Virus record (IMG/VR): IMGVR_UViG_3300048793_000013 | Location: 1 to 57,892 of that record | DNA from: a virus | Lineage: Duplodnaviria > Caudoviricetes | Direction: 5' to 3' (one strand) | DNA: 57,892 nt | Shown: positions 1-57,892 of the stretch, one piece after another | Layout of the letters: each line of letters opens with the position of its first letter | How positions within the stretch are numbered: the first letter of the stretch is position 1 | Translations under genes and position numbers: made by a program | The notes under the pieces: generated by a model | Told to the model about the DNA's origin: nothing | Databases searched by the model: none | The model's input: only the letters and a program-made list of their open reading frames with translations

Positions 1-88
1 TGTACTTGGTCGCCCATAGCGGTAGCGGCTCGGCCTGAGTGCCACGGCTGACTGCCTTCTCCGCTGCCTTCGTTAGGGCTTCACCCAT
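1..88 (-). CDS. 5' part of a hypothetical protein running off the left edge
   Basis: ATG at 88, open frame MGEALTKAAEKAVSRG... to the window edge; TTGACA upstream on the minus strand. Confidence 0.45.
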   Translation of the reverse strand, partial: MGEALTKAAEKAVSRGTQAEPLPLWATKY

Positions 89-210
89 AGCTGAGTTACC
101 CGGCCGTGGTGTTATTGTGTCAATGGTGCGAGCGCCCCTATCATGCCACCGCTTGGCGGCTTGGAAGGTTCCTAGCCGGCGGACATCGCATAGACGGTTG
201 AGCCAATCGT

Positions 211-486
211 TCATTTACGGTGCTCAAATTCGAACGGCTCGACTTTGCCCGTTTCCATGTTGAACGTATCAAAACTAATGCCAAGCCACCCGCATAGAGC
301 AGCGGGGATAGGGCCGTCGAAAATTCCAGCATGATCCGGGATGAAATCCTTTTCGCACTTGGCGCACCACAAGTGGCCCTTGTATTCGGACCATTGAGTG
401 TCGTGGTTACCGCAAGAGCATGGCGCAATCTCGTATGTTGACGGCGGTTGCAGATAGTGCCATGTCCGCTTTTCCAATTCAGCCAT
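211..486 (-). CDS. hypothetical Zn-ribbon protein
   Basis: CSCG...CAKC motifs; likely start MAELEK directly after the upstream stop. Confidence 0.6.
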   Translation of the reverse strand: MAELEKRTWHYLQPPSTYEIAPCSCGNHDTQWSEYKGHLWCAKCEKDFIPDHAGIFDGPIPAALCGWLGISFDTFNMETGKVEPFEFEHRK

Positions 487-487
487 G

Positions 488-1015
488 TCAAAACGTCCCT
501 TCGTCAACTTGAGCGCACGGGATACCAGCGTCACGCCAAAACTTAACCGATTGATCCCGGTTGTCCCACACCATGATAGGCTGCCACCCGTCCGCGCGCA
601 TGACTTGCAGGATATCCCGTTTCACTTCGAATTCCGTCCGGTGGTCACCATCGGCGCGCATGTAGAGCTTGTGCACGACCGTATAGAGCCCGTGCTCAAT
701 CAGCCATCTGTTTGTGGCCTCCCGCGTATGCTCAGGGCGGCCGGTGCACAACACGATAGGCGTACCGAGCCCCAGCGTCATCGCTACCTGGATGATATGC
801 GAAATCGGTGCGTCCTTGTCCGTGCCGGCGTGGAACGCATCCCAGTCCTTTGGCTGCTTCTGGATATGGTGCAGGCGGTGAGTCGCGTCAGCCAAAGTTC
901 CGTCTATGTCAAACACATACGCCCGCATTTCATTCCCCACAGCCACACTTTTTGCATTTGTCACTGTCATGATACCACTCCCTCCCTCAGTTACGGCGCT
1001 ATGCCGCAGTCCCAA
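488..1015 (-). CDS. HAD-family phosphatase (polynucleotide kinase 3'-phosphatase-like domain)
   Basis: DIDGTLAD, CTGR, MRADGDHR and WDNR motifs as in the T4 PNK phosphatase domain; exact start uncertain. Confidence 0.85.
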   Translation of the reverse strand: MGLRHSAVTEGGSGIMTVTNAKSVAVGNEMRAYVFDIDGTLADATHRLHHIQKQPKDWDAFHAGTDKDAPISHIIQVAMTLGLGTPIVLCTGRPEHTREATNRWLIEHGLYTVVHKLYMRADGDHRTEFEVKRDILQVMRADGWQPIMVWDNRDQSVKFWRDAGIPCAQVDEGTF

Positions 1016-1284
1016 TCGTATGTGTCAGGCCCGCCCTCACCAGCCTTGGCTTCCGTTACCAACGCCTCATAGCCATCATCGGCGAGTATGCGCACCATCT
1101 GATCGATAACCCACATTTTGTGGTGAGCGCCGTCGCAACTGCCAAACTCCAGCGCAAGAGCGAGTGCGTATTTGATCTTCTCTGCGTCAGTCATAAAAAC
1201 ATGTACCCCACAATAAGCATGATCGCCGCGCCTGCCAGAGCAGCAATCACATAGATTGCCAGAACTGGTTTCGACCATTCCCAC
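991..1284 (-). CDS. hypothetical phage protein
   Basis: DGAHHKMWVIDQMVR...WDCGIAP; likely start at 1194. Confidence 0.65.
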   Translation of the reverse strand: MGMVETSSGNLCDCCSGRRGDHAYCGVHVFMTDAEKIKYALALALEFGSCDGAHHKMWVIDQMVRILADDGYEALVTEAKAGEGGPDTYDWDCGIAP

Positions 1285-1303
1285 ATGGCGAGAAGATGTT
1301 TAG

Positions 1304-1513
1304 TCATGTTTTCACCCCCGTCACCTTTCTCATCTCACATTGGAAATTGTCACGGTACTCCCATGGCGTCGCCGTTGCTTTGCCCTCAGCAATCAGTTCG
1401 TCAATCCACTGCCGCTCGGATGGATGGCACCATTCCTCTTGCGTCAGTGTTCGACCGCGCGCAAATCCTGAGACCATTTCCTCTCGGGACATTTTTAACT
1501 CACCGTGAGCCAT
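1304..1513 (-). CDS. hypothetical protein
   Basis: tightly packed in the operon, GAGGGG RBS. Confidence 0.6.
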   Translation of the reverse strand: MAHGELKMSREEMVSGFARGRTLTQEEWCHPSERQWIDELIAEGKATATPWEYRDNFQCEMRKVTGVKT

Positions 1514-1514
1514 A

Positions 1515-1898
1515 TTACTTCCCCTCAGTTGTTGCTATGCCGAGTGCTACCTTGGCACCGTGTCGGCGATCCCATTCCTCTTTCGGAATTCCCCTGATAG
1601 GCCACCCAGCCGGGCTATTCATGTCGCAGCCAATATCATAGGCCACGCACCGCCGCTGATCTTCCCTCGATAGCGTTGGAAACCTATCCTCGACAACCGT
1701 AGGAAACACCTTGAAATCATCCGGCATGATCGCCGTCGTCTTGCATTTCCGATTCTGGCAAATGTACCACCGGCTATAGTAGAACGGCTTAGCCAACTCA
1801 ATCTCAGTTATCTCGACATGCTCCTTGATTTGCGTTGGATTTTCACAACGATGACACGGAGGCCCATCGACTGAAACTACCCTTGAATTTGCCATCAC
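1515..1898 (-). CDS. hypothetical Zn-binding protein
   Basis: CHRC and CQNRKC motifs; overlaps the ssb stop. Confidence 0.6.
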   Translation of the reverse strand: MMANSRVVSVDGPPCHRCENPTQIKEHVEITEIELAKPFYYSRWYICQNRKCKTTAIMPDDFKVFPTVVEDRFPTLSREDQRRCVAYDIGCDMNSPAGWPIRGIPKEEWDRRHGAKVALGIATTEGK

Positions 1899-2191
1899 GC
1901 CACCTCTGACACGGCGTCAGCGACGCGGATCACTTGCGGGATAATCTGGACATCCGGCTTGCCCTTGTAGGCCACCTGGACCACCGACCCCTCGACATAG
2001 ACATCATCGCCCTTGTGGAAGCCAACCAGCTTTGCCGTGTCATCCCCGAAGGTGCAAATCCGTATCCACGTCCTGACGTTTCGGATGTGAATTTCGAGGC
2101 TTATCGAACAATACGGCTTCCCATTTTTCCCCGTTTTCACTTCCGGATCGTTGGTAACCGTTCCCACCACTTTTGCATCGAACATTTGCAT
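1895..2191 (-). CDS. ssb: single-stranded DNA-binding protein (short OB fold)
   Basis: GTVTNDPEVKT...WIRICTFG...KGDDVYVEG pattern; no acidic C-terminal tail. Confidence 0.8.
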   Translation of the reverse strand: MQMFDAKVVGTVTNDPEVKTGKNGKPYCSISLEIHIRNVRTWIRICTFGDDTAKLVGFHKGDDVYVEGSVVQVAYKGKPDVQIIPQVIRVADAVSEVA

Positions 2192-2595
2192 TTCCCCATT
2201 TTGCTACCGTTGCGGGCGACCCATTCGCCTTTCTTACTATCTTAATTATCTCTTCCAACTTTCCCTTGTCCTTCGTCTCCAATTCTCAGGTGCTTGTGGT
2301 TCCTATCTTTCCCCAGCCGAGGTGAGGATTGGTTTACTCCACGGTAACCCAATCCCCGTCTGTGTTTGGGGGTTCTACGGTTTTAGCTTGGGTAGTGCTG
2401 CTCTCTCCATTAAGAGAACACGCACCCACGCGAGACAGATCGGTGTTGCTGACGACAGAGATTGCATGAGACATAGGGGAGCCTTCCTGCCGAAGGTGTA
2501 TTTTCGGCTTCCAACGAACGGTTAATTGCCCTGTCCGTGCACAGACAGGTAGCGGTCGATCCGGGTGTTTTTGGCGGGGAGGGATCAGCGGAGGG

Positions 2596-2630
2596 TTGAC
2601 AAGGGCAAACCCATGAGGCATATATGCCTC
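2596..2630 (+). promoter_or_regulatory. sigma70-like promoter with a palindromic operator over the -10 box
   Basis: TTGACA(2596)-17 bp-CATATA(2619); perfect palindrome GAGGCATATATGCCTC at 2615-2630. Confidence 0.55.
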
Positions 2631-2673
2631 GTCGCGCTGGTCCGGTCGCTGCCAAGCTTAAACACGGATCAGA

Positions 2674-2709
2674 GAATCGCCCCTAGATGCACCGCATCGG
2701 GGGCGATTC
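2674..2709. terminator. GC-rich stem-loop
   Basis: GAATCGCCCC...GATGC-ACC-GCATC...GGGGCGATTC. Confidence 0.55.
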
Positions 2710-2748
2710 GATTTCTAGCCTATGAATTTTCGTTTGGCAAGCCCCCAT

Positions 2749-3159
2749 TTACTCGGAAGCGCCAACAGGCTTGAAAAAATCCGTAATAGGACGGGGGCCA
2801 TAGGTTTTCAAAAGCCAAGCCGCATGCTTTTTACGACCACAGGGGTTGCAACAGGCATCAGGGCTCGCCTTTTTGATATGTGCCGTTCTGCGCGTTTCGT
2901 ACAAACCACAAACGCACCTCACTACCCATGTCGCCCCGTTGCTGCCGTCGCCGCGCTTGCTGTCGTGCAGGCCAATGACAGTAAGGCGGCCGTATGAGAA
3001 GCCGGTTAGGTCACTGAATCCAGGGTCCGGCGGTCCCTTTTTCAGTGGCGGAATAGTGTTCCAATGCTCAGGCTCATCATCGCAGCCGGGTTGAGAAGTC
3101 ACCTGTGCCGCTGTTTTGTCGAGCGGAGTGCTGGCAAGAATACGGTCAAATACACTCAT
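2749..3159 (-). CDS. hypothetical protein with an endonuclease-associated Zn/DNA-binding module
   Basis: DLTGFSYGRLTVIG...WVVRCVCG module; no catalytic HNH seen. Confidence 0.65.
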   Translation of the reverse strand: MSVFDRILASTPLDKTAAQVTSQPGCDDEPEHWNTIPPLKKGPPDPGFSDLTGFSYGRLTVIGLHDSKRGDGSNGATWVVRCVCGLYETRRTAHIKKASPDACCNPCGRKKHAAWLLKTYGPRPITDFFKPVGASE

Positions 3160-3179
3160 GGCAGATCACCTTTTAGTGG

Positions 3180-3208
3180 AGCACCTCACCTTTGCGGGGT
3201 GAGGTGCT
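3180..3208. terminator. intergenic hairpin
   Basis: AGCACCTCACC / GGTGAGGTGCT 11-bp stem. Confidence 0.5.
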
Positions 3209-3223
3209 AACAACTTGGGATGA

Positions 3224-4027
3224 TTAGATTTTACCAAACAGCGCGCCGCAGTCCGTCTTGTCTGCCACCTCGGCCACGATCTGCTTAAACACCGCCTGTC
3301 TGACGTGCTCGGCACGGTGCAACTGCACGCCAAGCTCCAAGCCGCCCTTGTCCGCGTCAATCTTCCACCGCAGGAACGCCCTGACTTCGGTGTCCGATTC
3401 GCCGAAGTACACCGGAATGTTCAACACGAACTGTGTCGGTATCTCAACGCCGCCCTTGGTGTTGGCCTTGGTTTCGTCGCTGTACTCGAAATTCTCGTTC
3501 TCGGACGACGTGCGGACGGCCTTGATGAAGCTGACCTTGCGGTGAGCCTGGAGGTCGCGGATGGATTCCAGCAGATCAGCGGCCTCGGGAGCCGTGATAT
3601 CGGCCGCGTTTTCCTCGATAAACCGGGCGAACTCCAATTGCGGAAGCAACCGGCCGGATATCTTGGTCCACAACTGCCATTCCTCGGAGTAGGGGAGGTG
3701 CAGGGCCGCCCGGTGAGCTACATTGGCGGCGGCCCCGGCCGTATGGTAATCGATCGCCGCGCAGATCGCATTGGCGCCGATGTCGGCGAACAGGATGGTG
3801 TCTTTCTTGAACCAGTTGACATAGCCGATCAGCGATTCGGAGGTCTGCAACGTCACCACTTGGCTGATGTAGGCTGGAAGGCCAAGTTTCAGGCCGTATT
3901 CATCCGAGATTTCCTTTTGAGAGTATCCCTCCGGGACAACCAGGAAGTGGCGCCCAGTGCCAGGATCGATGATGATTTCCGCCTTCTTGGCGGCAAGCTT
4001 GGCGATGGCTTCGGCTTCGGTAGTCAT
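3224..4027 (-). CDS. DUF2303 / YfdQ-family phage protein
   Basis: AAIDYH, SEEWQLW, QLEFARFIEEN and IPVYFG motifs; paired with the upstream YfdP-like gene. Confidence 0.85.
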   Translation of the reverse strand: MTTEAEAIAKLAAKKAEIIIDPGTGRHFLVVPEGYSQKEISDEYGLKLGLPAYISQVVTLQTSESLIGYVNWFKKDTILFADIGANAICAAIDYHTAGAAANVAHRAALHLPYSEEWQLWTKISGRLLPQLEFARFIEENAADITAPEAADLLESIRDLQAHRKVSFIKAVRTSSENENFEYSDETKANTKGGVEIPTQFVLNIPVYFGESDTEVRAFLRWKIDADKGGLELGVQLHRAEHVRQAVFKQIVAEVADKTDCGALFGKI

Positions 4028-4052
4028 GTGTTTCCCCTATGGATTGAGTTGG

Positions 4053-4403
4053 TTACGCGGTTTCTCTGCCGGCGATGGCGAGCGGCATTTCCTCTTGCCG
4101 AGGATCGATGCGGGTGAGATTGCCGTCCTCGTCGGAGAAGAAGATCGCCGGCTGGATATCGCTGTGTGGCATTTTGCTGGTGATAGCAGCAATAAGGGAC
4201 TTCTCTGCCGAGCCATCCTTGGATGGCTTTACCGTCAGTGTGATTGTGACGGAGCCCGGCTTGTTGGTTTCATCCACGGCCCGGACAACTGCGGCCAGGG
4301 CGGCAGTGGCCTCGGTTACCGGCGTGCCCTTGCGGATATCACGTAGAATGTCGGTGAAAAGTCTGCTCATGTTGGTCTCCATTCCTCGATTGTCACCCTG
4401 CAC
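4053..4403 (-). CDS. YfdP-like phage protein
   Basis: AVDETNKPGSVTITLTVKP...IFFSDEDGNLTRIDPRQ; usual DUF2303 partner; likely start 4370. Confidence 0.75.
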   Translation of the reverse strand: MQGDNRGMETNMSRLFTDILRDIRKGTPVTEATAALAAVVRAVDETNKPGSVTITLTVKPSKDGSAEKSLIAAITSKMPHSDIQPAIFFSDEDGNLTRIDPRQEEMPLAIAGRETA

Positions 4404-4705
4404 CGTCCCTTTGTGGTGCCGGTTTTCTCAGCTATGATCCGTTTGCAGTGTCGGTCGTCATCGGTGATTTTGTGCTTGACGAGCAAATCCAATAAGCCTT
4501 TGGCACAGGCATCGGCGTCTACTCGGGTGCTTTCGTAAAGCTCCAATAGCACGGTATAAGGCCCGTGGATAGGGTGTTTTTGTGCCCCTTGCAACAAAAG
4601 TTCCCAGCCGGCATCTTTTATCCACGCCTTGTATTTTGGGCTGATGATCCGGCCCTTGAGGTAGAGGCGGTTGACGCCGACAGGCTCTTTTAGGTCGAGA
4701 ATCAT
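4367..4705 (-). CDS. rusA: RusA-family Holliday junction resolvase
   Basis: PVGVNRLY, DADACAKGLLDLL and ITDDD catalytic pattern. Confidence 0.8.
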   Translation of the reverse strand: MILDLKEPVGVNRLYLKGRIISPKYKAWIKDAGWELLLQGAQKHPIHGPYTVLLELYESTRVDADACAKGLLDLLVKHKITDDDRHCKRIIAEKTGTTKGRCRVTIEEWRPT

Positions 4706-4899
4706 TTACGAAGACGATCGACTACGGCTAGTATCTTGGCTCTTTCGTCAAAATGAGCCGACCGGAGAGCGATGAGGACATGATAAGCCAAATTTCTCGT
4801 GCCTTGGCCACCGAGAAGATGGTTACTTGCCCGCCCCATTGCTTCCGCTGCGACTGTTATTTCTTCGTCAGACACAAGCGGGCATCCGAACTTCGCCAT
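4702..4899 (-). CDS. hypothetical protein
   Basis: ATGA overlap with rusA. Confidence 0.55.
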   Translation of the reverse strand: MAKFGCPLVSDEEITVAAEAMGRASNHLLGGQGTRNLAYHVLIALRSAHFDERAKILAVVDRLRK

Positions 4900-4909
4900 T
4901 TTACGCCCC

Positions 4910-5416
4910 TCAATTCACCACCGCCCGCTTGTCCCGACGCCCTGGCGGATTGAAGCACATCCTGGAATGAAACCCGCAGTAGGGAAGCCCCTTCGCTGGC
5001 CGCGCACCGCAGAAATAGAAGTCGGCGGTACCTACATCCCCTATCGGATACCGGCAGGTACTGTCCGTCAACTCAAACAGGGTACAGCGTTGTGCGGTGG
5101 GAATCTCAATCTCGATTACCTCTGGTTCCTGTACTTGTTCCGGTTGCATGGGTGGCCCCTCTATAGATTTGCGATTGGCCGCACGCTTGATACCGTTCAA
5201 AATCTGACGCTGGTCGTGGGGAATCCTCTTCGGGCGGCGGCGGCGCTTGCCTTTGGCTGGGGCTTTAGCACGTGGTACCAACTTAAGCCTGTGAGCCCTA
5301 CCGATTACCGCATTGCGGGAAATGCCCCCAAGCTCAAGGGCGATAAGCGAGGTCGTCAAGCCTTCGGCCCATAGCTTCTTGAGGATTTCGGTCCTGGATT
5401 CGGTCCATACTGCCAT
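4910..5416 (-). CDS. gcrA: GcrA-family cell-cycle regulator
   Basis: WTESRTEILKKLWAEG...ISRNAVIGRAHRL N-terminus; CRYPIGD...FCG...PYCGFH C-terminus. Confidence 0.93.
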   Translation of the reverse strand: MAVWTESRTEILKKLWAEGLTTSLIALELGGISRNAVIGRAHRLKLVPRAKAPAKGKRRRRPKRIPHDQRQILNGIKRAANRKSIEGPPMQPEQVQEPEVIEIEIPTAQRCTLFELTDSTCRYPIGDVGTADFYFCGARPAKGLPYCGFHSRMCFNPPGRRDKRAVVN

Positions 5417-5743
5417 TTATTTTGATGCCTTAGCGAGGTTGCTCAGGAATTCAGCCATGCCACCACCACCCAGACCAAACGCCTTCGTGATAGCATCGGA
5501 ACCGATTACAGCCTTGGCCGCCGCAATTCCTTCCGGTGTGTTGTCGAAAGTGGCGATCGGCACCGGGCCATCTGGAAATGCGGCATTGTATGCCTTATCT
5601 GCCTCACTTTCGCAGTAAAGACAGCCTTTTCCGTGGCACCATCGACAGTCACGGTATATCTTACGGGCATCATCATACCTGACTTGCATTAAAGCCTCCC
5701 AAGGCGACGCACATGGCGCGAACCCATTGCTCTGGCGTGGCAT
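5417..5743 (-). CDS. hypothetical protein (CxxCxGxGCxxC)
   Basis: abuts gcrA; CRWCHGKGCLYC motif. Confidence 0.55.
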   Translation of the reverse strand: MPRQSNGFAPCASPWEALMQVRYDDARKIYRDCRWCHGKGCLYCESEADKAYNAAFPDGPVPIATFDNTPEGIAAAKAVIGSDAITKAFGLGGGGMAEFLSNLAKASK

Positions 5744-6155
5744 CCGCAGCCATCGTCGGAACGACAGCGGCTAGGACAGGTGCCATTTTATGTGCTGCCG
5801 ACATTACGGTGGTGTGATCCCGGCCGCCGAACTTACGGCCAAGATCGGTAAACGAACGCCGTGTTAGGTGACGAGCAACAGCCATTGCAACGTGCCGTGG
5901 TGTCGTCAGCCGCATTTGCCGCCGCTTGCCGAGAAGCTCATCCCGGCTGATGTCGTAATAACGACAGGACGCCGAAATGATGTCGTGGATTCTGGTTAGC
6001 TGCCGGGGAAGTTCGATAGGATGGATTGTTTCGGGATCGATAACAATCCGGTGGATAACTTTCGGAGGCGGCGGCGAATTTGTGAGCCGCGCTCGGATAT
6101 CCCGATAGGCCGCTAGATTGTCGTGCACGCTGGCGTACTCTCGAATCTCAAGCAT
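5673..6155 (-). CDS. DnaA C-terminal (domain IV) HTH protein
   Basis: [34 protein letters not shown] DnaA signature. Confidence 0.85.
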   Translation of the reverse strand: [160 protein letters not shown]

Positions 6156-6178
6156 AGAAATCCCCTCCTATGCGGGTG

Positions 6179-6208
6179 AAAAAAAAGGGACGGGCATTTG
6201 CGCCCGCC
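6179..6208 (-). terminator. intrinsic terminator after the cro-like gene
   Basis: minus strand CGGGC-GCAAAT-GCCCG followed by a T run. Confidence 0.6.
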
Positions 6209-6244
6209 AAGTTGCCGCCGACTGTCCAATCGGCGGAGGGAGGC

Positions 6245-6496
6245 TCAGCCGACGCGTTTCGGGCGCCGTATTGGGTATCCATCGTCATCGCGCGGCCATT
6301 TGGCACCAACCGGCCAACGGTCGCTCATCCATTGCATGGCGTAGTCGAAGCTGTCGCACCGAATATCCTTGCCCTTCAAGATCATGGCAAACTTCTTGTT
6401 ATCTTTGAATATTTCGTGCGCCAAGGCTTGCATTGAAATCCTGGCCGCGACGCTATAGGCGTTGGCAACAACTAGGAGTTGATCTTTGGTTCTCAT
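6245..6496 (-). CDS. Cro-like HTH regulator, probably leaderless
   Basis: MRTKDQLLVVANAY...ALAHEIF...WMSDRWP-GAKWP resembles alphaproteobacterial phage Cro-like proteins; ATG is 6 nt after the -10 box. Confidence 0.7.
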   Translation of the reverse strand: MRTKDQLLVVANAYSVAARISMQALAHEIFKDNKKFAMILKGKDIRCDSFDYAMQWMSDRWPVGAKWPRDDDGYPIRRPKRVG

Positions 6497-6502
6497 TGGG
6501 GG

Positions 6503-6531
6503 AGGATACAGAGACGAATTGCAGAGATCAA
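6503..6531 (-). promoter_or_regulatory. leftward promoter
   Basis: TTGATC-17 bp-TATCCT on the minus strand. Confidence 0.6.
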
Positions 6532-6537
6532 GACAAA

Positions 6538-6552
6538 TTAACCGCAAATTAA
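6538..6552. promoter_or_regulatory. CtrA-type binding site
   Basis: exact TTAA-CCGCAAA-TTAA (TTAA-N7-TTAA) between divergent promoters. Confidence 0.6.
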
Positions 6553-6581
6553 ATTTGTTGGGAGATGGCGAATTTTGGGAA

Positions 6582-6610
6582 TTGACTGCCACCACATTAC
6601 GGGATAAACG
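6582..6610 (+). promoter_or_regulatory. rightward promoter
   Basis: TTGACT-17 bp-TAAACG upstream of a GAGGGGAG RBS. Confidence 0.5.
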
Positions 6611-6634
6611 TCGTTTCACATGAGGGGAGTACAA

Positions 6635-7426
6635 ATGCCTGATTTTGAATTTCACCCGCTAGCCGAACTCTTTCCGCTTATCGAGGGGGCCGAGTTTGCA
6701 GCCCTGGTCGTCTCCATCAAGGAGAGCGGCCAGCGCGAGGCCATCGTGACCTTGACCAACAAAATTCTGGACGGCCGGAACCGCTACCGAGCGTGTCTAG
6801 AGGCCGGTGTGATGCCGATCACCATGCCATACACTGGGGCTGATCCGGTCAAGTTCGTCCTCGATATGAATTTGCGGCGCCGGCACCTCAATGAGAGCCA
6901 GCGCGCCATGATTGCGGCGGCTCTTTGCACATTGGCTCCTGGCCAACGTGCTGATTATGCTAGCAAAGCTGCTGCTGTCGATATTACGACAGCAGCCATA
7001 TCAGCAACTGCGGCGGCGGCCATGCTCAATGTCAGCCGCGATATAGTCGTTAATGCCAAGCGCATTCTCAATAGTGGAACGCCGGAAGAAATAGCTGGCG
7101 TGAAAGAAGGAAAATTAGCCGCAGGGCCAACAGCCGATAAAGTCAGAGCGCGAGTGCCGAGAAAGCCCGGAACCATACAAGAGGAAAGAACCGAGATAGG
7201 ACGGCAGCACGCGCAAATCTATCAACAGGCGCGGGACGCAATGGACGCCTTGAGCGGATTGCCGCATCCGGCCGATGTTGCGCGGCTGATCCGGACCAAG
7301 CCGCAATACGTGAAGCGGATCGGCCCAAAAATCCCCATGGCCTTGAAGTGGGTCGTCGAGTTTTCTGAGGCGTGGAATAGGGAGACTTCAAATGCACGGA
7401 ATGACGGTGATTCAAATGGCAAGTAA
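6635..7426 (+). CDS. ParB/Srx-like N-terminal domain protein
   Basis: HPLAELFP, ILDGRNRYRAC, NLRRRHLNESQRA, then an HTH. Confidence 0.8.
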   Translation: MPDFEFHPLAELFPLIEGAEFAALVVSIKESGQREAIVTLTNKILDGRNRYRACLEAGVMPITMPYTGADPVKFVLDMNLRRRHLNESQRAMIAAALCTLAPGQRADYASKAAAVDITTAAISATAAAAMLNVSRDIVVNAKRILNSGTPEEIAGVKEGKLAAGPTADKVRARVPRKPGTIQEERTEIGRQHAQIYQQARDAMDALSGLPHPADVARLIRTKPQYVKRIGPKIPMALKWVVEFSEAWNRETSNARNDGDSNGK

Positions 7427-8267
7427 GAAACACAAGCTTGAGATTATCACTGTAACGCCGGACATGGCGGCCAAGTTGCTTGAACTCAACAACTTGAACC
7501 GGCCGCTGTCTCAGGCTCACGTCGCCCGCATTTCCCGTCAAATCACGGATGGAAAATGGGTGTTCAACGGCGATACCATCAAGATCGCCGAGAATGAGGA
7601 TGTCCTTGATGGGCAGCATCGCTTGTGGGCCGTGGTGGAAAGCCAAACCGCGATTGAAACCATTATCGTGTACGGCGTAGTGCGGGAGGCGTTTGCGACG
7701 ATCGATACCCTCCGAAAGCCGCGCTCCGGTTCGGATACGCTTGCCATCAATGGCATGATGCGCTACCGACAGCACGCATCGTCAGCACTGCAATGGATGA
7801 TCCGCTATCAGCGGAAGGTCTTGACGGAGTACAAATCACCTGGAAACAAGGTTGAGAACTCCGATATCGAGGAAGCCTTTAAGAACCATCCGCAGATCGC
7901 CCAGGCCGTGGAGCGTTCGGCCCAGCTTCGCAGTCTGGCCAATCCTGGTATCATGGGATTTTTCTACTACATCCTCATGAACCAAAATTCCGAACTGGCC
8001 GATACCATGATGAAGACGCTCGAAGACCCGACTGGCACGGCTGTGTCCGATCCGTTCTATCAGTTGCGCGCGTATTTCACGGCCGATCATCACCGAGCCA
8101 AGAATCCGGTGACGACGATCGCGCTCTGCATCAAGGCGGCGAATGCCTCCTACCAGAACCAGAAGATACAGCGGTTGAACTGGCGCAATATCGGGAAGGC
8201 GGCTGAGGAATTCCCGGTATTGAATGTGTCCAGCATGGCACGAGCACCGAAGAAGAAGGTGTCATGA
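7416..8267 (+). CDS. ParB-like (DGQHR) domain protein
   Basis: NRPLSQAHV...GDTIKI...LDGQHRLWAVV. Confidence 0.75.
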   Translation: MASKKHKLEIITVTPDMAAKLLELNNLNRPLSQAHVARISRQITDGKWVFNGDTIKIAENEDVLDGQHRLWAVVESQTAIETIIVYGVVREAFATIDTLRKPRSGSDTLAINGMMRYRQHASSALQWMIRYQRKVLTEYKSPGNKVENSDIEEAFKNHPQIAQAVERSAQLRSLANPGIMGFFYYILMNQNSELADTMMKTLEDPTGTAVSDPFYQLRAYFTADHHRAKNPVTTIALCIKAANASYQNQKIQRLNWRNIGKAAEEFPVLNVSSMARAPKKKVS

Positions 8268-8503
8268 TGAACGACTCGCAACGGATCGAATATCTGGAAA
8301 CGTGCCTTTTGGAGACAGCAAAATGTATTGCTCAAGGTGTTGCCGGAAAAATTCACGCCATTAAGGCGTATCGTACAGCCACCGGAATGTCTCTCTTAGA
8401 GAGCAAGAATTGGGTCGAAAGTTTTGAGTCGAATTCGACTGATCGCTTTCATGCTATCGAAATACGTCTCACTGCGCTTGAGCGGTGGAGAGCGCAACCA
8501 TGA
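8264..8503 (+). CDS. ribosomal L7/L12 C-terminal-like domain protein
   Basis: KIHAIKAYRTATGMSLLESKNWVE motif. Confidence 0.65.
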   Translation: MMNDSQRIEYLETCLLETAKCIAQGVAGKIHAIKAYRTATGMSLLESKNWVESFESNSTDRFHAIEIRLTALERWRAQP

Positions 8504-8691
8504 TTCGCGAGAAGCCGACGCAAGCGATTCGAGGTGTAGCGGCGCTCTCCGAAATGCTGGACCACATCGGCGGTGTTCAAGAGAACGGCGATAGCGTCAC
8601 AGATAGCATGGTGGCAAAGGTGCTAACCGAAAACGAGTTGGAATTGCGCGAGTTGGTGCGCTACGCGCTCAACAGTCTCGCCAACGATTGA
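8500..8691 (+). CDS. hypothetical protein
   Basis: ATGA coupling and GGAG RBS. Confidence 0.55.
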   Translation: MIREKPTQAIRGVAALSEMLDHIGGVQENGDSVTDSMVAKVLTENELELRELVRYALNSLAND

Positions 8692-8705
8692 GGGGATCAA
8701 CAGTC

Positions 8706-8999
8706 ATGAGCGACGAGAAAATCATCATAACGCCGAACGAGGCCGAAGGCTTATTGCCAGCCGGCGACACCGTTCACAATTTCGTCAACCCTGGCGTCAA
8801 TTTGCTGATCGGTGCTGACTACGACAGAGCCGACGCCATCAAGGCGTTCAAGAACGCGAAACGAATTGAGATCGGCGGCGAGCAATGCCGGAACATGAAG
8901 CATCCGATTGTCGTATTGGGTGACGACGGTCGGTACTCATTCTTTGAGGCGGATATGGCAAAAGTCGATGCGTTCGAAGCGGCGAGGGTGGTGGTATGA
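8706..8999 (+). CDS. hypothetical protein
   Basis: GAGGGG RBS; coupled to the next gene. Confidence 0.6.
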   Translation: MSDEKIIITPNEAEGLLPAGDTVHNFVNPGVNLLIGADYDRADAIKAFKNAKRIEIGGEQCRNMKHPIVVLGDDGRYSFFEADMAKVDAFEAARVVV

Positions 9000-9949
9000 A
9001 CCAAGATCAGTTTGCCGGGTGGAAGTCCCTGCTTGCCGGTGGCACAGCGCAATTCAGCGCGGATGAGCCAATCAGCGGCTATTTCCGCAGTCGCCGCTTC
9101 AAGGATGGTCCGCTCGACCCGGTTGCCATTTGGACCGACGAGGATGGATTGAATGTCCTGTTCGACAACAAGCCGGTAGCACTTGAACGGGTATGGCCAT
9201 GGGCCGCGAGGTCGCCCGTAACCTATGCTGCCTACCAGACAAGGATTGAAACCGGCAAGTGGCCTGACATCGATCCTGTTGTACATGAGGCAGCACAAGC
9301 CCGGCCGGGTGATAATAACCCTCCGACTGATCCGGCTGAATTACTAGCCGAACAGATTGCAGCGGCAAAAGCTGGCGCCGTCAATTACGCGATCATCAGC
9401 GACGATGAAACGCTGGCAAAAGCGCAAACGTTGCGCAGTCGATTGCTTGAACTGTCCGGGCAAGCCGATAAGCTGCGTGAGGAGGCAAAGAAACCGCACC
9501 TCGCGGCCGGGAAAGCCGTAGACGAGAAATGGCAGCCATTGGTGAAGTTGGCAAAAGGCATTGCCGATGGAATCCGCGCTTCGATGGAAAAGTGGGAAAC
9601 CGCCAAACTCGCCAAACGCCGCGAGGAAGAGGCCAAAGCCGCAGAGGCCCAACGCGCCCACGATGCGGCAGTAGCAAAGGCTGCGGCGGCAAACAGGCCG
9701 GCACCACCTCCGCCGCAAATTACGCCTATGGTGCCGTTTAGCGGGCCGATCAAAGGCGCGGCGGGGAGAGCGGCAAGCAGCAAGCCACGCATGGTGGTCA
9801 AGTGCATTATGGAACTTGATGTTCTCATAGCGCACTACAGACTGAGTGCCGAGCTTTCGGAATTTTTGATGGACCTTGCCCAGCGCGATGTTACGGCCGG
9901 AAAATCCGTCCCCGGTGTCAAAGTTGAGGAAGTTGCGAGGGTCGTATGA
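8996..9949 (+). CDS. hypothetical coiled-coil phage protein (recombination module)
   Basis: long ORF with PGDNNPP motif, helical core and PGVKV C-terminus. Confidence 0.7.
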   Translation: MNQDQFAGWKSLLAGGTAQFSADEPISGYFRSRRFKDGPLDPVAIWTDEDGLNVLFDNKPVALERVWPWAARSPVTYAAYQTRIETGKWPDIDPVVHEAAQARPGDNNPPTDPAELLAEQIAAAKAGAVNYAIISDDETLAKAQTLRSRLLELSGQADKLREEAKKPHLAAGKAVDEKWQPLVKLAKGIADGIRASMEKWETAKLAKRREEEAKAAEAQRAHDAAVAKAAAANRPAPPPPQITPMVPFSGPIKGAAGRAASSKPRMVVKCIMELDVLIAHYRLSAELSEFLMDLAQRDVTAGKSVPGVKVEEVARVV

Positions 9950-10158
9950 ACACCCGCCGCTACACCAAACCAATCGCAACGTACTACGCTCGTGGCTTTT
10001 CCATGCGCGAGACGGCAATCAAATTCGCTCTGTCGCATGAGCGTGTGCGGCAGCTATTGAGGCGGGACTATCCGGAGTTGATCCGGGTGCCAAACGCGGG
10101 CATGCGGTTGCTCCCGCAAATGAGGCTAAAGCTGCAAAAGATTGCCAGCAACACTTGA
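9946..10158 (+). CDS. sigma-region-4-like HTH protein
   Basis: GFSMRETAIKFALSHERVRQL. Confidence 0.6.
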   Translation: MNTRRYTKPIATYYARGFSMRETAIKFALSHERVRQLLRRDYPELIRVPNAGMRLLPQMRLKLQKIASNT

Positions 10159-10211
10159 CTGCTACGGGGCGGCGTGGTACACGGATTTTGGTTGATTGAG
10201 GGGGATTTGAA

Positions 10212-10397
10212 ATGGCCATCACCATCGACAAAATCGAATTGCTGGCGCTCAAAAAGCTTGCCGTCATCAACGGCGCTCTTGCCAAGCAATTCACCGGATC
10301 GACGGCACGGGAGCAATTGGCGCTCACCAATGTTCTCGTAGAAATTATCACGCGGGCGGAAGTAGACAACGCCAGCACTGAGGCCATGAAATCATGA
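10212..10397 (+). CDS. hypothetical protein
   Basis: GAGGGGG RBS. Confidence 0.55.
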   Translation: MAITIDKIELLALKKLAVINGALAKQFTGSTAREQLALTNVLVEIITRAEVDNASTEAMKS

Positions 10398-10657
10398 GCA
10401 AGTGGACGCCATGTGATTGGGAGGACAAATCAACGCGCCCTACAATCCCAGGCATATATGCTGTCATTATTGTTGGCGACAGCGAAAGGGAGGGTGCTCA
10501 CTTCTACTATTCGTATGACGACTATCAGACTTTTGCCACGCTTGAGTTGCCCGATGAAGATGGTGAGCAACGGTTTCACGGTGATAACGACGAAGAACCG
10601 GAACAAATCATTGCGTGGTTTGGTCCGATTGAAATTCCACCCTGCGATTGCCTTTGA
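10394..10657 (+). CDS. hypothetical protein
   Basis: W-rich pattern ending IIAWFGPIEIPP; coupled starts and stops. Confidence 0.6.
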   Translation: MSKWTPCDWEDKSTRPTIPGIYAVIIVGDSEREGAHFYYSYDDYQTFATLELPDEDGEQRFHGDNDEEPEQIIAWFGPIEIPPCDCL

Positions 10658-10668
10658 AAGAGGACAAC

Positions 10669-11574
10669 ATGGTAGCCACTAGCACAATCCAGCCCATAGC
10701 GGACATGCCGCAAGAGACTCCTGGAGGCGTCGCCAAGATCGCCTCTGGCATTGCGGGCATCATGGGGGAGATCGGCGTTGTCGGCAAGGACGGCAAGAAC
10801 CAATTCCACAACTACAAATACGCCAAAATGGATGACATACTCCAAAAGCTGACGCCGCTGATGGCGAAACACGGCATCGTCATCATGCAGACGGAACTTG
10901 ATCGAGAAATGTTCGACGAGGGGAAGGCCGTTGGCGTCCGGTACGCCTTCACGATCCTGCATTCGAGCGGGGAGGTTTGGCCGGATCGCCCTATCCAAAC
11001 GGGGCTTGCAGGGTGCCGACACAAAAACGGCGGGTTTGACGACAAGGCGCTGAACAAATGCCACACAGCAGCCAGAAAATACTTCCTGATGGCACTGTTT
11101 CAAATCCCAACCGGGGATGAGGACGCTGACGCCGACGCACCGCCTGAACCTCAACACGCCAAATTGCCGCCACCTCCATCCCTGCCGGATGGCAGAATTG
11201 CCCCGCATTTCATATCCGGCAAGATAGTGGGGCAAGACTTGCCGCACACTTGGGAATCGGTCTATATCCCATTCATCGAAAAGGCACAGAACGTTGCCGA
11301 AATCGAGCAATGGGAACTGAAGAACACGAAGCTGATAGGCGAACTACATGCCATGAAGCCGAACGACATTTACAGGCGGATCGAGGCGGCCACCAACAAA
11401 CGCAAGACTGAGCTTGGTGCACCACCGGCCGGTAAGCCAACACAAGCCAAGAAGCCGCCCGCACCCGTTGATATGGTGGCGGCGGCACAAGAGGCTGGGG
11501 CAGATTTCGATCCTGAGACGGGGGAGATTACAGACGGCGTGGTGTGGGAGGATGGCGCACCGGGCCATGAGTAG
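10669..11574 (+). CDS. erf: ERF-family ssDNA annealing protein
   Basis: KDGKNQFHNYKYA...DKALNKCHTAARKYFLMALFQIPTGDEDAD. Confidence 0.85.
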   Translation: MVATSTIQPIADMPQETPGGVAKIASGIAGIMGEIGVVGKDGKNQFHNYKYAKMDDILQKLTPLMAKHGIVIMQTELDREMFDEGKAVGVRYAFTILHSSGEVWPDRPIQTGLAGCRHKNGGFDDKALNKCHTAARKYFLMALFQIPTGDEDADADAPPEPQHAKLPPPPSLPDGRIAPHFISGKIVGQDLPHTWESVYIPFIEKAQNVAEIEQWELKNTKLIGELHAMKPNDIYRRIEAATNKRKTELGAPPAGKPTQAKKPPAPVDMVAAAQEAGADFDPETGEITDGVVWEDGAPGHE

Positions 11575-11584
11575 GAGCAGACAA

Positions 11585-11773
11585 ATGCCGAGACAGAGAC
11601 TCACAGACGATCAAAGGTCCGATTTGATTGGACCTGTTTGCGACATTGCTGCGCTACCGCTGACGTGGGAGCGAAAAAATCTTGAGCCAGATGACGTTCT
11701 TGATGCCCTAATCGGTGCGGCCCGCATGTTCAAACAGCGGGAAGGCTTTGCGGTGATTACACGAAAACTGTGA
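11585..11773 (+). CDS. hypothetical protein
   Basis: AGGAG RBS; coupled to the next gene. Confidence 0.5.
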   Translation: MPRQRLTDDQRSDLIGPVCDIAALPLTWERKNLEPDDVLDALIGAARMFKQREGFAVITRKL

Positions 11774-12300
11774 TGTCCTTCCCCGTCAAATTCCGCTGGA
11801 ACGGCGTCGGCATGGTTCCGCTCCCAGGCCATGCCACAAAGATGTGCCAGAAGCAGTTCGTCCCGGGAAACATCTACTTTCTACACGAGGTCACTGAGCG
11901 ATCCACGGTATCTCATGACCAACAGTTTGCATGGCTCAACGACGCATGGAAGACGCTACCTGATCACCTTGCCGAGGAATTCCCAACTCCAATGCACCTT
12001 CGAAAACGCGCCTTGATCGACTGCGGATTCTACCATGAGACAATCATTGATGTTGGAACGAAAGCCGGTGCGCTCCGGGTGGCGGCCTACATCAAAGGGG
12101 AGGATCAGTTTTCCTATGTCGTTGTCCGTGGGCCACTGGTTGTCAAGCGGGTGGCAAAGAGCCAACGAATGCACGGGCATGATCGCATGCTGAAGGATGA
12201 ATTCCAGGCGAGCAAGCAGGCTATCCTTGAGCACATATCGGCGTTGCTCGGGGTAACACCGGAAACACTGATGGCAAATTCACAAGAGACGACGACATGA
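11770..12300 (+). CDS. NinB-like recombination-associated protein
   Basis: RSTVSHDQQFAWL...HLRKRALIDCG...KSQ...EF pattern; position after erf. Confidence 0.55.
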   Translation: MMSFPVKFRWNGVGMVPLPGHATKMCQKQFVPGNIYFLHEVTERSTVSHDQQFAWLNDAWKTLPDHLAEEFPTPMHLRKRALIDCGFYHETIIDVGTKAGALRVAAYIKGEDQFSYVVVRGPLVVKRVAKSQRMHGHDRMLKDEFQASKQAILEHISALLGVTPETLMANSQETTT

Positions 12301-13295
12301 ACGCCGAAACCATCCTAGCCATTCCAGTGACGGCACCGGAACGATTGTTTCCACGCGATGCTCACGAGCGCAAGACAAAGTACCATGAGCTTGTCAAGCA
12401 ATGGCATCCTGACGTTGGCGGGTCGGCGGAGGTCTTTGCTCGGATCACGGCACTCCACCAAGCCGCTGAAGAAGGCCGTTGGGGAGCGACGAAAATCCTG
12501 AATATCGTTGACAAGACAGGGAAGGAATATGCCTTCCGGTACCGCGCCCATCATGTTTTCGAATTGGGCGATGTCTATATCGGTTCGCTTACGGTCGGAT
12601 GGTTCATTAAGCGAGAGCACGAAGCCTTGGTGCTTAACGGCCTCCGTGCCATCGGCTCAATCCGATTCCCAGACAACCGCATGAAGGAGCAGCACCAACG
12701 CTTTCTCCCAGTGGTTGCCCGCACAATCGAGACGGCTGACGGCTATCTGGTTCTCATGAACAAGACGGAAGACGTTGTTTCCCTAGCCGATCTTGTGACG
12801 TTCCTTGGACGCATGGACCCCAAGCACGTAGCATGGGTGATTTCCAGCTTGCTCAATATCCTGTGTTTCTATGAGATCATCGGGTTGACACACAACGGAT
12901 TGACGGCAGGAACCGTTTTTGTGTCACCGGAACACCATGCCGCGTTTCCTTTAGGGGGATGGTGGTATGCCATCAAGGCCAAGGGTGTCTTGAAATTCCT
13001 CCCGCCAGCCGTACATGCTGTGGCACCAACAGATGCGGTCGCCAGCAAAGTAGCGGACGGGCGTATTGACCTTGCCTCAGTTCGTGCTATTGGACGCGCT
13101 GCGTTAGGCGACCCCACGGGAGGCCGCCTGCAAAGCGCAACTGATGTACCGAAACCATTAGCCAATTGGCTGAGACTACCACCTCCACGTCGCGCTATCG
13201 ATGACTACGATGCGTGGCAGAAAGTTCTAAAAGACAGTTTCGGGCCAAGGCGATTCCTGGAACTGAAGATCGACACCGCCGCAATCTATAACTGA
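12297..13295 (+). CDS. J-domain (HPD) fused to a degenerate kinase-like domain
   Basis: YHELVKQWHPDVGG J-domain; HVAWVISSLL..GLTHNGL...VFVSPEHH..LGGWWY kinase-like C-lobe. Confidence 0.75.
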   Translation: MNAETILAIPVTAPERLFPRDAHERKTKYHELVKQWHPDVGGSAEVFARITALHQAAEEGRWGATKILNIVDKTGKEYAFRYRAHHVFELGDVYIGSLTVGWFIKREHEALVLNGLRAIGSIRFPDNRMKEQHQRFLPVVARTIETADGYLVLMNKTEDVVSLADLVTFLGRMDPKHVAWVISSLLNILCFYEIIGLTHNGLTAGTVFVSPEHHAAFPLGGWWYAIKAKGVLKFLPPAVHAVAPTDAVASKVADGRIDLASVRAIGRAALGDPTGGRLQSATDVPKPLANWLRLPPPRRAIDDYDAWQKVLKDSFGPRRFLELKIDTAAIYN

Positions 13296-13305
13296 GGGCA
13301 ATACA

Positions 13306-14217
13306 ATGGGCTACAGCCGATACGACGCTGGCATTTACAAGAGCTACGCCAGATCAACCGCGCATATGACGGATCGTGATTACACGGCAACCACGCTCAA
13401 GAAGGACTTTGATCCGCGTCAGATCAAGGTCCGAGAGTCCAAGCGGTCGGACATCAACCCGCACCCGACACCGGTCCTGGTTGGGCTGGACGTTACCGGC
13501 TCAATGGGCCGTGTGGTCGAGGCCATGCGCAAAAGTCTCGGAACGCTGTTCGAGCAAGTCATTGATCGCCATCCGGTCAGTGATCCGCACGTTCTCGCGC
13601 TTGCGATTGGCGATATGGATTGCGACAGTGCACCGATTCAGGCCACTCAATTCGAGGCCGACCCGGTCACCATCGGCAAGCAGATCGAGGACTTGTATTT
13701 GGAACGGGGAGGCGGCGGGAACACCCACGAAAGCTATCTCGGGCCGCTCTACTTCGCCGCCATGCGGACGGATTGCGATGCTTTCACTGAGGGCCGGAAG
13801 GGCTTCCTGTTCACGGTTGGAGATGAGGAACCCCAGACGGTGCTCGACAAGTTTCACGTACAGCGGTTTTTTGGGGACCAGATCGCCAACGATCTCAGCG
13901 CGGCCGATCTTCTCAAGATGATCGAACCAAACTGGCACTATTTCCATCTGATCGTGATGGAGGGTGACTATGCTGGTAGTCGGCCTGATCGAACAGTGAA
14001 GGCATGGTCTGATCTCATGGGGCAGCGTGCCATAAAATTGGTAGACCACCGGAAGATGGCAGAAGTAATCATCAGCCTCGTCGAGGTCACCATCGGCCGG
14101 GACAAGGATGCTATCGCCAAGTCGTGGGGTAAGGGCACCGATCTTGTCGTTGCAACGGCAATCAGTGGGTTGCCGGCGGCACCGGGAGCGGTAGGGGCTG
14201 GCCCGGTAGCTCTGTAA
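13306..14217 (+). CDS. vWA-domain protein
   Basis: GLDVTGSMG MIDAS motif, GGGGNTHESY, FTVGDE. Confidence 0.85.
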   Translation: MGYSRYDAGIYKSYARSTAHMTDRDYTATTLKKDFDPRQIKVRESKRSDINPHPTPVLVGLDVTGSMGRVVEAMRKSLGTLFEQVIDRHPVSDPHVLALAIGDMDCDSAPIQATQFEADPVTIGKQIEDLYLERGGGGNTHESYLGPLYFAAMRTDCDAFTEGRKGFLFTVGDEEPQTVLDKFHVQRFFGDQIANDLSAADLLKMIEPNWHYFHLIVMEGDYAGSRPDRTVKAWSDLMGQRAIKLVDHRKMAEVIISLVEVTIGRDKDAIAKSWGKGTDLVVATAISGLPAAPGAVGAGPVAL

Positions 14218-14238
14218 AACACGCTGGGGGATGGGGAA

Positions 14239-15402
14239 ATGCGTGCGATTGCTGTCATAGATTCAGCCTGGGGAGACAGCGGGAAGGGGGCGGCGGTCGA
14301 TGCTTTGGCTGCCGCCCCCTTCGGCACGCTCGTAGTTCGTCATTCTGGCGGTGCCCAGGCTGGCCATACCGTTGTCACACCGGGCGGCCATCGTCACGTA
14401 TTCAGCCACTTTTGTTCGGGCGCGCTTGCGGGCGCTCCCGGGCACCTCTCCGAGCATTTTGTAGTCAATCCACGCATCTTCTGTGTGGAGCGTTCCGAAC
14501 TGTTTGGAACGAGCGCCAACCTTAATCTGACGGTTGATCCTCGCGCCCTGGTAACCACGCCATTGGACGTAGCTATCAACCGCGCCATGGAGCGCAATCG
14601 AGGAAACAACCGGCATGGCTCTGTCGGCATAGGATTTGGCGAGACGATCGAACGCAGCGAGCGTGGGTTCCCACTGCGCGTTTCCGATCTAATCGACACG
14701 GATAGACTGACTGCCGTGCTCGGCGGGATTATTCTGGATTGGGCACGCAAGCGATGGGACGAACTCGACTTGGAGCAAGAGCGCATCAATTGGGCGTCAT
14801 TCTACGATGAAGCCAAGACGTTCATGAGCCATGTTAAATTGGCTGAACTATCCGATATCGTTCCTCTGTGGGATTGCGGTCTATATTGCACCGTCATATT
14901 CGAGGGCGCGCAAGGCTTGCTGCTTGATCAGCGGCGCGGCATGACGTTCCCATACGTCACAAGATCGAACACCGGCCTGCAAAACGTCCTGCCGATGGCC
15001 GAACAGATCGGGGCGCGAAATCTCCAGGTCGTCTACATGATGCGGCCGTATCTGACGCGGCATGGCGCCGGGCCATTGCCGGGCGAGACTGCGACCCTCG
15101 ACGGCATTGAGGTCGTTGACCCCACTAACCAACACGGAGAGTGGCAAGGTCCATTGCGGTTGGCACCAATGGATTACAGCATAGTAGCCGATGCCATCCG
15201 AGCCGATCTAGCCGAGGCCCCTGGCGTTGAACCATACATTGGAATTTCGTGCCTGGATCAGGTAAAGGATCATGATAGACGGCACGCTATTTCCGATAGG
15301 CTTGAATATGTCATCGGCCATCCGCTCGCCATTGGAGGCCACGGGCCATCGCGTGACAAGTACCAGATCGCGTTCACACAGCCGTTGAGGAAAACGGCAT
15401 GA
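14239..15402 (+). CDS. purA: adenylosuccinate synthetase-family enzyme (divergent PurA-like)
   Basis: WGDSGKG, GGAQAGHT, FEGAQGLLLD, PYVTRSNT, YLTRHGAGP; lacks the GxTTGR aspartate loop. Confidence 0.85.
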   Translation: MRAIAVIDSAWGDSGKGAAVDALAAAPFGTLVVRHSGGAQAGHTVVTPGGHRHVFSHFCSGALAGAPGHLSEHFVVNPRIFCVERSELFGTSANLNLTVDPRALVTTPLDVAINRAMERNRGNNRHGSVGIGFGETIERSERGFPLRVSDLIDTDRLTAVLGGIILDWARKRWDELDLEQERINWASFYDEAKTFMSHVKLAELSDIVPLWDCGLYCTVIFEGAQGLLLDQRRGMTFPYVTRSNTGLQNVLPMAEQIGARNLQVVYMMRPYLTRHGAGPLPGETATLDGIEVVDPTNQHGEWQGPLRLAPMDYSIVADAIRADLAEAPGVEPYIGISCLDQVKDHDRRHAISDRLEYVIGHPLAIGGHGPSRDKYQIAFTQPLRKTA

Positions 15403-15824
15403 GTCGTGTCGCTCCACCATCGCCGCCCGGCAGTCTATTCAAGAGTGACTCACCCAAGCGCAAGCTTGACATGGGGAGACACCCGCGCCAGCGCGACGAG
15501 GCATATCTAGCGGCGCTGAGGGAGTGCCAGTGTCTTTCGTGCGGATTAGACGTAGGATGTGAGGCTGCGCACGTTCGTATGTCACGCGGCCGGGGTACGG
15601 GCGGTGGAATGGGAATGAAATCCAATGATGAACACGCCACGCCTCTATGTTCCGGGTGCCATCGTCAACAGCATGCAGAGGGCGAACAAGTTTTCTGGGA
15701 TGCCATCGACATTATTCCGTTGGATGTTGCAAAAAAGTTACATACAGCGTCGCCAGATGTTGCTAGAATGAGGGCAATCATAGGGGCCGTGCTTATTCGT
15801 TTTAGACACACAGATGCAAAATGA
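15399..15824 (+). CDS. DUF968-like Zn-binding putative nuclease
   Basis: YLAALRECQCLSCG, EAAHVR, GMGMK.ND, PLCSGCHRQQH; last 11 codons lie inside the left inverted repeat. Confidence 0.75.
   Translation: MSRVAPPSPPGSLFKSDSPKRKLDMGRHPRQRDEAYLAALRECQCLSCGLDVGCEAAHVRMSRGRGTGGGMGMKSNDEHATPLCSGCHRQQHAEGEQVFWDAIDIIPLDVAKKLHTASPDVARMRAIIGAVLIRFRHTDAK
15787..15822 (+). repeat. left inverted repeat
   Basis: CCGTGCTTATTCGTTTTAGACACACAGATGCAAAAT; 35/36 match to the reverse complement of 16907-16942. Confidence 0.95.
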
Positions 15825-16900
15825 AGACCGTAACCTATAAATATCGGATCAAGGACCGCAGCGCGCGCAAGACGCTGGCGCGGCACGCTGTGGCGTGCAA
15901 TCAAGTCTGGAACTACTGCAATGCCTTTCAGCAGGACATTGAGCGCCGTTACCGTGCGGGCGCGCCTAAGCGCCGTTGGCCATCGGCGTTTGATCTGGCA
16001 AAACTCTGCAAAGGCACTGGCAAGGAACTCGGCATCCATCAGCAGACAGTCGGCACGATCTGCGATCAATTCGCCAAGAGCCGCGACAAGGCCAAGCACT
16101 CCCTCCGGTTTCGGTCTAGCTTTGGAGTTAACCGAGCACTCGGCTGGATACCGTTTCAAAAGCAGAGCCGACAGGTCGAAGGCAACTCAATTTGGTATCT
16201 CGGCAAGCAATATCGTTTCTTTGGCAGCAAACGTCGCCCATTGCCAGACAATGCCAAAGGCGGGGCTTTTGTTGAGGATGCACTTGGGCGCTGGTACGTC
16301 TGTTTCCATGTCGAGGTGGCAGAGTGCCAGCCACACGGCAACGGCATCATCGGCATTGATTTGGGGTTGCATACGCTGGTGACTACGAGCGCCGGTCAAA
16401 AGATTGAAGCCCCGCGTCACTATCGCGCCTTAGAAGGCAAGCTTGCTGTTGCGCAGCGCGCCCATAATAAGCAGTGCGTGCGGCGCATCCACGCCAAAAT
16501 CAAGAACAGCCGCAATGATTTTCTACATAAGCTTTCGACCACTCTGGCCGATCAGAACGCGTTCATCGCGGTCGGGGATGTCAACTCGAAACAGTTGGCC
16601 AAGACGCGGATGGCGAAATCCGTGTACGACGCCGGCTGGTCTACTTTCCGTTCCATGTTGAAATACAAGTCGGCCGGATACGTGGAAGTAGACGAAAGAT
16701 TCACGACCCAAACCTGCTCTCAGTGCGGTTGTTTGCCGCCTGAGAGGCCGCAAGGTATCGCAGGGCTTGGAATAAGGCAGTGGGATTGTTCCGAATGTGG
16801 TGCAAGCCACGACCGCGATGTGAATAGCGCTCTGAACATTCTCGCCATTGCCGCCCGCAGTGCTGCGGGTCCAGTTGTGGAAAGCCGGGTAGCCGCATGA
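15821..16900 (+). CDS. tnpB: TnpB RNA-guided endonuclease (IS200/IS605 OrfB family)
   Basis: TYKYRI, NQVWNY, GIDLG (RuvC-I), AVGDV with downstream VDERFTTQTCSQC, CSECG-HDRDVNSA (RuvC-III). Confidence 0.93.
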   Translation: MKTVTYKYRIKDRSARKTLARHAVACNQVWNYCNAFQQDIERRYRAGAPKRRWPSAFDLAKLCKGTGKELGIHQQTVGTICDQFAKSRDKAKHSLRFRSSFGVNRALGWIPFQKQSRQVEGNSIWYLGKQYRFFGSKRRPLPDNAKGGAFVEDALGRWYVCFHVEVAECQPHGNGIIGIDLGLHTLVTTSAGQKIEAPRHYRALEGKLAVAQRAHNKQCVRRIHAKIKNSRNDFLHKLSTTLADQNAFIAVGDVNSKQLAKTRMAKSVYDAGWSTFRSMLKYKSAGYVEVDERFTTQTCSQCGCLPPERPQGIAGLGIRQWDCSECGASHDRDVNSALNILAIAARSAAGPVVESRVAA

Positions 16901-16906
16901 CACAAG

Positions 16907-16942
16907 ATTTTGCATCTGTGTGTCTAAAACGGATAAGCACGG
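16907..16942 (-). repeat. right inverted repeat
   Basis: ATTTTGCATCTGTGTGTCTAAAACGGATAAGCACGG. Confidence 0.95.
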
Positions 16943-17029
16943 GACAATCACAATCTCAGAGCACCAATCCCGAGCCGGGCGGGGAACCCGGCATAACCAC
17001 GAGGTAAAATCACCATGAGGGGTTTTCAA

Positions 17030-17866
17030 ATGAAACGCACATCGCTTGCTATCGTCGCACTGGCTCTCTCGGCGACGGCTCACGCGGCCGACATGCCCTT
17101 GCTCAAGGCGCCGGCCAATCAGTGGCTCAACGGGTATCCCGCCACTGACGGATTTTACTTCGGCGCCTATACGCAGGGCGGGGGCGGCTCTGCCGGCGTC
17201 AGTGCCGGGGCGGTTCCTGGGCTCAATTCGGCGACACTCGTCACCAATCAGATCGGCGTCGGCGGCCTCGTTGGCTATGCCTGGAACAACATGGCGGGTA
17301 CTGCCGGCGTCTTCGTCGAGGGCATGTTCGGCTGGCAGAACTTCAACGGCAATACGGTCGGGTTCGCGTTCAATGGTCCGGCCGCATTCGAACAGCGCGT
17401 TGGCTTCTATTCGCCGCTCAATGCATTGATCGGAAATCTCAACCTTCTGCCGGCCGGCCTTGTGGCTCCGCCCTTCCCGCCGCTCCCGTGCGGTCCTACG
17501 ATGGTTCCGGCACAGCCTGCCATTCCGGCGACTGCGACCTCTCCCGGCATCCCGGCAAGGCCCGCAAGCTGGCTGCCAGCCATTGCCGGATGCACTCAGA
17601 CCGCGACCAACGTTAACCCCTACATCATGGCGTCGATAAGTGAACAGGATATCTCGGCAAACTTTTTGGCGACATCGGCGAACCGCGACTGGCGCATCTC
17701 GCCCGGCGTAGGCGTCGGCGCGCTCGGGCATCTGACGAATGGCCTTGTCGTTGATGCATGGGTAGAGGCAAAATTCCCGCAGAAAGGTTTTTGCCTGGGT
17801 AACGTCGGGGTGCTGTGCGGCAACGTTGGGACGCAATACGTCGTCGGCCTCGGATTTAAGTACTGA
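17030..17866 (+). CDS. Omp25/RopB-like outer-membrane beta-barrel protein
   Basis: signal peptide then AADMPLLKAP, GFYFG, VGYAW, C-terminal GLGFKY; Pro-rich insert. Confidence 0.75.
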   Translation: MKRTSLAIVALALSATAHAADMPLLKAPANQWLNGYPATDGFYFGAYTQGGGGSAGVSAGAVPGLNSATLVTNQIGVGGLVGYAWNNMAGTAGVFVEGMFGWQNFNGNTVGFAFNGPAAFEQRVGFYSPLNALIGNLNLLPAGLVAPPFPPLPCGPTMVPAQPAIPATATSPGIPARPASWLPAIAGCTQTATNVNPYIMASISEQDISANFLATSANRDWRISPGVGVGALGHLTNGLVVDAWVEAKFPQKGFCLGNVGVLCGNVGTQYVVGLGFKY

Positions 17867-17957
17867 CAACGCTGACGTTTCGTAGCATAATCAATAACGG
17901 GATGCGTCATGGAGCCCAAGTCGCATCCCACCATTCCCATCCAAACAGGAGAAAACG

Positions 17958-18296
17958 ATGAAAAGAACCATCTTTGCGGCGCTGATTCTCTCCGCACTTC
18001 AATCCGCAGCTTTCGCCGCCACAGCTACGCTGACGTGGACGAATCCCACGCTACGCACGGACGGATCACCGGTCACCGGAGCGTTGACTACCACGATTTT
18101 TGACGGCGGAACCGCGCTCGGTACTGGCACGTCACCGTACCAGACTCCAGTACTCGCGGCCGGCTCGCATTCATTCACTGTCAGGAACTGCGAGGCAGGC
18201 GGCGCGTGTTCCGTAGACAGCAATGCAACAGTGGCGGTTGTCGTCCCTGCCGCTCCCGCTGCCGTGAGCGATCTTACAAGCGTCATCGTGCCATGA
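17958..18296 (+). CDS. secreted FN3/Ig-like protein
   Basis: signal peptide; ATLTWTNPT.RTDGS...GSHSFTV...SVDSN. Confidence 0.65.
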   Translation: MKRTIFAALILSALQSAAFAATATLTWTNPTLRTDGSPVTGALTTTIFDGGTALGTGTSPYQTPVLAAGSHSFTVRNCEAGGACSVDSNATVAVVVPAAPAAVSDLTSVIVP

Positions 18297-18493
18297 GGGT
18301 TCTAGGCGCGGCTGCCATCATTGTGATAGGGGGGCTTTATGCCCCTTTTTCGCATGGTGCCGACTTGCCAATCCCAAAGCCCGATGCTGCGATAGCTGCG
18401 CCTGCGACGGCATGGTGGCACCATAGGCACCATCGACGCCCCCCTAAGCCACCACGCCGCGTGAGGAATCTAAAGGCTATTCTATCCGACTGA
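18293..18493 (+). CDS. small secreted or membrane protein
   Basis: hydrophobic N-terminus, His/Arg-rich tail, ATGA coupling. Confidence 0.45.
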   Translation: MRVLGAAAIIVIGGLYAPFSHGADLPIPKPDAAIAAPATAWWHHRHHRRPPKPPRRVRNLKAILSD

Positions 18494-18508
18494 ACAGGAA
18501 GACAAACC

Positions 18509-19267
18509 ATGGATTACAAATACGGCAAACTCCCCGCTCGGGAGAACCCTCACGCCATCCGGTTCGCCGATTTCGTTGACAAGCGCGAAGTCCTCCCCGC
18601 CGTCCCCGCCGTCTTCGGGCGTGAGAAGGAAGCTGACGCCGCCGGCATGTTGGCAAACGACCAATTCGGCTGTTGCGTATTTAGCGGAGCGGCCCACGAG
18701 ACCCGCCTATGGTCCCGCGAGGGCTCGGGAGCCCCGGTCTCATTCACCGATGCCAACGTCCTCGCGGACTATGGTGCCGTGACCGGCTTCCATGCCGATG
18801 ATCCGTCTACCGATCAGGGTACCGATATGGGTGCCGCTGCGAAATACCGCATGAGTACCGGCATTGTGGACGCCAGCGGCACCCGTCACAAGGTCGCTGC
18901 TGCCCTGGCGCTGCATCCCCGCGATTGGGACCAACTCATGGTTGGGGCTTATCTGTTCGATGCTGTGGGATTTGGTTTCGAAGTCCCGAACACCATCAAC
19001 GATCAGTTTGACCGTCAGGTGCCGTGGGACGTGGTGCCGAATGCAAAGATCGTCGGCGGCCACTACGTCGCCGTGTTCGGACGCAACTCGAAAAGCAACG
19101 GCGTATGCTCTACCTGGGGCCGCGTCCAGGCATTCACCCGTGCATTCTATGAGCGGTACAATGATGAGACATATGCGTATGTCAGTGAGGAAATGCTGCG
19201 CGGCGGCAAGTCGCCACGCGGGTTCGACATGGATGGACTTCGGAAATACTTAGCGGCAATGACGTAA
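18509..19267 (+). CDS. papain-like cysteine peptidase
   Basis: NDQFGCCVFSGAAH, GGHYVAVFG and STWG catalytic pattern. Confidence 0.7.
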   Translation: MDYKYGKLPARENPHAIRFADFVDKREVLPAVPAVFGREKEADAAGMLANDQFGCCVFSGAAHETRLWSREGSGAPVSFTDANVLADYGAVTGFHADDPSTDQGTDMGAAAKYRMSTGIVDASGTRHKVAAALALHPRDWDQLMVGAYLFDAVGFGFEVPNTINDQFDRQVPWDVVPNAKIVGGHYVAVFGRNSKSNGVCSTWGRVQAFTRAFYERYNDETYAYVSEEMLRGGKSPRGFDMDGLRKYLAAMT

Positions 19268-19320
19268 CTGGGAGATCAATTTCCGCCGCTGTTCTGAGCG
19301 GACGGCCTATTCTACGAAGC

Positions 19321-19351
19321 ATCGCCGGCTTACCAAGTGAAAGCCGGCGAT
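19321..19351. terminator. hairpin between convergent operons
   Basis: ATCGCCGGCTT / AAGCCGGCGAT 11-bp stem. Confidence 0.7.
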
Positions 19352-19361
19352 GTATTGTTCC

Positions 19362-19583
19362 TCAGATCGTTGCTGGAATTTTCATGAGGTCGAGCGCGTC
19401 GTCCTCGCGAATTGGAATTTCCGGCAGCGGCGCGTCTGGTGTTCGATCACGTTGAAACGCAATCTTGAAAGCTTCATCGCGGGTGAACCGCCCCGCGCGT
19501 GACGCCATGTCCGTATAGCCGCTGCGAGCAGCGCACCACCATGCGTTGTGCTCGTTGGACCAGATCAGGTAGTTGTCGGCCAT
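19362..19583 (-). CDS. hypothetical phage protein
   Basis: YLIWSNEHNAWW...GYT...AGRFTRDEA; GAGGAG RBS. Confidence 0.65.
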   Translation of the reverse strand: MADNYLIWSNEHNAWWCAARSGYTDMASRAGRFTRDEAFKIAFQRDRTPDAPLPEIPIREDDALDLMKIPATI

Positions 19584-19593
19584 CGATTGCTCC

Positions 19594-19680
19594 TCACTTA
19601 AGGCCATAGACAGCACGAGACTGTTTTCTAATCCACCATAGCGCGGCAACGATCAGAACTGCGACGCCGACACAATTCAT
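19594..19680 (-). CDS. 28-aa single-TM peptide
   Basis: MNCVGVAVLIVAALWWIRKQSRAVYGLK; GAGGAG RBS; fills the intergenic gap exactly. Confidence 0.5.
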   Translation of the reverse strand: MNCVGVAVLIVAALWWIRKQSRAVYGLK

Positions 19681-19690
19681 TTTTGGCTCC

Positions 19691-20035
19691 TCAAAAGGAA
19701 CACGCTACACCGCGAACAAACAGAATTTGCGGATCGGCATGCGGTTCAATTTCTTCGGCGGGGATCAATCCGCGATCCAGGCCGCAGTAGATGCAGGCAA
19801 CCGTCTTGCCTCTTGCTTTAGCCGGCGCCGCGATCGACCGTTCGCAAAAACAGCACACCGCTCCATGCACCGGTTCATCATCCCAATGACGCGCATGCCA
19901 CGGCATGCAACAGCAGAACGGTGCCGGCGGCAAGATGCGAAGCAACGGGCTCTCTCCTGCTGTTTCAGTACCAATCGTCGGCGTTGTAGAAGGCGTGACC
20001 GCTCGGTGTCGCCGCGACCTCGCAACCGTCGTCAT
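19691..20035 (-). CDS. hypothetical Cys-rich protein (start uncertain)
   Basis: CCFC...CIYC motifs; stop followed by an RBS. Confidence 0.45.
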   Translation of the reverse strand: MTTVARSRRHRAVTPSTTPTIGTETAGESPLLRILPPAPFCCCMPWHARHWDDEPVHGAVCCFCERSIAAPAKARGKTVACIYCGLDRGLIPAEEIEPHADPQILFVRGVACSF

Positions 20036-20135
20036 CGACGTAGGTTACACACTTTTGCTGCGCTTGCGCTTGGCGGATCGCACCGCGCTCTCGGTTCTCG
20101 CGGGTGATCTGCTCGGCAGTCTCTCGGTCAGTCAT
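19965..20135 (-). CDS. hypothetical protein
   Basis: MTDRETAEQ... with GAGGGGG RBS. Confidence 0.5.
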   Translation of the reverse strand: MTDRETAEQITRENRERGAIRQAQAQQKCVTYVDDDGCEVAATPSGHAFYNADDWY

Positions 20136-20146
20136 TTGGTGCCCCC

Positions 20147-20347
20147 TCAGTGTTGACCACGCAGATGGTGAATTGCCGCCAACGCCGCTTGCACCGCAAC
20201 GTGATCGTTCCACACACCGTTTTTCATGATGCGCTGATGCGTCTCCGCGTCGTCGGTTCCATAGAACGGGATCACGGCCATCGCGCACGCGCGGGCCAAT
20301 TCCGCATCCGCTCCAGCGAACGGGCCTGGGTGTTTTTCTACCTTCAT
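20147..20347 (-). CDS. hypothetical protein
   Basis: MKVEKHPG... with GAGGAG RBS. Confidence 0.55.
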   Translation of the reverse strand: MKVEKHPGPFAGADAELARACAMAVIPFYGTDDAETHQRIMKNGVWNDHVAVQAALAAIHHLRGQH

Positions 20348-20390
20348 GCTCGGCTCCTCAGTTCCGTCTACGCCCAGACTACGGGACATA

Positions 20391-20567
20391 TCAACCATCT
20401 TTCGTCATCCACAGGATAATGCGGGCAAGGCCGTCAGCGTCAGGCATCTTCCCCTGCTTGATCCGCGTCAAGGTCGAGGCGGCGACGCCGATCTCTCGCG
20501 CCAAGTCTTTGCCGGCGATGTCGTATTTGCCCTGGTATGCGGACAGCATTTTCGCGAGGTTCGCCAT
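20391..20567 (-). CDS. XRE/Cro-family HTH regulator (58 aa, absent from the ORF track)
   Basis: MANLAKMLSAYQGKYDIAGKDLAREIGVAASTLTRIKQGKMPDADGLARIILWMTKDG. Confidence 0.8.
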   Translation of the reverse strand: MANLAKMLSAYQGKYDIAGKDLAREIGVAASTLTRIKQGKMPDADGLARIILWMTKDG

Positions 20568-20574
20568 GCCCGGA

Positions 20575-20647
20575 CCTGTATCAGATTAGAAATCAGATTG
20601 CAAGTATCGAATTATTCGTTGACAACAATTTTGGGACGGCGTATATG
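20575..20647. promoter_or_regulatory. divergent promoter pair
   Basis: minus strand TTGCAA-17-TACAGG, 7 nt before ATG 20567; plus strand TTGACA(20619)-17-TATATG(20642), 6 nt before ATG 20654. Confidence 0.65.
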
Positions 20648-20653
20648 GAAAAA

Positions 20654-20824
20654 ATGGTGATGAGCACCGCAGGAGAACTTGTCTTAGAGGCAGAGCGCAA
20701 AGAGCGCGCCCGATGCCTCCGCGTTTTCATGAAGCACATTCGCCGGGAGAGCCGCGGCAGGTGCTGCGACAATTGCAACTGCATGGCGCTCCGGCGCGCC
20801 ATCGAAGAACTTCACCGGAAATGA
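20654..20824 (+). CDS. hypothetical Cys-rich protein
   Basis: CCDNCNC motif; first gene after the promoter. Confidence 0.5.
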   Translation: MVMSTAGELVLEAERKERARCLRVFMKHIRRESRGRCCDNCNCMALRRAIEELHRK

Positions 20825-20834
20825 GGCCCGAACG

Positions 20835-21077
20835 ATGGGATTGCTGGAAAAGCATGAGGGGATCGCCGAACGCATCATTGAGCGCGAAGCTTTCGAGTAT
20901 GCTCTATGCAAGGGTGTCGGCGAACGCGAAGCGCGTGGCCGTCTAAAGCATGCGATCGTCATGGCGCTCGGAACTGAGTTCTCGCGGGGCGCGGAGTTGC
21001 AGCGCCGATCGATGGAAAGCAACGCCGAGATCGATCGCATCGAGCGCGACCTCGGAAATGGTCAACCCCCCATCTGA
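20835..21077 (+). CDS. hypothetical protein
   Basis: bounded by junction motifs. Confidence 0.6.
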   Translation: MGLLEKHEGIAERIIEREAFEYALCKGVGEREARGRLKHAIVMALGTEFSRGAELQRRSMESNAEIDRIERDLGNGQPPI

Positions 21078-21084
21078 GGCCCCA

Positions 21085-21441
21085 ATGAACTTGCTCGAAG
21101 AGTTTGCCTCGGCGGTAGCGCGCGGCGTTGAGGTCACGATCTTGACCAACGCGCGCGATCCGATCGATCTTCATTACAATTGGAAGTTCTGGGAGACGAG
21201 AGATTCGGGATGCGGAGAGGTCGTCGGCGCCGGCTACAGGCTCGTCGTTCGAGACTGCGACGGAGATAGCTCATGGTGGGAGCTTCGCCGCGGTCGCGAA
21301 GTGCTTGCCAAGGGCAGCAGCTACGACTGGAAGCCATACTATCATTTTGATTTTTGTTGCCTGGAGGCAGAGCGAGCCTTGCGCTCGGAAGTGAAGCGCC
21401 GCAAGACCGCTCTTCTGACAAAACGTCAACCCCTCATCTGA
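21085..21441 (+). CDS. hypothetical protein
   Basis: bounded by 22-bp direct repeats. Confidence 0.6.
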   Translation: MNLLEEFASAVARGVEVTILTNARDPIDLHYNWKFWETRDSGCGEVVGAGYRLVVRDCDGDSSWWELRRGREVLAKGSSYDWKPYYHFDFCCLEAERALRSEVKRRKTALLTKRQPLI

Positions 21442-21449
21442 GGCCCGAA

Positions 21450-21752
21450 ATGTCGGAACCTATCGCAATGCCGGTCGATGTGCGCGGGCCAATGCTGCAA
21501 GCGCGTAAGATCGTTGAGGATCACATCGCCGCTTACGGCATGGTGCCGCATCCCGACAAGATCAAGGAAGAGATAGCCACGGCGATTGGCTTCGCTCAAC
21601 TTGCATCGATCCCGCACCGGGACAAGGTTGAGGAATTGCTGCACAAGGTCGTCGATTTGACATGGGGCTATGCCATGGAGGATGGCAGCGTTCCATTGAC
21701 CAAAACCGCCGACACGATCATTGCGACCGCTAGAGCGTCACAGTCTCCTTGA
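21450..21752 (+). CDS. hypothetical protein
   Basis: MSEPIAMP... after a junction motif. Confidence 0.6.
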   Translation: MSEPIAMPVDVRGPMLQARKIVEDHIAAYGMVPHPDKIKEEIATAIGFAQLASIPHRDKVEELLHKVVDLTWGYAMEDGSVPLTKTADTIIATARASQSP

Positions 21753-21762
21753 AAGGCCCGTC

Positions 21763-21951
21763 ATGTCAAACGATTGGTACAACACCCTAATCGCCGCCAA
21801 AGCGCGGGCTCGCCTAAGCGGCCTTGGTTGTGCCTATGCCGTTCAATGGCCGCTGGGTCATTGCACCGTTGAGGATCGCAAACCCTCTCTGCGCTCGCCG
21901 CAGATGAAGGTGATCGAGTGTGACTGCACTGGCGCGGAGCACCTAGCGTGA
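21763..21951 (+). CDS. hypothetical protein
   Basis: MSNDWY... after a junction motif. Confidence 0.5.
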   Translation: MSNDWYNTLIAAKARARLSGLGCAYAVQWPLGHCTVEDRKPSLRSPQMKVIECDCTGAEHLA

Positions 21952-22139
21952 TCGGAGCCTGTGAGTGCTGCGATCGGCAGAACGTGCCTCTTTCGCACAT
22001 CGACACGGTGTTCGGGATAGAAGCGTTTGCCTGCTACCTCTGTCTCGGTGAAGACCACCCTGACCCATACGCGGAGCTTGAGAATGGAATACGAGCTACG
22101 CCACCCCAAGACGGAAGCCGAAGCGATCGAGATCATTGA
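21948..22139 (+). CDS. hypothetical Zn-finger protein
   Basis: CECC...CYLC motifs; GTGA coupling. Confidence 0.5.
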   Translation: MIGACECCDRQNVPLSHIDTVFGIEAFACYLCLGEDHPDPYAELENGIRATPPQDGSRSDRDH

Positions 22140-22290
22140 GAGTGCATTGCACGTAATTTATGGACAAATTGAGCACTATCGCGGCGAGCGAAAGAAAGCC
22201 TGGAACGGCGATTATGTGACACATCTTCGGAAGGAAGCGCAGCATGCAATCGACTGGATACGACAATCCCATTTCACTAGCTGTGCTTGA
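22084..22290 (+). CDS. hypothetical protein
   Basis: MEYELRHP... with GGAG upstream. Confidence 0.5.
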   Translation: MEYELRHPKTEAEAIEIIESALHVIYGQIEHYRGERKKAWNGDYVTHLRKEAQHAIDWIRQSHFTSCA

Positions 22291-22294
22291 CGAC

Positions 22295-22471
22295 ATGGAG
22301 CACGAAGCGAAGTACATGGACCATCCGGTCAATGCGAAAATGAAACTGCTTGCGGAAGCCCTTGTCACCCTGAAACACGCTCGCGTTTTCATTTGCACTC
22401 GCGAGAAAATGCACCCGACCGGGATCGAGCTTTACGACGATTTGGTTAAGCGCATAGAGCAAACTACATAG
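22295..22471 (+). CDS. hypothetical protein
   Basis: helical small ORF within the operon. Confidence 0.5.
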   Translation: MEHEAKYMDHPVNAKMKLLAEALVTLKHARVFICTREKMHPTGIELYDDLVKRIEQTT

Positions 22472-22492
22472 TCAACAGGTGAGGCCCGAAAA

Positions 22493-22633
22493 ATGGAACA
22501 CAATCATAACTACTCGCCGATCGTACATGCATTGGATCGGCTCCGTGACTTCTACACACGGGAGGCGCCGATCGTGCGTGCATTGGATAAACTCCGTGAT
22601 TTTTACAAGCGAGAGACCGAAGAACGCAGTTAA
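22493..22633 (+). CDS. 46-aa peptide with a tandem 17-aa repeat
   Basis: PIVHALDRLRDFYTREA / PIVRALDKLRDFYKRET; follows a junction motif. Confidence 0.55.
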   Translation: MEHNHNYSPIVHALDRLRDFYTREAPIVRALDKLRDFYKRETEERS

Positions 22634-22680
22634 ACCACGTAAGGCAGGCTAGCGGGATGCCCGAACCTCCCGCGAACAAA

Positions 22681-22702
22681 TCTGCAAAGGATTCTGCAAA
22701 GG
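22681..22702 (+). repeat. direct repeat TCTGCAAAGG x2 (possible integrase arm-type site)
   Basis: copies at 22681-22690 and 22693-22702, about 55 bp from the att core. Confidence 0.5.
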
Positions 22703-22756
22703 GCGCCTCCATCTCGATTTATCGACGCCCCACGCCATTGATTCGGTTCTGATTTT

Positions 22757-22805
22757 TGGTCGGAGCGCCGAGATTCGAACTCGGGACCCCCAGTCCCCCA
22801 GACTG
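22757..22805 (-). other. attP-like core: 3' part of tRNA-Pro(GGG)
   Basis: minus strand CAGT-CTGGGGG-ACTG...CCGAG-TTCGAAT-CTCGG-CGCTCCG-ACCA; 5' acceptor strand and D arm absent. Confidence 0.85.
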
Positions 22806-22988
22806 TGGCAGTGGCTAGAACTTCACGCGAACGCCTGATCGCTCCTAGTTGCGCGCTGTTCCCCCGTTTGTGTCCTCGCGAATCGACATGACTGGCGTCA
22901 GCCGCGCGGTAAGAAGCCGCCGATAATCCTCGCAACCTTTTGCCCGTTCTGCGGAACGAAGCACGGGTGACCACGAAAGGCCGGAACG

Positions 22989-23234
22989 ATGGCAAGCATG
23001 AATGATGCCGTGTGGAATGCTGGGCTCGCACAGATAGCCAAAGAACAGGCTTCTGCCGGAGAGTCGAAAATGCCGTGGCCTGCCCCTACGGAAGAAATGT
23101 TAGACGATCCAAAATTCATGGCGATTTGGCGCTGCATCAAGTCCTGGGACATCAATGTCCCAGGTGCCTATAACGGTTACTGCGGCGCTACCGGAAATCA
23201 TGCCCGCGCCATCTTCGTCGCGCTCAACAACTGA
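22989..23234 (+). CDS. hypothetical phage protein
   Basis: WPAPTEEMLDDPKFMAIW..IKSWDINVP..Y.GYCGATGNH. Confidence 0.65.
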   Translation: MASMNDAVWNAGLAQIAKEQASAGESKMPWPAPTEEMLDDPKFMAIWRCIKSWDINVPGAYNGYCGATGNHARAIFVALNN

Positions 23235-23256
23235 GGCCCGTTATGTCTGCGCTTAG

Positions 23257-23467
23257 TCAATAGACACTTTTAAGCCCAACATTTCTCCTACTCACAAGAT
23301 CAACCGTAACCATCACAATATCTCCGGGGCGCATGGATTCCGACTCGATGTCGAGCAAGAATGTTTCCTTTCGTGTTGGTGCTTTTCATCCAAACCTCGA
23401 CGAGGCCATCTTGTGGACATGTGCTTTGTACGGTGTATTCGGCGGAGAGGAGAGGAGGGCCATTCAT
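23257..23467 (-). pseudogene. small gene with a probable +1 frameshift near 23370
   Basis: ATGA-coupled start; removing one A in ACGAAAGGAAAC gives a continuous 69-aa beta-rich protein. Confidence 0.35.
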
Positions 23468-24084
23468 TTATGGAAACCGCTCGCTATGAAAAGCGCGACG
23501 GCAGCGATGGCGGCGCCGATGACGGCCACAACAAAGGTGCGATTGTCGGTCGTGTTCTTTTTTGTATCGCGCGTATCCTCACGTAAATCATAACGGTTCT
23601 TATCGCTGCTCGCTGTCCCTCCCTGTCCAAGGTCAAGCCGAGAAGTCAAGGCGGTCACCATCGTTCGCAGCACTTCGATTTTGTCATTAGTAGCTTTAAT
23701 CTCGGTTGCGAAATTTGATGCCAGTCCTTTGAGCAGTTCGCCCACATTCAACTCGAACTTGGCTGCCGATTCCTTTTGCGTCGAAAGCGCGGCAGCGAGC
23801 GCGACCGCATTTGCCTTTGCAAGCTGGTCCACAAGGTCCTTGGTAGCAGTAGCTAGCTGGCTGACGAGCTTTTCATTGGCACTGAATTTGTCGTTGACTG
23901 CGTTTAAAAGCGCGGCAAGAGTATCTTTAAGCTCTCCGCGCGCCAGTGTCGTAGCCCCATCGCGGATTTCGAATTTATCGTTGATCGTGCGTTCGAGTAA
24001 TTCAAGCCTCTCCAGGACCGCCTGCGTGGGGTCTGGATTGGTTTTGACAACCGAGGAGTCTCCTTTGGGGGGTACCATATTCAA
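23464..24084 (-). CDS. coiled-coil protein with C-terminal TM helix (lysis region)
   Basis: heptad-rich body, FVVAVIGAAIAAVALFIA tail. Confidence 0.7.
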   Translation of the reverse strand: MNMVPPKGDSSVVKTNPDPTQAVLERLELLERTINDKFEIRDGATTLARGELKDTLAALLNAVNDKFSANEKLVSQLATATKDLVDQLAKANAVALAAALSTQKESAAKFELNVGELLKGLASNFATEIKATNDKIEVLRTMVTALTSRLDLGQGGTASSDKNRYDLREDTRDTKKNTTDNRTFVVAVIGAAIAAVALFIASGFHK

Positions 24085-24127
24085 AATCTCCTAGCCACGC
24101 GCTTGATCTACGCGAGAACTCGTTACG

Positions 24128-24631
24128 TTACCTATCTAGGTAGGTTATCCCGCCGTCCTGTTGAAGTCCAACATGCTGGCTGGTAGGGACCAACTCCGTT
24201 CGGCGATTGCCAAAATCACCAAAGTTGATAAATCCAAGTCCGCCGGTCAGGGCCTTTGCAGCCAAACCAAGGATGATGATCAAGGCCACGACTGACAGCA
24301 CGAAGCTGATTTGTTGGGCCATCGGGAACTGGAAATAAACCAGTGCCGAATCAATGATGTAGAGCAAGAGGTACATCACGAGCACACCAATGGCAAACTC
24401 AAGAATACCACCGACAGTGATGTGGATCGTTCCGGCTGGAACCCCCATCCCGAACGCACTGAGAATAGCCCCCAGGACGACGAGAATGCACGCACCCCAA
24501 ACGGCCGTCCTGGCAAATCTGGCCCACGGCTCGGGGAGCGGCCTGAAGGTCATTGCGGCATAGATCAGCGCGCCTATGATGGCAACGCCAAAGAAGGTGA
24601 ATATCAAAGCGCCGATTGCGGCGAGATTCAT
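24128..24631 (-). CDS. four-TM membrane protein
   Basis: four hydrophobic segments. Confidence 0.7.
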   Translation of the reverse strand: MNLAAIGALIFTFFGVAIIGALIYAAMTFRPLPEPWARFARTAVWGACILVVLGAILSAFGMGVPAGTIHITVGGILEFAIGVLVMYLLLYIIDSALVYFQFPMAQQISFVLSVVALIIILGLAAKALTGGLGFINFGDFGNRRTELVPTSQHVGLQQDGGITYLDR

Positions 24632-24658
24632 AGTGATTCTCCTGTTATTTGTTGTATG

Positions 24659-24979
24659 CTATCCCGGCCGATGGCTACCGGCTGGATTCCGGTGCACACC
24701 CCACAAGACACCCTCCCGGTCCAATTCATCGCCGTGCATTTCCGCGATCTCTTGGGCTCGGATGTTGTTGAACATGAAGATTTCAAATGTGGCCGACACC
24801 TTGGCATAGTCCGTGATCCGCTTGGCATAGACCCAATCAGGTTCCGGGAACAGGACTTGCCGATCGGGTGCGGGACGCTCGCTGCGGCGATGCTCGCACC
24901 ACACATTCGCAGTTGTGCATTGGGCTTGAGCCGCTGTGGATAAAACGACAGCAGCTAGGATAAGGGCGAGGCGGATCAT
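24659..24979 (-). CDS. secreted hypothetical protein
   Basis: signal peptide MIRLALILAAVVLSTAAQA. Confidence 0.55.
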   Translation of the reverse strand: MIRLALILAAVVLSTAAQAQCTTANVWCEHRRSERPAPDRQVLFPEPDWVYAKRITDYAKVSATFEIFMFNNIRAQEIAEMHGDELDREGVLWGVHRNPAGSHRPG

Positions 24980-25410
24980 GCGTTTCTCGGTTTGTCTGGG
25001 GACGATGGCGGAGCTGGGCTCGCATCGATTACCTTGGCGAGGTTAGGATCAGCGACCGCTGCAGCCACCGCGCCAGTTGCCCCGGTGACGGGGATGATTG
25101 CCTTGATCCCCGCCATGGCGTCCACGGACGAAATCTTAGCCATGTCAGAGATGCCGTCGAACGCCATCCTGCGTTCCGGTGCGGACAGCGACAGGGCGTT
25201 ATTTAGCTTCGATACGTCTGTTGTCGCGTTGTAGTGTAGGGCGGACAGGATCGCCGTGCCGATGAAAGCAAGGAACATGCACCAACTTTTGACGGCAGGT
25301 ATCCAGACGACTGGGATCATGTCCGTCAGGTTCAGGGCGCCGAGCCCGATGGCCTGTTCGACCATTATTGCAATGCTGATCCACACGGCTATCTTTGGGT
25401 CAATGTTCAT
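24976..25410 (-). CDS. putative holin
   Basis: two N-terminal TM helices, downstream of the endolysin. Confidence 0.5.
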   Translation of the reverse strand: MNIDPKIAVWISIAIMVEQAIGLGALNLTDMIPVVWIPAVKSWCMFLAFIGTAILSALHYNATTDVSKLNNALSLSAPERRMAFDGISDMAKISSVDAMAGIKAIIPVTGATGAVAAAVADPNLAKVIDASPAPPSSPDKPRNA

Positions 25411-25416
25411 TATCCT

Positions 25417-25917
25417 TTATCCCTTAGGTTGTCTTATTTCAGGGTCTACCACAAGAACGCGCCCGCTTAAAATCAATAACAGATCGGCCGGGCTAATCTC
25501 ATGGGCCGGCCGGCTTAGCGGGACGCCGAAGTATCCGCAGGAGCGCAGCGCCAGCACCATCAAGGCGGAACAGATGACATGCATCGGAACATGCTGATCG
25601 AGCCGAAGCACAAAACCCAAGATCGACTCGATGTCGTAGGGCCTTCCGATTTTTCCTGTGAGAAACTTCACAAATTGTGGAACATCATCGCACGGCAGCG
25701 CCAAGAAAAGCTGTTTGGTCCAGATTGTATCATCATAGTTCGGTGCTCGCGCTTGAACGCCTCCATCCGCATGAGCACCTAGATAAGTGCCATCTGGCAT
25801 TACTGCTTCGACATGGCTCGCCCAAAAATCCTCCGCAAATCGAATGCCGGCCGAGACCGGATCGGATGTCGTGACGAAGCGCAAGACGAGGTTTCCAGTG
25901 GAAGGATCAGTCCTCAT
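25417..25917 (-). CDS. permuted NlpC/P60 (YiiX/YebB-like) amidase
   Basis: ASHVE...IGRPYD...VICSALM...ISPADL. Confidence 0.75.
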   Translation of the reverse strand: MRTDPSTGNLVLRFVTTSDPVSAGIRFAEDFWASHVEAVMPDGTYLGAHADGGVQARAPNYDDTIWTKQLFLALPCDDVPQFVKFLTGKIGRPYDIESILGFVLRLDQHVPMHVICSALMVLALRSCGYFGVPLSRPAHEISPADLLLILSGRVLVVDPEIRQPKG

Positions 25918-26225
25918 TCGGTTCTCCGGTTTGTTTTACGAATGATAGCCCTCATCACCTCCAAGGCCGGTTCCTTGACGGTCACAGTCTTGCCGTCCGC
26001 CGTCGCGATGTTCGTTTGATGGTCGAACGTGTAGACGTGAACGATTTGATCGACGGCGAAGAAATGGGCTTGGCCGGTCGGAGAGTGCACCGTGATCCAT
26101 GCGATGGTGAGATAGGTGAACGACTTCCACAATGGAATCAGGTGCCAAATCTCACCCAAATAACAAATAGGATTCCAATCACGGTTGCGACAATAAGAGC
26201 GGTGTGCATGGGGAATCCTCCGCAT
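25914..26225 (-). CDS. hypothetical protein
   Basis: coupled to both neighbours. Confidence 0.55.
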   Translation of the reverse strand: MRRIPHAHRSYCRNRDWNPICYLGEIWHLIPLWKSFTYLTIAWITVHSPTGQAHFFAVDQIVHVYTFDHQTNIATADGKTVTVKEPALEVMRAIIRKTNRRTE

Positions 26226-27062
26226 TTAGGCGGCCCCCTGAATGGCGGCAATGGTATCAGGCCTTACCACCCCATCAACCGTAAGATTGTGTTGTGCCTG
26301 GAATGCCTTGACGGCCTCGCGAGTGGCTGGACCATCGGCACCGTCTACGACAAGCGGCGGCGAAGCTCCTAGCCGGTTCAGTTGAGTTTGCAGCCACGCT
26401 GCATCGAATGTGTCCGTTGTTGTGTCGGCAAGCAAATCCTGTTTCCACAAGACAAGTTGGCGCTTCCGCTCTGTGAGGCCATTGGTGCCGCCGTTGAGCC
26501 GTTTAGTGACCATCAAGACGTTATCGGCCTCAGCAAACGGGAGACACCCGCAGACGATGAAATCCGCCACACCGCATTCTAGGGTGTGCTCAGGGTCGAT
26601 CACAGCGTCGGGGTTATGGAGAAGATCAAGATCGACGCCGTGCGCTTTCAGGAATGCGTCGAGTTTTGCATAGCCGTCCTCACCGGTAACCTGAGAAAGG
26701 CCGCGCCCTCTGTTGTTGTATCCGTCATCGCTTGGAGGCGGCAGATTGCCCATACGCCCCCCATATGCGACATCGAACACGAGGCGTGGATTGTGCGCGG
26801 CACGGGCGGCCATCGTCGGGGTAAAGTGCGTCGGGAACGTATTGAGCAGCCCTTGCGCCGAATAATTCCCGTTCTCGACCATTTCCAATCCCTGGCCGCA
26901 CTCCTCTGAGGCTTGGGCCATGAAATGAGCCTGTACGAGCGGAGAGTTGAGGCCATACTTGGAGAACACGGCCGGCGCGGTAGCAACGATGCCCTCTGAA
27001 AGACCGGGCACATGCTGGTCCGCGTGAGGCCATCTCCGATTCATCATTTCAATGGTAAGCAT
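26226..27062 (-). CDS. GH19 endolysin with C-terminal peptidoglycan-binding domain
   Basis: AHFMAQASEEC, YGGRMGN, RGRGLSQVTG, NGGTNGL; LQTQLN...DGADGPATREAVKAFQ...LTVDGVV. Confidence 0.9.
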   Translation of the reverse strand: MLTIEMMNRRWPHADQHVPGLSEGIVATAPAVFSKYGLNSPLVQAHFMAQASEECGQGLEMVENGNYSAQGLLNTFPTHFTPTMAARAAHNPRLVFDVAYGGRMGNLPPPSDDGYNNRGRGLSQVTGEDGYAKLDAFLKAHGVDLDLLHNPDAVIDPEHTLECGVADFIVCGCLPFAEADNVLMVTKRLNGGTNGLTERKRQLVLWKQDLLADTTTDTFDAAWLQTQLNRLGASPPLVVDGADGPATREAVKAFQAQHNLTVDGVVRPDTIAAIQGAA

Positions 27063-27116
27063 GATCCATACTTTCTTTTGTTAGCCGCCTGCTCTGTCAG
27101 ATATGAGGACGAAGAT

Positions 27117-27329
27117 TCACCGCTCCCAGATGTCGGTAACTAGCCCATCGGCCTGGGACACGCATTCGACCCGAACGCGGCCATCTGTGCGCGCAAGACC
27201 AGCCGCTGCATTGCCAGCCGCAACGCAGTCCTCGCGACTGCTAAACATGAAAGGACCAAATGGATTTCCGAGCGTTATCGGCAGATCGACAAAAAAGATT
27301 GTGAGGGCGAAAGCCGCTTGAGCGAGCAT
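27117..27329 (-). CDS. small secreted protein
   Basis: hydrophobic N-terminus, FSSREDC...VECV. Confidence 0.5.
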   Translation of the reverse strand: MLAQAAFALTIFFVDLPITLGNPFGPFMFSSREDCVAAGNAAAGLARTDGRVRVECVSQADGLVTDIWER

Positions 27330-27331
27330 TT

Positions 27332-27739
27332 TCACACCCCATCGCCTGGAAAGAAGCAGAACGGCAGATCGCCCCCGGTATTGAGAATAAAGATGACGAC
27401 ATGCCCGGTTGGATTTCCCTGACGCAGTTTGTCGATCACATCCGGTGAGATCACAAACCTCTGCCCGTTGCGGTTCTTGCGGCCTTGGATGATGCGTTCG
27501 TCCGTAACAGTAACGATCCATTGGCCGTCAACCGTTTCCGACTTGTCTGCCCAGAAGGCATCGGACTTACCGCAGCACTTGCCGCCGGTCGCGCCGGGCG
27601 CGGCGCCGGGCCACGGGTTGCGTTGCGCTTTCTCATACCAAGCATCAATCTCGGCATCGCCGGATGAAATCCAGTTCTCGGCGAGCGCGGGCGTGGCAAG
27701 CAGAAGGGAAATGGCGATGAGCCCATTTCGTAGGTGCAT
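27332..27739 (-). CDS. secreted Cys-rich protein
   Basis: signal peptide; CCGKSDA, NPTGHVVIF, FCFFPG; AGGAG RBS. Confidence 0.7.
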   Translation of the reverse strand: MHLRNGLIAISLLLATPALAENWISSGDAEIDAWYEKAQRNPWPGAAPGATGGKCCGKSDAFWADKSETVDGQWIVTVTDERIIQGRKNRNGQRFVISPDVIDKLRQGNPTGHVVIFILNTGGDLPFCFFPGDGV

Positions 27740-27885
27740 TCTATGCTCCTTTTGCCGCCGATTTTAGCATACGTCGAATTGCATGAAAAGCCCGCAAATC
27801 ACATTTTCGTTACCCGTAACTATTGGAGAATTTGCCAGAAACCCATGTAAAATGGCCATTCCTGACAATTCTCAAAAACTCAATA

Positions 27886-27894
27886 TGCTATAAT
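27886..27894 (+). promoter_or_regulatory. extended -10 promoter
   Basis: TGCTATAAT upstream of the lone rightward gene. Confidence 0.5.
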
Positions 27895-27956
27895 GCGTTT
27901 GTCGGGCTGGAAAACCCACCCGGCAGGCTGTTTGAAAATGTGAAAGGGGAATACCA

Positions 27957-28499
27957 ATGACTGAACGCTATCAGTCCGTCAACGGGGCGTGGCCGGAAGG
28001 TACACGAGACGGACGCGACCTCAAGCCAACACCACAAGAGGCTATCACTGCGGCCAAGAAGCTCTATCGGTTTGCCATGAAGCAGCCATTCCGTGGCAAG
28101 GTGAATCTGACGAGTGGACGACGCATCACATGGATCAGGAACCATGTGCTCCACGTCAACCCGGACGAACGCGACGGTGGGTGGCATGAGATAGTCCACT
28201 CCATGTCCCACTATTGCGCTCGAAAACTCTATCGCCATGCCGTGGGTTTCAAACCACATGACCACCGGCATGCGTTCTTAGAACGCACGATGATAGAGCA
28301 CGTCGTCAATTCGGGATGGCTTGAAGGAAAGCTACGGCGACCGGAAAATCCGAAACCTGAAAGCGATGTGAAGACCGTTCGCTACCAACGAACGCTTTCC
28401 AAGATTGAGACATGGGAGAAAAAGGCAAAGCGAGCGGAGAATGCATTGAAGAAACTTGTGGCAACGAAACGATACTATGAACGGACGATCTCAGTGTGA
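27957..28499 (+). CDS. hypothetical His-rich, possibly zinc-binding (SprT-like) protein
   Basis: WHEIVHSMSHY...PHDHRH; own promoter and terminator (moron-like). Confidence 0.65.
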   Translation: MTERYQSVNGAWPEGTRDGRDLKPTPQEAITAAKKLYRFAMKQPFRGKVNLTSGRRITWIRNHVLHVNPDERDGGWHEIVHSMSHYCARKLYRHAVGFKPHDHRHAFLERTMIEHVVNSGWLEGKLRRPENPKPESDVKTVRYQRTLSKIETWEKKAKRAENALKKLVATKRYYERTISV

Positions 28500-28503
28500 T
28501 CCA

Positions 28504-28535
28504 AAGGCCGCACTCTCACGGGTGCGGTCTTTTTC
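28504..28535 (+). terminator. intrinsic terminator between convergent genes
   Basis: AAGGCCGCAC / GTGCGGTCTT followed by a T run. Confidence 0.7.
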
Positions 28536-31500
28536 TATGCTCCCAATGTTACTTCGAGGTTGCCCCGCTCATGTGGAATTGGTTTGACATCCGGATTCGA
28601 CGGCGCATTAGGCGCCGCTTTCTTTTCAACGCTCGCCAACGCGCTACGACACCAAGCATTCCACTGGGAAATGTCGTAATCGTGTTCGGTAAGCCATTGT
28701 CGTTCGGCGATATTTCCGTGGTCTTTATGGGCGGTTTTATATATGACAACTCGCTCCTTACCGGACGGCTCACGCCCGTACTTTGTCTTGAAGGCTGCAA
28801 GGGCTTCCTTCATCGCCTTGTACTCTGCCACCTCATGACGAAGCAGCGGTTGAACCGGATCAAGCGGCTTGCCGTTGTTCATAATCCGACGCGGCAGGGA
28901 CTTGTCATAGTAGAAGATATCTCCCGCCTTGGAAAGTTCTGAAATTACGTTCACGTCATATGTGTGGTTGATTACCGGCCAATCATGATCGCTGTCTTTC
29001 AATGGCTTGGTGGTGTCGCCATTGGCCAACCAGTCCTTGAAGTCATCAATGGACATTTCTACCATATGGCCGAGTCGCTTGCCACCCTTCCCGTCAGAGA
29101 ATCCTTTGAGGTAGACGGCTTTGGCTTGGGCAGCAGAGCCGAACGCCAGCATGCATTTGTGCTCATCATACTTGCCGGTCTCAGCGTTCAATTGATCGAT
29201 GACAAACACCTTGCGAGAGGCACGGTGCGGCCCGACGTAGCAATCAACACAATCCTGATCAGCACCGGTAGTCCGCTTGAGGTAGCCATACGCCGCCGGC
29301 ATTGTGACGGACCAACGCTTATCATCAGGGCCGATGCCTGATCGTTCATGCCCCTTGGCATTTTCAATTGCGATATCGAGCCCGTGCACATTGATATGTG
29401 CCTTGCGATAGTTGCCAGCCTCTTTCTGTGCCTCAGTTGGGTTGCTGTCAATGTAGTGTGCCATGACGCGGCCACCTCTGGCGCGTTCCTCGGGGCGGGC
29501 CTCTCTCAATCTGTCCTTTGCACTATCCGATAGATAACGCCATTTGACCTTACCTGGAATATTGCGGCGATCGATCTTGTCGAGATAGTGAAGGCGCCCG
29601 GCCGACGTAAGTTCATTGTCCCACCATGCCTCATCGTCAACTTTAGGTGCCGTGGCCTCTTGTGGCTTAGATTCTGATGTTTGAGCCGAGGGCGATGGCT
29701 TGGCGGCTGGCGCTTGCTCACCCAACGGCTTATACAGCCGTGCCCCACGCATTTCCTTTGGTTCTGTGATTGGCGCCACCGGTTCGGACTGCTTGGCCTT
29801 CACCTCAGCAGAGTGCACGTCGGGATGCTTTGGCGCCTTGATGGCCTTAGTAAACTCATCCAGTTTCTTGAGAGATTCCTGATATTCTTTTTCCTTCGGC
29901 CATGCGGTCGTTAGTGTCTTTTCCAACCGCTCTACACTCTTTCGCTCGTTCGCTAGTTCTTTTTCCAGCCGAGTTGGGTTATCCTTAATGTTACCGAGAA
30001 TGTTTTCAAACCGGCGTATCAACCCGGCCGGGTCTGTATGCTCGTTGATGACAGTTTGGTTTACAGCGGCATATCTGGAATTTCCTACAAGTGACGGCGT
30101 TGCCTCTAACGAAGTACCGTCTCCATCCCAGACATGACGCAATTGAATGTTCATGTCAAAACCTGACATGCGGCCGACATTTACGACCTTCGGGGTATAG
30201 AACTTCTGTCCACCACCAAAAGTCTTCAGCCTATCAAGGATTTCATCCCCGGCTGCCTTGCGCTCGGTTATCGTCTTGCCGTCGAGATCGACTGCAAATT
30301 TCTTGCCGGAGGTATCCGTAACGCGGCCGGCATCTTCTTTCGCCCCAGGTAGTGCAGTTTCGTATTGCTCAATCCGAGACTTGGCGGCATTGCCTTCGCC
30401 AAACGCCCGAGACTTGGTTTGGTCGTACACCCGCTTTTGCGACGTGAGCATGCGCACATTGCGGTCAAGTTCGGCATGTTCCAGGATACGAGGATCACCC
30501 GACGCTGCGGCTTTCATCTGCGCTGCATCAGGCAGCGGGTTGTCGATGTCCTCTGCCCAACGAGAACCCTTGGCACCGGACATAACCTGATTGAGGAACC
30601 CGGCTTTACGCTCTAGCGTCTGCCACATGAAAGCGTCAAATGACTTCTCAGTCACATAGCGGTAGATATCGACGTTCGAGTTTAAGTTGCCTTGGCGGAT
30701 AATGCGGCCGTCACGCTGTTCAACTTCTGCCGGCTTCCATGGTGCGTCAAGATGGTGCATCGCAATCAGACGATCCTGCACGTTCGTGCCGACGCCCATC
30801 TTTTCTGTGGAACCCATCAGAACGCGGATATCGCCGTCGCGCACTTTCTTGAACAGCTTTGCCTTCTTGATGTCGTCAGTAGCGTCGTGGATGAAGGCTA
30901 TTTCATGGGACGGAATGCCCTTGGCTACAAGACGCTGCTTGAGATCATCGTAGACGCTGAAGTCAGACGCGCCTTCCTCATCCCCCCCCTCTTCAGCCGA
31001 CTTTGCCTTACCCTTCCTGGCATTCTTTGGCGTCCCCATGTCGAGGAACACCATTTGAACCGTTCCAGGCTCTTTTCCGTTTTCCCATATCTTGTGGATG
31101 TTGCCGACAGCCTTAGCTACCTTGCCTTGAGGATTGAAGTCGAAATCAGCTAGTGTCCCAGGATTTGGCATATTCGATAAAGCATATTGGTCCGAGACAT
31201 TGTTGCCTATAAGCCTACCGTCAGTTGCCACCTTGCGGGCCGCAGTGCCAACGCTTGCAGCCATGGGTGCGCCCTTCTCAGGACGCACTCCCTTTAATAG
31301 TTCAAGTGACTTGATAACCCCTTGAACAAAGTTCTCCTCCGCAGACGACAGCTTGGCATTTACAATATGCGTCTTGGCTTCCGGCGCTGGCAACTTGAGC
31401 ATGGCCGCTGTCTTGGTATCGGCAATTTCGGAATAGAGAGAAATCAACTCCGGGATGTTGACGAACCTGGAGAACGATGCAACGTCCTTGAATGTGCGGC

Positions 31501-34500
31501 CATCTTGCGACAACTCGGTGTTAGTTGCTACCTTACCGAACGTGTTTGCCCATGCATCGAACGTTTCAAGCCCGCGCTCCTTCAGCTTGTCGTATTGAAG
31601 GTACCGCTGCATGGTCCACATTTCGGCCATGGTATTCGATATCGGCGTGCCGGTCGCAAATACAGCCGATCGGCCCGGACGGTTCTGTTCTAGGTACCGC
31701 GTCTTGAGGAACAAGTCTTCGGCGCGCTGTGATGCATTTTGGGCAAGACCCTTGACGCGATCAAACCGCGTTATGAAGTCGAGATTCTTGTACTTGTGGG
31801 CCTCGTCCACATACATGAAGTCAATGCCAGACTCCTCGAATGTCGTACCTTCGTCCTTGCGTTCCTCGTTCATCAACTTATCGAGTTTTTTTCTGAATGT
31901 CTTCTTTCTCTTTTCCATAGCCTTTACGGTTGGAGAGTTTTTGCCGCCTTCCTGTTCTTCGGCCTTTTGAACGCGCTCTAGTTCGTCCATCTGGTCCCTG
32001 ATGAACTTCTCGCGGAAATCACGTTGCATGTTGATGCGGCCGAATGCATCGTGCGTAAAAATAACGCCGTCCCAGTCGTTCGACGCTACCTTGGCAAGGA
32101 ACTTCTTACGGTTGTCCCTTGTCATCTCATCCTTTTCAGCGACAAGAATTTTGGCGTCCGGATATGCCTGAATAAATTCGCGGGAGAATTGCTCCAGCAT
32201 GTGGTTTGGAACCACATAGGCAGGCTTGTTGATAAGTCCGAGGCGCTTCTGTTCCATGCCGGAAGCGATCATTGATACAGTCTTACCACTACCGACAGCA
32301 TGCGCCATCAGAGTGTTGCCTTTCTGGATAATCCGCCAAACGACATCAAGCCGATGCTTGCGACCAGCAAAGTCAGGATTTAGCCCCGGCAACGTCAAGT
32401 GCGAACCGTCGTGATTTTCACCAACTAGGTCATTGTGGAGGCGGTTATAGATGCCTTCCAACAATTGAGAGCGTTCCGGGTCCTGCCATACCCAACCCTC
32501 GATACCCTTCTCAGGATCGCCCGTGAATGCTTCCTTAAGCAGTTCTGTCTTGACGCGGGCTTCTTCGGTCTTCGTTGTGTTTACCGCCCTGTGGCCGTCC
32601 CTATCCGGCGGATCGCGGACGGTAATAGGGCGCCCATTCATTGCCGATTCGGCAATCTCATCTACCCCAACCTCTTTTGTCCCGTACTTGGCACGGGCGT
32701 CGCCATCGAAGTACGATGCCTTAACCCGCCAATCGCCCGTGACTGGCACCTTGACAACCTTGATGCCACCCCCGCCAATCTCTTTGAGAAAATCCTCATA
32801 GACCGCCTCAGGCACCCACGGAGCCCCGAATTGGGCCGTAATTTCGGGACCAACCAGCGGCGTAGGCTGTACCTTTTCGAGCGCTGCAACATTACGCAAG
32901 TATGATGGATCATTGGCGGCGATCGACCGGGCATCCTCCAGTTTTTTTATGACGTTGCCAGACAGATACCTTGACGCTGTTTCCCATGCACGCCCGTCCG
33001 GATTTTGAAAGACCGTATCACCCAACGCGCTGATTGCAGCCTCGTGACTGTCTACACCAAGCGACTGCGCAATATGGTCTAGGTCAACGCCACCTTTATC
33101 ATTGAGAGATGCAGCGAGAGCATCAGACGGCCCGTTAATCTGCCGTTCCATCGGAGGCCGGATGACATCCTTAGTGAAAATGTCGGCCAGCTTGGTTTTT
33201 CCAGTCTCGGAATCATAGTTCTCAATGGAAGATACTTTCCATGAGTCGGGATCATTCCGAAATGCCTTGAAATTTGGATGACGCACAAGAACAACATTCT
33301 CGCCAGCCTTGTTGAGGCGCGAGGTGACGGTCTTCTCTTCTTTATTGATTGGGCCGTAGAGATCGACGAAATTATCATACTTCTTGCGCAAATCGGCGCG
33401 GAGAGCATCCTTGTCGCCCACGCCATCAATCTGCGCTCGCATCAGATCGTTGTAGGTATCTCTAATTCCGATGAGTTTCTTAACACGGGACGCCTCGATC
33501 GTCCCTATATCATGCTCATGTCCCTGCCCTTCGCGACGCTGATAGAGCTTCCCATCCTTCAAGAAGAACGCGCCATCCTTGATTCCTGCGCCAATTTCGT
33601 TGCTGTGAATCGGCGGTGGTGGCGGCGTATCGCGCACAAGCATCGCCCCTGCCGGCATATCATTTCGCGCTGCCTCAGCAATCTTTTGTTGCATGCCATC
33701 AGGGTCGCCAATCAGAACAGGCTCATTAGCGCGATGTTGTGTGCCCTGTAGACGCATTTCCCCAAGCATCATTTGTGGACGGTCAGAAAAATACTCATTG
33801 ATCTTTGTTGGCCCTTCGGGGGTCTGAATTGTTTTCAAGTCTGTCCATTTTACCCCATTGAAAGGCTGTTCACCCGGAACTTTCTTGCGCAGGAAAATAA
33901 TATCAGTCGTTACCTGTGTGCCTGCGTTCGACGCAAAGGCACCCTTGCTGCCACCGGGAAGACGGATAGCGCCCACAAGATCGGAAGTGTTTGCCAGTAG
34001 ACGACGTACATTGGCGTGCGTAGGTGCGTCCATTGTGTGAGATGACGTGATGAACGACACGATGCCACCAGGGCGCACCTTGTCGAGCGCCTTGATGAAA
34101 AAGAAGTTGTGAATCGAGTGTGAACCGTATGGCTTTTCCTCAACAGGGTAGTTGCCAAACGGCACGTTTGAAATTGCCAAATCGTAGTGGTTTGCCGGTC
34201 GCTTCAAGTCTTCGAAACCGTGAACATTGACCTCGGCGCCACCATAGAGCTTCTTGGCAATGCGGCCGGTGACGGAATCCAACTCAACGGCCGTCCATGC
34301 CGTCTTTGGCGTCCATTTATCGGGAATCAACCCAATAAAGTGCCCTATTCCGGCCGATGGCTCTATGGCCATGCCACCTTCGTATCCGAGATGATCCATG
34401 GCATCCCACATGCCGCGAACAACATCAGGCGACGTGTAGTGAGCATTCGGTGTCGAGGCGCGGGCAGAATCATACTCTTCGTCGGTCAACAGGGCCTTGA

Positions 34501-37500
34501 GTTGGCCACGCTCAGCTTCCCACTGTTTCCGGTAATCCCCCTTGAACATATCTTGAGCGTGAGCACCCCAGCCGGTGTACTTGACCAGCTTTGCCTTTTC
34601 CTCTGGGGTCGCATCGCGATTTTCGTCCTCAATCTGCTTGAGAACCTTGATGGCCTCTATGTTGCCGCGAACTTTCTGCTTTGCTCCGCCCTCGCCAACC
34701 AAATCCTCATCGGTAATGCGATAGTTCGACCGCGAGCGTTCGGCGATCTTCAGTTCTGCGTCTCTTCGTCCTCTGATGACGGCGGGAGGGGCTGGTTTAT
34801 CAGTTCCTCCCTCACCAGTTCGTCCACCTCCATCCGGCGGTTTTGTAACGCTCTCACTTTTTCCAGGTGTGGGAGTTTCTGGACCTCCGGGGTGTTGAGG
34901 TATTGGTGCATGAGGCTCGCCAACCTCTCCTCGGCTTCCTCCCCCACCGAAGAGAGATAGTTGTTCAGGTCGCCGGACTGGCGTAGCTGCGCCAGCATTT
35001 GCGGGTTGGCGTCCTCCAGGAACTTGCGGTGCATTTCCGCGTAATCCTTCGCCGAGTACATCCTTTGGCCCTCCGAATAAGTCTTCCTGGCCGGCAGCGG
35101 TACGCTTCTTGGCCTGCATCAGGGGCGGTTGCTCTTCTCCCGGCCGGGCAGATTCAGCCGCCCTACGCGCCCCCGCTTCGAGGATGGCTTGCTCGTTGCC
35201 GATTGGTAGCGGCTCCGTCCGTAGTGGACGGCCCCTAACGTCGCGAGAGGCTACTTCTCTTCGGAGTTGATCGGCTCCCTGTTTTTCTACCCGTTCCGGG
35301 CCACCGGCCTCATCGACACGCCTCATGACTTCTTTCAACATTCGGCCTTTGAGCGCCTTGTATTCCTCTTTGTTCCCTCTCAGGCTAGCCTTGTCCCCAC
35401 GAAACGCAGACAATTCGTCAGCCGTCAACACCTTTGGATAGAATCTTGCCCATCCGACATAGGAAGGTGTGCGTACCGCAGCTTCTACGTCAAAGGTAAT
35501 GCCGTCACGGGTAAACGGCCCCTCGACCAGGAACCCCTTAGAAGACCCGGACGGGTAATCATCAACAGGGCGTGTCTTGCGCAACTTAAGCCCCGTGACA
35601 GTCTCGACTTTGGGATAATCACGTTCCGGATTCTTGGTCAGAAACCGAATATCCATATCGATCGGTTCGTTGGGCCTAACGCGGGCATAGGTGCGCGATA
35701 CGAGGGAGCCGCCCATGACAACTTTGATGTCAGGGCCGAGCTTGTCTTGCCACTCACCGGCAACCTTGTTGGCGGTTGAAATAAGCTTGCCGGCGTCAGG
35801 TTCTTCCGGCCTGAGTTTTACTGGGACTTTTGGTCCAGCAGCACGGAAGATTTTGCCTTGATCGCCTTCTCCGCCCGCTGCTTCAAGTCCTTCGCGGCCT
35901 TCGCCAACCCCGGATCGCCGTATTTGGTCGCCACCCGCTGGAACGCCCTCGCCATTACCAGGGCCATTGCGGTCGGGAACCTCTTCTCCATAGCCTTCCC
36001 ATCCTTTGTCACGAGCGATTTTCTGGATATCTCGCCGTTCAACCGGTGCCAGCCCTAGATCAAGTCCCGGTTCGGCCGTAACCTTGCGTGCCTCATCGGC
36101 ATAGAACCCAAGTGCATCACTAATCCTCTTGCTGCCAAGTGCCCGACGATTCCCCCGCATGTCAAGCTCAGGAGCATAGAAAGCCCGCATGAAGCCCTCG
36201 ACGGTATCAGGTATCTTATTGAAAGCATCTGACTGTGCCAAGTAGGTGTCGAGTTTTGTCCCCTCCCCACGGATTTTTGCCGTCCGCTTGACCGCTTCCA
36301 TGAGGTCCGGGGTGGCATCCATATCCGGCCGGACACGTCCTGCCTCGACATCAGCCCTCAATCTGGCCCATTTTGGTGCCACGGTTGCCAACGCATTGGA
36401 GATCGAGCGGATTTCATCATCCGTCGATTCAGCAATACGTGCTATCACCCCGACATCGCCGTATGCCTTGGCAAAGACGGCATTGCGCAACCGGGTAGCG
36501 CCTTCAGCCGATAACTGCCCAGATGCGTCCATAAGAGCACCTTGTTCGGCCTGGGGGAGTTCCTGGACGAAGCGGCGAACAAAATCACGGTTTGCCCCAA
36601 TATCATTTGGATTGTGCAGGAGATTGAGCGTCTTATCATCGATCAGCTTGGCATCGCCACGCGCTCGTTCGGTGGCCGACATGGCAAGCGTAGACGCCTG
36701 ATTAGCCCCGGCCGTGAAGGCTTGCCGCTCTTGTGGCGACATCGGCGTAATGCGCTGACGCACCAATACCGGATTGCGATACTGGGAAACGTCAACACCC
36801 TGCCGGGCGAGCCATTCACGGTATTCTTGAACCTTAGCCCCACCTTCGCCATAGACATTGCGAAGCGCTAATACTCGGCCGTTGCCACTCTCGACCATGC
36901 CGTCTGGGCCAACGATAGGCGCTCCGCGATCGGCTTCAGCGGAGTAGCCTAGACGCTCAGGATCGAGATTGGATGCAATATCGCGAACTTGGGCTTGGCT
37001 GGCTGCACGGCTGCGCTGGCGCGGCTGTAGGGCCTTGTCGTATCCGGCGTCTTGGGAGGTCTTGAGGCTGGAAGCCTCGACCACAACCGGCGCTACATCA
37101 ATGGCAGTACCGTCAGCGGTCGATACACGGTGCGGGCGTAGGTTGGAAGGCTCGGCGCCGATCAGCCCTTGGGCGGCGGCGAAGGGGGATGGTTCTTGGC
37201 CTTGACCATTGCCGCCAGCTTCGCTGTCGCCTCCTCGAAGTGCCGGCTGGACATCTCGTCCATTTCGGCTGGCGTCGGCGATTTCCGCACTGATGTGGTC
37301 GGCAAGTTGGCCATTTCCCTCAATTATCCTCGTTGGTCTCTCGGAAGTGTCAGCGTCTAGGAAGTCATTCGCCTCACCTCTCAATGTATAAGCGGTCTGA
37401 CGCGGTTTGTCACCAACTTCCTTGATGTAATTTGGGTCTACAAGCCGTCCGGTATCAAGGAAACGCTTGATGTTGCGGCGGCCGGAAATCTCAGGCGTTG

Positions 37501-40411
37501 CAGCAACATGGGCGATATCAACCGTATAGCCTGCCGCCTTCAGATTTTCGATTGACTTGCGTATTGTTTCGGCGTTGTGGCCCACCTTTGGCAGGATAAG
37601 ATTTGCACCTTCTATGCCGAGGTTGAAGAACACATCTTTGGCGAGTTCGGAGCTTTCCTCATGAACGGCTTGCGTTCCTACTCCGTTCTCGTATTCAGGG
37701 ATTACTTTCTTGGCTTCATCAGCGTCAACCAAAGCTGCTTTGTATCGACGGGCCAGTGGTTCGGAGATGGACGATTTGCCAGAGGCTGGAGGGCCGAGGA
37801 CAATGATGGCGTGACGGCCATTTTCGACCGGCCCCTTTGCAAAATCTTTAGCCTGTTCGGTCAACCGTTGAACGGCATCATCCCAGCCGTGAACTTTTTC
37901 GCCATTAAAGTTATAAACACGGGCATCGCGCCAGTCCGGATCGGCGAATTGCTCGGGCGAGCCAGTAGGAACACGGCTTCTATCGATTGCTACTTGACCC
38001 TGAACGTATGGGTGTTGTTCCAGTTCATCGAGCGGTGCCCCGCTGTCCAATGCGGCCTGTAGGCTTTCCCGATTGCCAGTCTGCGGTAGAGCGCCGGTCG
38101 GCCCGCGTGTCGGTATTGGAGGTGGCGTCGTTCCATTGTCTTGGTACAGACTACGAAGCGCAGCATCGCCTTCCGGCCCCTGCATCGTCCAAATACGAGC
38201 GGCCTCACCACGGATGCGATCATAAAGAGCTTTCTGCCCATCTTTTCGCTTTGCCAATTCCCGGCCGGCAAGTTTTAGTGCTCCTTTGGCAACGGTTCTC
38301 CACGGATGAGAAATTAGACCATGAGCGGTGCCGACAATGCCAGGACCAGTCTCAATGAGCGATCCAAGCGTATCCTCTTCGGGCGGCAACCAATGCTTGC
38401 TGTAGAGCCTGCGGGCTTGCGTCTCGCTATTGTCAACCAGCCGGTTCATGGAATTGTGCATACGGCGTTCGGCTTCTAGAGCCTTGAAGTAGCCATTTGC
38501 CTTTTCCTCACCAAGCAGTGCAGCGAGTTTTGCCCTGTTTGCGTCCGTCAATGCCTTCCCGAGCATTGTGAGTTCGCCGCCACGAGCACGATCGAGAACA
38601 CGGTTGAAATGCTTGGCCACACCTTGAATGGCAGCTTGCTTTTCTGGTTCGCCCATCCTTTCCAAAAGGTGAGGTATTTCAGATTCATCAAGCGTCGCGG
38701 ACAACAGCTTATCGCGGCCGAATTCATACGCCTTCATCACGCGCGTAATAGGTGCCCATTTCTCTCTTGCATCCCTCCATACACCACGAACGGCAGGATC
38801 AGGGTGGTTGTCGATCTCGTTTAGAAGGGCGTTTTTGAGCGTAAGCAGATGGCGGGCATTGTTCTTGTTACCGCTCCTAAATGCAGCGTCAATCTTGTCG
38901 TCAAGAGCTTCTTTTGCCAACTGGAACGCGCGTGCTGTTGGGATACGGTTTTCTTTGCCAAGTTCATCCTCAAAGCCCTCATCTATGGGCTTTCCCATGT
39001 TCTTAAGCTGACGATTAGCCTTGGCAGTCGCCGCCTTCATATCGGGGCGGGTGAGAATTTCCTTGAGTGCCTCAGTTGGTGCAATGCGTGTATCTTCAAA
39101 CGTCTTCCAAAAAGGAGCCGACTCATTCTTTCTGGCTTGCTTTTGCATACGAAGCCAGCCGGCCTCATTGACTTGCGGCCCAAGGTACTCGCTATTGATG
39201 TTCTGAATACGCTCTTTCTCTTCGGCACGGCGCTGTCTGTAGGATTGTCTGATTTCGGTGCTTGGCTGGCCTGGAGTGACCGCTATGCCGGCAGCATGAC
39301 GTTGCGTATCCTCATTCAGATCGGCATTGAATTCATGCCGAGACTTGTTCTCCGTAGCGGCCTCAAGTTCGTCGAGGCTACCAAAGTTATCCCTCAGAAT
39401 GTCGCCAACCATCTTCTTGGTTTCTGGCAACATTTCATCCAGCGCGCTCTGTGCCCGAGCAGCACCAACGCTATCATGGACGGGATCAGCTTCACCAAAA
39501 TGAGGGACTTCCGGCGATACAAGCCTTACGTTAGGATCAACCTTGTCGCGCCCGAAGGCAAATGGCGGAACCTCTGCCTCTCCCGGCTGTGCCGCCGCAA
39601 TCTTTTGTTCGTCCAGCAACTGTGAGAAATCTTGTGCGGGAGGCTGCGGCGCTTCCGGCTGTGCCGCAGCCTTTGCCTTATCTCCGCGTATTGATTGTTC
39701 ATGCGCTAGTCTTGCCTCAACCGCGTTCCTTGATAAATTGCCTGCCGCACTAGCGATTGGATGACCGGCCAACATACCGGCGAACCCTGCCACCTCTTCA
39801 TAGCCTGTCCCTTCAGCGGCTTTTTCAGCCGCAAATGCGCCAGTTGCAGGGGCAACGGCTCGCGTTAATAATCTTGTGGCGATGCTGCCGGGACCACCCA
39901 CGACAAATGGTAGGAATCCGCCAAGTTCCTGTAGATATTCATCGCTAGCAACAGGGGTACCGTCAGGATTGCGGCGCACTTCTGGGAGAGGCCCGGAGAC
40001 GTTTTGCTCAAACGGCTTAATGAAATCTTCCGGCTTGGGAAGCGATCTAATGCCGGGTGGTAGTGCACCATGCTCTTGTTGCAGTCTTTGATATTCGGCA
40101 AATTGTTCTGGCGATAGGGCTTTACCTGCGCCCCAATCCATAGCCCGGCCGGCAGCATCAGTCAGATATCCAGGTATTCCAGGAAGGCCAACGGTACCCT
40201 TGACAAGACCAGAACCAAGCTGCTTGGCCTTTTCGTAAGCCTCATTACTGGCAGCGTTAACCACATCGCCCACACCGAAGGCATTGCCATAGGTGCGATC
40301 TGGTTGAGGTTGTGGCTTGTCAGCCAAGAATGCATCAGGGTCAAACCCGCCACCTCCGCCGCCAGATGGCGACGTGTCATTCAGGAAGGCGTCGGGATCG
40401 AAATCAGCCAC
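28535..40411 (-). CDS. darB: giant DarB-like polyvalent virion protein (zeta-toxin kinase, ddrB-like ParB, nucleotidyltransferase, N6-adenine methyltransferase, SNF2 helicase, pyrophosphatase-like)
   Basis: GPPASGKS/VDAD; QPRQR..GAPIV..SGNGR; GGSL..DMD; EPSAGIG/SNVPF; AVGSGKT/DEAH/ATGTP/QRDGRIIRQG; EAGNYRK..YGY..GAD.D.VD..DEHK. Confidence 0.9.
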   Translation of the reverse strand: MADFDPDAFLNDTSPSGGGGGGFDPDAFLADKPQPQPDRTYGNAFGVGDVVNAASNEAYEKAKQLGSGLVKGTVGLPGIPGYLTDAAGRAMDWGAGKALSPEQFAEYQRLQQEHGALPPGIRSLPKPEDFIKPFEQNVSGPLPEVRRNPDGTPVASDEYLQELGGFLPFVVGGPGSIATRLLTRAVAPATGAFAAEKAAEGTGYEEVAGFAGMLAGHPIASAAGNLSRNAVEARLAHEQSIRGDKAKAAAQPEAPQPPAQDFSQLLDEQKIAAAQPGEAEVPPFAFGRDKVDPNVRLVSPEVPHFGEADPVHDSVGAARAQSALDEMLPETKKMVGDILRDNFGSLDELEAATENKSRHEFNADLNEDTQRHAAGIAVTPGQPSTEIRQSYRQRRAEEKERIQNINSEYLGPQVNEAGWLRMQKQARKNESAPFWKTFEDTRIAPTEALKEILTRPDMKAATAKANRQLKNMGKPIDEGFEDELGKENRIPTARAFQLAKEALDDKIDAAFRSGNKNNARHLLTLKNALLNEIDNHPDPAVRGVWRDAREKWAPITRVMKAYEFGRDKLLSATLDESEIPHLLERMGEPEKQAAIQGVAKHFNRVLDRARGGELTMLGKALTDANRAKLAALLGEEKANGYFKALEAERRMHNSMNRLVDNSETQARRLYSKHWLPPEEDTLGSLIETGPGIVGTAHGLISHPWRTVAKGALKLAGRELAKRKDGQKALYDRIRGEAARIWTMQGPEGDAALRSLYQDNGTTPPPIPTRGPTGALPQTGNRESLQAALDSGAPLDELEQHPYVQGQVAIDRSRVPTGSPEQFADPDWRDARVYNFNGEKVHGWDDAVQRLTEQAKDFAKGPVENGRHAIIVLGPPASGKSSISEPLARRYKAALVDADEAKKVIPEYENGVGTQAVHEESSELAKDVFFNLGIEGANLILPKVGHNAETIRKSIENLKAAGYTVDIAHVAATPEISGRRNIKRFLDTGRLVDPNYIKEVGDKPRQTAYTLRGEANDFLDADTSERPTRIIEGNGQLADHISAEIADASRNGRDVQPALRGGDSEAGGNGQGQEPSPFAAAQGLIGAEPSNLRPHRVSTADGTAIDVAPVVVEASSLKTSQDAGYDKALQPRQRSRAASQAQVRDIASNLDPERLGYSAEADRGAPIVGPDGMVESGNGRVLALRNVYGEGGAKVQEYREWLARQGVDVSQYRNPVLVRQRITPMSPQERQAFTAGANQASTLAMSATERARGDAKLIDDKTLNLLHNPNDIGANRDFVRRFVQELPQAEQGALMDASGQLSAEGATRLRNAVFAKAYGDVGVIARIAESTDDEIRSISNALATVAPKWARLRADVEAGRVRPDMDATPDLMEAVKRTAKIRGEGTKLDTYLAQSDAFNKIPDTVEGFMRAFYAPELDMRGNRRALGSKRISDALGFYADEARKVTAEPGLDLGLAPVERRDIQKIARDKGWEGYGEEVPDRNGPGNGEGVPAGGDQIRRSGVGEGREGLEAAGGEGDQGKIFRAAGPKVPVKLRPEEPDAGKLISTANKVAGEWQDKLGPDIKVVMGGSLVSRTYARVRPNEPIDMDIRFLTKNPERDYPKVETVTGLKLRKTRPVDDYPSGSSKGFLVEGPFTRDGITFDVEAAVRTPSYVGWARFYPKVLTADELSAFRGDKASLRGNKEEYKALKGRMLKEVMRRVDEAGGPERVEKQGADQLRREVASRDVRGRPLRTEPLPIGNEQAILEAGARRAAESARPGEEQPPLMQAKKRTAAGQEDLFGGPKDVLGEGLRGNAPQVPGGRQPANAGAATPVRRPEQLSLFGGGGSRGEVGEPHAPIPQHPGGPETPTPGKSESVTKPPDGGGRTGEGGTDKPAPPAVIRGRRDAELKIAERSRSNYRITDEDLVGEGGAKQKVRGNIEAIKVLKQIEDENRDATPEEKAKLVKYTGWGAHAQDMFKGDYRKQWEAERGQLKALLTDEEYDSARASTPNAHYTSPDVVRGMWDAMDHLGYEGGMAIEPSAGIGHFIGLIPDKWTPKTAWTAVELDSVTGRIAKKLYGGAEVNVHGFEDLKRPANHYDLAISNVPFGNYPVEEKPYGSHSIHNFFFIKALDKVRPGGIVSFITSSHTMDAPTHANVRRLLANTSDLVGAIRLPGGSKGAFASNAGTQVTTDIIFLRKKVPGEQPFNGVKWTDLKTIQTPEGPTKINEYFSDRPQMMLGEMRLQGTQHRANEPVLIGDPDGMQQKIAEAARNDMPAGAMLVRDTPPPPPIHSNEIGAGIKDGAFFLKDGKLYQRREGQGHEHDIGTIEASRVKKLIGIRDTYNDLMRAQIDGVGDKDALRADLRKKYDNFVDLYGPINKEEKTVTSRLNKAGENVVLVRHPNFKAFRNDPDSWKVSSIENYDSETGKTKLADIFTKDVIRPPMERQINGPSDALAASLNDKGGVDLDHIAQSLGVDSHEAAISALGDTVFQNPDGRAWETASRYLSGNVIKKLEDARSIAANDPSYLRNVAALEKVQPTPLVGPEITAQFGAPWVPEAVYEDFLKEIGGGGIKVVKVPVTGDWRVKASYFDGDARAKYGTKEVGVDEIAESAMNGRPITVRDPPDRDGHRAVNTTKTEEARVKTELLKEAFTGDPEKGIEGWVWQDPERSQLLEGIYNRLHNDLVGENHDGSHLTLPGLNPDFAGRKHRLDVVWRIIQKGNTLMAHAVGSGKTVSMIASGMEQKRLGLINKPAYVVPNHMLEQFSREFIQAYPDAKILVAEKDEMTRDNRKKFLAKVASNDWDGVIFTHDAFGRINMQRDFREKFIRDQMDELERVQKAEEQEGGKNSPTVKAMEKRKKTFRKKLDKLMNEERKDEGTTFEESGIDFMYVDEAHKYKNLDFITRFDRVKGLAQNASQRAEDLFLKTRYLEQNRPGRSAVFATGTPISNTMAEMWTMQRYLQYDKLKERGLETFDAWANTFGKVATNTELSQDGRTFKDVASFSRFVNIPELISLYSEIADTKTAAMLKLPAPEAKTHIVNAKLSSAEENFVQGVIKSLELLKGVRPEKGAPMAASVGTAARKVATDGRLIGNNVSDQYALSNMPNPGTLADFDFNPQGKVAKAVGNIHKIWENGKEPGTVQMVFLDMGTPKNARKGKAKSAEEGGDEEGASDFSVYDDLKQRLVAKGIPSHEIAFIHDATDDIKKAKLFKKVRDGDIRVLMGSTEKMGVGTNVQDRLIAMHHLDAPWKPAEVEQRDGRIIRQGNLNSNVDIYRYVTEKSFDAFMWQTLERKAGFLNQVMSGAKGSRWAEDIDNPLPDAAQMKAAASGDPRILEHAELDRNVRMLTSQKRVYDQTKSRAFGEGNAAKSRIEQYETALPGAKEDAGRVTDTSGKKFAVDLDGKTITERKAAGDEILDRLKTFGGGQKFYTPKVVNVGRMSGFDMNIQLRHVWDGDGTSLEATPSLVGNSRYAAVNQTVINEHTDPAGLIRRFENILGNIKDNPTRLEKELANERKSVERLEKTLTTAWPKEKEYQESLKKLDEFTKAIKAPKHPDVHSAEVKAKQSEPVAPITEPKEMRGARLYKPLGEQAPAAKPSPSAQTSESKPQEATAPKVDDEAWWDNELTSAGRLHYLDKIDRRNIPGKVKWRYLSDSAKDRLREARPEERARGGRVMAHYIDSNPTEAQKEAGNYRKAHINVHGLDIAIENAKGHERSGIGPDDKRWSVTMPAAYGYLKRTTGADQDCVDCYVGPHRASRKVFVIDQLNAETGKYDEHKCMLAFGSAAQAKAVYLKGFSDGKGGKRLGHMVEMSIDDFKDWLANGDTTKPLKDSDHDWPVINHTYDVNVISELSKAGDIFYYDKSLPRRIMNNGKPLDPVQPLLRHEVAEYKAMKEALAAFKTKYGREPSGKERVVIYKTAHKDHGNIAERQWLTEHDYDISQWNAWCRSALASVEKKAAPNAPSNPDVKPIPHERGNLEVTLGA
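34750..35061 (-). CDS. nested TnpV-like protein in the +1 frame of the giant gene
   Basis: YAEMHRKFLEDANPQMLAQLRQSGDLNNYL..VGEEAEERL...VRALQNRRMEVDELVREELI follows the TnpV pattern; GGAGG SD 8 nt upstream. Confidence 0.7.
   Translation of the reverse strand: MYSAKDYAEMHRKFLEDANPQMLAQLRQSGDLNNYLSSVGEEAEERLASLMHQYLNTPEVQKLPHLEKVRALQNRRMEVDELVREELINQPLPPSSEDEETQN
35818..35991 (-). CDS. nested 57-aa helical protein in the +1 frame of the giant gene
   Basis: MEKRFPTAMALVMARAFQRVATKYGDPGLAKAAKDLKQRAEKAIKAK...; AAGGATGGGAAGG upstream. Confidence 0.5.
   Translation of the reverse strand: MEKRFPTAMALVMARAFQRVATKYGDPGLAKAAKDLKQRAEKAIKAKSSVLLDQKSQ
37162..37314 (-). CDS. nested 50-aa protein in the +1 frame, directly after the zeta-toxin domain
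   Basis: MANLPTTSVRKSPTPAEMDEMSSRHFEEATAKLAAMVKAKNHPPSPPPKG; GAGGATAATTGAGGGAA upstream. Confidence 0.45.
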   Translation of the reverse strand: MANLPTTSVRKSPTPAEMDEMSSRHFEEATAKLAAMVKAKNHPPSPPPKG

Positions 40412-40414
40412 GGG

Positions 40415-43400
40415 TTATTGTACTCCAAGCTTCTGTTTGATCGCGGCGGCGCGAGGATCATTCGGGTTAGCGTTAGCCCAAGCCAAGGCTTTCTGGTTCT
40501 CTGCGCTTTGTGCCACCGGGGCGGCGGCAGGAGTTGGGGCAGATGTTGGCGCAGTCGTGCCACCCGGCGCACCGGTAGCGCGTTCGGCACGTACCGAATC
40601 ACGTTCACGAGCAATCTGTTTTTGAAGTTGCATGACGGCACGCTTGTATGTCTCCGGGCTATCTGCCGTGCTAAGGAACCCAAGCGCCTTATCACGATCA
40701 GATTCACGCATGACACCGGTCGGGTTCATGGCGCGAGCCCAATGTTCAGCAAGCTGCAAGTTAGCCATACCGAATTCTTTCAGTTCAGGGTTGCTAGCAA
40801 TAATCTCTCCCTTCTGAATGATCTGGTTGATAGGTACCCAGCCGGTGCGCCATACTTTCTCTGAAGCCTCAATTGCGGCCGGAATAGCTGCATCCGTTGC
40901 ACGCAAGATCAGGTTCAGGTTGGCCTCACGATTGCCGCCAGTACGGGCTTCAGCGCCGAGACCAACACCCGTTGCCTTGTACTGTTGCTGAAGATGTGAC
41001 CGTTGTTCAGGGGAAATGCCAGCTTCTAAATCTTGGCGGGTAGCCTCTTCTCTGATCTTCTGCATCAAAGCAGGATCACGGCCGGCTTGACCAAGAGCGG
41101 ACGGACCCATGATGTTATACATGGAAGCAGTACGCTTGATTGTGTCTGGATCATATCCACTTTCACCAGACCGAGCGTCCATGCGGACAATAGCCAATGC
41201 CTTGACGTGCTCAGGATCAGCCGGGCCACCTGAAATTGGTTCAAGTTGGCCTTGGGCATTCAGTCGATAGCCGCTAGGAACACCAAGTTTGGCCATCTGG
41301 ATATCGTGTTGCCTCTTGGATTCATCCAATGTTCCAGTATGCTGACGGGTTGATTCAGCAAGCGTCGCCTGTGCTTGATCGGCGTGTTGCGCCAACTTCT
41401 TCACCTCAAGGTCAATCTGAGACTGCTTCATCTTCTGACCTTGTTCGAATTCATTGGCGTGCGTGTAGGTGCTCATCCCCTGTAAGCCACCTTCGCCGAC
41501 TGCCACGCCAGCAAATGGCGACCGAGATGCCATCATGCCAAACCCGGCCGACATTAGAGCGGGCCATAGCTTGGAGTTGGGCGACCAATCGATACCGCTG
41601 TTTGATGGTGGGGCAACGCCACGAGCGGCGGGGATATCAGATGTCCCTGGAATCCTGTAATCAGCTAGGGATGCGTTGGGCGGAACGGTGGAGTCTCCGT
41701 CTGGATTGCGCACCACGCCGTTGTTATTTGGCGCACCCTCACCCTTGGCGAGTTGGATGTGCCCTTGATCGATTTGACCAGCGTGGCCAGGAAGGAATTG
41801 CAAGCCGTATTTTTCGGCGTTGGTGCGACCATCATCGGAAGTCTTACGCAACCAATCGCGAACGGGACCACTCGATAGGTCTGCGGCTTCCCCGTATTGA
41901 TGGCGTGATTGTCCGGGAGGCGCGGCAAGGCCACCCTGGCCGGTCAAGTAATTATGGTAGGCTTGCGCTTGTTCCTCTTTGGTGCGGCCATAATCTAGCA
42001 CCTTAGCCGTGTGTCCTGTTGCCTCTTCCCCCGCCCGAATAGCGGCTTGGAGGCGATCGGCAAAGTTAGGGTTAAGATCGCCAGCGCGCCCAACTGCACG
42101 GCCGGTAGCGCGATCATGGAGAAAGTCTACCGTGTTGCTAGGGGCACCTACGCCAGCAGAAGGACCACCTGGAGGGGTAGCCACATTTATCGCGGGAGAT
42201 AGTGGAGGTGCAGAGGCTTCCGGTGCTCCCCACGCACCCGCAACGCCGTTGACAGGATCAATGCCCTTCGTCAACGGCATATCCCCGCCGCTAGGCGTTA
42301 TGCCAGGAGCGATACCAGACATCCAGGGTGGAGCGGACGATTGCCCGGTCGGTCCAGGCAGCGCAGCATCAACAGAAGCGTTTGTGGACGGCCCAAGCCC
42401 AACTACATCATTCGGTAGCGTCATGGCGTACCGATCGTTAGGATTACCCTTAAACGATCTATCGAACGTTGTTGGCGATCTACCAGACCAATTTGATATT
42501 TCCGTCCCTGATGGTGCAATGCCAGCCGTGGAAGTCGGCATATCTGGGTTAGGTCTGCGAATCGGTGTTGGCATTGGTCCGCCACCGAGTAGGACGTTCG
42601 GTAATGCGGGGCGTTGAGTTAGTGAATCTCCAATGTCAGGGAGGCTATCGTCACCAAAGTCCTGCACGGGCGGATAATAAGCCACCCCGCCGCCGTCATC
42701 GTATCCACGTGGCATCACGATCGTATTGTGCATCGGCAGGTTTGCCACACCACCGGACGCATACCCTCCAATGCGCCCACCACGATACGCACCATCTACA
42801 CCGAATGTCGGCGTTGGAATTGCATTACCGCTGGTATCATAGTTCAGGCCGGTAACGTTCGTGGCTCCCGGAACGATCGGATTTACGCCAGACGATTGTT
42901 GTGGTGCGCCATTGATGATCTTTGCCAGCGAGCCGATCTGTTGTGCCTGTTTGGCGAGATCAGGCTGTACCGGTGCACCGGGAGGCTTCGGCATATTGTT
43001 GCCATGCGCGAGGCCCATGGTCGGCACGAAGCCATTGCCGCCCGCATACGGCATAGGACCGGCACCATACGGGGCACCGGCTACACCCCCGCCGGTATCG
43101 TAATGAGAGACACGGCCACCCCATGCTCTCTTGCGACGATGTGCTAGAACATCGCGAATGTCTTCAACCCCAACACTATTGCCGGGAGATTTTGTGCGAT
43201 GCATGGCGGCAATCTGATGATGCGCCGTCATATGTGTTCCAGCCGCCGCGCGTACTTCTGTCCCGTCCGGTTGACGTTCAACTACAGCAAGAGGATGCTC
43301 CCCGCGATGATAGCGCGCAAGTACCTCATGTTTTGAAATAGGTCCCAGGTCAAGCAATTCATTCTCATGACCTTGGCCGGAAAGATGCTTAATACGTTCG

Positions 43401-44506
43401 GCATCAATTTCTTTGGGATTGTAATGGAAAACACCTCCACCAACTTTAACGCGTCCCATCCCATGCGGTACACTTAATTCTTGAGTGCCGTTCGGGAACA
43501 TTTGAACGCGACGGTGGCCGGCAATAAGCTGACGTTGTTGCGCGATAAGCGTATCGTGACTTTCTGGAACTGTGTTGTCGTCTGGGGCAACACCATGGCT
43601 TACCGCCGCCCCACCGCTCGCCAATCCCATTAGAGCGGGCGCCAGCCAACCTGCCGTACCAAAAGCACCTGTTCCACCAAGAGTTCCAACGGCAGCGGTA
43701 CCAAGACCTGCGATTTGTCCCAGTTGGTTAGGCGGCGGGGCCGTCGTGGTGGACGTACCACCCATTTGACTACCAAGCCCTGAATCTATACCTGCCAGCC
43801 ATTGACTTTGCTGATACGGGAAAGCCTGTTGGTTGATAAACTGCTGGTACGCGGCGGCGAGTTGCGCTTGCTGGGTTTGCTGTTCGAGAGAACCAGCGCC
43901 TACCTGTGCATTGGCACCCGTCAGCGCGGCGTTTTGTCCAGACACCCCGAGATTGCCGAGCGAATAGGCGCCAGCCGCTTGTGCTTGTTGCTCCGTCAGC
44001 GCGGTATTAAGGCCAGTCTGATAGCCCTGGTTTTCCAGGCCGGCGATTACAGGAGCTTGGGCAAGCTGTTGCTGGTTAGCCAAATTGGCTTGCGTGATGC
44101 CAACCCGGTTGCCGCCGAGCGCGCCTTGGGCCGCAGCATTGCTGAGGACGCCCTGTTGCTGTTGGGCATTCTGGTTATTGAATTGATTCTGCGTCGCATC
44201 GACAACGGCTTGCGTGTAGGGCGACTCGTATCCCTGAATCTGTGCCGCAGTGATAGGGCTGGCCGCCGCAGTAGCCATGCCGGTGGCTTGCTGGATGTAC
44301 GGCTGTGCAAACCCGGCGTTTTGGTTGATGTTGGCAATGCCGCTTTCTTGTTGAGGATTGACCCCGGCGACAAGTTGACCAGTATACGGCTGGTACGGCG
44401 TCGAGGCGACACCGGACGCACGGCTCATCAAGGCATAGTAGTTCGCTAGGGCGTCTGGGTTGGGGGTTGTGGTTTGCGTGGTCGTGTTCGAGCCCTTGCT
44501 GCCCAA
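40415..44506 (-). CDS. internal virion/ejection protein with an M15 peptidase (peptidoglycan hydrolase) domain
   Basis: MGSKGSNTTTQT and Q/A-rich N-terminus; GRTKEEQ..AAPPGQSRHQYGEAAD..KYGL..HIQL. Confidence 0.8.
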   Translation of the reverse strand: MGSKGSNTTTQTTTPNPDALANYYALMSRASGVASTPYQPYTGQLVAGVNPQQESGIANINQNAGFAQPYIQQATGMATAAASPITAAQIQGYESPYTQAVVDATQNQFNNQNAQQQQGVLSNAAAQGALGGNRVGITQANLANQQQLAQAPVIAGLENQGYQTGLNTALTEQQAQAAGAYSLGNLGVSGQNAALTGANAQVGAGSLEQQTQQAQLAAAYQQFINQQAFPYQQSQWLAGIDSGLGSQMGGTSTTTAPPPNQLGQIAGLGTAAVGTLGGTGAFGTAGWLAPALMGLASGGAAVSHGVAPDDNTVPESHDTLIAQQRQLIAGHRRVQMFPNGTQELSVPHGMGRVKVGGGVFHYNPKEIDAERIKHLSGQGHENELLDLGPISKHEVLARYHRGEHPLAVVERQPDGTEVRAAAGTHMTAHHQIAAMHRTKSPGNSVGVEDIRDVLAHRRKRAWGGRVSHYDTGGGVAGAPYGAGPMPYAGGNGFVPTMGLAHGNNMPKPPGAPVQPDLAKQAQQIGSLAKIINGAPQQSSGVNPIVPGATNVTGLNYDTSGNAIPTPTFGVDGAYRGGRIGGYASGGVANLPMHNTIVMPRGYDDGGGVAYYPPVQDFGDDSLPDIGDSLTQRPALPNVLLGGGPMPTPIRRPNPDMPTSTAGIAPSGTEISNWSGRSPTTFDRSFKGNPNDRYAMTLPNDVVGLGPSTNASVDAALPGPTGQSSAPPWMSGIAPGITPSGGDMPLTKGIDPVNGVAGAWGAPEASAPPLSPAINVATPPGGPSAGVGAPSNTVDFLHDRATGRAVGRAGDLNPNFADRLQAAIRAGEEATGHTAKVLDYGRTKEEQAQAYHNYLTGQGGLAAPPGQSRHQYGEAADLSSGPVRDWLRKTSDDGRTNAEKYGLQFLPGHAGQIDQGHIQLAKGEGAPNNNGVVRNPDGDSTVPPNASLADYRIPGTSDIPAARGVAPPSNSGIDWSPNSKLWPALMSAGFGMMASRSPFAGVAVGEGGLQGMSTYTHANEFEQGQKMKQSQIDLEVKKLAQHADQAQATLAESTRQHTGTLDESKRQHDIQMAKLGVPSGYRLNAQGQLEPISGGPADPEHVKALAIVRMDARSGESGYDPDTIKRTASMYNIMGPSALGQAGRDPALMQKIREEATRQDLEAGISPEQRSHLQQQYKATGVGLGAEARTGGNREANLNLILRATDAAIPAAIEASEKVWRTGWVPINQIIQKGEIIASNPELKEFGMANLQLAEHWARAMNPTGVMRESDRDKALGFLSTADSPETYKRAVMQLQKQIARERDSVRAERATGAPGGTTAPTSAPTPAAAPVAQSAENQKALAWANANPNDPRAAAIKQKLGVQ

Positions 44507-44517
44507 CTCAATTACTC

Positions 44518-44997
44518 CTAGGCAACGGCGTGATCCTTACCGTTAGCCCTGTAAAAGAAAAAGTTTCCAATCGGCTTCTGAAACTGTCTTTGATATAGAC
44601 GAACTTTACTCTCCGTCCGCTCGTTGGAAATCACCCCGATCAGCAAAGGGTAGCCCGTCTCATTCGAACACCACTTGGCGAACTTCATGAGTTCGATTGC
44701 GTTTCCGGATCGTCGATATGCTGGGACCACGTAAGCTAGAATCTCTTCAAAATGAGGATCATCGGAGTACCAGAAGGTGGACAACAATAGGAAAATCATG
44801 GCTTGAATCTTACCAGGATCACCAATAACCCCCATCACCGCGCACTGACGATTGAACGCGCGGTGCAGCATGGCGCAAACTTTATCCTCATTGATCTTGA
44901 AAAGGCCGTTCTCGGCATAGAGTTGACGGCATAGTGCCATCAACTCTTCCTCATCTTTTTTTTCTACAATCCGAACGGAGCCAGGGTATCCGGCCAT
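44518..44997 (-). CDS. GNAT-fold protein (internal virion protein A-like)
   Basis: YVVPAYRRSGNAIELM...RLYQR; typical position before ejection proteins. Confidence 0.7.
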   Translation of the reverse strand: MAGYPGSVRIVEKKDEEELMALCRQLYAENGLFKINEDKVCAMLHRAFNRQCAVMGVIGDPGKIQAMIFLLLSTFWYSDDPHFEEILAYVVPAYRRSGNAIELMKFAKWCSNETGYPLLIGVISNERTESKVRLYQRQFQKPIGNFFFYRANGKDHAVA

Positions 44998-45302
44998 CAG
45001 TTCAGGCTCTCCCGCGCATCGCCATTGGCAGCAACGCCGGTATGGGCTTCGGCCTTGTCGATCATGGTAAGTAGATCATCGAGACAATCTCGCAATTGCT
45101 TGGCGCACATCTTATCCATTCGGAGCCGACATGCTGGCACAAGATCGGTATTGATTTTCCCCTCACTCTCCCGGTCAAAGTTCAAAACGCCGAGTTGAAC
45201 ATTGACGACGTTGTTCAAGATGCCGCGTCCAGTTACGGCGTTGACGAACGTAACACCGACTTGATCTGTGGGTTTCATGTGGTTAGTCCCCTGAGTTGTC
45301 AT
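44997..45302 (-). CDS. hypothetical protein
   Basis: coupled ORF, FVNAV...RLRMD. Confidence 0.6.
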   Translation of the reverse strand: MTTQGTNHMKPTDQVGVTFVNAVTGRGILNNVVNVQLGVLNFDRESEGKINTDLVPACRLRMDKMCAKQLRDCLDDLLTMIDKAEAHTGVAANGDARESLN

Positions 45303-45961
45303 AGAAGGAAGCCTTGGCGTCTTACATATTCGATTTGATCGGTTGCCTTCTTAGAAGAATTGCAATGCCTACATAAGAGTTGAAGATTTTTACGATCATT
45401 AGAGCCTTTGTTTTTTAATGCCACTATATGGTCTACTTCGCCTTTGCCACGAAGTTTTATGCGACAAAATGGCATTGCGCATTTGTCTTTCTGCATACGT
45501 CTAATATCCGCAATATCTTCGGCTGTGTGCGTTCCACCATTGCCGCGTTTGCGAGCCTCATATCTATGACTGGCTGCACGTTGCCTTTCTTTATTGTTTT
45601 GATAGTATTGACTGTTGTACTCAGATTTTTTCTGACGTTCTTCTTTTGTTTTCTTTGAATTTTTTTCCCTTTGAATTGCATTTATTCTGTCTTTATCTCT
45701 TTGCCAGAGAATTTTTCTTTGTTCTGATCTTCGCTTTTTGTTCTCTGGACGACTGCGGTATTTCCTATCTCTTACATTGTCTTTTTCTGTCCATCCCTTT
45801 AATTTTCTCTCTGCTGCAATGCATTTTACGCAGTGACCTCCTACCGCATATCGAATCCCGTCATGACCTCGATAGCAAGGGGCGCCTTGATAAAACGCAT
45901 CTCCGCGTTCTTTTGCCTCTTTACGAGACATCGCAAATTTCTTATTATCGTCATCAGCCAT
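45299..45961 (-). CDS. HNH endonuclease
   Basis: CAMPFC..EVDHIVAL..KGSN...NLQLLCRHCNSSK; N-terminal PCYRGH..CVKC; visibly AT-rich. Confidence 0.85.
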   Translation of the reverse strand: MADDDNKKFAMSRKEAKERGDAFYQGAPCYRGHDGIRYAVGGHCVKCIAAERKLKGWTEKDNVRDRKYRSRPENKKRRSEQRKILWQRDKDRINAIQREKNSKKTKEERQKKSEYNSQYYQNNKERQRAASHRYEARKRGNGGTHTAEDIADIRRMQKDKCAMPFCRIKLRGKGEVDHIVALKNKGSNDRKNLQLLCRHCNSSKKATDQIEYVRRQGFLL

Positions 45962-45989
45962 TGTCGAAACATCCCTTCGTCTTTGGTTA

Positions 45990-46025
45990 GAGGCTCGTGG
46001 GCGTTGCAAGCGCCTTGCGAGCCTC
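45990..46025. terminator. hairpin upstream of the HNH gene
   Basis: GAGGCTCG..GGCG-TTGCAAG-CGCC..CGAGCCTC. Confidence 0.45.
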
Positions 46026-46032
46026 GTTTATA

Positions 46033-47160
46033 TCAGTCTTTTGCCGGTGGAGGCAAGTTTTGTTGAGTCTTAATTTCACGCTTCCTAGTATGCATCACCC
46101 AGGAATCGAGCACCCTGTGCCCTTCGGATATGCTACCGCGTCCAACCTGCCTTACTTGGTCCGGCGTTAAGACGTATTCACCGCCTGAAATCATGACCGG
46201 CGTAGGTTGCCCAACGCCATCGCCACGGCCACCACCCTCACTATACCAACCACCGTCTGCAAATTTCATCGCATGTGGCGGCTTTGGTGAACCAGGACCA
46301 TGGCCCATTTTCATTGCCGGGGCTCCATATGGCCCATTTGCACTAAACATGTGATTCAGAGCGGCAAATCCGGCGTTTGTGTTGCCCTGCCCGAGAGCCG
46401 CGACGTGCGTACTTGGGAGCACATACGAAGAACTCGCAACATGCACGGAATGATTGTCAACTCGCCCAGGTACAGCCGACATTACGGGCCCGCTATGCAT
46501 CATATTCTTGGCTTCCGACCGCTCCTGCCACCCAGCCGACAAATGGGGAGATTTCTGCATTGAGAAGCCCCCTTCTGCCCTATGCAGTGCCCCGCCGGTA
46601 TTCATGAGCGGCTTGGCGAGCGGCGGCGTGACCGATGGTGCCCCAGCCGGCTGGACACCTACCGGGGCGGATTGTTGCGGTGCGTTCTGTGCGACAACAC
46701 CCGATTGCGCGGCTGGCGCCATGGACGATACGCCCGTGGGGATGTTTTGCTGTGCTACACCCGGCATTGTTGGCAACGGCGGGGTGGCAGGCATTATTGG
46801 CGGAGTTGGCGCGGCGACGCCCATTGATGACGGCGGACTTGGCGTGCCCGTAGAGCCCGGCGTAGCGGGATTGGAAAGCGGATTGGCGTTCGGCGACGCT
46901 AGGCCACCCGTGGGCGATCCACCACCTTGTTGCAGGGCGGAGATGACGGCATTCACGGGATCGGTGACGCCCCCGCCGATGTCATATCCACGGACTAGGC
47001 CGCCATTGGCATGGCCGCGACGTTGGGTGGCAAATGCGACTGCGATCGCCTGACGATCGGCAGTTTTCTTACCATGAGCCGCCGCAGTTTTGGCGTATGT
47101 CTTCCCGGTATGGAACTCCTTGATATTCTCTCCGATGCCAGCATTTGGATTGAGCGGCAT
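46033..47160 (-). CDS. putative internal virion protein
   Basis: RQAIAVAF N-terminus, PGRVD..SYVLP..V and ISGGEYV motifs, repeated xxxGG motifs. Confidence 0.65.
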   Translation of the reverse strand: MPLNPNAGIGENIKEFHTGKTYAKTAAAHGKKTADRQAIAVAFATQRRGHANGGLVRGYDIGGGVTDPVNAVISALQQGGGSPTGGLASPNANPLSNPATPGSTGTPSPPSSMGVAAPTPPIMPATPPLPTMPGVAQQNIPTGVSSMAPAAQSGVVAQNAPQQSAPVGVQPAGAPSVTPPLAKPLMNTGGALHRAEGGFSMQKSPHLSAGWQERSEAKNMMHSGPVMSAVPGRVDNHSVHVASSSYVLPSTHVAALGQGNTNAGFAALNHMFSANGPYGAPAMKMGHGPGSPKPPHAMKFADGGWYSEGGGRGDGVGQPTPVMISGGEYVLTPDQVRQVGRGSISEGHRVLDSWVMHTRKREIKTQQNLPPPAKD

Positions 47161-47164
47161 CTGT

Positions 47165-48763
47165 TTATCCTCTATACCGTGCGGTCATTTGCATGTTTGA
47201 TTGTGTTCCCTGCCAATTGGATGCCGCACCATTCAGAGCAGCCTCAAGACTGCAAAGCGTATTGATCCCGACCGACAACGATCCTGAGAAATGAGCATTG
47301 TTACAGGAATAGAAAGCTGACATTCCACTACCAGCCCCCGAAATAGCAGTCTGACCTGATGCTGTCGTTACGCTGTTAAGTCCAATTGCGTTTTGGACTG
47401 TTATAGTAAAACTCCCAGTCGATCCGATGAAAATATTCTGCGAGAACGTCGCTTCTACCGGAATGTCTGGTAGTCCTTGAAGGATGGTCATTCCATTTGC
47501 AGATGTCCCTGAATTGGTATTGAACACCGTAGAACTCCATGCAGCCGGGGCACCTTGTGATGCCCGAAGGGCAGTTCCTATGTAAGGCCAACTCACATTG
47601 CTGTCTCCGGATACTAATTCAATTGCAGCTTGATTATAGGCGTTCCAAATGCCAAATTTTCGGTTTAGGCCATAACTGCGGTGGCACGAAATCTGCCCGG
47701 CAATGCCGTCAATATATATGGTTCCTAGATAAATCCCCTGACCTGATGGTACCGTTATCGTATTGTTTCCGCCTCCGGTATTATAGATCAGACTTATTGA
47801 GGCGACATTAACCCACAATCCAGACGGTGTTGCGCGTTGAACAGCAGAGCCGCCCGCACCTGTGCCACGAGCGCATGAGCCTGCCGTTATTGAACCGCCA
47901 GCGCCAGCCACCCATGATGGACCAGTTCCAATGACTGGGGTTCCACTGTTGTAGGCTAGATAGACATCATAGATATTATTAGCCGCTTGAGATGGGGAAA
48001 GCGTTAATTGCATTTGTGAAAACTGATATGCAACTATGCCTGACCCGTTATGTACCGCCGCCCATGTTCCTACATATGGAGTGTAATAGACTATGACGTT
48101 GATAGTGTCAGATGTGATAATAGGTGTGTTGCTTACGAGCGTAAGATACCCTTGCGGTGTTGGGAGCGGCGCCCCGGCTGCTACGGCGTTAGTCCATATA
48201 GCCGTTACGCTAGTTCCCGTCGTGGTGCAGAAGTACAGAACGCTGTTCGTGTAATCCCACACTACAGATGGTGGAGCATTATTTGATCCGGCAGTACCAG
48301 GAACAATACCATTCGGGTTACCGGAATTTGGTATTATATGGACAGATGCATCGTCAGCATACCATACATTGGTGCCATCGGAATAAAGCCAAGTCCTCAG
48401 ACCTTGACGAGCAGGAACGCCCGTACTTCCTGGAGCTTGTGTGATAACCGAAACATTGAAAATGCCAGTTGTGTTATTCTCAACAACGAATAGGCCGCCG
48501 ACCGCTGTTGTGGACGATCCGGTGACGAATGGTAGAATAAGGTTTTGATGGCCGGTAAGCGCACCAGTAAGTGAAATGGCGCAATTGTTCCATTGGTTAG
48601 TCGTGAGAGTAACGTCAGCTACGGAAATGGAGATGGGTTCTGTATTGCCTAGAATGTTGTCGAGATAGGTTATCAATGCGTTATTTAGGGTTGTACCCCA
48701 GAGGGTATCAACCCCCTGTTGCTGGGTAACAAGATTTCTGTTAGGTGAAAACGTTGCTACCAC
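47165..48763 (-). CDS. tail/structural protein
   Basis: WGTTLN N-terminus, beta-rich G/S/T composition, position in the tail operon. Confidence 0.7.
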   Translation of the reverse strand: MVATFSPNRNLVTQQQGVDTLWGTTLNNALITYLDNILGNTEPISISVADVTLTTNQWNNCAISLTGALTGHQNLILPFVTGSSTTAVGGLFVVENNTTGIFNVSVITQAPGSTGVPARQGLRTWLYSDGTNVWYADDASVHIIPNSGNPNGIVPGTAGSNNAPPSVVWDYTNSVLYFCTTTGTSVTAIWTNAVAAGAPLPTPQGYLTLVSNTPIITSDTINVIVYYTPYVGTWAAVHNGSGIVAYQFSQMQLTLSPSQAANNIYDVYLAYNSGTPVIGTGPSWVAGAGGSITAGSCARGTGAGGSAVQRATPSGLWVNVASISLIYNTGGGNNTITVPSGQGIYLGTIYIDGIAGQISCHRSYGLNRKFGIWNAYNQAAIELVSGDSNVSWPYIGTALRASQGAPAAWSSTVFNTNSGTSANGMTILQGLPDIPVEATFSQNIFIGSTGSFTITVQNAIGLNSVTTASGQTAISGAGSGMSAFYSCNNAHFSGSLSVGINTLCSLEAALNGAASNWQGTQSNMQMTARYRG

Positions 48764-48775
48764 TAATTTTCTCCA

Positions 48776-48803
48776 TTGACATCCCCCAAGGCGTTGCTAT
48801 CTT
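48776..48803 (+). promoter_or_regulatory. promoter for the antisense endonuclease gene
   Basis: TTGACA-16 bp-TATCTT with extended TG. Confidence 0.55.
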
Positions 48804-48824
48804 TCGGTGCGGCAGAGGTAAAAA

Positions 48825-49478
48825 ATGAGATATATGATTCGCGGTCTTGAGGGTAAAAGGTTTGGTCGTCTTCTTGTGGTTGAGCGCATGCCACCAATCA
48901 AAGGCGCACGAAACGCTTTTTGGCGCTGCCTCTGCGATTGCGGTAATGAGGCTGTTGTTGCTGCGGCAAATTTTAAGACAACCGTTAGCTGCGGTTGCCA
49001 TAGAGACACCATCAGAATTACGCACGATATGAGCCATACGCCTGAGCACAACGCTTGGGTAGCCATCAAGCAAAGATGCTACAACCCGAATGGCAAGAAG
49101 TTCCATATTTATGGCGCGCGCGGCATTGAGGTATGCGAGCGATGGCTTGACGATTTTGCCAATTTTTATGCCGACATGGGACCTCGACCATCGCCCAAAC
49201 ACTCGATTGATCGTTTTCCCAATAAAGACGGCAACTACGAGCCGGGAAACTGTCGTTGGGCCACAGGTACGGAACAAGCCAGGAACCGCAATGTTACAAA
49301 AACAGTGGAAATCGATGGCGTTCATGTTCCTATTCAAGAATGGTGCGAAAAGATGGACATAAAAAGGAATCGCATAAGAGAAATGGCACGCGCCCGAGGC
49401 GGTAGAGAAAAGAGGTTCGAATCCGAAGCGGACGCCGTTAAGTGGCTTCATGAGAAGATTACAACTCAAACATTGTAA
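48825..49478 (+). CDS. HNH-type homing endonuclease-like protein, antisense to the late operon
   Basis: GKRFGRLLV, WRCLCDCG, SCGC, YGARGIEVCERW, SIDR..DGNYEPGNCRWAT. Confidence 0.85.
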   Translation: MRYMIRGLEGKRFGRLLVVERMPPIKGARNAFWRCLCDCGNEAVVAAANFKTTVSCGCHRDTIRITHDMSHTPEHNAWVAIKQRCYNPNGKKFHIYGARGIEVCERWLDDFANFYADMGPRPSPKHSIDRFPNKDGNYEPGNCRWATGTEQARNRNVTKTVEIDGVHVPIQEWCEKMDIKRNRIREMARARGGREKRFESEADAVKWLHEKITTQTL

Positions 49479-49696
49479 TAGGGAACTTTTGCGGGTTGTC
49501 CATTCGGAAGCACGATGTTAACGAATCCTGCCGGATTGGCTGGTAAAGTAGCCGCACCTGTGGTTGCGGTTGCTGACGTTCCTGTCCCGCTGGGAAACAC
49601 CGCCTTAAGCGCCTGCACGATAGCATTTATGGCGACTACGCCGTTCTGGTTGACGGTGACGAGTTGAGAGGTGCCGGTATCAGGTGTGTCTACCAT
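49466..49696 (-). CDS. hypothetical structural protein
   Basis: MVDTPD...LPANPAGF...KVPYY; TAATG coupling. Confidence 0.6.
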   Translation of the reverse strand: MVDTPDTGTSQLVTVNQNGVVAINAIVQALKAVFPSGTGTSATATTGAATLPANPAGFVNIVLPNGQPAKVPYYNV

Positions 49697-51960
49697 TATC
49701 GCCTTCCTGCCGGGGCGGCACGATATCTGCATTCGCCGATGCGCCACCAGCTATTCAAGTCTGCGCTCTGCACCGTTATTGCCAACTGTCTGCCCCTCAG
49801 TCTTGTGCTGATGTATTGGATTGCTGTACTCATTGGATACGGCCCCTTCACCGTAGGCGTGTCATTCGGATAATTTACCACAAAGATTGTCACCAGCATG
49901 TTGGCAGCCTGTGAACCACCCTGTAGGCCATACTTGAAGTCAGGTATGAACTGATCGACGAAGTAGAAGTCCTCGCCCTCCCCGATCGACCAGTAGCCCG
50001 TCGTGAAGATCGGATTCATGGCCGATCCGTCAGCATTGTATCCTACTTCGTGCTGATAGATGACTTGGTTTGGTCCCGCCCCAATCGGGGGACCGAGCAC
50101 AGATTGGTCAATCCAGGCCGAGCGTCCTGTCGTTGGGTACTGGCCGAACGTCCATTCACCCTCAATGGCATTGTATTCGACAAAGCTATCGTTCTCACCT
50201 GTGCCACCGGACAACGACGGGAAATGCCATGCTATCGTCCCAAATCGGCTATTTGGAGCACATCTGACCTTATGTGCGTTTGCGGTATCGAGATTCTGGA
50301 AAATGTAATCCCACACCGTACACGGCATTGCCTGTGGAGCCCCACCGGCCGGTTGCATGAAAAACTGTTCTTGGCTCATCCAGTAGACGGTATTTCCGAG
50401 CAACCCAGCCCCATGCAGCCCGATCAAGCCGCATCCGGTCATGATCTTGGAGAAGCCAAATACGTTTGGAAAACCAACATATTGCATAGAATAGAGGTCG
50501 ATATCCGTCCACACCAAGCCCTGTTGAGGTCCCTGCATGGCGCCAACGATCTTCGATCCAGTCGGAATTTGATAGCCGCCGGCTTGGTTTGTGCTTAGTG
50601 GCGTCCATACTGTAAAGTCGCCGGATGTAGTCCAATTGATACCAAGTGGATTAGGAACACCGGAGAACGAACTTCCGAACGCCACCATTATCTGTAGCGG
50701 CATTGCCAAGAACATGCCAGTGTTGATAATTGGAGCATTAGGAACCAGCCGAGCATTACTAAACCCAGTGTTCGGCTCCCAAATGTAGATGCTGCTTCCC
50801 GTTGGACATGCCACCAGGATTTCGCCCCAGTTATCCAGCGTCCAATCTGTTGCCGTGATTGGTGTCCCTGAGCCTCCAGAAGGGGCAACGCCTACACCGT
50901 AGGCACCTCCACCATAGACGCCAGACCCGTATGGTTGAGCGGCCGGTTGAGGTCCAATGGCAACGTAGTAAATTAGCTGGACATTACCGCTGTTTTCAAG
51001 AGCGCCAGCCGTTGAAGATGCTGTTGTTGACGCTGCTATGGTGAAATTGTTTGCGTCAGTTACCGTCTGGGCTAGATAGGCTCCTGAAAGCGTAACACCA
51101 CCAACAGTAACCGGAACGAATACAGGGGTTTGCTCTCCTACTGAAAGCCCATGGCTTGGTTCCAGCACATTGACAGTCGCCGATCCCGATGTAGTCGTGA
51201 AGAACGGCACCGTTCCCGCGTTGGCCGTCGCTGTTGTAGTTGGCGTTGACGATGATGACACAATTGCCGCGCCGCCCGGTGTTACTGATACCTCGAATGT
51301 ATTCGCAGCGATTGACGAACCGACCACATAGTAGACTTGGAACGCCGTCAGATTTGTCAGTGTTCCGGTTGTCGAGAAGAACACCGGAGCATTCGCTAAC
51401 AGGCTATGTGAGGCCCACGTCACTACCCCGGCCGCGATCGTAACCGTATGCGATGTAGTCGATAGCGTAGACGACTGTGCGGCCTGTATTTGATATGTGT
51501 TCGTACTGAGAACGGACGAAATTGCGTAAAGACCTTGGAGAACTTGACCGCCAACTGACACCGGAACAGCGACAAAAACAGAATCATTGACAGTGAGGCC
51601 AGATACGTTGGAATCAACTATCTGGATAACTTTGCTGCTAGCCGTCGCCGTGAAAAATGGCGGCGTGTTTGTGGTCGTAGTCTGTGGCGTAATTGCCGAA
51701 CTGTTTCCATTCGTGATGACGAAAAGCCCACCATCCGCACCTACGGCTAGGTGATCAACGTTCTGTATATCCTGCCACGCAAGAAGAGCGCGCGGAATTG
51801 TTCCTAACTGAAATGGAAAGAACCGTACCCAGCCGCCAATCTTCTCGATCAGACCATCACGCCAGCGGCATAGATTGGCGTAGGTGATGCCTGCCTGATT
51901 CAGCGTTGGCGTCTTTTCGATATTGACGCCGGGAACCAGTTTCACAGTACTGAAGGCCAA
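49696..51960 (-). CDS. tail nozzle / DNA stabilization protein (P22 gp10 / tubular B-like)
   Basis: beta-propeller-like motifs WTLDNWGE, VWTDIDLYSMQY, CGLIG, YWM, RLRGRQ. Confidence 0.75.
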   Translation of the reverse strand: MAFSTVKLVPGVNIEKTPTLNQAGITYANLCRWRDGLIEKIGGWVRFFPFQLGTIPRALLAWQDIQNVDHLAVGADGGLFVITNGNSSAITPQTTTTNTPPFFTATASSKVIQIVDSNVSGLTVNDSVFVAVPVSVGGQVLQGLYAISSVLSTNTYQIQAAQSSTLSTTSHTVTIAAGVVTWASHSLLANAPVFFSTTGTLTNLTAFQVYYVVGSSIAANTFEVSVTPGGAAIVSSSSTPTTTATANAGTVPFFTTTSGSATVNVLEPSHGLSVGEQTPVFVPVTVGGVTLSGAYLAQTVTDANNFTIAASTTASSTAGALENSGNVQLIYYVAIGPQPAAQPYGSGVYGGGAYGVGVAPSGGSGTPITATDWTLDNWGEILVACPTGSSIYIWEPNTGFSNARLVPNAPIINTGMFLAMPLQIMVAFGSSFSGVPNPLGINWTTSGDFTVWTPLSTNQAGGYQIPTGSKIVGAMQGPQQGLVWTDIDLYSMQYVGFPNVFGFSKIMTGCGLIGLHGAGLLGNTVYWMSQEQFFMQPAGGAPQAMPCTVWDYIFQNLDTANAHKVRCAPNSRFGTIAWHFPSLSGGTGENDSFVEYNAIEGEWTFGQYPTTGRSAWIDQSVLGPPIGAGPNQVIYQHEVGYNADGSAMNPIFTTGYWSIGEGEDFYFVDQFIPDFKYGLQGGSQAANMLVTIFVVNYPNDTPTVKGPYPMSTAIQYISTRLRGRQLAITVQSADLNSWWRIGECRYRAAPAGRR

Positions 51961-51963
51961 GAC

Positions 51964-52665
51964 TTAGGCCCTCGGCGGCGTCGCCAAAGTGGCGGGAGAT
52001 TTTGGTGTCCAGGCTTGTGAGGCGTACCGTTTGCGCTGTTCCTCAATGTTGGCAGACGCAATCAGCTTGCCGTAGTGGCTTTCCCATGACCCTGGCGCAT
52101 TCGGATCATCCGTTGCAGCACCATAATCCTTGAGGTAGCCATATCCGAAAATCAAGGAAGCCGTCATGAATACGTCCGGCAAGTACAGCGAGAGGACTGT
52201 AGTAGTATTGCTCGCGCTTAATGGCGCTGGCCTAATCGTACAAACGGTTTCCAGCACGTAGGCTGCGTCGGGGGGAGGGCCAACGATGACATCCTGATCG
52301 GTTATCATGGCATAATAATCAGGAACAGATGGAACCGTTGTCGCGGTTTCGTTTCCCCAAATCGCATCAAGAAATTCACGCGCGACAGGTACTAATTGTT
52401 TCCGATTAGAAGTCCCGAGTGGATAGAAAACATTGATGCTTTCTGAGACAATAACGTGTTGAGGAAACGTAAAATTACGGCTATTTGGCGTTAATGGAGC
52501 CGTTGGCCTAACGATCGTCGAAAGCAGATCAAGTTCACGGTAAATCCGTTGCTCTGCGTCGTCGATGATGTTCGGTAGGACCAACTGGTATTCGGCATTA
52601 GTCTGGCTGTCAATAACGAGAAGGTTGGCCAAATCCGTGACGTACTGAGCGTAGGTTAGGCTCAT
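51964..52665 (-). CDS. head-tail adaptor / tail tubular A-like protein
   Basis: IDDAEQRIYREL, PDYYA, VGPPPD..Y, PDVF. Confidence 0.7.
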   Translation of the reverse strand: MSLTYAQYVTDLANLLVIDSQTNAEYQLVLPNIIDDAEQRIYRELDLLSTIVRPTAPLTPNSRNFTFPQHVIVSESINVFYPLGTSNRKQLVPVAREFLDAIWGNETATTVPSVPDYYAMITDQDVIVGPPPDAAYVLETVCTIRPAPLSASNTTTVLSLYLPDVFMTASLIFGYGYLKDYGAATDDPNAPGSWESHYGKLIASANIEEQRKRYASQAWTPKSPATLATPPRA

Positions 52666-53156
52666 GAGGTCATGTACCAGCCGTTACCACCCGGTACCGG
52701 ATTTATCGTCACCCAGCCATACGCGACATTTATCGTAATGCTCGACAACCCGTCGCACAACTGACCACCCGTGAACGTGATCGTAATCGGATTGGTGGCG
52801 GCGTCGCCCTTCACGTCCTTCACAAGTACCGGCTGATCGTATGTCATCGTGTTGACTAACGGGAACACAACGCTGGTAGCCGAGCTAAGCGTCTTGTTGA
52901 CGAGTATCTTCGTATCGGTAGGAAGTATGTCGTAGACAGACCCGGCCGTGACGATTTCGGTGTTGAGAGAGGGGAATGCAGAGAACCAAGCGGCAAGCGT
53001 CAGCAGCGTGATTTGGTATGTGTTACCGTTTGCATTCGTTGCCGCCGCAGCCACGCCAGACGACACAATCTCCATGGCTTCGCCGCCGAACAACGGGCCA
53101 GATAGAGGATTTTGGCTGCAAATTCTGCCATCAAGCGGTACGAAAAGTCCGGCCAT
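52662..53156 (-). CDS. hypothetical structural protein
   Basis: VKDVKGDAATNPITI fibre-like motif. Confidence 0.6.
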   Translation of the reverse strand: MAGLFVPLDGRICSQNPLSGPLFGGEAMEIVSSGVAAAATNANGNTYQITLLTLAAWFSAFPSLNTEIVTAGSVYDILPTDTKILVNKTLSSATSVVFPLVNTMTYDQPVLVKDVKGDAATNPITITFTGGQLCDGLSSITINVAYGWVTINPVPGGNGWYMTS

Positions 53157-53163
53157 ATTCTCC

Positions 53164-53553
53164 TTACGATGATGTTAGATATTGCAACACACGCGCCTGT
53201 TCACCAGTTTGCGTGCATCTCAACATTTGTGGGCCAGCGCCGTATGGCGGTGCGTTGGGGCCGGCGAATTGGGTGATACGGGTGGTTTGTTCCTCGTAAT
53301 CGAAGTTGGGAACGCGAGCATTAAGGACAGGAGGTGGATCGGGGGGCAATACAATCGTGCGCCACTGCTCTTGTGGCACATCTAGGCATTCACGACAGCG
53401 CAATGAACCAGTGTTATAAATGTGCGTCCCAGACCATTCCATGTTAAACTTAAGATCAACTAAATTATACCATCTACCGCATAAATCACATTCGGCTGCG
53501 GCAGATGGATTGTTTGGGTTAACTCTAACGTGTTTGCTTTGTGGACGACTCAT
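53164..53553 (-). CDS. hypothetical Zn-ribbon protein
   Basis: AECDLCG..CRECLDVPQ..DPPPV.NAR. Confidence 0.65.
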   Translation of the reverse strand: MSRPQSKHVRVNPNNPSAAAECDLCGRWYNLVDLKFNMEWSGTHIYNTGSLRCRECLDVPQEQWRTIVLPPDPPPVLNARVPNFDYEEQTTRITQFAGPNAPPYGAGPQMLRCTQTGEQARVLQYLTSS

Positions 53554-54239
53554 CGATAGAAACCAGAAAGTCCAGGAGTTATATATAAAGCAACATTCTC
53601 AGTATTTTGTTTCATTGCTAAAGCAAACGCCTCATCTCCGTCAAGTTTTCTTTGAGCCTCCAATGCGGGAGCATAATGTCTGGCAAGTCGATGAGCCAAG
53701 CCGGCGACATAGGCATCAAGAAATAGATATTGCAAATCAGCATTGCCGCCCTGTGCAGGATTTGCGTCATCTTGTTGAATGTAAGACCAAAAGCTACATT
53801 CATATATCGCGTTATTATCTGGTACCGGCCAAAATGTTATAGTGGGGTTTACCGTTCTTAAAAAAAAGAACGATGTAGGAAATCCCTGCTCTGTTGGGTC
53901 TGCAAGAGATGCTAGATCAGTGCGAGAAAATGGCAGCAAAAGTCTGTTTGATCCTCCACCAGGACCATTAGGACTTATATATAGATCAAGTATCATTACT
54001 GTATTAGATGCGATGGGATACGTTGCTGTTCCAGCCACCATCGGAAAGCTTGTAAGAATCTGTTTGAAAAGTAGCACACCCTCATTGACAAACTTTACCT
54101 GAAGAAGGTTAGCTTCCTCCCTCGCATCACTCATATGCTGCGGAGTCAACTCTGTACGTTTCACACCAATACGACTAAACGCGGTCAAAAATAACGAACC
54201 TAAAATTGGATTATAGGAGGTAGTACCAGATAGGCTCAT
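53550..54239 (-). CDS. head-tail connector/adaptor protein
   Basis: SGTT..AFSRIG..GTATY..GFPT.FF..FWPVPD..GLAHRLA. Confidence 0.7.
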   Translation of the reverse strand: MSLSGTTSYNPILGSLFLTAFSRIGVKRTELTPQHMSDAREEANLLQVKFVNEGVLLFKQILTSFPMVAGTATYPIASNTVMILDLYISPNGPGGGSNRLLLPFSRTDLASLADPTEQGFPTSFFFLRTVNPTITFWPVPDNNAIYECSFWSYIQQDDANPAQGGNADLQYLFLDAYVAGLAHRLARHYAPALEAQRKLDGDEAFALAMKQNTENVALYITPGLSGFYR

Positions 54240-55120
54240 ACAAACTCAAATCGACGGCCTTTTGCCATCTTTGCTTGACCGTGCACAACTCTACCAACAG
54301 GACTAATAGCAATTCCGTAATGCTGGGCCGCAGACTTAATGCTTGGAAAGACTAACCCATCGTCAATGCAGCGAACTTGACGGCCTTGCTTTGCGTTCAT
54401 TGCTTTGAACCGGATGGACCTCCGCTCAATCATTTCAGGGGACAGCGGTCGAGGTGTTTTGCCGTTTTTTCGGCCGATCCTTACATTTTCGCAAACTTCA
54501 GGTGGCCTCTTTTCGCCACGGCTATGACCTATGTAATTACCTCTTTCACGTCTGGTAGAAACCATCTTTTCAATGCTGTCTATTGAACGCTTTTTACCGG
54601 CCCATGGCCCAGGCTTTCCAATGTGGCTGGCAGAAAGACGCCTAAGCGTTTCCTGTGAAGGCTTGTAGCCGGTCATGCCTTCGCCACCGGCCGTCAGATT
54701 GTATTCAGGACATATGCATGCAATTAGCTCTTGTTCCGCAAACAAAGCGCGCTCATAATCTCGACATATGCCAAAAATCAGAAATTCAAATGCTTCCTTG
54801 CCATATTTTCTTATGGCTCGCGTAAACAGACCGTAGCCTCCCTGTTTAGCTGTTTGGAAGTGATGTTTCTTCCTTTTTTCAAGTCCTGTGCTTGTCACAC
54901 CGACATAAAGCTTATTGTTAATGGTATTTATGGCGACATAGACAATGCACTTGGGAGCTACGATCTTCGAATTTGCCTCATGAACTTGTCGAAGGTGTCT
55001 TATGACAAGCGGCCGATTGCGTCTGATACTCTCGTATGTCCTATTCTCGAATCCAGACCCTCTTAAGCGCTCTGGAACCACATACGCGAACCCCTTGATT
55101 GGCACTGATTTGGCAGTCAT
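54236..55120 (-). CDS. GIY-YIG homing endonuclease with NUMOD3/NUMOD1-like repeats
   Basis: IVYVAINTINNKLYVGVT, AIRKYG, YNLTAGGEG, SQETLRRLS, FPSIKSAA. Confidence 0.88.
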   Translation of the reverse strand: MTAKSVPIKGFAYVVPERLRGSGFENRTYESIRRNRPLVIRHLRQVHEANSKIVAPKCIVYVAINTINNKLYVGVTSTGLEKRKKHHFQTAKQGGYGLFTRAIRKYGKEAFEFLIFGICRDYERALFAEQELIACICPEYNLTAGGEGMTGYKPSQETLRRLSASHIGKPGPWAGKKRSIDSIEKMVSTRRERGNYIGHSRGEKRPPEVCENVRIGRKNGKTPRPLSPEMIERRSIRFKAMNAKQGRQVRCIDDGLVFPSIKSAAQHYGIAISPVGRVVHGQAKMAKGRRFEFV

Positions 55121-55177
55121 CCCAGCCCCCTCTTGCTGAGACTCCATACCACAAAAAGAGGCCTCGTACATCCTACC

Positions 55178-55429
55178 TTACTTCCCCTCCGCCGGCTTCT
55201 CTTTCGCCGCAACAGCCGCCGCCGCGATCTGCGCCTTCAGCTTCTCCAACTCCTCAGCCAATGTCGCAGCGCGGGCCTCTGCACCGGCTTGGGCGTCTAG
55301 GGCGGCGTTACGCTGTGTCTGGAGGGCGGTGATTGCCTTTTGGAGGAAGGCGGGATCGGGGGCTGCTTGTTGTGCTAGTCCTGCCGTGGTGGAGATGGTG
55401 AGTAGCGCGATAGCGATAATGTGTTTCAT
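55178..55429 (-). CDS. small coiled-coil protein with signal-like N-terminus
   Basis: MKHIIAIALL...ALQTQRNAALD; follows the tail fibre gene. Confidence 0.6.
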   Translation of the reverse strand: MKHIIAIALLTISTTAGLAQQAAPDPAFLQKAITALQTQRNAALDAQAGAEARAATLAEELEKLKAQIAAAAVAAKEKPAEGK

Positions 55430-55439
55430 TTGTTTCTTA

Positions 55440-57892
55440 TTATGCTCCATTGCACTGCCAATTAAGCTTGTGTGAAGTACCCGATCCGGCCGTCACGTTA
55501 ATAGCCGTTGTCGTGATATTGTAGGTCAAAGCCGATCCGTTCTGGTCAGTGATCGTGCAGTAAGGTGCTGCCGCAAAAGAATTTGCAAAGGTAATGGTGC
55601 AAGTGGCTGTGCCACCAGTTCCGGTAGTGACTTGACCTCCGATATCACTTCCAGTCGCCGCGCTGGGAGACGTACCGCAAGCGGAAATGGCGGGAACGGC
55701 AGACGACGGTCCGACATTCTGCACATGCCCATAGCCATCAACTGTAAAGACTGTGGTACGAGTTGTCGTGCCATTTTTGGTGGTCGCGATGCTAATACTT
55801 GTTCCTTGGGCTGTATCGCTCCAGTTTTCCGTCGCGCCATAGATCAAGTTAGCTTTTCCGGCCGCAGCAAAAGCGGTGGCACCATAGCCACGAGCGGCTA
55901 CAGCCATAAGCACATCGCCACTTTGGCTCGCTGTTGGTGACGCTGCCGTGCCTCGCGCTGTTCTTCCAACAAAGGTTGTACCTGTACCTATCCCATACGA
56001 ATCCATCGTAAACAGGGTACCCGTAGCATCTGCCGCAACCGCATAAACCATGGTTCCAGTTGGAGGAGTTGTTGCGATAGGATTGCCATTGCCAAAGAGA
56101 GTTATGCCGGGACTCTTGAAAGCGTCTCCGGTGATCGTATAACTGGAGAGGTCGATTCCATTGGCGACGGTGTATGCTCCGATGGTCTTGATCAGTGTCC
56201 CGGTTGTTTTGACCGGCGAGGCATTGATTCCATTAGCGTCAGTGAAAACAATGCCGTTTGCCAGCTTTGCCGAGCCGGCGACGGCATACATTGCGAGATA
56301 GGCTTCCTCAGTCGCCCCGACCGCATGAGTGCCTTTTGTTGTTATCGCTTGCCCGTAAAGCAGTCGCGCCGAGGAACCCGTTTGAAGTTCAATATCTAAT
56401 TCTTGGCCGACACAGCCCAAGAGATTTGTTGCTCCGCTAACAAGGCTGCATTGGCTAGACGATCCGAAAATCCCGCCTTGCGCGCCGGCTCCGGTATTGG
56501 TGCCGCCATCGCCTGACGACGCTGTGCCGGTGAATTGCGTCGCGGTATAATTGCGATTGGCATTCGCCGCATTGGTGGGGGCAGTCAGATTGATATAGCT
56601 TTGCGTCGTTATCCGGCCGCCCTGCACGGTCGAGCCGCCAAATGCTTGTGAAATATTCAACAGGATTCCAAAGTTTCCGCCCGTGATTGCCATTACATCC
56701 GGGTTGGCCGTGATGCTGTTGAGGGAGACTGCGGCTGCGCTCGATCCAGATGGAGATTGACTGATGGTGAGTCCCTGATCGAGAGATGTTGCTGTTGGAT
56801 TGATGACGACCGCACCTGTGGTTCCGCCAGTGAACGTCTGCGCTGCCGTAAATGTCTGCACCAAATTTAACTCAGCTATCGTGCCGGTGTTGGCTGGTAG
56901 TGATGCGGTAACCGAGCCGAGGGCACCAGTGACGGTCTCCAATGTCACAGTGCCAGAGGTGGCATTTCCGAACGCCAGAGAGCCCAGCGTTCCTGACGCA
57001 CCAAGGGTAGGGGTGGCTGTAAAGGCCGGTCCAGCCCCGGCTAGGACTTGACCAGCCGCGCCTGTGATTGAGACGGCTCCCCCGGCCGATATTGCAACTG
57101 GCGCTGTCCCGCTAAGCGCGCCGCCGCTTGTCGTAGTAGCGCATGTTGCACAAGTGACATTCCCAGTGGCCGTTGTGATGCCGAGCGGCGCCGAGGCTGT
57201 GACAGCCGGTGTTCCTGACGATGTGCCAGCCGTCCATGTCGGCGTAGCAGCGACTGCCTGTGTAGCGATCGTTAGAGCCCCACTAGTCGCACCATCTAGG
57301 ATGACTAACCCAGCCGTGGTGTTTGCCGTCCCGAGCGTTAGCGCCCCAGCCGATATGTTGGCATTCGAGTTGCCTGACACCGTAGAACTACTGGCGGCGT
57401 AATAGGTCAACTGCCCGGCGGTACCGGAGCTAACCGTACCACCACCAGCAGCGTTCGCCCATGATGAATTACCGCTGCCGTCAGTAGTAAGCACCTGACC
57501 GTTACTGCCGCCGCTTGCAGGGAGCTTCAGCGTCCATGTTCCAGCAATATCATTGACGGAGAACGTGACCAATCCACTTGTGGTGCCGGCAAACTTGACT
57601 TGGCCGGTTGTTCCCGATGCACCAAGTGTGGGAGTGGCGGTAAATGCTGGAGTTACCCCGCCGAGGACTTGTCCTGCAACCCCCGTAACGGTGATATTGC
57701 CTGTGGCGGTCGTTATGGCCAATGGGGCAGAAGCCGTGACAACCGGAGTTCCGTTAGATGTACCGGCGGTCCACGTCGTATTCGATGCGGTGTTTTGCGG
57801 GGTGATGGTGACTCCACCTCCGCCCTGGCTCGCCAAAATCAATTGTCCGATTGTGGTACTGGCCGTGCCGAGGGTAAGAGCCCCAGCCGAGA
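55440..57892 (-). CDS. tail fibre protein (5' end outside the window)
   Basis: G/T/A/S-rich, GQVLTTDGSGN.SW motif, internal repeats; frame open to the window edge. Confidence 0.8.
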   Translation of the reverse strand, partial: SAGALTLGTASTTIGQLILASQGGGGVTITPQNTASNTTWTAGTSNGTPVVTASAPLAITTATGNITVTGVAGQVLGGVTPAFTATPTLGASGTTGQVKFAGTTSGLVTFSVNDIAGTWTLKLPASGGSNGQVLTTDGSGNSSWANAAGGGTVSSGTAGQLTYYAASSSTVSGNSNANISAGALTLGTANTTAGLVILDGATSGALTIATQAVAATPTWTAGTSSGTPAVTASAPLGITTATGNVTCATCATTTSGGALSGTAPVAISAGGAVSITGAAGQVLAGAGPAFTATPTLGASGTLGSLAFGNATSGTVTLETVTGALGSVTASLPANTGTIAELNLVQTFTAAQTFTGGTTGAVVINPTATSLDQGLTISQSPSGSSAAAVSLNSITANPDVMAITGGNFGILLNISQAFGGSTVQGGRITTQSYINLTAPTNAANANRNYTATQFTGTASSGDGGTNTGAGAQGGIFGSSSQCSLVSGATNLLGCVGQELDIELQTGSSARLLYGQAITTKGTHAVGATEEAYLAMYAVAGSAKLANGIVFTDANGINASPVKTTGTLIKTIGAYTVANGIDLSSYTITGDAFKSPGITLFGNGNPIATTPPTGTMVYAVAADATGTLFTMDSYGIGTGTTFVGRTARGTAASPTASQSGDVLMAVAARGYGATAFAAAGKANLIYGATENWSDTAQGTSISIATTKNGTTTRTTVFTVDGYGHVQNVGPSSAVPAISACGTSPSAATGSDIGGQVTTGTGGTATCTITFANSFAAAPYCTITDQNGSALTYNITTTAINVTAGSGTSHKLNWQCNGA

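Follow-up and report, generated by a model that had tools for sequence, protein, structure and literature searches.

A widespread three-gene module carried by phage, comprising a predicted J-domain pseudokinase, a vWA-fold protein and a divergent adenylosuccinate synthetase superfamily member

The window analysed here is a stretch of viral DNA of 57,892 nucleotides (IMGVR_UViG_3300048793_000013). According to its ORF listing, three genes, here termed A, B and C, lie in the same direction on the + strand and together span positions 12297-15402:

12297-13295, + strand: gene A, 332 aa, J-domain and pseudokinase fold
13306-14217, + strand: gene B, 303 aa, vWA-fold protein with a MIDAS-like motif
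14239-15402, + strand: gene C, 387 aa, divergent member of the adenylosuccinate synthetase (PurA) superfamily

A and B are separated by 10 bp and B and C by 21 bp, while the start of A and the stop of C each overlap the adjacent ORF (upstream and next, respectively) by 4 bp. A sequence-only reading of this DNA had described three tightly linked genes for a J-domain/pseudokinase protein, a vWA protein and a remodelled adenylosuccinate synthetase; the coordinates, the shared direction and all motifs that it quoted were found in the translations, and its domain calls proved right. When A, B, C and the ORF upstream of A were compared with all PADLOC protein models, no family matched at E≤0.1, and a published description of the A-B-C arrangement was not found in the literature. 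The three genes form a widespread, undescribed module carried by phage.

The C family was used to fetch 160 loci, and in 153 of them B is located upstream of C on the same strand. In six of the seven loci without B, the locus ends within 240 bp of C, which is why B is invisible there; the remaining one has a truncated C. Gene A occurs in 82 of the loci, always in the order A-B-C. The linkage of the module genes is far beyond chance, with B and C as an obligate pair and A as an accessory found in approximately half of the loci. The gene-neighbourhood survey that had been suggested for the trio hence upholds its conservation, but places the core in B-C rather than in all three genes. The pair was seen in phages of Mycobacterium, Vibrio and Rhizobium and is not phage-specific, its distribution being patchy over phages and distant bacteria. 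Four bacterial loci were inspected, and all had ordinary metabolism or housekeeping neighbours, with neither a defence island nor a prophage. Within Rhizobiaceae, Competibacteraceae, Massilia, Clostridia and Melainabacteria the tree of C roughly follows bacterial taxonomy, suggesting that the gene has long resided in those bacteria.

The J-domain of A comprises approximately residues 1-60, and the remainder shows a protein-kinase fold. In the AF2 model (pLDDT 95.7) the HPD motif at 37-39, part of WHPD at 36-39, sits between two helices formed by residues 22-36 and 44-58; H37, P38 and D39 are each at least 90% conserved in an alignment of 46 sequences. The best PDB matches to the structure in Foldseek were the DnaJB1-PKA chimeras 8fe5 and 4wb7 (E ~1e-7), at least 500 kinases were matched in the PDB at E≤0.001, and the PHROGs search returned phrog_3043, 'kinase', with an E of 1.5e-4. 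No Pfam family, DnaJ (PF00226) included, matched A at E≤0.01. In the kinase part, THNG (198-201) and LGGWWY (219-224) stand where HRD and DFG are expected, as had been noticed before, and the 46-sequence alignment agrees, with H-N-x replacing HRD, LGGWW replacing DFG and no conserved beta3 Lys. Judged from these residues, the kinase domain is predicted to be catalytically dead.

For B, an AF2 model with a pLDDT of 89.9 placed integrin beta I-like and vWA domains at the top of the Foldseek matches (E ~2e-6), with 255 PDB matches at E≤0.001. The MIDAS-like motif D62-V-T64-G-S66 is a DxTxS variant of DxSxS; an alignment of 52 sequences shows at least 90% conservation of T64 and S66, while D62, GGGGN (135-139) and GDE (172-174) are invariant. 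B is predicted to be a metal-binding vWA protein. It matches phrog_2971 (E 7e-36) and belongs to a family of 914 representative clusters at E≤1e-30, while Pfam gave no family for B at E≤0.01 and none was precomputed for 120 listed homologues. B is more conserved than the enzyme, as its best 120 homologues share 59-84% identity compared with 42-61% for the homologues of C. At the aligned start, 150 of 157 B sequences have Met-Gly, and among the best 150 representatives nearly all independently called B genes begin at profile position 1. The C-terminal tail is disordered and in the window ends in the hydrophobic residues PVAL. A short hydrophobic-basic tail, ending in [RK][FLI], occurs almost only where A is present: among 83 modules with A it was seen in 51, and among 64 lacking A in 1 (Fisher p 4e-16, with shared ancestry ignored); the tail of the window's B is without the basic residue of this commonest motif. 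One homologue of B carries a fusion to two U-box domains, a type of protein-targeting module. A stable fusion of B with C was not found, and the sole long form probably reflects a frameshift with read-through from A into B.

The PurA family profile PF00709 matches residues 6-299 of C with 142.1 bits (gathering cut-off 27), covering only profile positions 2-291 of 416, and PDB entry 3hid matches residues 4-307 with an E of 4e-25. In PurA, the E. coli literature assigns catalytic roles to Asp13 and Lys16 of the P-loop, His41 of AGHT and Gln224 of EGAQG. The GDSGKG (12-17), AGHT (41-44) and EGAQG (222-226) motifs, stated earlier to be retained in C, were all found, and D13, K16, H43 and Q225 are 99-100% conserved among 156 family members; the TRSNTG and TRHGAGP motifs are likewise kept. 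In one homologue an intein is inserted exactly in AGH|T, and inteins typically occupy functionally critical positions. Of the guanine-site elements (TKLD and SxGP), D340 is kept in 97% within an SC-x-DQ motif, the Lys is changed to Cys in 83%, and the C-terminal GP-x-R is found in 74-85%. The C-terminal domain is ~40 residues shorter than that of PurA (387 aa compared with ~430).

In contrast to this core, the aspartate-binding elements appear to be lost across the family, as far as pocket geometry can be read from an alignment. The canonical T128-T129-G-R131 is replaced by S-C/V-G-L/I in the 156 members, in the window by S128-V129-G-I131 (GSVGIG, 127-132). T300 and T301 correspond to W/x302 and Q303, the latter in 100%, and a single arginine is left of the GRxRR cluster, R307 (99%), near which the register of two alignments differs by one position. 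The rebuilt loop of the window's C, D294-x-T296-N297...Q303-G-x-x-R307, comprises residues 294-307 (DPTNQHGEWQGPLR). Five canonical PurA sequences aligned beside C kept TTG(R/K) and TTGRxRR. Further, N38 of PurA is Q40 and K331 is C338 in C, and H126, E135, R139, R242, H275, D294 and N297 are near-invariant newcomers. The earlier statement that the aspartate loop and GTTGRG are replaced in the window therefore holds for the family as a whole.

C scores far below the NCBIfam purA equivalogs, with 111.6 bits for TIGR00184 (cut-off 395.55) and 128.4 bits for NF002223 (cut-off 402). All five bacterial genomes with a C-like gene that were examined also hold a full-length canonical purA (581-639 bits, profile 1-416), while their C-like genes reach 133-177 bits over approximately the first 280-314 positions of PF00709. 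Given the widely missed cut-offs and the canonical purA of the carriers, C was excluded as the housekeeping PurA. It was also excluded as PurZ, as had been claimed from the residue at position 13: PMC12884076 gives Ser at this position in all 147 phage PurZ sequences, whereas C has Asp13, and the PurZ model NF038379 scores C at 32.6 bits, its cut-off being 300. GenBank and RefSeq label C homologues adenylosuccinate synthetase, and RefSeq and PHROGs use '2-aminooxy adenylosuccinate synthetase'; the PurZ-type label is probably a mis-annotation.

NrtR is a regulator that senses ADP-ribose. In 38 of 80 bacterial loci the first gene of the module has an NrtR-like gene in divergent orientation less than 400 bp away; nrtR was not seen in roughly half of these loci, and in 10 of the 80 the upstream DNA is too short for a decision. 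The NrtR_WHD domain (PF21906) was found in all 36 regulators scanned of the 44 found. Palindromes of the form TTGCAA-N8-TTGCAA or TGTTAT-N6-ATAACA, allowing at most 2 mismatches, are present in 20 of 38 nrtR-module intergenic regions compared with 10 of 727 control segments, the motif having been derived from those same intergenic regions. In large phages the module is found beside NAD-salvage genes: NAMPT lies within 7 kb in 17 of 165 loci (14 of 80 viral-scan loci) and NMNAT-Nudix in 11 viral loci. The window itself has no nrtR, its matches to an NrtR-like operator near the module are at chance level, and PF04095, PF01467 and PF00293, for NAMPT, NMNAT and Nudix, had no match in its ~67% complete record. 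The link to NAD hence comes entirely from the relatives, where the adjacency to nrtR suggests that the module probably performs nucleotide chemistry tied to NAD. The sequence-only reading had considered a modification or counter-defence system; the ordinary chromosomal neighbourhoods and NrtR, alongside the empty PADLOC search, point more to nucleotide/NAD metabolism than to DNA modification or classical counter-defence.

Tentatively, and with somewhat less than even confidence, we infer that C is a GTP-driven ligase for a nucleophile other than aspartate, which works obligately with B and is linked to NAD/adenine-nucleotide homeostasis. Like PurA, C would use GTP to phosphorylate a purine nucleotide at its 6-oxo group, and the activated carbon would be passed to ammonia, to another small amine that is neutral or cationic, or to an amine of a protein instead of L-aspartate, in a dicarboxylate pocket that appears rebuilt with its arginines gone. 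B, as the constant partner, may be a substrate-presenting or regulatory subunit. The J-domain of A should recruit the host Hsp70, DnaK, and either the dead kinase or the recruited DnaK probably docks the hydrophobic-basic tail of B. As a putative part of an NrtR regulon, the bacterial module would switch on when NAD+ is broken down; phages, in which it often lies beside NAMPT and NMNAT-Nudix, probably carry it so that adenine nucleotides and NAD+ remain usable while the infection proceeds. Pairing with a vWA protein and a J-domain pseudokinase would be unusual for a plain metabolic enzyme and would be just as much in keeping with a conflict function or one directed at proteins.

We consider it rather unlikely that B and C carry out chemistry new for PurA relatives, either a one-step amination of a 6-oxopurine or an N6-linkage to a protein amine, as an NrtR-controlled NAD/adenylate arm that phages deploy against NAD-depleting immunity. 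If true, amination would bypass adenylosuccinate and PurB on the way to AMP or to an adenine nucleotide of the ADP-ribose/NAD type, while linkage would place a purine nucleotide on a protein amine, e.g. the nearly invariant N-terminal glycine of B; the phage module would then sometimes include a DnaK-recruiting pseudokinase.

The loss of the small-molecule pocket and the obligate presence of B would also fit a protein-nucleotide ligase, in which C joins the activated purine nucleotide via C6 to a protein amine, an option that the sequence-only reading had named beside a metabolite. This amine would most plausibly be on B, as a lysine or the N-terminal Gly exposed after removal of Met, with A and DnaK presenting or remodelling the substrate. 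The higher conservation of B than of C (within its best 120 homologues), the Met-Gly start in 150 of 157 sequences together with the called gene starts of the best 150 representatives, and a chaperone-recruiting partner are in agreement with a protein substrate. The conserved N-terminus could be purely structural, though, a stable B-C fusion was not found, and a metabolite fits the putative NrtR control and the NAD-salvage neighbours better. We regard this function as unlikely.

We assign an equally low probability to a conflict system for defence, superinfection exclusion or counter-defence, in which A and B would sense or bind a foreign protein and C would be the effector, consuming GTP or IMP or making a signalling nucleotide. 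The patchy spread over phages and distant bacteria, the resemblance of the parts to the vWA protein and kinase of the TerY-P triad and the U-box fusion of one B homologue would suit such a role. The same holds for the NAD-reconstitution genes next to phage modules, genes of a kind described as counter-defence in 10.1101/2024.02.11.579819. Against it stand the lack of PADLOC matches for A, B and C, the housekeeping surroundings of the four bacterial loci, the taxonomy-tracking tree, which suggests long residence, and the putative control by a metabolic repressor.

It is quite improbable that C has given up substitution chemistry and acts as a switch or sensor binding GTP or a nucleotide, which together with B, as well as with A and DnaK, controls or builds another machine in the manner of SIMIBI-class GTPases and MoxR-vWA chaperone pairs. 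A vWA protein combined with an NTPase is a known theme, and the shortened C-terminal domain, the partial Pfam match and the chaperone-recruiting A would be compatible with it, but the near-complete conservation of Asp13, His43 and Gln225, along with TRSNTG and TRHGAGP, goes beyond GTP binding, and the intein in AGH|T is typical of a critical site. An ordinary auxiliary adenylosuccinate synthetase by which phage raise AMP synthesis, or a PurZ-type enzyme for 2-aminoadenine DNA, is very improbable despite the PF00709 match and the database labels, since C scores 128 against 402 (purA) and 32.6 against 300 (PurZ), the aspartate-binding residues are gone, position 13 is Asp and not Ser, the carriers keep their own purA, and the obligate vWA partner would be left unexplained.

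Regarding the preferred GTP-driven ligase, the closest known enzyme is PurA (EC 6.3.4.4; PF00709; PDB 1ade, 3hid), with which C shares the superfamily, the N-terminal two-thirds of the fold, Asp13, the His of AGHT, the Gln of EGAQG and the guanine-site Asp, and is expected also to share the GTP-driven phosphorylation of a 6-oxopurine. C differs in the change of GTTGRG to GS(C/V)G(L/I)G and of TTGRxRR to (W)QGxxR, and in that it never stands alone but pairs with a vWA protein and coexists with a true purA. PurZ and PurZ0, the 2-aminoadenylosuccinate synthetases of Z-genome phages, are likewise phage-borne PurA paralogues with altered substrate use, which C may resemble in that respect; PurZ has Ser13 where C has Asp13, and still uses aspartate.

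The relatives that lie divergently from nrtR, or beside NAMPT and NMNAT-Nudix in large phages, recall the NrtR regulon and NARP2 (NAMPT and NMNAT), although A, B and C are outside the known NAD enzyme families, and a word search of two NARP papers found no mention of adenylosuccinate, PurA or vWA. Rodionov et al. 2008 (PMC2330246) include an NrtR-controlled divergon of unknown function, nrtR<#>nrtX-nrtY, which the module matches in layout.

The TerY-P triad, which consists of the vWA protein TerY, a Ser/Thr kinase and a PP2C phosphatase, and MoxR-vWA pairs likewise combine a vWA/MIDAS protein with a kinase-fold protein or an NTPase in one functional unit. The present module has no PADLOC match, no phosphatase was seen in it in the window, its kinase lacks catalytic residues and bears a J-domain, and its NTPase belongs to the PurA family and not to AAA+. 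Finally, an HPD-bearing J-domain joined to a kinase fold is known from eukaryotic GAK and from the DnaJB1-PKA fusion, and among phages RB43 has the J-protein Rki. These differ from A, with its dead kinase part and J-domain without a Pfam DnaJ match, in domain order and origin; phage J-proteins that hijack DnaK are known.

The best-supported reading of the three-gene module in the window combines four elements. B, a vWA/MIDAS protein, and C, a divergent PurA homologue, would form an obligate unit; C would be a GTP-dependent ligase of the PurA type that uses a nucleophile other than aspartate; A, a J-domain pseudokinase, would be an optional adaptor recruiting DnaK; and the B-C unit would serve an ADP-ribose-responsive homeostasis of NAD and adenine nucleotides that phages have borrowed. 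The three genes are co-directional, with gaps of 10 bp (A-B) and 21 bp (B-C), and are embedded in a longer plus-strand gene run that includes an ERF recombinase, an HNH/DUF968 protein and an OrfB/TnpB:

10648-11574, + strand: ERF recombinase/single-strand annealing protein (PF04404)
12297-13295, + strand: A, 332 aa (ORF call)
13306-14217, + strand: B, 303 aa (ORF call)
14239-15402, + strand: C, 387 aa (ORF call)
15399-15824, + strand: HNH/DUF968 protein (Pfam/PHROG search)
15821-16900, + strand: IS605-type OrfB/TnpB (Pfam OrfB_IS605 and a Cas12f1-like TNB domain; phrog_506 transposase)

Upstream of A, a recombination module (8996-11574, + strand) pairs an exonuclease-like protein (phrog_10477) with the ERF-family protein. 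The OrfB/TnpB gene lies inside this phage early-gene run, three ORFs' worth 3' of the module, and shares 4 bp with the HNH/DUF968 gene. The ORF upstream of A at 11770-12300 (phrog_15346) was considered as a further member, but has no match among the 165 loci of the wider set and is therefore placed outside the module. The virus record is linear, has an estimated completeness of 67%, and also encodes an endolysin, a DNA-ejection-like protein and a virion structural protein. Two adjoining minus-strand ORFs probably encode ejection proteins or other internal proteins of a podovirus-like virion:

28535-40411, - strand: giant ORF of 3958 aa
40415-44506, - strand: ORF of 1363 aa, its N-terminus matching the PHROG 'DNA ejection protein' phrog_4287

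Neither A nor B has a Pfam match. The model of A (pLDDT 95.7) finds chimeras of DnaJB1 and the PKA catalytic subunit as its top PDB matches, plus many kinases. Among 46 family members, the HPD motif of the J-domain is at least 90% conserved, and in the pseudokinase the beta3 lysine is not conserved, HRD is replaced by H-N-x and DFG by LGGWW. B is predicted to adopt a vWA fold (AlphaFold2, pLDDT 89.9), with integrin beta I-like and vWA domains as top PDB matches, and its alignment reveals a MIDAS-like D62-x-T64-x-S66. An ESM Atlas search with B returned unnamed clusters only; the closest named ones are vWA, with scores of 0.82-0.84 that serve as leads only. Together with the Pfam match of C, these models, PDB matches and conserved residues therefore bear out the sequence-only reading of the operon as J-domain/pseudokinase, vWA protein and remodelled adenylosuccinate synthetase (AdSS), and every motif it named is found in the window's ORF translations. 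In a gammaproteobacterial MAG (L137:3354-4964), the C-terminus of a B homologue is extended by 246 residues that contain two U-box domains of the E3 ligase type (Pfam 84.6 bits, two stretches). The sole fused-form match for B, the apparent A-B fusion P0241, contains an Arg-rich segment of the kind that frameshifts typically produce and is therefore not treated as a real fusion.

Using tblastn against 50,697 phage records, we detected C in 235 records (201 Mycobacterium, 10 Rhizobium, 6 Vibrio and others), B in 219 (200 Mycobacterium, 10 Rhizobium, 6 Vibrio and 3 others) and A in 160, of which 159 are from Mycobacterium; a blastn search of phage records with the three genes gave no match. The phages with C homologues include Bxz1-type cluster C mycobacteriophages, and Mycobacterium phage MoMoMixon has a kinase, a B-like protein, a small ORF and a PurA-like protein in this order. 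A single protein-sequence query of viral contigs returned one weak locus only; of the 223 candidate stretches that alignment-seeded scans picked out of viral contigs, 203 are relatives, as are at least 583 of at least 600 from bacterial genomes, with C homologues in the genomes of more than 580 bacterial species among the matches listed.

Among the best 80 of the 203 viral and the best 80 of the at least 583 bacterial relatives, 153 of the 160 loci have B on the same strand as C and upstream of it, and the distance between the two is at most 600 bp in 138. In six of the seven other loci, C lies no more than 240 bp from the locus edge, and in the remaining one C is truncated. A is present in 82 of the 160 loci, in the order A-B-C every time. 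B is better conserved than C, the top 120 homologues being 59-84% versus 42-61% identical, and its family comprises 914 representative clusters at E<=1e-30. In a FastTree phylogeny of C, whose many unsupported forks and long-branch warnings limit it to broad statements, the family (155 rows) stands apart from canonical PurA, with one long-branch mycobacteriophage sequence on the canonical side; the C of the window groups within alphaproteobacterial sequences, and the presence or absence of A requires at least 13 changes. In a Clostridium MAG (L151:5937-7627), nrtR lies directly upstream of a truncated C (208 aa) and no B was found at this locus, which may represent a degraded module.

Where A is present, B usually has a short terminal motif behind a disordered linker, e.g. 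GVVRF, GVTRL or GLVKF. Of 83 modules that include A, 51 have a B with [RK][FLI] at its C-terminus, versus 1 of 64 without A (Fisher p 4e-16, a test that ignores phylogeny and drops A-less loci in which B starts less than 1300 bp from the locus edge). The tails in A-less modules are truncated or of other kinds, such as RRLLPFF in Rhizobiaceae. We suggest that A, or the DnaK recruited by A, would hold B by this tail. In the window, B ends in PVAL, which is hydrophobic rather than basic. In 17 of the 165 loci (L002:3222-3935, L003:2777-3568 and 15 further ones, in large A-less Vibrio and Rhizobium-type phages), a Met-rich protein with an N-terminal 'DGVVWD' and a Met/Gly/Gln-rich tail is encoded upstream of B. 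It belongs to no Pfam family, was not found in the window, and may replace A as the third partner.

The constant pairing of B with C would also suit a protein-nucleotide ligase that acts on B itself, and the first two residues of B are Met-Gly in 150 of 157 sequences; we nevertheless consider this reading unlikely. The predicted B-C complex scores 0.00 against a mark of 0.32, which counts neither for nor against binding.

For the best-supported reading, in which the unit serves NAD homeostasis, the gene neighbourhoods are informative. NrtR is a sensor of ADP-ribose. ORF-based clustering of neighbours is noisy from spurious overlapping ORFs in GC-rich DNA and was used as a pointer only; Pfam confirmed NAMPT, NMNAT-Nudix and one NrtR near the module. 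In the best 80 of the at least 583 bacterial loci, an NrtR-like ORF is present in 44; it is divergent and less than 400 bp from the first module gene in 38, while 10 of the 80 have too little upstream DNA. All 36 of the 44 regulators that were scanned contain the NrtR winged-helix domain (PF21906 NrtR_WHD). Palindromes of the form TTGCAA-N8-TTGCAA or TGTTAT-N6-ATAACA (up to two mismatches) occur in 20 of the 38 intergenic regions versus 10 of 727 control segments, a count biased in favour of the former, as the candidate-operator motif was derived from those same 38 regions. NAMPT lies within 7 kb of the module in 17 of the 165 loci, 14 of these among the 80 viral-scan loci, and NMNAT-Nudix within 7 kb in 11 viral loci. 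In the window, NrtR-type palindromes are at chance level with none near the module, and no nrtR, NAMPT, NMNAT or Nudix gene was found there.

NAD+ destruction is the commonest outcome of abortive-infection immunity, and a module carried by phages next to NAD-salvage genes could be a conflict system. The four bacterial neighbourhoods inspected contain ordinary metabolic genes and no prophage or defence genes, and we regard this reading as doubtful.

The proposed ligase activity of C rests on its active site, which we examined in an alignment of 156 family members and five canonical PurA sequences from carrier genomes, with residue roles assigned as in E. coli PurA. Asp13, Lys16, His43 (AGHT) and Gln225 (EGAQG) are 99-100% conserved, and the guanine-site aspartate, D340, is 97% conserved. 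The aspartate-binding T128-T129-G-R131 reads S-C/V-G-L/I, the canonical T301 is replaced by Q303 in 100% of the members, and the GRxRR cluster is reduced to one arginine, R307, with the register off by one position between two alignments. Further changes are N38 to Q40 and K331 to C338, and H126, E135, R139, R242, H275, D294 and N297 are near-invariant residues new to the family. Through these replacements the pocket has fewer arginines and more acidic and neutral residues. The C branch thus appears to have retained the catalytic machinery and to have discarded the aspartate pocket, and the dicarboxylate amine would have given way to a nucleophile that is neutral or cationic. More speculatively, a nucleotide with more phosphates could be accommodated by the extra basic residues near the ribose-phosphate site. 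One viral C homologue (L073:3403-5925) carries an intein with a LAGLIDADG endonuclease (Pfam Intein_splicing, LAGLIDADG_3) exactly between the H and T of AGHT, consistent with this motif being functionally critical. C could also be a non-catalytic GTP switch; with the catalytic residues near-invariant, we judge this quite improbable.

In textbooks, PurA has been the only route that leads from IMP to AMP, and PurZ illustrates that a small change in the PurA fold can rewrite the phage DNA alphabet. C matches Pfam Adenylsucc_synt with 142 bits, restricted to profile positions 2-291 of 416, and its residues 4-307 match solved PurA structures (E 4e-25). It reaches only 128 and 112 bits with the NCBIfam purA equivalogs (cut-offs 402 and 396) and 32.6 bits with PurZ (cut-off 300). 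All five C-carrying bacterial genomes examined contain a canonical full-length purA (581-639 bits), while their C-like genes score only 133-177 bits. Hence, that C is an ordinary AdSS or PurZ, as database labels for this branch have it, is effectively excluded by sequence, and the claim that C is not PurZ holds, given Asp13 instead of Ser and the low PurZ score. PHROGs and RefSeq label C homologues '2-aminooxy adenylosuccinate synthetase', the PurZ name, e.g. at L001 (Mycobacterium phage MoMoMixon gp259). As members of the family carry Asp13 and do not pass the PurZ model, and Ser occupies position 13 in each of the 147 phage PurZ sequences (PMC12884076), this is probably a propagated mis-annotation. 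The same paper counts 481 PF00709 homologues encoded by phage genomes, of which the non-PurZ ones serve only as tree root and are uncharacterised there.

C represents a large new variant within a known superfamily, a third large branch of the PurA fold beside PurA and PurZ. A is a natural example, in phages or bacteria, of a J-domain pseudokinase that seems to link Hsp70 with a complex built around a metabolic enzyme. The placement with NrtR and phage NAD salvage makes it testable which extra nucleotide chemistry cells and phages switch on upon NAD+ destruction. Literature searches covering main texts found no description of the module, and the terms adenylosuccinate, PurA, vWA and von Willebrand are absent from the main text of the NARP papers searched by term; within this literature, the three-protein combination is without a described counterpart. 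Rodionov et al. 2008 (PMC2330246) list an NrtR-controlled divergon of unassigned function, nrtR<#>nrtX-nrtY, with nrtX-nrtY pairs in Proteus, Hahella, Frankia, Kineococcus and Streptomyces; in its divergent layout it resembles nrtR with B-C.

What the first reader, a model, noticed from the sequence alone, without database searches (positions are those of the whole stretch)
15787..16942. TnpB bracketed by 36-bp inverted repeats that overlap its own start codon
Seen: 15787-15822 and 16907-16942 are 35/36 complementary, and the single mismatch (T15797/G16932) would be a G-U pair in RNA. The left copy ends in the AT of the tnpB ATG; the right copy starts 6 nt after the stop. No tnpA is present. 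Established: IS200/IS605 elements lack terminal IRs, and the TnpB guide derives from sequence 3' of the gene. Three models are inferred: (a) the right copy is a guide to the element's own 5' end, where TTCAT precedes TTTGCATCTG on the minus strand like a TAM; (b) a long-range RNA stem occludes translation; (c) it is an IR-bounded mobile or invertible cassette.
Basis: partly seen in the sequence, partly recalled or inferred. Interest (0 to 1): 0.82.

Follow-up and report, generated by a model that had tools for sequence, protein, structure and literature searches.

The report
TnpB cassette inside IS1595 transposon ends
The inverted repeats around this phage tnpB gene are the terminal repeats of a cut-and-paste IS1595-type transposon that carries the RNA-guided nuclease as its only cargo, an arrangement known in outline since 2023, so it is a good example rather than a new kind of system.

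Summary
Arms 15787-15822 and 16907-16942 are 35/36 complementary, beyond all 100 shuffles.

The repeats are the terminal inverted repeats (TIRs) of an IS1595-family DDE transposon.
- The terminal motif CRTGCTTATCCGGTT occurs in at least 120 viral stretches.
- 33 of 41 non-TnpB pairs carry 8-bp target duplications.
- Elements with the same ends encode Zn_ribbon_IS1595 + DDE_Tnp_IS1595 transposases.
- Similarity between the window and TnpB relatives stops at the repeat edges.

The window element (15788-16941) is a transposase-less cassette whose only gene is tnpB.

The right TIR also closes a covarying RNA fold at the 3' end of tnpB. That fold persists in relatives that lost the left TIR and in tnpB-less 235-253-bp mini-elements. 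It is therefore probably the end of the omega-RNA scaffold, with the guide starting at 16942.

The self-guide, translation-occluding stem and invertible-cassette models are not supported.

DDE-associated TnpBs with inverted ends were published in 2023 (PMC10691335). The scan had already noted this arrangement on other DNA.

Unexplained: the window copy and 8 of 10 TnpB cassettes lack target duplications.

The parts
15788..15822 (+). Left terminal inverted repeat (TIR) of an IS1595-type element. The outer part, CGTGCTTATTCGTTTT, is a variant of the family consensus CATGCTTATCCGGTT. The inner end overlaps the tnpB start codon.
   Evidence: Similarity to relatives starts at 15782-15790. An X3 contig with a different upstream sequence breaks exactly at 15788.
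15821..16900 (+). tnpB, 359 aa, the only gene of the cassette. RuvC-I D180 and RuvC-III D333 are invariant among relatives. The canonical RuvC-II site reads G252-D253 (N in relatives). E289 and E292 are invariant, which fits a rearranged RuvC-II type.
   Evidence: PMC10691335 section 8.
16852..16941 (+). 3' domain of the presumed omega-RNA scaffold. Helix 1 pairs 16853-16858 with 16865-16870. Helix 2 pairs 16871-16873 with 16878-16880. The closing helix pairs GCCGG 16885-16888 with 16929-16932, which lies inside the right TIR. Conserved blocks extend upstream to about 16742.
   Evidence: R1 scores 78 bits here, but this sequence is in the training set.
16907..16941 (-). Right TIR, ending ...GGATAAGCACG. 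It also forms the 3' end of the RNA scaffold.
   Evidence: Similarity to relatives ends at 16941/16942.
16942..16961 (+). Predicted guide region, the flank immediately 3' of the right end. This is inferred; its length is not known.
   Evidence: Sequence becomes variable right after GCACG in 22 of 22 aligned relatives. The rest is by analogy with TnpB systems (PMC10691335 section 9).
15399..15824 (+). Upstream DUF968/HNH-like phage gene. Its last 12 codons are read from the left TIR, and its TGA overlaps the tnpB ATG.
   Evidence: Two homologues align only to residue 128 and end about 10 residues later.
15780..15787 (.). Left 8-bp flank, ATAGGGGC. The right flank at 16942-16949 is GGACAATC, so only 2 of 8 match and this copy has no target-site duplication.

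Best explanation
The 1154-bp unit 15788-16941 is a non-autonomous IS1595-family (DDE, cut-and-paste) transposon cassette. Its two 35-nt arms are the transposon's terminal inverted repeats, and its only cargo is tnpB with its guide-RNA scaffold.

Shown:
- The same terminal sequence bounds many unrelated cassettes and full IS1595 elements in phage contigs.
- Most of those carry 8-bp target duplications.
- Similarity between TnpB relatives ends at the repeat edges.

Inferred:
- An IS1595 transposase encoded elsewhere binds both arms and moves the cassette.
- tnpB is expressed by read-through from the upstream phage operon.
- The 3' end of the tnpB transcript folds into an omega-RNA whose last helix uses the CCGG of the right TIR.
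- The guide is read from the flank beginning at 16942.
- TnpB then cuts cassette-free copies of that site, for example in co-infecting phages, and so favours retention or homing.

The complementarity of the two arms is a by-product of both being binding sites for one transposase. The confidence given is for the identity of the repeats as IS1595-type TIRs of a tnpB cargo cassette; the RNA and guide part alone I put at about 0.6.
For: (1) Boundaries. blastn of window 12821-19900 against 8 TnpB loci matches only 15782/15790 to 16941/16942 in the TIR-bearing ones, and the flanks are unrelated.

(2) Family. Among loci L012-L131 there are 41 non-redundant non-TnpB pairs of 184-1968 bp, and 33 of 41 have 7-8/8 matching 8-bp flanks.

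(3) Transposase. Five elements of 1.7-2.0 kb with these ends encode 346-350-aa proteins. All 3 of 3 scanned have DDE_Tnp_IS1595 (E 7e-34 to 9e-32) plus Zn_ribbon_IS1595. Both of 2 scanned hit NF033547 at 182-189 bits against a cut-off of 75. IS1595 members are described as having 8-bp TSDs and these two domains (PMC8101967, passages).

(4) Other cargo between the same ends includes D12 and N6_N4 DNA methylases. The window's inner TIR type, TTTAGACACACAG, also bounds non-TnpB cassettes such as L015 and L042, which have TSDs.

(5) TnpB relatives L140 and L213 have perfect 8-bp TSDs.

(6) The one 100%-complete phage record examined (G001) holds three TnpB cassettes and an IS1595 transposase gene.

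(7) RNA. Helices 1 and 2 have 97.5% of cells paired and 44 cells with double changes, against 13.9 in shuffles; 0 of 500 shuffles reach this, and slid controls give 30-47% paired. The RE motif follows the stop codon in relatives that lack a left TIR. RE-bearing TnpBs form one subclade in which 'both ends' and 'RE only' are interspersed. tnpB-less mini-elements keep the fold. Model R1 scores at least 50 bits at 7 places, all ending GCACG; ordinary cassette ends score 22.5 bits or less.

(8) Published precedent. All six DDE-associated TnpB branches have inverted terminal repeats, and solo TnpBs occur between the same ends (PMC10691335 section 9).
Against: - The window copy has no target duplication (2 of 8). 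Only 2 of 10 TnpB cassettes with both TIRs have one, against 33 of 41 other cassettes (Fisher p = 6e-4; p = 4e-3 when restricted to exact-motif ends). The two sets were collected differently.
- No IS1595 transposase is in the window, although the record is 67% complete.
- The window TIRs deviate from the consensus at 2-3 positions. One of these breaks a pair of the closing helix.
- The closing helix shows only one-sided changes, so covariation does not prove it.
- No TAM could be derived: flanks upstream of six reconstructed empty sites share no motif.
- No RNA data exist.
- The tree is the quick version, not the finished careful search.
Confidence: 0.85

Rival explanations
1. The cassette is an immobilised remnant. 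It arrived as an IS1595-type cassette but can no longer move, and tnpB with the right end is kept for a phage function.
For: There is no TSD. The TIR deviates from the consensus. No transposase is in the record. Many relatives keep only the right end (11 RE-only against 9 with both ends). The gene is embedded in a phage operon with an ATGA overlap and no promoter-like site.
Against: Both arms are still 35/36 alike, and both share the derived T at TIR position 13. The record is incomplete. The closest relatives, L132 and L133, sit in unrelated flanks, so this lineage moved recently.
Confidence: 0.25
2. Long-range RNA stem. The two arms pair in the mRNA to hide the start codon or to direct processing, and this pairing is why they are kept complementary.
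For: A 35-bp duplex would form if one transcript holds both arms. The single mismatch is U-G.
Against: Equally long arms bound cassettes with other cargo and full transposons. The arm-to-start distance varies from 2 to 58 nt. Mismatches are 3 G-U against 4 A-C. Relatives function without a left arm. Pairing with the left arm would compete with the covarying scaffold helix.
Confidence: 0.05
3. Self-targeting guide. The right arm is the omega-RNA guide directed at the element's own left end, with TTCAT as the TAM.
For: The arms are complementary, and the right arm lies 3' of tnpB.
Against: The right arm is conserved across relatives with unrelated flanks, whereas guides vary. It takes part in the scaffold fold. 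It persists where no left arm exists. TTCAT is not conserved.
Confidence: 0.02
4. An ordinary IS200/IS605 or IS607 solo-tnpB element (IS1341 type) whose ends happen to be inverted repeats, or an invertible segment.
For: The TnpB protein family matches. The window copy has no TSD.
Against: No Y1 or serine recombinase is in the window or next to 9 neighbouring ORFs of 8 RE-only relatives. The ends are symmetric and identical to those of IS1595 elements. Relatives have 8-bp TSDs. No inverted joint was seen (contigs only).
Confidence: 0.03

Closest known systems
DDE-transposase-associated TnpB branches (DDE-1 to DDE-6) and solo TnpBs between the same ends; Altae-Tran et al. 2023, PNAS (PMC10691335; section 8 read whole, passages of sections 5, 9 and 10)
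   Same: TnpB sits between symmetric inverted terminal repeats of a DDE transposon. The tnpB 3' end lies within 250 bp of the transposon end (here 41 nt). Solo TnpB occurs with the ends of transposase-bearing elements, implying mobilisation in trans. The RuvC-II site is rearranged, with Gly at the canonical position and an alternative Glu.
   Different: The main text names only IS630 (DDE-6) as a partner. Whether one of the other branches is IS1595 is in figures and supplements that I could not see. Details seen here but not in the passages read: the TIR itself closes the guide-RNA fold, the tnpB-less mini-elements keep that fold, and the TnpB cassettes have a deficit of TSDs.
IS1595 family insertion sequences (ISSod11-like group); Siguier et al. 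2009 as summarised in PMC8101967 (passages)
   Same: [quoted passage not shown] Some family members carry passenger genes (recalled).
   Different: The window element has no transposase and no TSD. The match of its ends to the ISSod11 end consensus (nnnGcnTATC) is recalled from ISfinder and was not tested with a tool.
IS200/IS605 and IS607 tnpB elements (IS1341-type solo tnpB)
   Same: The same nuclease family; the guide RNA overlaps the 3' end of tnpB and runs to the right end, with the guide taken from the flank.
   Different: Those elements have asymmetric ends with subterminal hairpins, no TIRs and no TSDs, and use Y1 or serine TnpA. Here the ends are symmetric TIRs shared with DDE elements.
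Eukaryotic Fanzor nucleases riding TIR transposons (PMC3627910 and PMC10711439; search listing and abstract starts only)
   Same: A TnpB-family nuclease as passenger of cut-and-paste TIR transposons, with a rearranged RuvC site. IS1595 is the bacterial relative of the eukaryotic Merlin superfamily (PMC8101967).
   Different: This is a bacteriophage setting. No phylogenetic link to Fanzors was tested here.

Membership tests
IS1595 family (non-autonomous member) | Terminal inverted repeats shared with transposase-bearing family members | tested here: met
   The window arms match the consensus CATGCTTATCCGGTT with 1-2 changes in the 13-nt core. The same ends bound elements encoding IS1595 transposases.
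IS1595 family (non-autonomous member) | 8-bp target-site duplication | tested here: not met
   The window flanks ATAGGGGC and GGACAATC match at 2 of 8 positions. The feature is met in relatives: L140 and L213 at 8/8, and 33 of 41 non-TnpB cassettes.
IS1595 family (non-autonomous member) | Transposase with Zn_ribbon_IS1595 and DDE_Tnp_IS1595 domains | tested here: not met
   None is in the element or in the 57.9-kb record, which is 67% complete. The cassette is therefore non-autonomous. The transposase is present in 1 of 5 records searched (G001, 122 bits).
IS1595 family, ISSod11 group | End consensus of the group | not tested
   The consensus is recalled from ISfinder and comes from no call. 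The library searches did not return the table.
IS200/IS605 (IS1341-type) | Asymmetric ends with subterminal hairpins, no TIRs, no TSD, Y1 TnpA in cis or trans | tested here: not met
   The TIRs are symmetric and 35 nt long. Relatives have 8-bp TSDs. No Y1_Tnp is in the window. NF038281 IS200_TnpB scores 151.5 bits, below its 425-bit cut-off.
IS607 | Serine recombinase TnpA; no TIRs, no TSD | tested here: not met
   No Resolvase domain is in the window. NF038280 scores 86 bits, below its 350-bit cut-off. PMC6188088 abstract start: IS607 elements lack TIRs and TSDs.
TnpB RNA-guided nuclease | OrfB_IS605/RuvC and Zn-finger (TNB) domains | tested here: met
   Pfam PF01385 at 2e-16 and PF07282 at 3.7e-19. 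NF040570 scores 206.8 bits against a cut-off of 100. The ISDra2 TnpB structures are hit at 1.1e-22.
TnpB RNA-guided nuclease | Intact catalytic site | tested here: inconclusive
   D180 and D333 are invariant. The canonical RuvC-II position is G252 followed by D or N. E289 and E292 are invariant. This fits the published 'RIIr' rearrangement, but neither geometry nor activity was tested.
TnpB RNA-guided nuclease | Omega-RNA overlapping the 3' end of the gene and ending at the transposon end | tested here: inconclusive
   A covarying fold is supported. No RNA data exist, and Rfam gives no match.
DDE-associated TnpB (Altae-Tran 2023) | Inverted terminal repeats; tnpB 3' end within 250 bp of the end; solo copies with the ends of transposase-bearing elements | tested here: met
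   The distance from the stop codon to the element end is 41 nt.

The most novel reading that the evidence does not exclude
In this phage lineage the right end of a DDE transposon has been fused with the omega-RNA, so that one 13-nt sequence serves both as transposase site and as the last scaffold helix. TnpB-bearing copies may then spread mainly by RNA-guided cutting and recombinational copying between co-infecting phages, not by transposase. That would explain three things. First, 8 of 10 copies lack target duplications, while 33 of 41 other cassettes have them. Second, the right end is kept after repeated loss of the left end. Third, tnpB-less mini-elements carrying only the RNA fold multiply as guide-only satellites.
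Probability: 0.2. Interest if true: 0.7.

Novelty: new member of a known kind. Interest (0 to 1): 0.4.

Why it matters
This settles a puzzling feature with an ordinary cause: the repeats are transposon ends, not a guide or a riboswitch-like stem. It documents that TnpB rides IS1595-type cut-and-paste transposons in soil and peat phages, alongside a large family of single-gene cassettes (DNA methylases and small ORFs) that use the same ends. That parallels how eukaryotic Fanzors ride TIR transposons. If the RNA assignment holds, the scaffold-guide junction is defined to the base (16941|16942), which makes this compact 359-aa, rearranged-RuvC nuclease directly testable. The deficit of target duplications in TnpB cassettes, and the guide-RNA-only mini-elements, are concrete leads on how an RNA-guided nuclease helps a DDE transposon. 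That question is open beyond IS605.

Tried and rejected
- Rfam scan of 15000-18000 at E up to 1: no match.
- blastn of 14200-18300 against 50,697 phage records: one 101-nt tnpB hit, no related annotated phage.
- Empty site: homologues of the upstream DUF968 protein are only 40-50% identical (5 loci). They show where the native C-terminus should end but not the empty site.
- Excising 15788-16941 (or 15787-16942) leaves an open in-frame continuation. However, all three frames are open for 17-24 codons, and the tail resembles neither homologue.
- Sequencing runs: no RNA holder is listed. Only contigs could be laid. No contig skips the element and none is inverted. Contigs drop rare variants, so this says nothing about excision.
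- TAM: flanks upstream of six reconstructed empty sites (two TnpB cassettes, four mini-elements) share no motif. The 5 nt before the left end share none either.
- Promoter scan of 15300-17100: 0 sites against 0.9 expected.
- Neighbours of RE-only relatives: of 9 ORFs scanned, 7 match no family, one is MT-A70 and one is YqaJ; none is a transposase.
- G-U bias in arm mismatches: 3 wobble against 4 A-C, the latter all at TIR position 2; not informative.
- The transposase gene in G001 has a matching TIR on one side only within the 3.5 kb fetched.
- Literature: searches 'TnpB'+'IS1595' (9 papers, none on this topic), 'IS1595'/'passenger gene'/'bacteriophage'/'ISSod11' and 'IS1595 family'/'ISSod11'/'ISNwi1'/'ISPna2' found no description of TnpB in IS1595 ends. 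The supplements of PMC10691335, which list the DDE branches, are closed and may name it.
- Not used: large protein database searches, structure prediction and complex prediction. None would change the reading.
- Rows dropped: from the tree, proteins with stops, under 300 aa or duplicated (68 kept). L153 was left out of the RNA alignments because its motif hit is doubtful. L150 was omitted from A2/A4 as near-identical to L149.
Full report
**Observation.** The window is an IMG/VR viral record of 57,892 bases, 67% complete. The repeat finder gives arms 15787-15822 and 16907-16942: 36 nt, 97% complementary, 1084 nt apart. The one mismatch is T15797 against G16932. The ORF between them (15821-16900, 359 aa) is a TnpB. 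Pfam gives OrfB_IS605 at 2e-16 and Cas12f1-like_TNB at 3.7e-19. NCBIfam guided_TnpB scores 206.8 bits. phmmer hits the ISDra2 TnpB structures at 1.1e-22. The left arm ends in the AT of the ATG, and the right arm starts 6 nt after the stop. The longest exact inverted repeat in the window is the 25-nt run in this pair; 100 dinucleotide shuffles give a mean of 16.4 and a maximum of 22. No Y1 transposase or serine recombinase is detectable in the record.

**What the repeats are.** A first scan found 8 viral loci with TnpB relatives of 54-87% identity. Five of the 8 (four distinct elements) have inverted repeats in the same position. The outer part, TGCTTATCCGGTT, is conserved, while the inner part differs between loci yet still matches between the two arms of each locus. 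blastn of window 12821-19900 against these loci aligns only 15782/15790 to 16941/16942, and the flanks are unrelated. The repeat-bounded unit is therefore a discrete insertion found in different contexts.

Many carry a + and a - copy 184-1968 bp apart. After removing redundancy, 41 such pairs without tnpB remain, and 33 of 41 are flanked by 8-bp direct repeats matching at 7-8 of 8 positions.

Five pairs of 1.7-2.0 kb encode 346-350-aa proteins. All three that I scanned carry Zn_ribbon_IS1595 and DDE_Tnp_IS1595 (E 7e-34 to 9e-32). Both that I scanned with NCBIfam are 'IS1595 family transposase' (182 and 189 bits, cut-off 75). TIRs, 8-bp duplications and exactly these two domains are the published description of the IS1595 family (PMC8101967, passages).

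Other pairs carry a D12 methylase, an N6_N4 methylase or small ORFs without a family. The window's inner TIR type (TTTAGACACACAG) also bounds such non-TnpB cassettes with perfect duplications, for example L015 and L042. The repeats are therefore the TIRs of an IS1595-type transposon, and the window element (15788-16941) is a transposase-less cassette with tnpB as cargo.

My recollection is that the ends fit the ISSod11 group consensus. That comes from no call.

**Relatives of the TnpB.** An alignment-based scan gave 79 viral and 26 genomic loci. The named hosts are mostly Alphaproteobacteria. A motif like CCGGATAAGCA follows the stop codon in nearly all relatives of about 55% identity or more, including many with no left TIR.

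Among 68 distinct full-length proteins, 9 have both ends, 11 have only the right end, 1 has the right end with no left flank held, 1 has a doubtful left-only hit, and 46 have neither. In the quick maximum-likelihood tree the right-end-bearing proteins fall in one subclade of 26 rows (SH-aLRT 92). Within it, 'both' and 'right end only' are interspersed, and the well-supported branches force at least 5-6 changes of state. The right end has thus been kept through repeated loss of the left end.

No Y1 or serine transposase is encoded next to the right-end-only relatives (9 neighbouring ORFs scanned).

**The RNA.** Aligning the last 200 nt up to the right end of 22 distinct relatives gives two hairpins inside the end of the ORF, with many compensatory changes. 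It also gives a closing helix between a conserved GCCGG and the CCGG of the right TIR.

Counted on the named structure, 97.5% of cells are paired, against 77.9% in shuffles. There are 44 cells with double changes, against 13.9 in shuffles, and 0 of 500 shuffles reach this. Slid controls give 30-47% paired. Helices 1 and 2 carry the covariation. The closing helix shows only G-C to G-U changes, so it is consistent but not proven. Sequence becomes variable immediately after ...GCACG in all 22.

In the 117-kb phage record G001 there are 235-253-bp mini-elements with the same TIRs; two of the three in L144, and L030, have 8-bp duplications. They have no tnpB but keep about 130 nt alignable to the tnpB 3' region, including both hairpins with fresh compensatory changes and the closing helix.

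A covariance model of the 3' domain was searched over the window plus 99 TIR-motif loci (0.92 Mb). It scores at least 50 bits at 7 places, all ending GCACG: the window, two tnpB cassettes, two mini-elements and two loci cut too short to tell. Ordinary cassette ends, which end GCATG, score 22.5 bits or less.

I conclude that the right TIR is also the 3' end of the omega-RNA scaffold and that the guide is read from 16942 onward. This is an inference, since no RNA data are available.

**The nuclease.** RuvC-I D180, RuvC-III D333 and the four zinc-finger cysteines are invariant among seven relatives. The canonical RuvC-II position reads invariant G252 followed by D or N. E289 and E292, just before the zinc finger, are invariant. 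This matches the published RuvC-II rearrangement, with Gly at the canonical position and a compensating Glu on the next strand, which is judged to be active (PMC10691335 section 8). I did not test geometry or activity.

**How it most likely works.** Shown: the identity of the ends, the discreteness of the insertion, and the covarying RNA fold. Inferred: the following chain.
- An IS1595 transposase supplied in trans moves the cassette. Of five records searched, only G001 (the one complete genome, which holds three TnpB cassettes) has such a gene.
- tnpB is translated by coupling to the upstream DUF968 gene. There is an ATGA overlap and no promoter-like site in the element.
- The omega-RNA is cut from the 3' end of the transcript.
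- The RNP cuts cassette-free copies of the flank, aiding retention or homing.

The insertion replaced about the last 9 codons of the DUF968 gene with 12 TIR-encoded ones.

Model (c), a mobile IR-bounded cassette, is right. Inversion has no support.

Model (a), a self-directed guide, fails for three reasons. The right arm is conserved scaffold and not variable guide. It persists without a left arm. TTCAT is not conserved.

Model (b), a start-occluding stem, is not a conserved design for three reasons. The arm-to-start distance ranges from 2 to 58 nt. Other cargo has the same arms. Arm mismatches are 3 G-U against 4 A-C.

**What does not fit.** The window copy has no target duplication (ATAGGGGC against GGACAATC). 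Only 2 of 10 TnpB cassettes with both TIRs have one (L140, L213), against 33 of 41 other cassettes. Fisher's test gives p = 6e-4, or p = 4e-3 for 1 of 6 when restricted to exact-motif ends. The two sets were ascertained differently.

Age does not obviously explain this. L149 and L151 are 100% identical over 1116 nt within one genome, yet L151 has no duplication.

All omega-RNA-bearing right ends have CAC before the last base (21 CACG and 1 CACA of 22), whereas the other cassettes end CATG. Recombination between copies, or an RNA-guided homing route, could produce such copies. I could not test either.

**Comparison with what is known.** Altae-Tran et al. 2023 report that all six DDE-transposase-associated TnpB branches have inverted terminal repeats. 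They also report that the tnpB 3' end lies within 250 bp of the transposon end, and that solo TnpBs occur between ends nearly identical to those of transposase-bearing elements, implying trans mobilisation. IS630 is the only partner named in the main text (PMC10691335, passages of section 9).

My library searches found no paper linking TnpB with IS1595. The paper's supplements are closed and may name it.

Earlier notes of this scan describe the same arrangement on other genomes. I reached my reading before seeing them, and they are not independent evidence.

**Verdict.** This is a real feature and a new member of a known kind. Useful details on the RNA-TIR fusion, the guide-only mini-elements and the missing duplications remain to be explained.

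Noticed in passing
L012-L131 (viral contigs), e.g. L023:1012-1776, L075:1817-2665, L035:3727-5491: A large family of single-gene cassettes in phage contigs shares the IS1595-type ends and 8-bp duplications. Cargo includes D12 and N6_N4 DNA methylases, a C5-methylase-like ORF next to the transposase, and small ORFs of no family. Cargo ORFs usually start 34-44 nt from the end, right after the TIR.
   Followed up: partly
L144:517-769, 1385-1619, 2220-2454; L030:3334-3574; L019:5664-5738 (all record G001): These are 235-253-bp TIR mini-elements without tnpB that keep the omega-RNA-like 3' fold and end in CACG. Three have perfect 8-bp duplications, and one is inserted at the edge of a TnpB cassette's left end. 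They are candidate guide-only satellites.
   Followed up: partly
window 15780-15787 and 16942-16949; L132, L133, L139, L144, L150, L151, L152: Eight of 10 TnpB cassettes with both TIRs lack target duplications, whereas 33 of 41 other cassettes have them. This is unexplained.
   Followed up: partly
window 16938-16941 and the right ends in alignment A2: Right ends that carry the RNA fold read CAC before the last base (21 CACG and 1 CACA of 22). Cassettes without the fold end CATG. The difference sits at the presumed scaffold-guide junction.
   Followed up: no
window 15399-15824 with 16942-17010: The upstream DUF968/HNH-like gene now ends in 12 TIR-encoded codons. Removing the cassette leaves an open in-frame tail, but all three frames are open there and the tail resembles no homologue. 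Restoration of the gene cannot be judged.
   Followed up: partly
L006 / L134:2501-3565: A 79%-identical tnpB has one in-frame stop (HQ*TVG) and no left TIR; only a degenerate right-end motif remains. It is either a decaying copy or a recoded stop.
   Followed up: no
L152:3651-3675: The right end is followed by a partial duplicate of its own last 11 nt (CGATAAGCACG). This looks like a repair or slippage scar at the junction.
   Followed up: no
L149 and L151 (record G001): Two TnpB cassettes are 100% identical over 1116 nt in one phage genome but have different right flanks. One lies at the contig end, so the assembly may have broken in the repeat.
   Followed up: partly
window 16565-16595 and 16866-16912: The contigs of run X1 break at these places inside and near the cassette. 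Variant short contigs overlap there, as expected if related copies exist in the same metagenome.
   Followed up: no

Follow-up and report, generated by a model that had tools for sequence, protein, structure and literature searches.

Genes embedded in a longer gene on the same strand are known in phages, as in lambda, where Rz1 lies inside Rz. In Burkholderia phage CSP3 the Rz/Rz1 genes are described with one embedded in the other (PMC10269572). The locus analysed here shares with Rz/Rz1 a complete small gene that has its own start and occupies the +1 frame of a longer, same-strand gene, with both frames maintained. It differs in that the host is a polyvalent gene of ~12 kb with two embedded genes, and in that the embedded frame appears to be the older and family-bearing one, with the host frame as passenger. 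A further comparison is with phage P1, in which accessory Dar proteins (Hdf, DarA, DdrA, DdrB, Ulx) are needed with DarB; the likeness, small proteins encoded together with a DarB-type methylase-helicase cargo, is one of analogy only. The P1 Dar proteins are reported to be packaged in order, with Ulx, DarB and DdrB acting on EcoB and EcoK restriction (PMC12810830), and the comparison reported for Bcep22-like phages found no homologues of the Dar helpers (PMC9144972). Among the polyvalent proteins described by Iyer et al. 2017 (PMC5512222), the Zeta_toxin, ddrB-ParB, methylase-SNF2 and InPase domains are typical, and the host gene shares them; the terms TnpV, overlapping, frameshift and linker occur 0 times in the main text of that paper. 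TnpV of the Tn4451/Tn4453-type mobilisable transposons is, like the product of ORF3 below, a small protein of ~100 aa on a mobile element, and its role in excision was postulated from a likeness to lambda Xis (PMC3158075). Unlike the transposon TnpV gene, ORF3 is fully contained in another gene and is read in the +1 frame of that gene.

The DNA analysed (the window) is a stretch of 57,892 nucleotides of a virus of the Caudoviricetes. It is part of a podophage-like genome in which the giant gene product is probably a virion cargo protein; the neighbouring gene (40415-44506) matches the PHROG family 'DNA ejection protein', and virion structural genes lie further out. The original prediction placed three small ORFs on the same strand and in the +1 frame of the gene for a 3958-aa protein, and their coordinates, strand and frame proved correct. 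The features are as follows.

28535..40411, minus strand: giant polyvalent DarB-like gene, 3958 aa (ORF, translation and Pfam domains)
37162..37314, minus strand: ORF1, in the Zeta-to-ParB linker, +1 frame, 50 aa, read as a chance open frame
35818..35991, minus strand: ORF2, embedded gene for a predicted helical hairpin, +1 frame, basic, pI 10.4
35994..36000, minus strand: purine-rich GGGAAGG of ORF2, 2 nt ahead of the ATG, a short spacing
34750..35061, minus strand: ORF3, embedded TnpV-family gene, +1 frame, 103 aa, Pfam PF14198
35069..35074, minus strand: SD-like GGAGGG of ORF3, 7 nt ahead of the ATG
34750..35061, minus strand: main-frame reading across ORF3, residues 1784-1887, a low-complexity passenger that is kept open

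The giant gene product consists of a Zeta_toxin-like kinase, ddrB-ParB, an NTase-like stretch, a methylase, an SNF2 helicase and InPase, with Zeta_toxin at residues 867-1010 and ddrB-ParB at 1100-1220 according to Pfam. ORF1 covers main-frame residues 1033-1083, after Zeta_toxin; ORF2 covers 1474-1531, after ddrB-ParB; and ORF3 covers 1784-1887, immediately N-terminal to the methylase/SNF2 part. The small frames had been placed in linkers between catalytic domains, and this held for the positions of Zeta_toxin, ddrB-ParB and the methylase, but not for the nucleotidyltransferase, which gave no Pfam match and is marked in the giant protein only by a GS...DxD-type motif spotted by eye in the translation. 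The main frame in the linkers is of low complexity and rich in G, P, R and E, and a purine-rich SD-like motif precedes the ATG of ORF1, ORF2 and ORF3, both as predicted, that of ORF2 being only 2 nt away. Scanning 34500-37500 for promoters and terminators gave background (2 promoter-like hits vs 1.0 expected, 3 terminator-like hits vs 3.5).

An open +1 frame proves nothing alone, because the giant gene contains 29 same-strand alternative-frame ORFs of at least 40 aa and the probability of an open +1 frame given the main-frame protein was 0.15-0.64 overall. When the synonymous codons of the main frame were resampled in 1000 trials, the +1 frame of the window stayed open in 0.20 (ORF3), 0.63 (ORF2) and 0.64 (ORF1) of the resamplings. 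Homology and conservation exceed chance in ORF3 and ORF2 only. At E<=10 ORF1 matched no family in Pfam or PHROG, the two collections searched, and it had no homologue in a search of 5.8 billion proteins. Two loci were comparable over its linker, and neither its start nor its sequence was conserved in them, the ATG being absent in L018 and the linker not homologous in L017; Smith-Waterman scores of the linker were alike in the three frames (36/41/36 in L018, and 26/31/41). The proposal that ORF1 encodes a zeta antitoxin of the epsilon/PezA type is not supported, there being no family at E<=10, no homologue and, in the two loci compared, no conserved start, and judging from its sequence ORF1 is best read as a chance open frame.

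The protein of ORF3 matched Pfam PF14198 (TnpV) with E 3.9e-13 and 49.8 bits, at a gathering cutoff of 27, over profile positions 25-111 of 111, and it also matched phrog_24764 (E 1.6e-9). With the TnpV profile 446 representatives were found at E<=1e-3, and the best 150 of the 446 were 44-338 aa long with no giant protein among them; ORF3, with 103 aa and its own ATG and SD-like motif, is of this small stand-alone kind. It is conserved in 7 intact giant genes, the window's included, and its ATG and SD-like motif were kept in 7/7 loci with the start covered; in the window this ATG straddles a main-frame Asp codon and the Val codon after it. As this layout is common to 7 independent assemblies and the best 150 relatives of 446 are not long, we rejected the reading of TnpV as an in-frame domain displaced by two indels or by an assembly error. 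At the DNA level the ORF3 region gave one 81-base match in GenBank phages and none in PLSDB plasmids, and a tblastn query with the window's TnpV-like protein retrieved no phage record, its sole matches being 2 plasmid records from Subdoligranulum (33% identity).

The ORF3 protein is acidic (pI 4.7), and the pI of 13 members of the TnpV family is 4.4-6.9. Its AF2 model, a confident one (pLDDT 88.3, pTM 0.74), is all-helical with five helices. For the TnpV-like protein, a sequence search of solved structures was empty, Foldseek with its model found nothing in the PDB at E<=0.001, and a wide VIA search reached Z 6.7 at most, no higher than the noise level given for helical models. An Xis-like role in excision, for which a small, basic winged-helix fold that binds DNA would be expected, gained no support here: the model is all-helical and has no significant structure match, the protein is acidic, and no recombinase was seen among the window genes annotated, which cover part of the window.

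ORF2 is a new family of predicted basic helical hairpins of ~60 aa. The family holds 14 sequences of ~57-66 aa with 14 invariant columns; the relatives of ORF2 are nested copies and 11 database proteins, the latter matched with E values between 6e-27 and 1e-17, and no Pfam or PHROG family matched. ORF2 is conserved in 5 intact giant genes, the window's included, and in 5/5 nested loci its ATG stands 3-7 codons ahead of a conserved PTA motif, with GGGAGG, GGGAAG or GAGGG upstream. The AF2 model is a two-helix hairpin of fair quality (pLDDT 77). Neither tblastn with ORF2 against GenBank phages and PLSDB plasmids nor Foldseek of the model against the PDB at E<=0.001 gave a match, the ESM Atlas gave no usable one, and a sequence search of solved structures returned designed helical proteins only. 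A predicted complex of the TnpV-like protein with ORF2 (score 0.01, mark 0.32, run without controls) is neutral on binding.

Protein-level purifying selection on ORF2 and ORF3 was shown by comparing the frames of aligned loci. In identity and BLOSUM score the +1 frame exceeded the main frame in 21/21 ORF3 pairs and 10/10 ORF2 pairs, and in the pairs of both ORFs variability peaked at the third position of the +1 codons and was lowest at the second. Read only as a contrast of frame against frame (naive NG86 omega is biased in overlapping genes; PMC4316641), NG86 omega(+1) was 0.21-0.89 for ORF3 and below 1 in 21/21 pairs, with omega(main) above 1 in 18/21, and for ORF2 it was 0.20-0.76 and below 1 in 10/10 pairs, with omega(main) above 1 in 9/10. 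Aligning homologues and estimating dN/dS had been proposed together with the original prediction, and the outcome was positive for ORF2 and ORF3, with an intact +1 frame and omega(+1) below 1, but not for the unconserved ORF1.

These pair alignments were guided by the +1 protein; sliding windows guided by the main frame agreed with them. As nucleotide conservation in the domains confounds BLAST, a plain alternative-frame BLAST was replaced by this frame-contrast scan. Between the window and L018 an alternative frame beat the main frame in 12/275 sliding windows, and between the window and L017 in 7/245, all of them in ORF2/ORF3 and all in the +1 frame. Between L017 and L018, 8/395 favoured an alternative frame, 7 in ORF2/ORF3 (3 of these narrowly favouring +2) and 1, negligible, elsewhere. 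Per-position difference counts from three sequences alone were too saturated to decide.

The main frame across ORF2 and ORF3 is shown by the same alignments as a low-complexity passenger, with staying open as its sole visible constraint. In the ORF3 stretch its identity (0.438) was about that of the third, non-coding frame (0.431). With synonymous resampling, the probability of an open main frame given the ORF3 protein was <=0.001 per locus in 7/7 loci, and across ORF2 it was 0.04-0.08 per locus in 5/5 loci; the +1 frame is intact in the same 7 and 5 loci, a small sample in which some (L013, L015, L018) are closely related. Among the other contigs obtained with the TnpV and ORF2 queries, 10/16 were without an intact giant ORF, and we interpret these 10 as decayed remnants.

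A distant TnpV-like ORF in the +1 frame was also found upstream of the methylase domain in 12/15 GenBank phage records examined, Bcep22, Pavtok and LASTA included. It lies directly upstream in 10 of those 12, ~550 nt upstream in Atu_ph08 and ~1.7 kb upstream in MT835923. These copies were found only via the methylase domain together with the profile, and Pfam TnpV was the top match for 8/10 of the ORFs tested, at 12.6-22.4 bits and so all under the gathering score of 27; the other 2/10 had no match. ATG and SD-like motif stood at the same aligned place in 10/10 cultured phages. In 4 close pairs omega(+1) was 0.25-0.39 vs 1.0-2.4 for the main frame, and overall the +1 identity exceeded that of the main frame in 32/45 pairs and omega(+1) was below 1 in 31/45. 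The embedded ORF is listed in no annotated GenBank record examined; Itty13 and PBC5 annotate the region differently, and in PBC5, a Sinorhizobium phage, the CDS annotated upstream (gp22) follows the TnpV frame and shares the TnpV stop codon. No TnpV-like ORF was present in P1 at a distance of up to 2.5 kb from the methylase domain of darB. P1 Ulx was rejected as a relative of either small protein, since its sequence resembled neither the TnpV-like profile nor that of ORF2.

The original prediction saw in the small proteins a built-in antitoxin or chaperone system that restrains the neighbouring zeta kinase, NTase and methylase in the producing cell and is absent after injection, which we regard as unlikely. 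Small genes co-encoded with potentially toxic domains, from which co-transcription would follow, agree with it, and the TnpV-like protein (acidic) and ORF2 (basic) are both small and helical, like many antitoxins and chaperones; however, the proposed zeta partner, ORF1, is neither conserved nor a member of any family. The suggested MNT/HEPN-like pairing of ORF2 and ORF3 with the NTase is contradicted by L018, L013 and L021, which keep both ORFs without the NTase domain: L018 has ~60 residues in place of window residues 1535-1737, and the gap between ORF2 and ORF3 is only 265 nt in L013 and 388 nt in L021. As to the methylase, P1 DarB is reported to require small accessory proteins (PMC12810830), and the methylase module is preceded by a TnpV-like ORF in 7 giant genes of the clade to which the window belongs, its own included, as well as in the 12/15 GenBank records (10/12 directly); once a gene is embedded, however, inheritance alone accounts for such a fixed position. 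Moreover, the Tn4451-type transposons that carry TnpV are described without a DarB-like gene (PMC3158075), so that the role of TnpV is not intrinsically bound to a methylase.

It is very improbable that the +1 sequences are alternative C-termini of truncated N-terminal fragments of the giant protein, made after a +1 slip. The annotation of PBC5 gp22 in the TnpV frame as far as the TnpV stop would suit such products, as would the ~20 codons for which the +1 frame of the window is open ahead of the ATG of both ORF2 and ORF3, but the ATG and SD-like motif stand at the same aligned place in 7/7 and 5/5 loci and in 10/10 cultured phages, and we saw no conserved slippery motif. In L017 (ORF3), in L018, L013 and L021 (ORF2) and in PEp14, Pavtok, LASTA and VvAW1 the +1 frame is closed by a stop just 1-6 codons ahead of the ATG, so that a slip site would have almost no space; the TnpV relatives, too, are small and stand-alone (best 150 of 446). 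Least credible of all is that the three ORFs together are accidental frames in G/P/R/E-rich linkers, or trapped genes now decaying. The unremarkable openness of the +1 frame (0.15-0.64) and the 29 alternative-frame ORFs in the gene speak for chance, and for ORF1 this explanation holds. For ORF2 and ORF3 it is refuted by the family-level match of ORF3 and the conserved families of both, by the frame contrast, in which +1 beats main only in their two regions of the whole gene bar one negligible L017-L018 window, by omega(+1) below 1 in all 31 pairs, by the kept starts and by the recurrence of the layout in distant cultured phages.

Our preferred explanation, which we hold to be highly likely, is that ORF3 and ORF2 are genuine small genes, each written in the +1 frame of an interdomain linker, and that ORF1 is open by chance. 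Of the three overprinted small genes predicted, the two with families and conservation are thus retained and ORF1, with no family, homologue or conservation, is dropped. Translation of each small protein would start internally on the giant-gene mRNA, from an SD and ATG of its own. The giant gene itself may stem from a fusion of neighbouring genes in which small genes lying between them in another frame were read through, and a TnpV-like gene would once have lain directly upstream of an ancestral darB-type methylase-helicase gene. Because the family signal and the purifying selection are in the small-gene frame and the main frame is a passenger, a read-through fusion fits; the idea of a fusion through partner genes, part of the original prediction, agrees with the architecture at ORF2 and ORF3 but not at ORF1. 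By analogy, the small proteins might be accessory factors of the DarB-type cargo that serve in folding, capsid loading or control, a speculative role to which we give clearly less than an even chance. Rather doubtful is the wider claim that the low-complexity linkers of giant DarB-like or polyvalent phage genes are as a rule read-throughs of working small genes, and that the injected methylase-helicase depends for its folding, loading or control on the embedded TnpV-like protein, in this clade together with ORF2, as an obligatory cofactor. If it were true, the embedded TnpV-like protein would be the functional counterpart, in Bcep22-like and related phages, of the accessory Dar proteins of P1.

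The locus would offer a clean natural example of read-through fusion, with the older gene preserved in its own frame and the newer reading serving purely as a linker. In many cultured podophages the giant DarB-like gene is one annotated CDS that takes up one fifth of the genome. If conserved embedded genes are present there too, a phage protein family of wide distribution is being overlooked in annotation, knocking out or truncating the giant gene would have additional, hidden effects, and the embedded genes would become concrete candidates for the role of helper to DarB-type anti-restriction cargo.

Based on profile searches and frame comparisons, we found that two of the three small ORFs proposed within the giant DarB-like polyvalent gene of the window are embedded genes, and one of them belongs to the TnpV family. 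The gene and its features are as follows.

28535-40411, minus strand: giant ORF, 3958 aa
Giant-protein residues 867-1010: Zeta_toxin (Pfam)
Giant-protein residues 1100-1220: ddrB-ParB (Pfam)
Giant-protein residues 2696-3241: ResIII/SNF2/Helicase_C (Pfam)
Giant-protein residues 3660-3795: InPase (Pfam)
37162-37314, minus strand: ORF1, main-frame residues 1033-1083, offset +1 of the giant frame
35818-35991, minus strand: ORF2, main-frame residues 1474-1531, offset +1 of the giant frame
34750-35061, minus strand: ORF3, main-frame residues 1784-1887, offset +1 of the giant frame

As the original prediction described, all three ORFs are on the strand of the giant gene at offset +1, with a purine-rich motif upstream of each ATG and a G/P/R/E-rich main frame. 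Within the giant gene, 29 alternative-frame ORFs on its own strand reach at least 40 aa. When the main-frame protein was fixed and synonymous codons were resampled (1000 trials), the +1 frame was still open in a fraction of 0.20 for ORF3, 0.63 for ORF2 and 0.64 for ORF1; an open +1 frame in such linker sequence is unremarkable. Past the end of the giant gene in the window (26226-28499) come an ORF of 180 aa, encoded on the other strand, and an endolysin. The region upstream of the giant gene (40415-57842) encodes virion structural proteins, HNH and homing endonucleases and a 'DNA ejection protein' of 1363 aa. This gene order is like the Bcep22-like podophage order described in an excerpt of PMC9144972.

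The ORF3 translation matched Pfam TnpV (PF14198; E 3.9e-13, 49.8 bits, gathering score 27) and phrog_24764 (E 1.6e-9), which by sequence identifies ORF3 as a TnpV-family gene. A word-indexed search gave six small relatives, and 446 TnpV relatives at E<=1e-3 came from a profile search across 1.84 billion representatives. As the best 150 of these 446 are only 44-338 aa long, TnpV occurs among them as a small protein and never as a domain of a giant protein. The AlphaFold2 model of ORF3 (13-sequence alignment) had five helices (pLDDT 88.3, pTM 0.74), and members of the family are acidic (pI 4.4-6.9).

Two viral contigs, L017 and L018, carry homologues of the window giant gene (5394 aa and at least 4947 aa, respectively). 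When these were aligned with it, the ParB-distal linker read in +1 as a conserved protein in all three. A profile of these three ORF2 sequences retrieved 11 database proteins (E 6e-27 to 1e-17), none with a recorded Pfam domain, and the resulting 14 sequences have 14 invariant columns in common. The family had no match in Pfam or PHROG, nor among GenBank phages or PLSDB plasmids. Its members are basic (pI 9.1-11.5), the predicted fold is a two-helix hairpin (pLDDT 77), and ORF2 is upstream of the TnpV-like gene wherever both are covered (the window, L017, L018, and the contigs L013, L021 and, in broken form, L014). On these alignments, ORF2 is a second embedded gene, unnamed before.

For ORF1, neither Pfam nor PHROG gave a family at E<=10, and no homologue was found. 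The Zeta-to-ParB linker that holds it is variable in length, and only L017 and L018 cover the region: L018 lacks the ATG and its three frames score 36/41/36, and the L017 linker is not homologous at ORF1, with frames scoring 26/31/41. On these comparisons ORF1 was rejected as a gene and is probably a chance open frame, and with it fell the proposed partner of the zeta toxin.

To compare the frames, the giant proteins were aligned in the main frame, a choice that puts alternative frames at a disadvantage, and scanned in sliding windows of 40 codons. An alternative frame scored above the main frame in 12/275 positions for the window and L018 and in 7/245 for the window and L017, all of them in the ORF2 and ORF3 regions and all in +1. 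For L017 and L018 this was the case in 8/395, of which seven were in these regions (three narrowly in +2) and the eighth lay outside them with negligible scores. Outside the flagged regions the median BLOSUM score per column was 3.0-3.5 in the main frame versus 0.75-0.95 in +1. A 323-aa open +2 frame of the L017 giant gene (residues 4477-4799) had alternative-frame similarity to L018 (69 and 67 bits); the scan flagged no position there, and conservation of the main frame probably accounts for the similarity.

In the embedded-protein alignments, both identity and BLOSUM score were higher in +1 than in the main frame for 21/21 pairs of ORF3 and 10/10 pairs of ORF2. Total identity in the +1, main and third frames was 0.514, 0.438 and 0.431 for ORF3 and 0.507, 0.385 and 0.373 for ORF2, so that the main frame is conserved about like the non-coding third frame. 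Nucleotide differences were greatest at the third +1 codon position and smallest at the second, which is the main-frame third (positions 1/2/3: ORF3 0.354, 0.320, 0.415; ORF2 0.391, 0.338, 0.446). Naive NG86 omega(+1) was 0.21-0.89 for ORF3 and 0.20-0.76 for ORF2 over every pair, and omega(main) exceeded 1 in 18/21 and 9/10 pairs, respectively; as standard omega is biased in overlapping genes (excerpt of PMC4316641), only the contrast between frames was used here.

The main frame is nevertheless kept open. With the embedded protein fixed and synonymous codons resampled (1000 trials), it was open in at most 0.001 of trials for ORF3 (7/7 loci) and in 0.04-0.08 for ORF2 (5/5 loci), and the third frame had stops at every locus of this test. 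Because the main frame is open beyond the resampled expectation, the giant protein is truly read through these stretches, and on such figures both are dual-coding. As to how the embedded frame is reached, the ATG is 6-12 codons ahead of the conserved core in ORF3 (7/7 loci with the start covered) and 3-7 codons ahead of the PTA motif in ORF2 (5/5 loci), each with a GGAGG-like motif upstream, although that of ORF2 in the window is just 2 nt off. In several loci a +1 stop 1-6 codons ahead of the ATG leaves scant space for a frameshift, which favours internal initiation.

Contig searches with the TnpV and ORF2 families, and with the methylase portion of the giant protein, brought up 16 further contigs. 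Six (L017, L018, L008, L013, L015, L021) had the giant main frame open over the whole fetched locus together with an intact +1 ORF, the L015 locus being cut off where its contig ends. No intact giant ORF was present in the remaining ten: the TnpV sequence was complete and flanked by main-frame stops in L004 and L014, N-terminally truncated in L006, L007 and L016, and interrupted by stops or frame changes in L005 and L009-L012. We interpret these ten, several in bacterial MAG contigs, as decayed remnants. L018, the viral contig behind L002, has an Intein_splicing domain within the SNF2 helicase (residues ~2559-2901, Pfam 2.1e-10) that the window gene lacks. In the Zeta-to-ParB linker of L017 (residues ~905-960), the +1 frame resembles the C-terminal tail of the L014 TnpV-like protein (L014 1017-1262) and the main frame resembles the L014 read-through into the ddrB-ParB domain; this linker may be what remains of a TnpV-overlap linker set before ParB, hinting at module shuffling.

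A methylase-domain search matched 120-122 GenBank phage records, 15 of which were examined. A +1-frame ORF matching TnpV profiles was present in 12 (Bcep22, Gamede, PEp14, Pavtok, Itty13, LASTA, POI1126, Atu_ph08, VvAW1, PBC5, Mwe-JY07, MT835923), directly 5' of the methylase domain in ten, and ~550 nt (Atu_ph08) or ~1.7 kb (MT835923) upstream in the others; P1, phi-SgaBSJ31 and BKO1-TP3 gave no match to these profiles. Pfam TnpV was the best match for 8/10 phage ORFs tested, with E 1.2e-4 to 0.14 and in every case under the gathering score, and did not match the other two. In all ten an ATG falls at a single alignment column with SD-like motifs upstream, the N-terminal half is conserved, and the main frame is open (10/10). 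Over their 45 pairs +1 exceeded the main frame by identity in 32 and by BLOSUM in 38, and in four close pairs omega was 0.25-0.39 in +1 versus 1.0-2.4 in the main frame.

The embedded ORF is absent from the annotation of every annotated record among the 15; MT835923 has no annotation whatever, and in Itty13 and PBC5 the region is annotated differently. The record of Sinorhizobium phage PBC5 (NC_003324.1) divides the DarB-like gene into two CDS (locus positions 1-1997 and 1421 onward). The upstream one, gp22, follows the TnpV frame and terminates at the TnpV stop, and the methylase frame does not open until 1421; either the gene is truly frameshifted or split, or the record carries an old sequencing error. 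In Pseudomonas phage Itty13 (MW460249.1) three 'hypothetical protein' CDS are annotated opposite an open DarB-like frame matching the window methylase; the giant gene has probably been mis-annotated there. Bacteroides phage BKO1-TP3 has a +1 ORF of ~85 aa (locus positions ~2230-2490) just 5' of the methylase domain, a plausible helical protein without a match to the profiles used, which may be another embedded family.

A literature search on overlapping or embedded reading frames in polyvalent or DarB-like genes found nothing relevant: the main text of PMC5512222 does not use the words TnpV, overlapping, frameshift or linker, and the embedded gene is unmentioned in the excerpted accounts of the JC1 and CSP3 DarB-like genes. 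An excision role of TnpV is only 'postulated' in an excerpt of PMC3158075, and the acidic, all-helical model lends no support to an Xis-like role. The proposed pairing with the nucleotidyltransferase is contradicted by L018, L013 and L021, which have no such domain between the ORFs. P1 DarB requires small helpers (excerpt of PMC12810830), which were not found in Bcep22-like phages (excerpt of PMC9144972). The embedded proteins can be likened to these helpers by analogy only, as P1 Ulx is unrelated to them in sequence.

The predicted architecture, small genes overprinted through read-through fusion, held for ORF2 and ORF3 and not for ORF1. The conserved methylase module begins right at the TnpV stop, and the frame of the small gene bears the family signal with the main frame as passenger. 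This fits a fusion in which contiguous genes would have been joined by stop loss and then read through in another frame, a route named in an excerpt of PMC2268670.

What the first reader, a model, noticed from the sequence alone, without database searches (positions are those of the whole stretch)
34750..35061. TnpV-like protein nested immediately before the DarB methylase domain
Seen: a 103-aa +1-frame ORF with a GGAGG SD 8 nt before the ATG, ending just upstream of where the methylase domain begins. By eye it follows the TnpV pattern (Y..M...L....P.....L..SG.L..YL..V.E.A.ER.......VR...N.R....E.V.EELI). TnpV is an uncharacterised protein of conjugative elements. Inference: it is a dedicated partner of the methylase-helicase, retained by overprinting. 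Standard gene callers would miss it.
Basis: partly seen in the sequence, partly recalled or inferred. Interest (0 to 1): 0.8.

Follow-up and report, generated by a model that had tools for sequence, protein, structure and literature searches.

The report
Hidden tnpV-like gene inside giant phage gene
A complete small gene of the TnpV family is written one base out of step inside the flexible-linker part of a giant phage anti-restriction gene, an arrangement kept in almost every related phage examined yet absent from the annotations checked.

Summary
Observation confirmed. Window 34750-35061 (minus strand) is a 103-codon ORF in the +1 frame of a 3958-codon phage polyvalent-protein gene. It has GGAGG 8 nt before its ATG. 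It stops 11 nt before the DarB-like methylase module. It matches Pfam TnpV (E 3.9e-13, 49.8 bits, cut-off 27).

It is a real dual-coding segment, not chance. Of 41 viral loci fetched through the methylase module, 40 carry a TnpV-like sequence upstream. All 48 profile hits over six frames lie in the +1 frame. Among 36 distinct copies, 35 start with ATG, 31 have a Shine-Dalgarno-like 4-mer and 35 keep the giant frame open.

Amino-acid identity is higher in the TnpV frame in 28 of 28 pairs. Third-position T is depleted, and without that depletion the giant frame would stay open with probability only 0.0004-0.19.

Seven of 8 cultured phages checked have it (for example Bcep22 and Itty13). P1 does not. 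None of the 7 records annotates it.

Best reading: a separately translated five-helix protein. A partner role with the methylase-helicase is only weakly supported (complex score 0.58, best control 0.00).

This scan noted the same layout before in Firmicute conjugative elements (25 notes). I found no paper describing it.

The parts
34750..35061 (-). Nested tnpV-like gene, 103 codons plus TGA, in the +1 frame of the giant gene. Predicted five-helix protein.
   Evidence: ORF list and translation. PF14198 E 3.9e-13. phrog_24764, unknown function, E 1.6e-9. AF2 model with mean pLDDT 91.7 and helices 4-18, 20-29, 32-55, 58-61, 65-88.
35070..35074 (-). Shine-Dalgarno GGAGG, 8 nt before the nested ATG.
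   Evidence: Read from the sequence. GGAGG or AGGAG stands at -16..-4 of none of the 248 other ATGs in the giant ORF.
34750..35061 (-). The same bases read in frame 0: a Gly/Pro/Arg/Ala-rich linker, giant residues 1784-1888.
   Evidence: Translation. GC by giant codon position in this stretch is 0.80/0.64/0.30, against 0.64/0.44/0.55 for the whole gene.
28535..40411 (-). Giant polyvalent-protein gene, 3958 codons.
   Evidence: ORF list. Pfam domains lie along its whole length in one frame.
32489..34738 (-). DarB-like methylase module, starting at RSRSNYRIT. This is the 750-residue stretch used in the searches.
   Evidence: phrog_10089 'DarB-like antirestriction' E 7.2e-211. Weak Eco57I methylase match at giant residues 2075-2145. 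tblastn match to P1 darB, 33% identity, E 2e-15.
30689..32326 (-). SNF2/SF2 helicase part, giant residues 2696-3241.
   Evidence: ResIII, SNF2-rel_dom and Helicase_C matches.
37382..37813 (-). Zeta-toxin-like P-loop kinase domain, residues 867-1010.
   Evidence: PF06414 E 2.4e-16.
36752..37114 (-). DdrB-like ParB domain, residues 1100-1220.
   Evidence: PF18763 E 5.6e-35.
29027..29434 (-). InPase domain, residues 3660-3795.
   Evidence: PF18823 E 1.1e-48.

Best explanation
The 312 bases code for two proteins. In frame 0 they give a disordered-looking Gly/Pro/Arg-rich linker. That linker joins the N-terminal effector domains (zeta-toxin-like kinase, DdrB-ParB and others) to the DarB-like methylase-SNF2 helicase dyad of a phage polyvalent anti-restriction protein. 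In frame +1 they give a 103-residue, five-helix TnpV-family protein. Ribosomes start this protein at its own GGAGG-8 nt-ATG on the same mRNA and stop just before the methylase module.

What comparison shows: both frames are maintained. Selection keeps the TnpV amino-acid sequence, its start codon and its SD. It also keeps the giant frame free of stops.

What is inferred: tnpV is the older reading. It was engulfed when an upstream ORF became joined to the methylase ORF by reading across it. The nesting now locks tnpV to the methylase-helicase module so that they travel and are expressed together.

What is inferred more weakly (about 0.35-0.4): the small protein binds or assists the methylase-helicase module, as an accessory subunit, chaperone or regulator.
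For: Family: PF14198 E 3.9e-13. A phmmer search of 1.84 billion representatives found 114 relatives with E <= 0.001, all 44-326 aa long.

Conserved nesting: the methylase N-terminus fetched 41 viral loci. Forty of them have a TnpV-like hit within 1500 nt upstream. All 48 hits over six frames are in the +1 frame. The second profile was built from 16 of these loci, so those 16 match by construction. The 18 loci of the other class were not used to build it and score E 1e-29 to 1e-36.

Divergent copies are homologous to the window's type: hhalign probability 94.3%, E 9.8e-8. Four of 16 divergent copies hit PF14198 at E <= 0.01, against 0 of 8 control +1 ORFs.

Among 36 non-duplicate copies, 35 start with ATG (one with GTG), 31 have an SD-like 4-mer and 35 keep the giant frame open.

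SD enrichment: 19 of 23 chosen starts have the 4-mer against 152 of 1944 background ATGs. Ten of 23 have GGAGG or AGGAG against 13 of 1944.

Selection on the TnpV frame: summed nucleotide differences by TnpV codon position 1/2/3 are 456/409/566 over 15 pairs and 909/800/1062 over 28 pairs. The giant's third position is therefore the least variable. Amino-acid identity is higher in the TnpV frame in 28 of 28 pairs, one of them nearly tied.

Selection on the giant frame: given the TnpV protein and the giant's codon usage, the giant frame would stay open with probability 0.0004 in the window, 0.0004-0.064 in 6 loci, and a median of 0.011 and maximum of 0.19 in 34 loci. T at TnpV third positions is 2.9% in the window against 24.8% in the giant. 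It is lower than the flank in 34 of 34 loci.

Not an in-frame domain: none of the 120 listed giant relatives carries PF14198 in its own frame.

Partner role: near-universal linkage, plus a complex prediction of methylase module (750 aa) with TnpV-like. The verdict was weak support. Runs scored 0.06, 0.58 and 0.60, median 0.58; the best of 3 controls was 0.00. The mark was reached by 58 of 80 solved complexes and 2 of 110 mismatched pairs. At 0.60 or under it was reached by only 7 of those 80 and by both mismatches that passed. The runs agree in at least 0% of contacts and the partner's pLDDT is at least 71. My own alignments were used.
Against: There is no expression or protein evidence for the nested product. 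All support is comparative.

The methylase-helicase can exist without it. P1 darB starts at the methylase with its own promoter, and no TnpV-like hit lies upstream. Locus L053 has none either.

Classical TnpV genes sit beside a large serine recombinase and a Mob_Pre gene, with no methylase. The one plasmid hit I opened is a free-standing ORF placed right after a 709-codon ORF, which I did not identify. So TnpV need not act on the methylase.

The complex score is weak. By the tool's own calibration such a pass is more often wrong than right unless the pairing was likely beforehand, and one of the three runs scored 0.06.

In 18 loci a further frame-0 domain of about 170-200 residues lies between the nested stop and the methylase anchor. 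Adjacency to the methylase is therefore not strict.

In phage PBC5 the deposited sequence puts the upstream domains in frame with the TnpV-like part, and the record annotates it that way (orf33). Some database relatives (P0124, P0142, P0135) also have in-frame N-terminal extensions.

The position-3 excess is modest because the sequences are near saturation.
Confidence: 0.8

Rival explanations
1. The nested gene is real and translated, but its product acts independently of the methylase-helicase. It could be a general mobile-element factor, as classical TnpV beside serine recombinases may be. Its place inside the giant gene would then be a historical accident that hitch-hikes with the module.
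For: Classical TnpV sits next to a Resolvase+Recombinase protein and a Mob_Pre protein, with no methylase. The plasmid hit I opened is likewise a free-standing tnpV ORF, not nested. P1 DarB lacks it. The complex prediction gave only weak support. In 18 loci another domain separates the nested ORF from the methylase.
Against: Forty of 41 methylase-anchored viral loci keep it upstream of the same module, across two divergent subfamilies. That is hard to explain by hitch-hiking alone. Complex score 0.58 against 0.00 for the best of 3 controls (weak, with the counts given under the best explanation).
Confidence: 0.35
2. The TnpV-like part is made by programmed +1 ribosomal frameshifting. This would give a shortened isoform, N-terminal domains plus a TnpV end, that stops before the methylase, rather than a free small protein.
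For: The PBC5 record has exactly this fusion in frame. Relatives P0124, P0142 and P0135 have in-frame N-terminal extensions containing a Q.DLF-like motif. SD-like elements can stimulate frameshifting (recalled).
Against: A frameshift needs no start codon, yet 35 of 36 copies have ATG, and one GTG, at the start of the homologous region, with an SD at initiation spacing. In 10 of 35 loci a +1-frame stop lies 10 codons or fewer before that ATG, in one case only 1 codon. I saw no shared slippery motif in the printed contexts, but I ran no formal motif search. PBC5 is a single old record and may carry a one-base error.
Confidence: 0.07
3. It is a fossil: the remains of a tnpV gene swallowed by a gene fusion and no longer translated.
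For: No expression data exist. Truncated TnpV-like remnants do occur elsewhere (L006, L013/L014, L016).
Against: The ORF is complete in all 36 distinct copies although they diverge to about 35-60% identity. The script flagged 34 as intact; the other two, L018 and L022, are complete ORFs. Start codon and SD are kept. Amino-acid identity is higher in the TnpV frame in 28 of 28 pairs.
Confidence: 0.05
4. It is an artefact. Either the TnpV-like part is really an in-frame domain put out of frame by assembly errors, or only frame 0 matters and the TnpV likeness is incidental.
For: The window is a metagenome-derived virus record. Frame 0 carries a QLSLFGG motif that looks like a clamp-binding motif (the clamp-motif consensus is recalled).
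Against: The same +1 offset is seen in 40 loci from independent assemblies and in complete genomes of 7 cultured phages. None of 120 giant relatives has PF14198 in frame. Codon-position composition and variability fit the TnpV frame. The QLSLF motif is absent from the second subfamily's frame-0 reading.
Confidence: 0.02

Closest known systems
TnpV of Tn4451/Tn4453-type mobilisable transposons (Pfam PF14198)
   Same: Same protein family by profile and similar size. Function is untested in both. A passage of PMC3158075 says TnpV of Tn4451 was 'postulated to be involved in excision' from likeness to lambda Xis.
   Different: Classical tnpV is a free-standing gene beside a large serine recombinase and a Mob_Pre gene. 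Here the gene lies wholly inside another gene, in a phage, with no recombinase beside it. The window's copy belongs to a divergent subfamily with consensus ..YLSSVGEQA...
Embedded Rz/Rz1 spanin genes of phages
   Same: A small gene lies wholly inside a larger one, on the same strand, in the +1 frame, with its own start. The embedded class is described for phage JC1 in a passage of PMC9144972. The +1 detail for lambda is recalled.
   Different: Rz and Rz1 are two subunits of one complex with known function. Here the host reading is only a linker, the nested gene is the older family, and the functional link is unproven.
comS inside srfAB of Bacillus subtilis (recalled; named in earlier scan note e1-4884741)
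   Same: A small out-of-frame gene inside a giant multi-domain gene, translated from its own start.
   Different: comS is short, about 46 codons by recall, and lineage-restricted. This nested gene has about 70-120 codons and is shared by many phage lineages.
DarB of phage P1, and the 'polyvalent proteins' of Iyer et al. 2017 (PMC5512222)
   Same: The host gene has the DarB-like methylase plus SF2 helicase dyad. It also has phage-type domains (DdrB-ParB, InPase) that the paper's passages name as phage-only.
   Different: P1 darB begins at the methylase and has no nested TnpV-like ORF. The paper's text contains 'TnpV', 'overlapping' and 'frameshift' zero times.
PG0816 of Porphyromonas gingivalis (PDB 2apl)
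   Same: Best structural match of the model: Z 6.9, rmsd 2.0 A, 63 residues aligned. Separately, one of 16 divergent nested ORFs hit PF08989 (DUF1896) at E 0.008. That PG0816 belongs to DUF1896 is my recollection, not from a call.
   Different: The Z score is within the range the tool calls common for helical proteins. Profile searches of PDB sequences with A1 and A4 did not return 2apl. This is a lead only.

Membership tests
Pfam PF14198 TnpV | Profile match above the curated gathering score | tested here: met
   49.8 bits against a cut-off of 27, E 3.9e-13. A whole-record search gave 50.3 bits.
Pfam PF14198 TnpV | Small protein of about 100-130 residues covering most of the profile | tested here: met
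   103 aa. Residues 6-88 match profile positions 25-111 of 111. Classical members examined are 112 and 134 aa.
Pfam PF14198 TnpV | Tn4451-type context: next to a large serine recombinase and a Mob gene | tested here: not met
   The gene lies inside the giant gene, whose neighbours are a DNA-ejection protein and virion proteins. No Resolvase or Recombinase hit appeared among the 10 large window ORFs scanned; not every ORF was scanned.
Pfam PF14198 TnpV | Role in excision (postulated only) | not testable with these tools
   Passage of PMC3158075.
Embedded same-strand overlapping gene pair (Rz/Rz1 type) | Small ORF wholly inside a larger ORF, same strand, other frame | tested here: met
Embedded same-strand overlapping gene pair (Rz/Rz1 type) | Own translation start signals | tested here: met
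   GGAGG-8 nt-ATG in the window. ATG in 35 of 36 copies and SD-like 4-mer in 31 of 36. Enrichment over background.
Embedded same-strand overlapping gene pair (Rz/Rz1 type) | Both frames kept by selection | tested here: met
   TnpV frame. Giant frame.
Embedded same-strand overlapping gene pair (Rz/Rz1 type) | Both products made in the cell | not testable with these tools
   No RNA holder was listed. No proteomic data were at hand.
Phage-type polyvalent protein with DarB-like dyad (Iyer et al. 2017) | Several effector domains in one polypeptide, including methylase fused to an SF2 helicase | tested here: met
   Zeta_toxin, ddrB-ParB, methylase, SNF2/ResIII/Helicase_C and InPase. phrog_10089 DarB-like, E 7.2e-211.
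Phage-type polyvalent protein with DarB-like dyad (Iyer et al. 2017) | Gene lies among virion or late genes | tested here: met
   Upstream gene hits a DNA-ejection protein family. ORF 49696-51960 hits a virion structural protein family.
Phage-type polyvalent protein with DarB-like dyad (Iyer et al. 2017) | Protein is packed in the virion and delivered with the DNA | not testable with these tools
   By analogy only. The JC1 homologue gp69 was found in virions by mass spectrometry (passage of PMC9144972).
Programmed ribosomal frameshift product | Conserved slippery site and no need for an own start codon | tested here: inconclusive
   I ran no formal slippery-site search. The conserved ATG and SD and stops just upstream argue against it. 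The in-frame fusion in PBC5 keeps it open.

The most novel reading that the evidence does not exclude
The TnpV-like protein is a hidden, near-universal third component of the DarB-type methylase-helicase anti-restriction module of phages and, going by earlier scan notes that I did not test, of conjugative elements. It would bind the module as an accessory subunit or regulator. Writing it into the module's own upstream linker would be the device that keeps the two co-inherited and co-expressed through the domain shuffling typical of polyvalent proteins.
Probability: 0.3. Interest if true: 0.85.

Novelty: new variant of a known kind. Interest (0 to 1): 0.72.

Why it matters
Long same-strand overlapping genes that are demonstrably old are rare in bacteria and their viruses. 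Here is one of about 70-120 codons shared by dozens of divergent phages. It has clean signatures of selection on both frames and sits in cultured phages in which it can be tested.

It adds an unannotated protein to a widespread anti-restriction module. It gives the uncharacterised TnpV family its first strong genomic association outside serine-recombinase transposons. It also shows how a gene can survive being swallowed by a domain fusion.

In practice, gene callers and the database records checked omit it. Proteomic searches of these phages would therefore have missed it.

Tried and rejected
NCBIfam: no family for the 103-aa product, even at E 10.

tblastn of the product against plasmids found 2 records, both Subdoligranulum, at 33% identity. 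The one I opened has a free-standing tnpV ORF right after a 709-codon ORF and is not nested. Against phages there was no match at E 1e-3. Nested copies in cultured phages only appeared with profiles.

Fold searches of the model: Foldseek against PDB and BFVD gave nothing at E <= 0.001. The wide VIA search gave at best Z 6.9, which is ordinary for helical proteins. PDB sequence profiles gave nothing relevant. The protein atlas returned only TnpV clusters at 0.87-0.89.

The promoter and terminator scan of 34000-36000 found nothing on the minus strand near the ORF and nothing above the shuffles. I assume expression from the giant gene's mRNA.

Sequencing runs: no RNA holder was listed. I did not lay reads.

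Idea rejected: the frame-0 QLSLFGG motif as a functional clamp-binding site. It mirrors the TnpV motif YLSSVGE, occurs in 15 of 120 giant relatives, and is absent from the second subfamily's frame-0 reading. It is most simply a by-product.

Idea rejected: termination-reinitiation to make a free methylase-helicase. By eye I saw no conserved frame-0 start codon after the nested stop in the printed translations. In 18 loci the stop lies more than 500 nt before the methylase.

Idea rejected: an acidic DNA mimic. The window's copy has net charge -9, but the family median is -4.5 and the second subfamily is near neutral.

My first reading of the 41 loci wrongly put about 18 of them down as lacking the ORF, because I had printed only 450 nt upstream. 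The wider scan corrected this.

Literature. TnpV plus 'polyvalent proteins': the 2017 paper has no mention of TnpV. TnpV plus overlapping gene, nested gene or overprinting, with at least 2 of 4 terms: 244 papers, and the 10 listed all have no TnpV. TnpV plus 'overlapping': 4 papers. TnpV plus 'helicase': 2 papers. I read the TnpV passages of three of these (PMC3158075, PMC7785942, PMC11913394), and none describes nesting. PMC12634702 I saw only as a listing.
Full report
THE OBSERVATION

On the minus strand of the window an ORF runs from ATG 35061-35059 to TGA 34752-34750 and has 103 codons. It lies inside a 3958-codon ORF, 28535-40411, on the same strand. It is offset by +1 because 40411-35061 = 5350 = 3x1783+1. 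GGAGG at 35074-35070 stands 8 nt before the ATG. The nested stop lies 11 nt before the codon that opens the motif RSRSNYRIT, at 34738. That motif is the conserved start of the methylase module. The product matches Pfam TnpV with E 3.9e-13, 49.8 bits, against a cut-off of 27. ORF length alone would not be remarkable, since the giant gene holds other same-strand off-frame ORFs of 98 and 116 codons.

THE HOST GENE AND THE RECORD

The window is a whole IMG/VR virus record of 57,892 bases, linear, estimated 67% complete.

The giant protein carries these matches in one frame:
- Zeta_toxin, residues 867-1010
- ddrB-ParB, residues 1100-1220
- a weak Eco57I methylase match, residues 2075-2145
- ResIII, SNF2 and Helicase_C, residues 2696-3241
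- InPase, residues 3660-3795

The 750 residues from the anchor match phrog_10089, 'DarB-like antirestriction', at E 7.2e-211. The gene just upstream hits a DNA-ejection protein family, and 49696-51960 hits a virion structural protein family. This is a phage-type polyvalent protein in the sense of Iyer et al. 2017. Passages of that paper name DdrB-ParB and InPase as phage-only domains and describe the methylase-helicase dyad with P1 DarB as archetype (PMC5512222).

IS THE NESTED ORF SHARED BY RELATIVES?

A phmmer search of 1.84 billion representatives found 114 relatives with E <= 0.001, all 44-326 residues long. None of the 120 listed giant relatives has PF14198 in its own frame.

Scans with a 7-sequence alignment gave 16 loci. 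In six of them (L001-L005, L015) the TnpV-like ORF lies inside a giant same-strand ORF, always at the same +1 offset. Four are classical Firmicute tnpV genes beside a Resolvase+Recombinase protein and, in two cases, a Mob_Pre protein. The remaining six are short contigs or truncated copies.

I then fetched loci through the methylase N-terminus, which does not depend on TnpV. This gave 41 viral loci. With two profiles, searched over six frames of up to 1500 nt upstream, 40 of 41 have a hit. All 48 hits are in the +1 frame of the plus strand. The second profile was built from 16 of these loci, so those 16 match by construction. The 18 loci of the other class were not used to build it, and they score E 1e-29 to 1e-36.

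The window's subfamily has consensus ..YAxEHRxFLxENNP..SYLSSVGEQA... The commoner one reads MNLxNWIxxxRxHWKExxPxxY..DEAW.MVRE.YL. The two are homologous: hhalign probability 94.3%, E 9.8e-8. Four of 16 divergent copies reach PF14198 at E <= 0.01, against 0 of 8 control +1 ORFs.

The one locus without a hit, L053, is one where the methylase opens its own gene.

SIGNS OF TRANSLATION FROM AN OWN START

Among 36 non-duplicate copies:
- 35 have ATG and one has GTG at the head of the homologous region.
- 31 have an SD-like 4-mer at -16..-4.
- 35 keep the giant frame open.
- The script flagged 34 ORFs as intact. The other two (L018, L022) are complete ORFs. The flag failed because the profile alignment ran into the stop.

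In the set of 23 starts chosen earlier, 19 have the 4-mer against 152 of 1944 background ATGs. Ten have GGAGG or AGGAG against 13 of 1944. In the window, none of the 248 other ATGs in the giant ORF has such a 5-mer. In 10 of 35 loci a +1-frame stop lies within 10 codons before the start codon, in one case 1 codon. That leaves little room for entry by frameshifting.

SELECTION ON BOTH FRAMES

Summed nucleotide differences by TnpV codon position 1/2/3 are 456/409/566 for six copies and 909/800/1062 for eight copies. The giant frame's third position equals TnpV position 2 and is the least variable. That is the opposite of what coding in frame 0 alone would give. Amino-acid identity is higher in the TnpV frame in 28 of 28 pairs, one nearly tied.

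In the window, GC by codon position is 0.64/0.30/0.79 in the TnpV frame. The same bases in the giant frame give 0.80/0.64/0.30, against 0.64/0.44/0.55 for the giant overall.

The giant frame is nevertheless protected. Given each TnpV protein and the giant's codon usage, the giant frame would stay open with these probabilities:
- 0.0004 in the window
- 0.0004-0.064 in six loci
- a median of 0.011 and a maximum of 0.19 in 34 loci

The cause is visible. T at TnpV third positions is 2.9% in the window against 24.8% in the giant. It is lower than the flank in 34 of 34 loci.

The conserved frame-0 motifs QLSLFGG and VTKPP sit at fixed distances before the methylase anchor. They occur in 15 and 23 of 120 giant relatives respectively. 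They are the frame-0 shadow of the TnpV motifs YLSSVGE and ALQNRR.

CULTURED PHAGES AND ANNOTATION

Of 115 phage records with a DarB-like match I opened 8. A +1-frame TnpV-like ORF is present in seven: Atu_ph08, PBC5, Mwe-JY07, Itty13, SopranoGao, Bcep22 and Gamede, with E from 4.6e-37 to 1.5e-4. P1 has none; its darB starts at the methylase with its own promoter.

None of the seven records annotates it as a gene of its own. In PBC5 the deposited sequence puts the upstream domains in the TnpV frame, so that orf33 ends at the TnpV stop and the giant frame is broken. This is either a real variant or an old one-base error.

The window's exact 103-aa sequence is not in the 15-billion-protein collection, whereas the giant protein is. 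Three relatives that were called as proteins (P0122, P0124, P0128) sit on contigs of 908-2564 bases.

WHAT THE PROTEIN MAY DO

The AF2 model is confident (mean pLDDT 91.7, pTM 0.77) and all-helical, with five helices.

Foldseek found nothing at E <= 0.001 in PDB or BFVD. The best wide match is PG0816, PDB 2apl: Z 6.9, rmsd 2.0 A, 63 residues aligned. That is within the range ordinary for helical proteins. One of 16 divergent copies hit PF08989 (DUF1896) at E 0.008. That PG0816 is a DUF1896 protein is my recollection. This is a lead only.

The invariant or nearly invariant columns of the 36-sequence alignment are G40, A43, P20, L36, P64, L72 and E81. None is a typical catalytic residue. That fits a binding or structural role, which is an inference.

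A complex prediction of the methylase module (750 residues, 37-row alignment) with the TnpV-like protein (36-row alignment) gave weak support:
- Runs scored 0.06, 0.58 and 0.60, with a median of 0.58.
- The best of 3 controls scored 0.00.
- The mark was reached by 58 of 80 solved complexes and 2 of 110 mismatched pairs.
- At 0.60 or under it was reached by only 7 of those 80 and by both mismatches that passed.
- The runs agree in at least 0% of contacts, and the partner's pLDDT is at least 71.

Against an obligate partnership stand P1 DarB and L053, which lack the ORF, and classical TnpV, which lives beside serine recombinases.

I therefore hold the nested, separately translated gene at about 0.8. 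I hold the partner role at about 0.35-0.4. An independent function is about equally likely.

ORIGIN

The TnpV frame belongs to a family that also exists as free genes. It also carries the normal coding signature. The frame-0 reading is a low-complexity linker. The simplest history is that an upstream ORF became joined to the methylase ORF by reading across tnpV in the -1 frame relative to it. After that, tnpV was kept. This is inference; a tree-based test was not run.

WHAT IS KNOWN

My searches of the paper library found no description of a nested tnpV. Supplements were closed.

The scan's own notebook holds 25 earlier notes of a tnpV nested in the +1 frame of polyvalent methylase-helicase genes of Firmicute conjugative elements. 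I did not test those loci. What this window adds:
- the same layout in phage-type polyvalent proteins of GC-rich environmental and cultured phages
- a second, commoner subfamily of the nested protein
- the near-universality of the ORF (40 of 41 loci) when the methylase is preceded by other domains
- its absence when the methylase opens the gene

VERDICT

It is a real and old dual-coding segment that the annotations checked omit. Its function is open. Interest 0.72.

Noticed in passing
window 14239-15402 (+): Adenylosuccinate-synthetase homologue that hits phrog_1211, '2-aminooxy adenylosuccinate synthetase', at E 2.5e-55, and Pfam Adenylsucc_synt at E 2.7e-41. By recall this is PurZ-like, so the phage may replace adenine with 2-aminoadenine. 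If so, what its N6-adenine methylase module acts on is an open question.
   Followed up: partly
window 15821-16900 (+): TnpB-like ORF with OrfB_IS605 plus Cas12f1-like TNB domains, inside the phage record.
   Followed up: no
window 54236-55171 (-): GIY-YIG plus NUMOD3 ORF, a homing-endonuclease type, among the virion genes.
   Followed up: no
window about 34957-34977 (-), giant residues 1817-1823: Frame 0 reads QLSLFGG, which resembles the beta-clamp-binding consensus (recalled), exactly opposite the TnpV motif YLSSVGE. It is present in 15 of 120 giant relatives but not in the second subfamily. Probably a by-product.
   Followed up: partly
L036 / L061 (Sinorhizobium phage PBC5, AF448724) 1-1000: The deposited sequence has the upstream domains in frame with the TnpV-like part. 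orf33 ends at the TnpV stop and the giant frame is broken. This is either a natural fused variant or a one-base error.
   Followed up: partly
L023, L024, L026, L029, L032-L034, L036, L037, L039-L043, L055-L057: In these 18 loci a frame-0 domain of about 170-200 residues (LERRQTGDAIGAL..VGPIDLVWG..) lies between the nested ORF and the methylase anchor. The nested stop is therefore 509-596 nt upstream of the anchor.
   Followed up: no
proteins P0124 and P0128 (contigs of 1713 and 2564 bases): These TnpV-like relatives carry a shared extra segment (..ARA.RRVA.KYGD..LAKAAKEL..). It lies before the TnpV part in one and after it in the other. P0124 also has QGDLF in frame before the TnpV part. Their context is unknown.
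   Followed up: no
L006 9944-10219; L013 2281-2490; L014 3257-3466; L016 97-474: N-terminally truncated TnpV-like ORFs outside any giant gene. L016 switches midway to the giant-frame-like reading (..GVAKPPAGGGG..). They look like decayed remnants of the nested arrangement.
   Followed up: partly
L063 (Pseudomonas phage Itty13, NC_070969): The RefSeq table lists the CDS over the DarB-like match on the strand opposite to the tblastn match. This is either a mis-annotation or an orientation quirk of the table.
   Followed up: no
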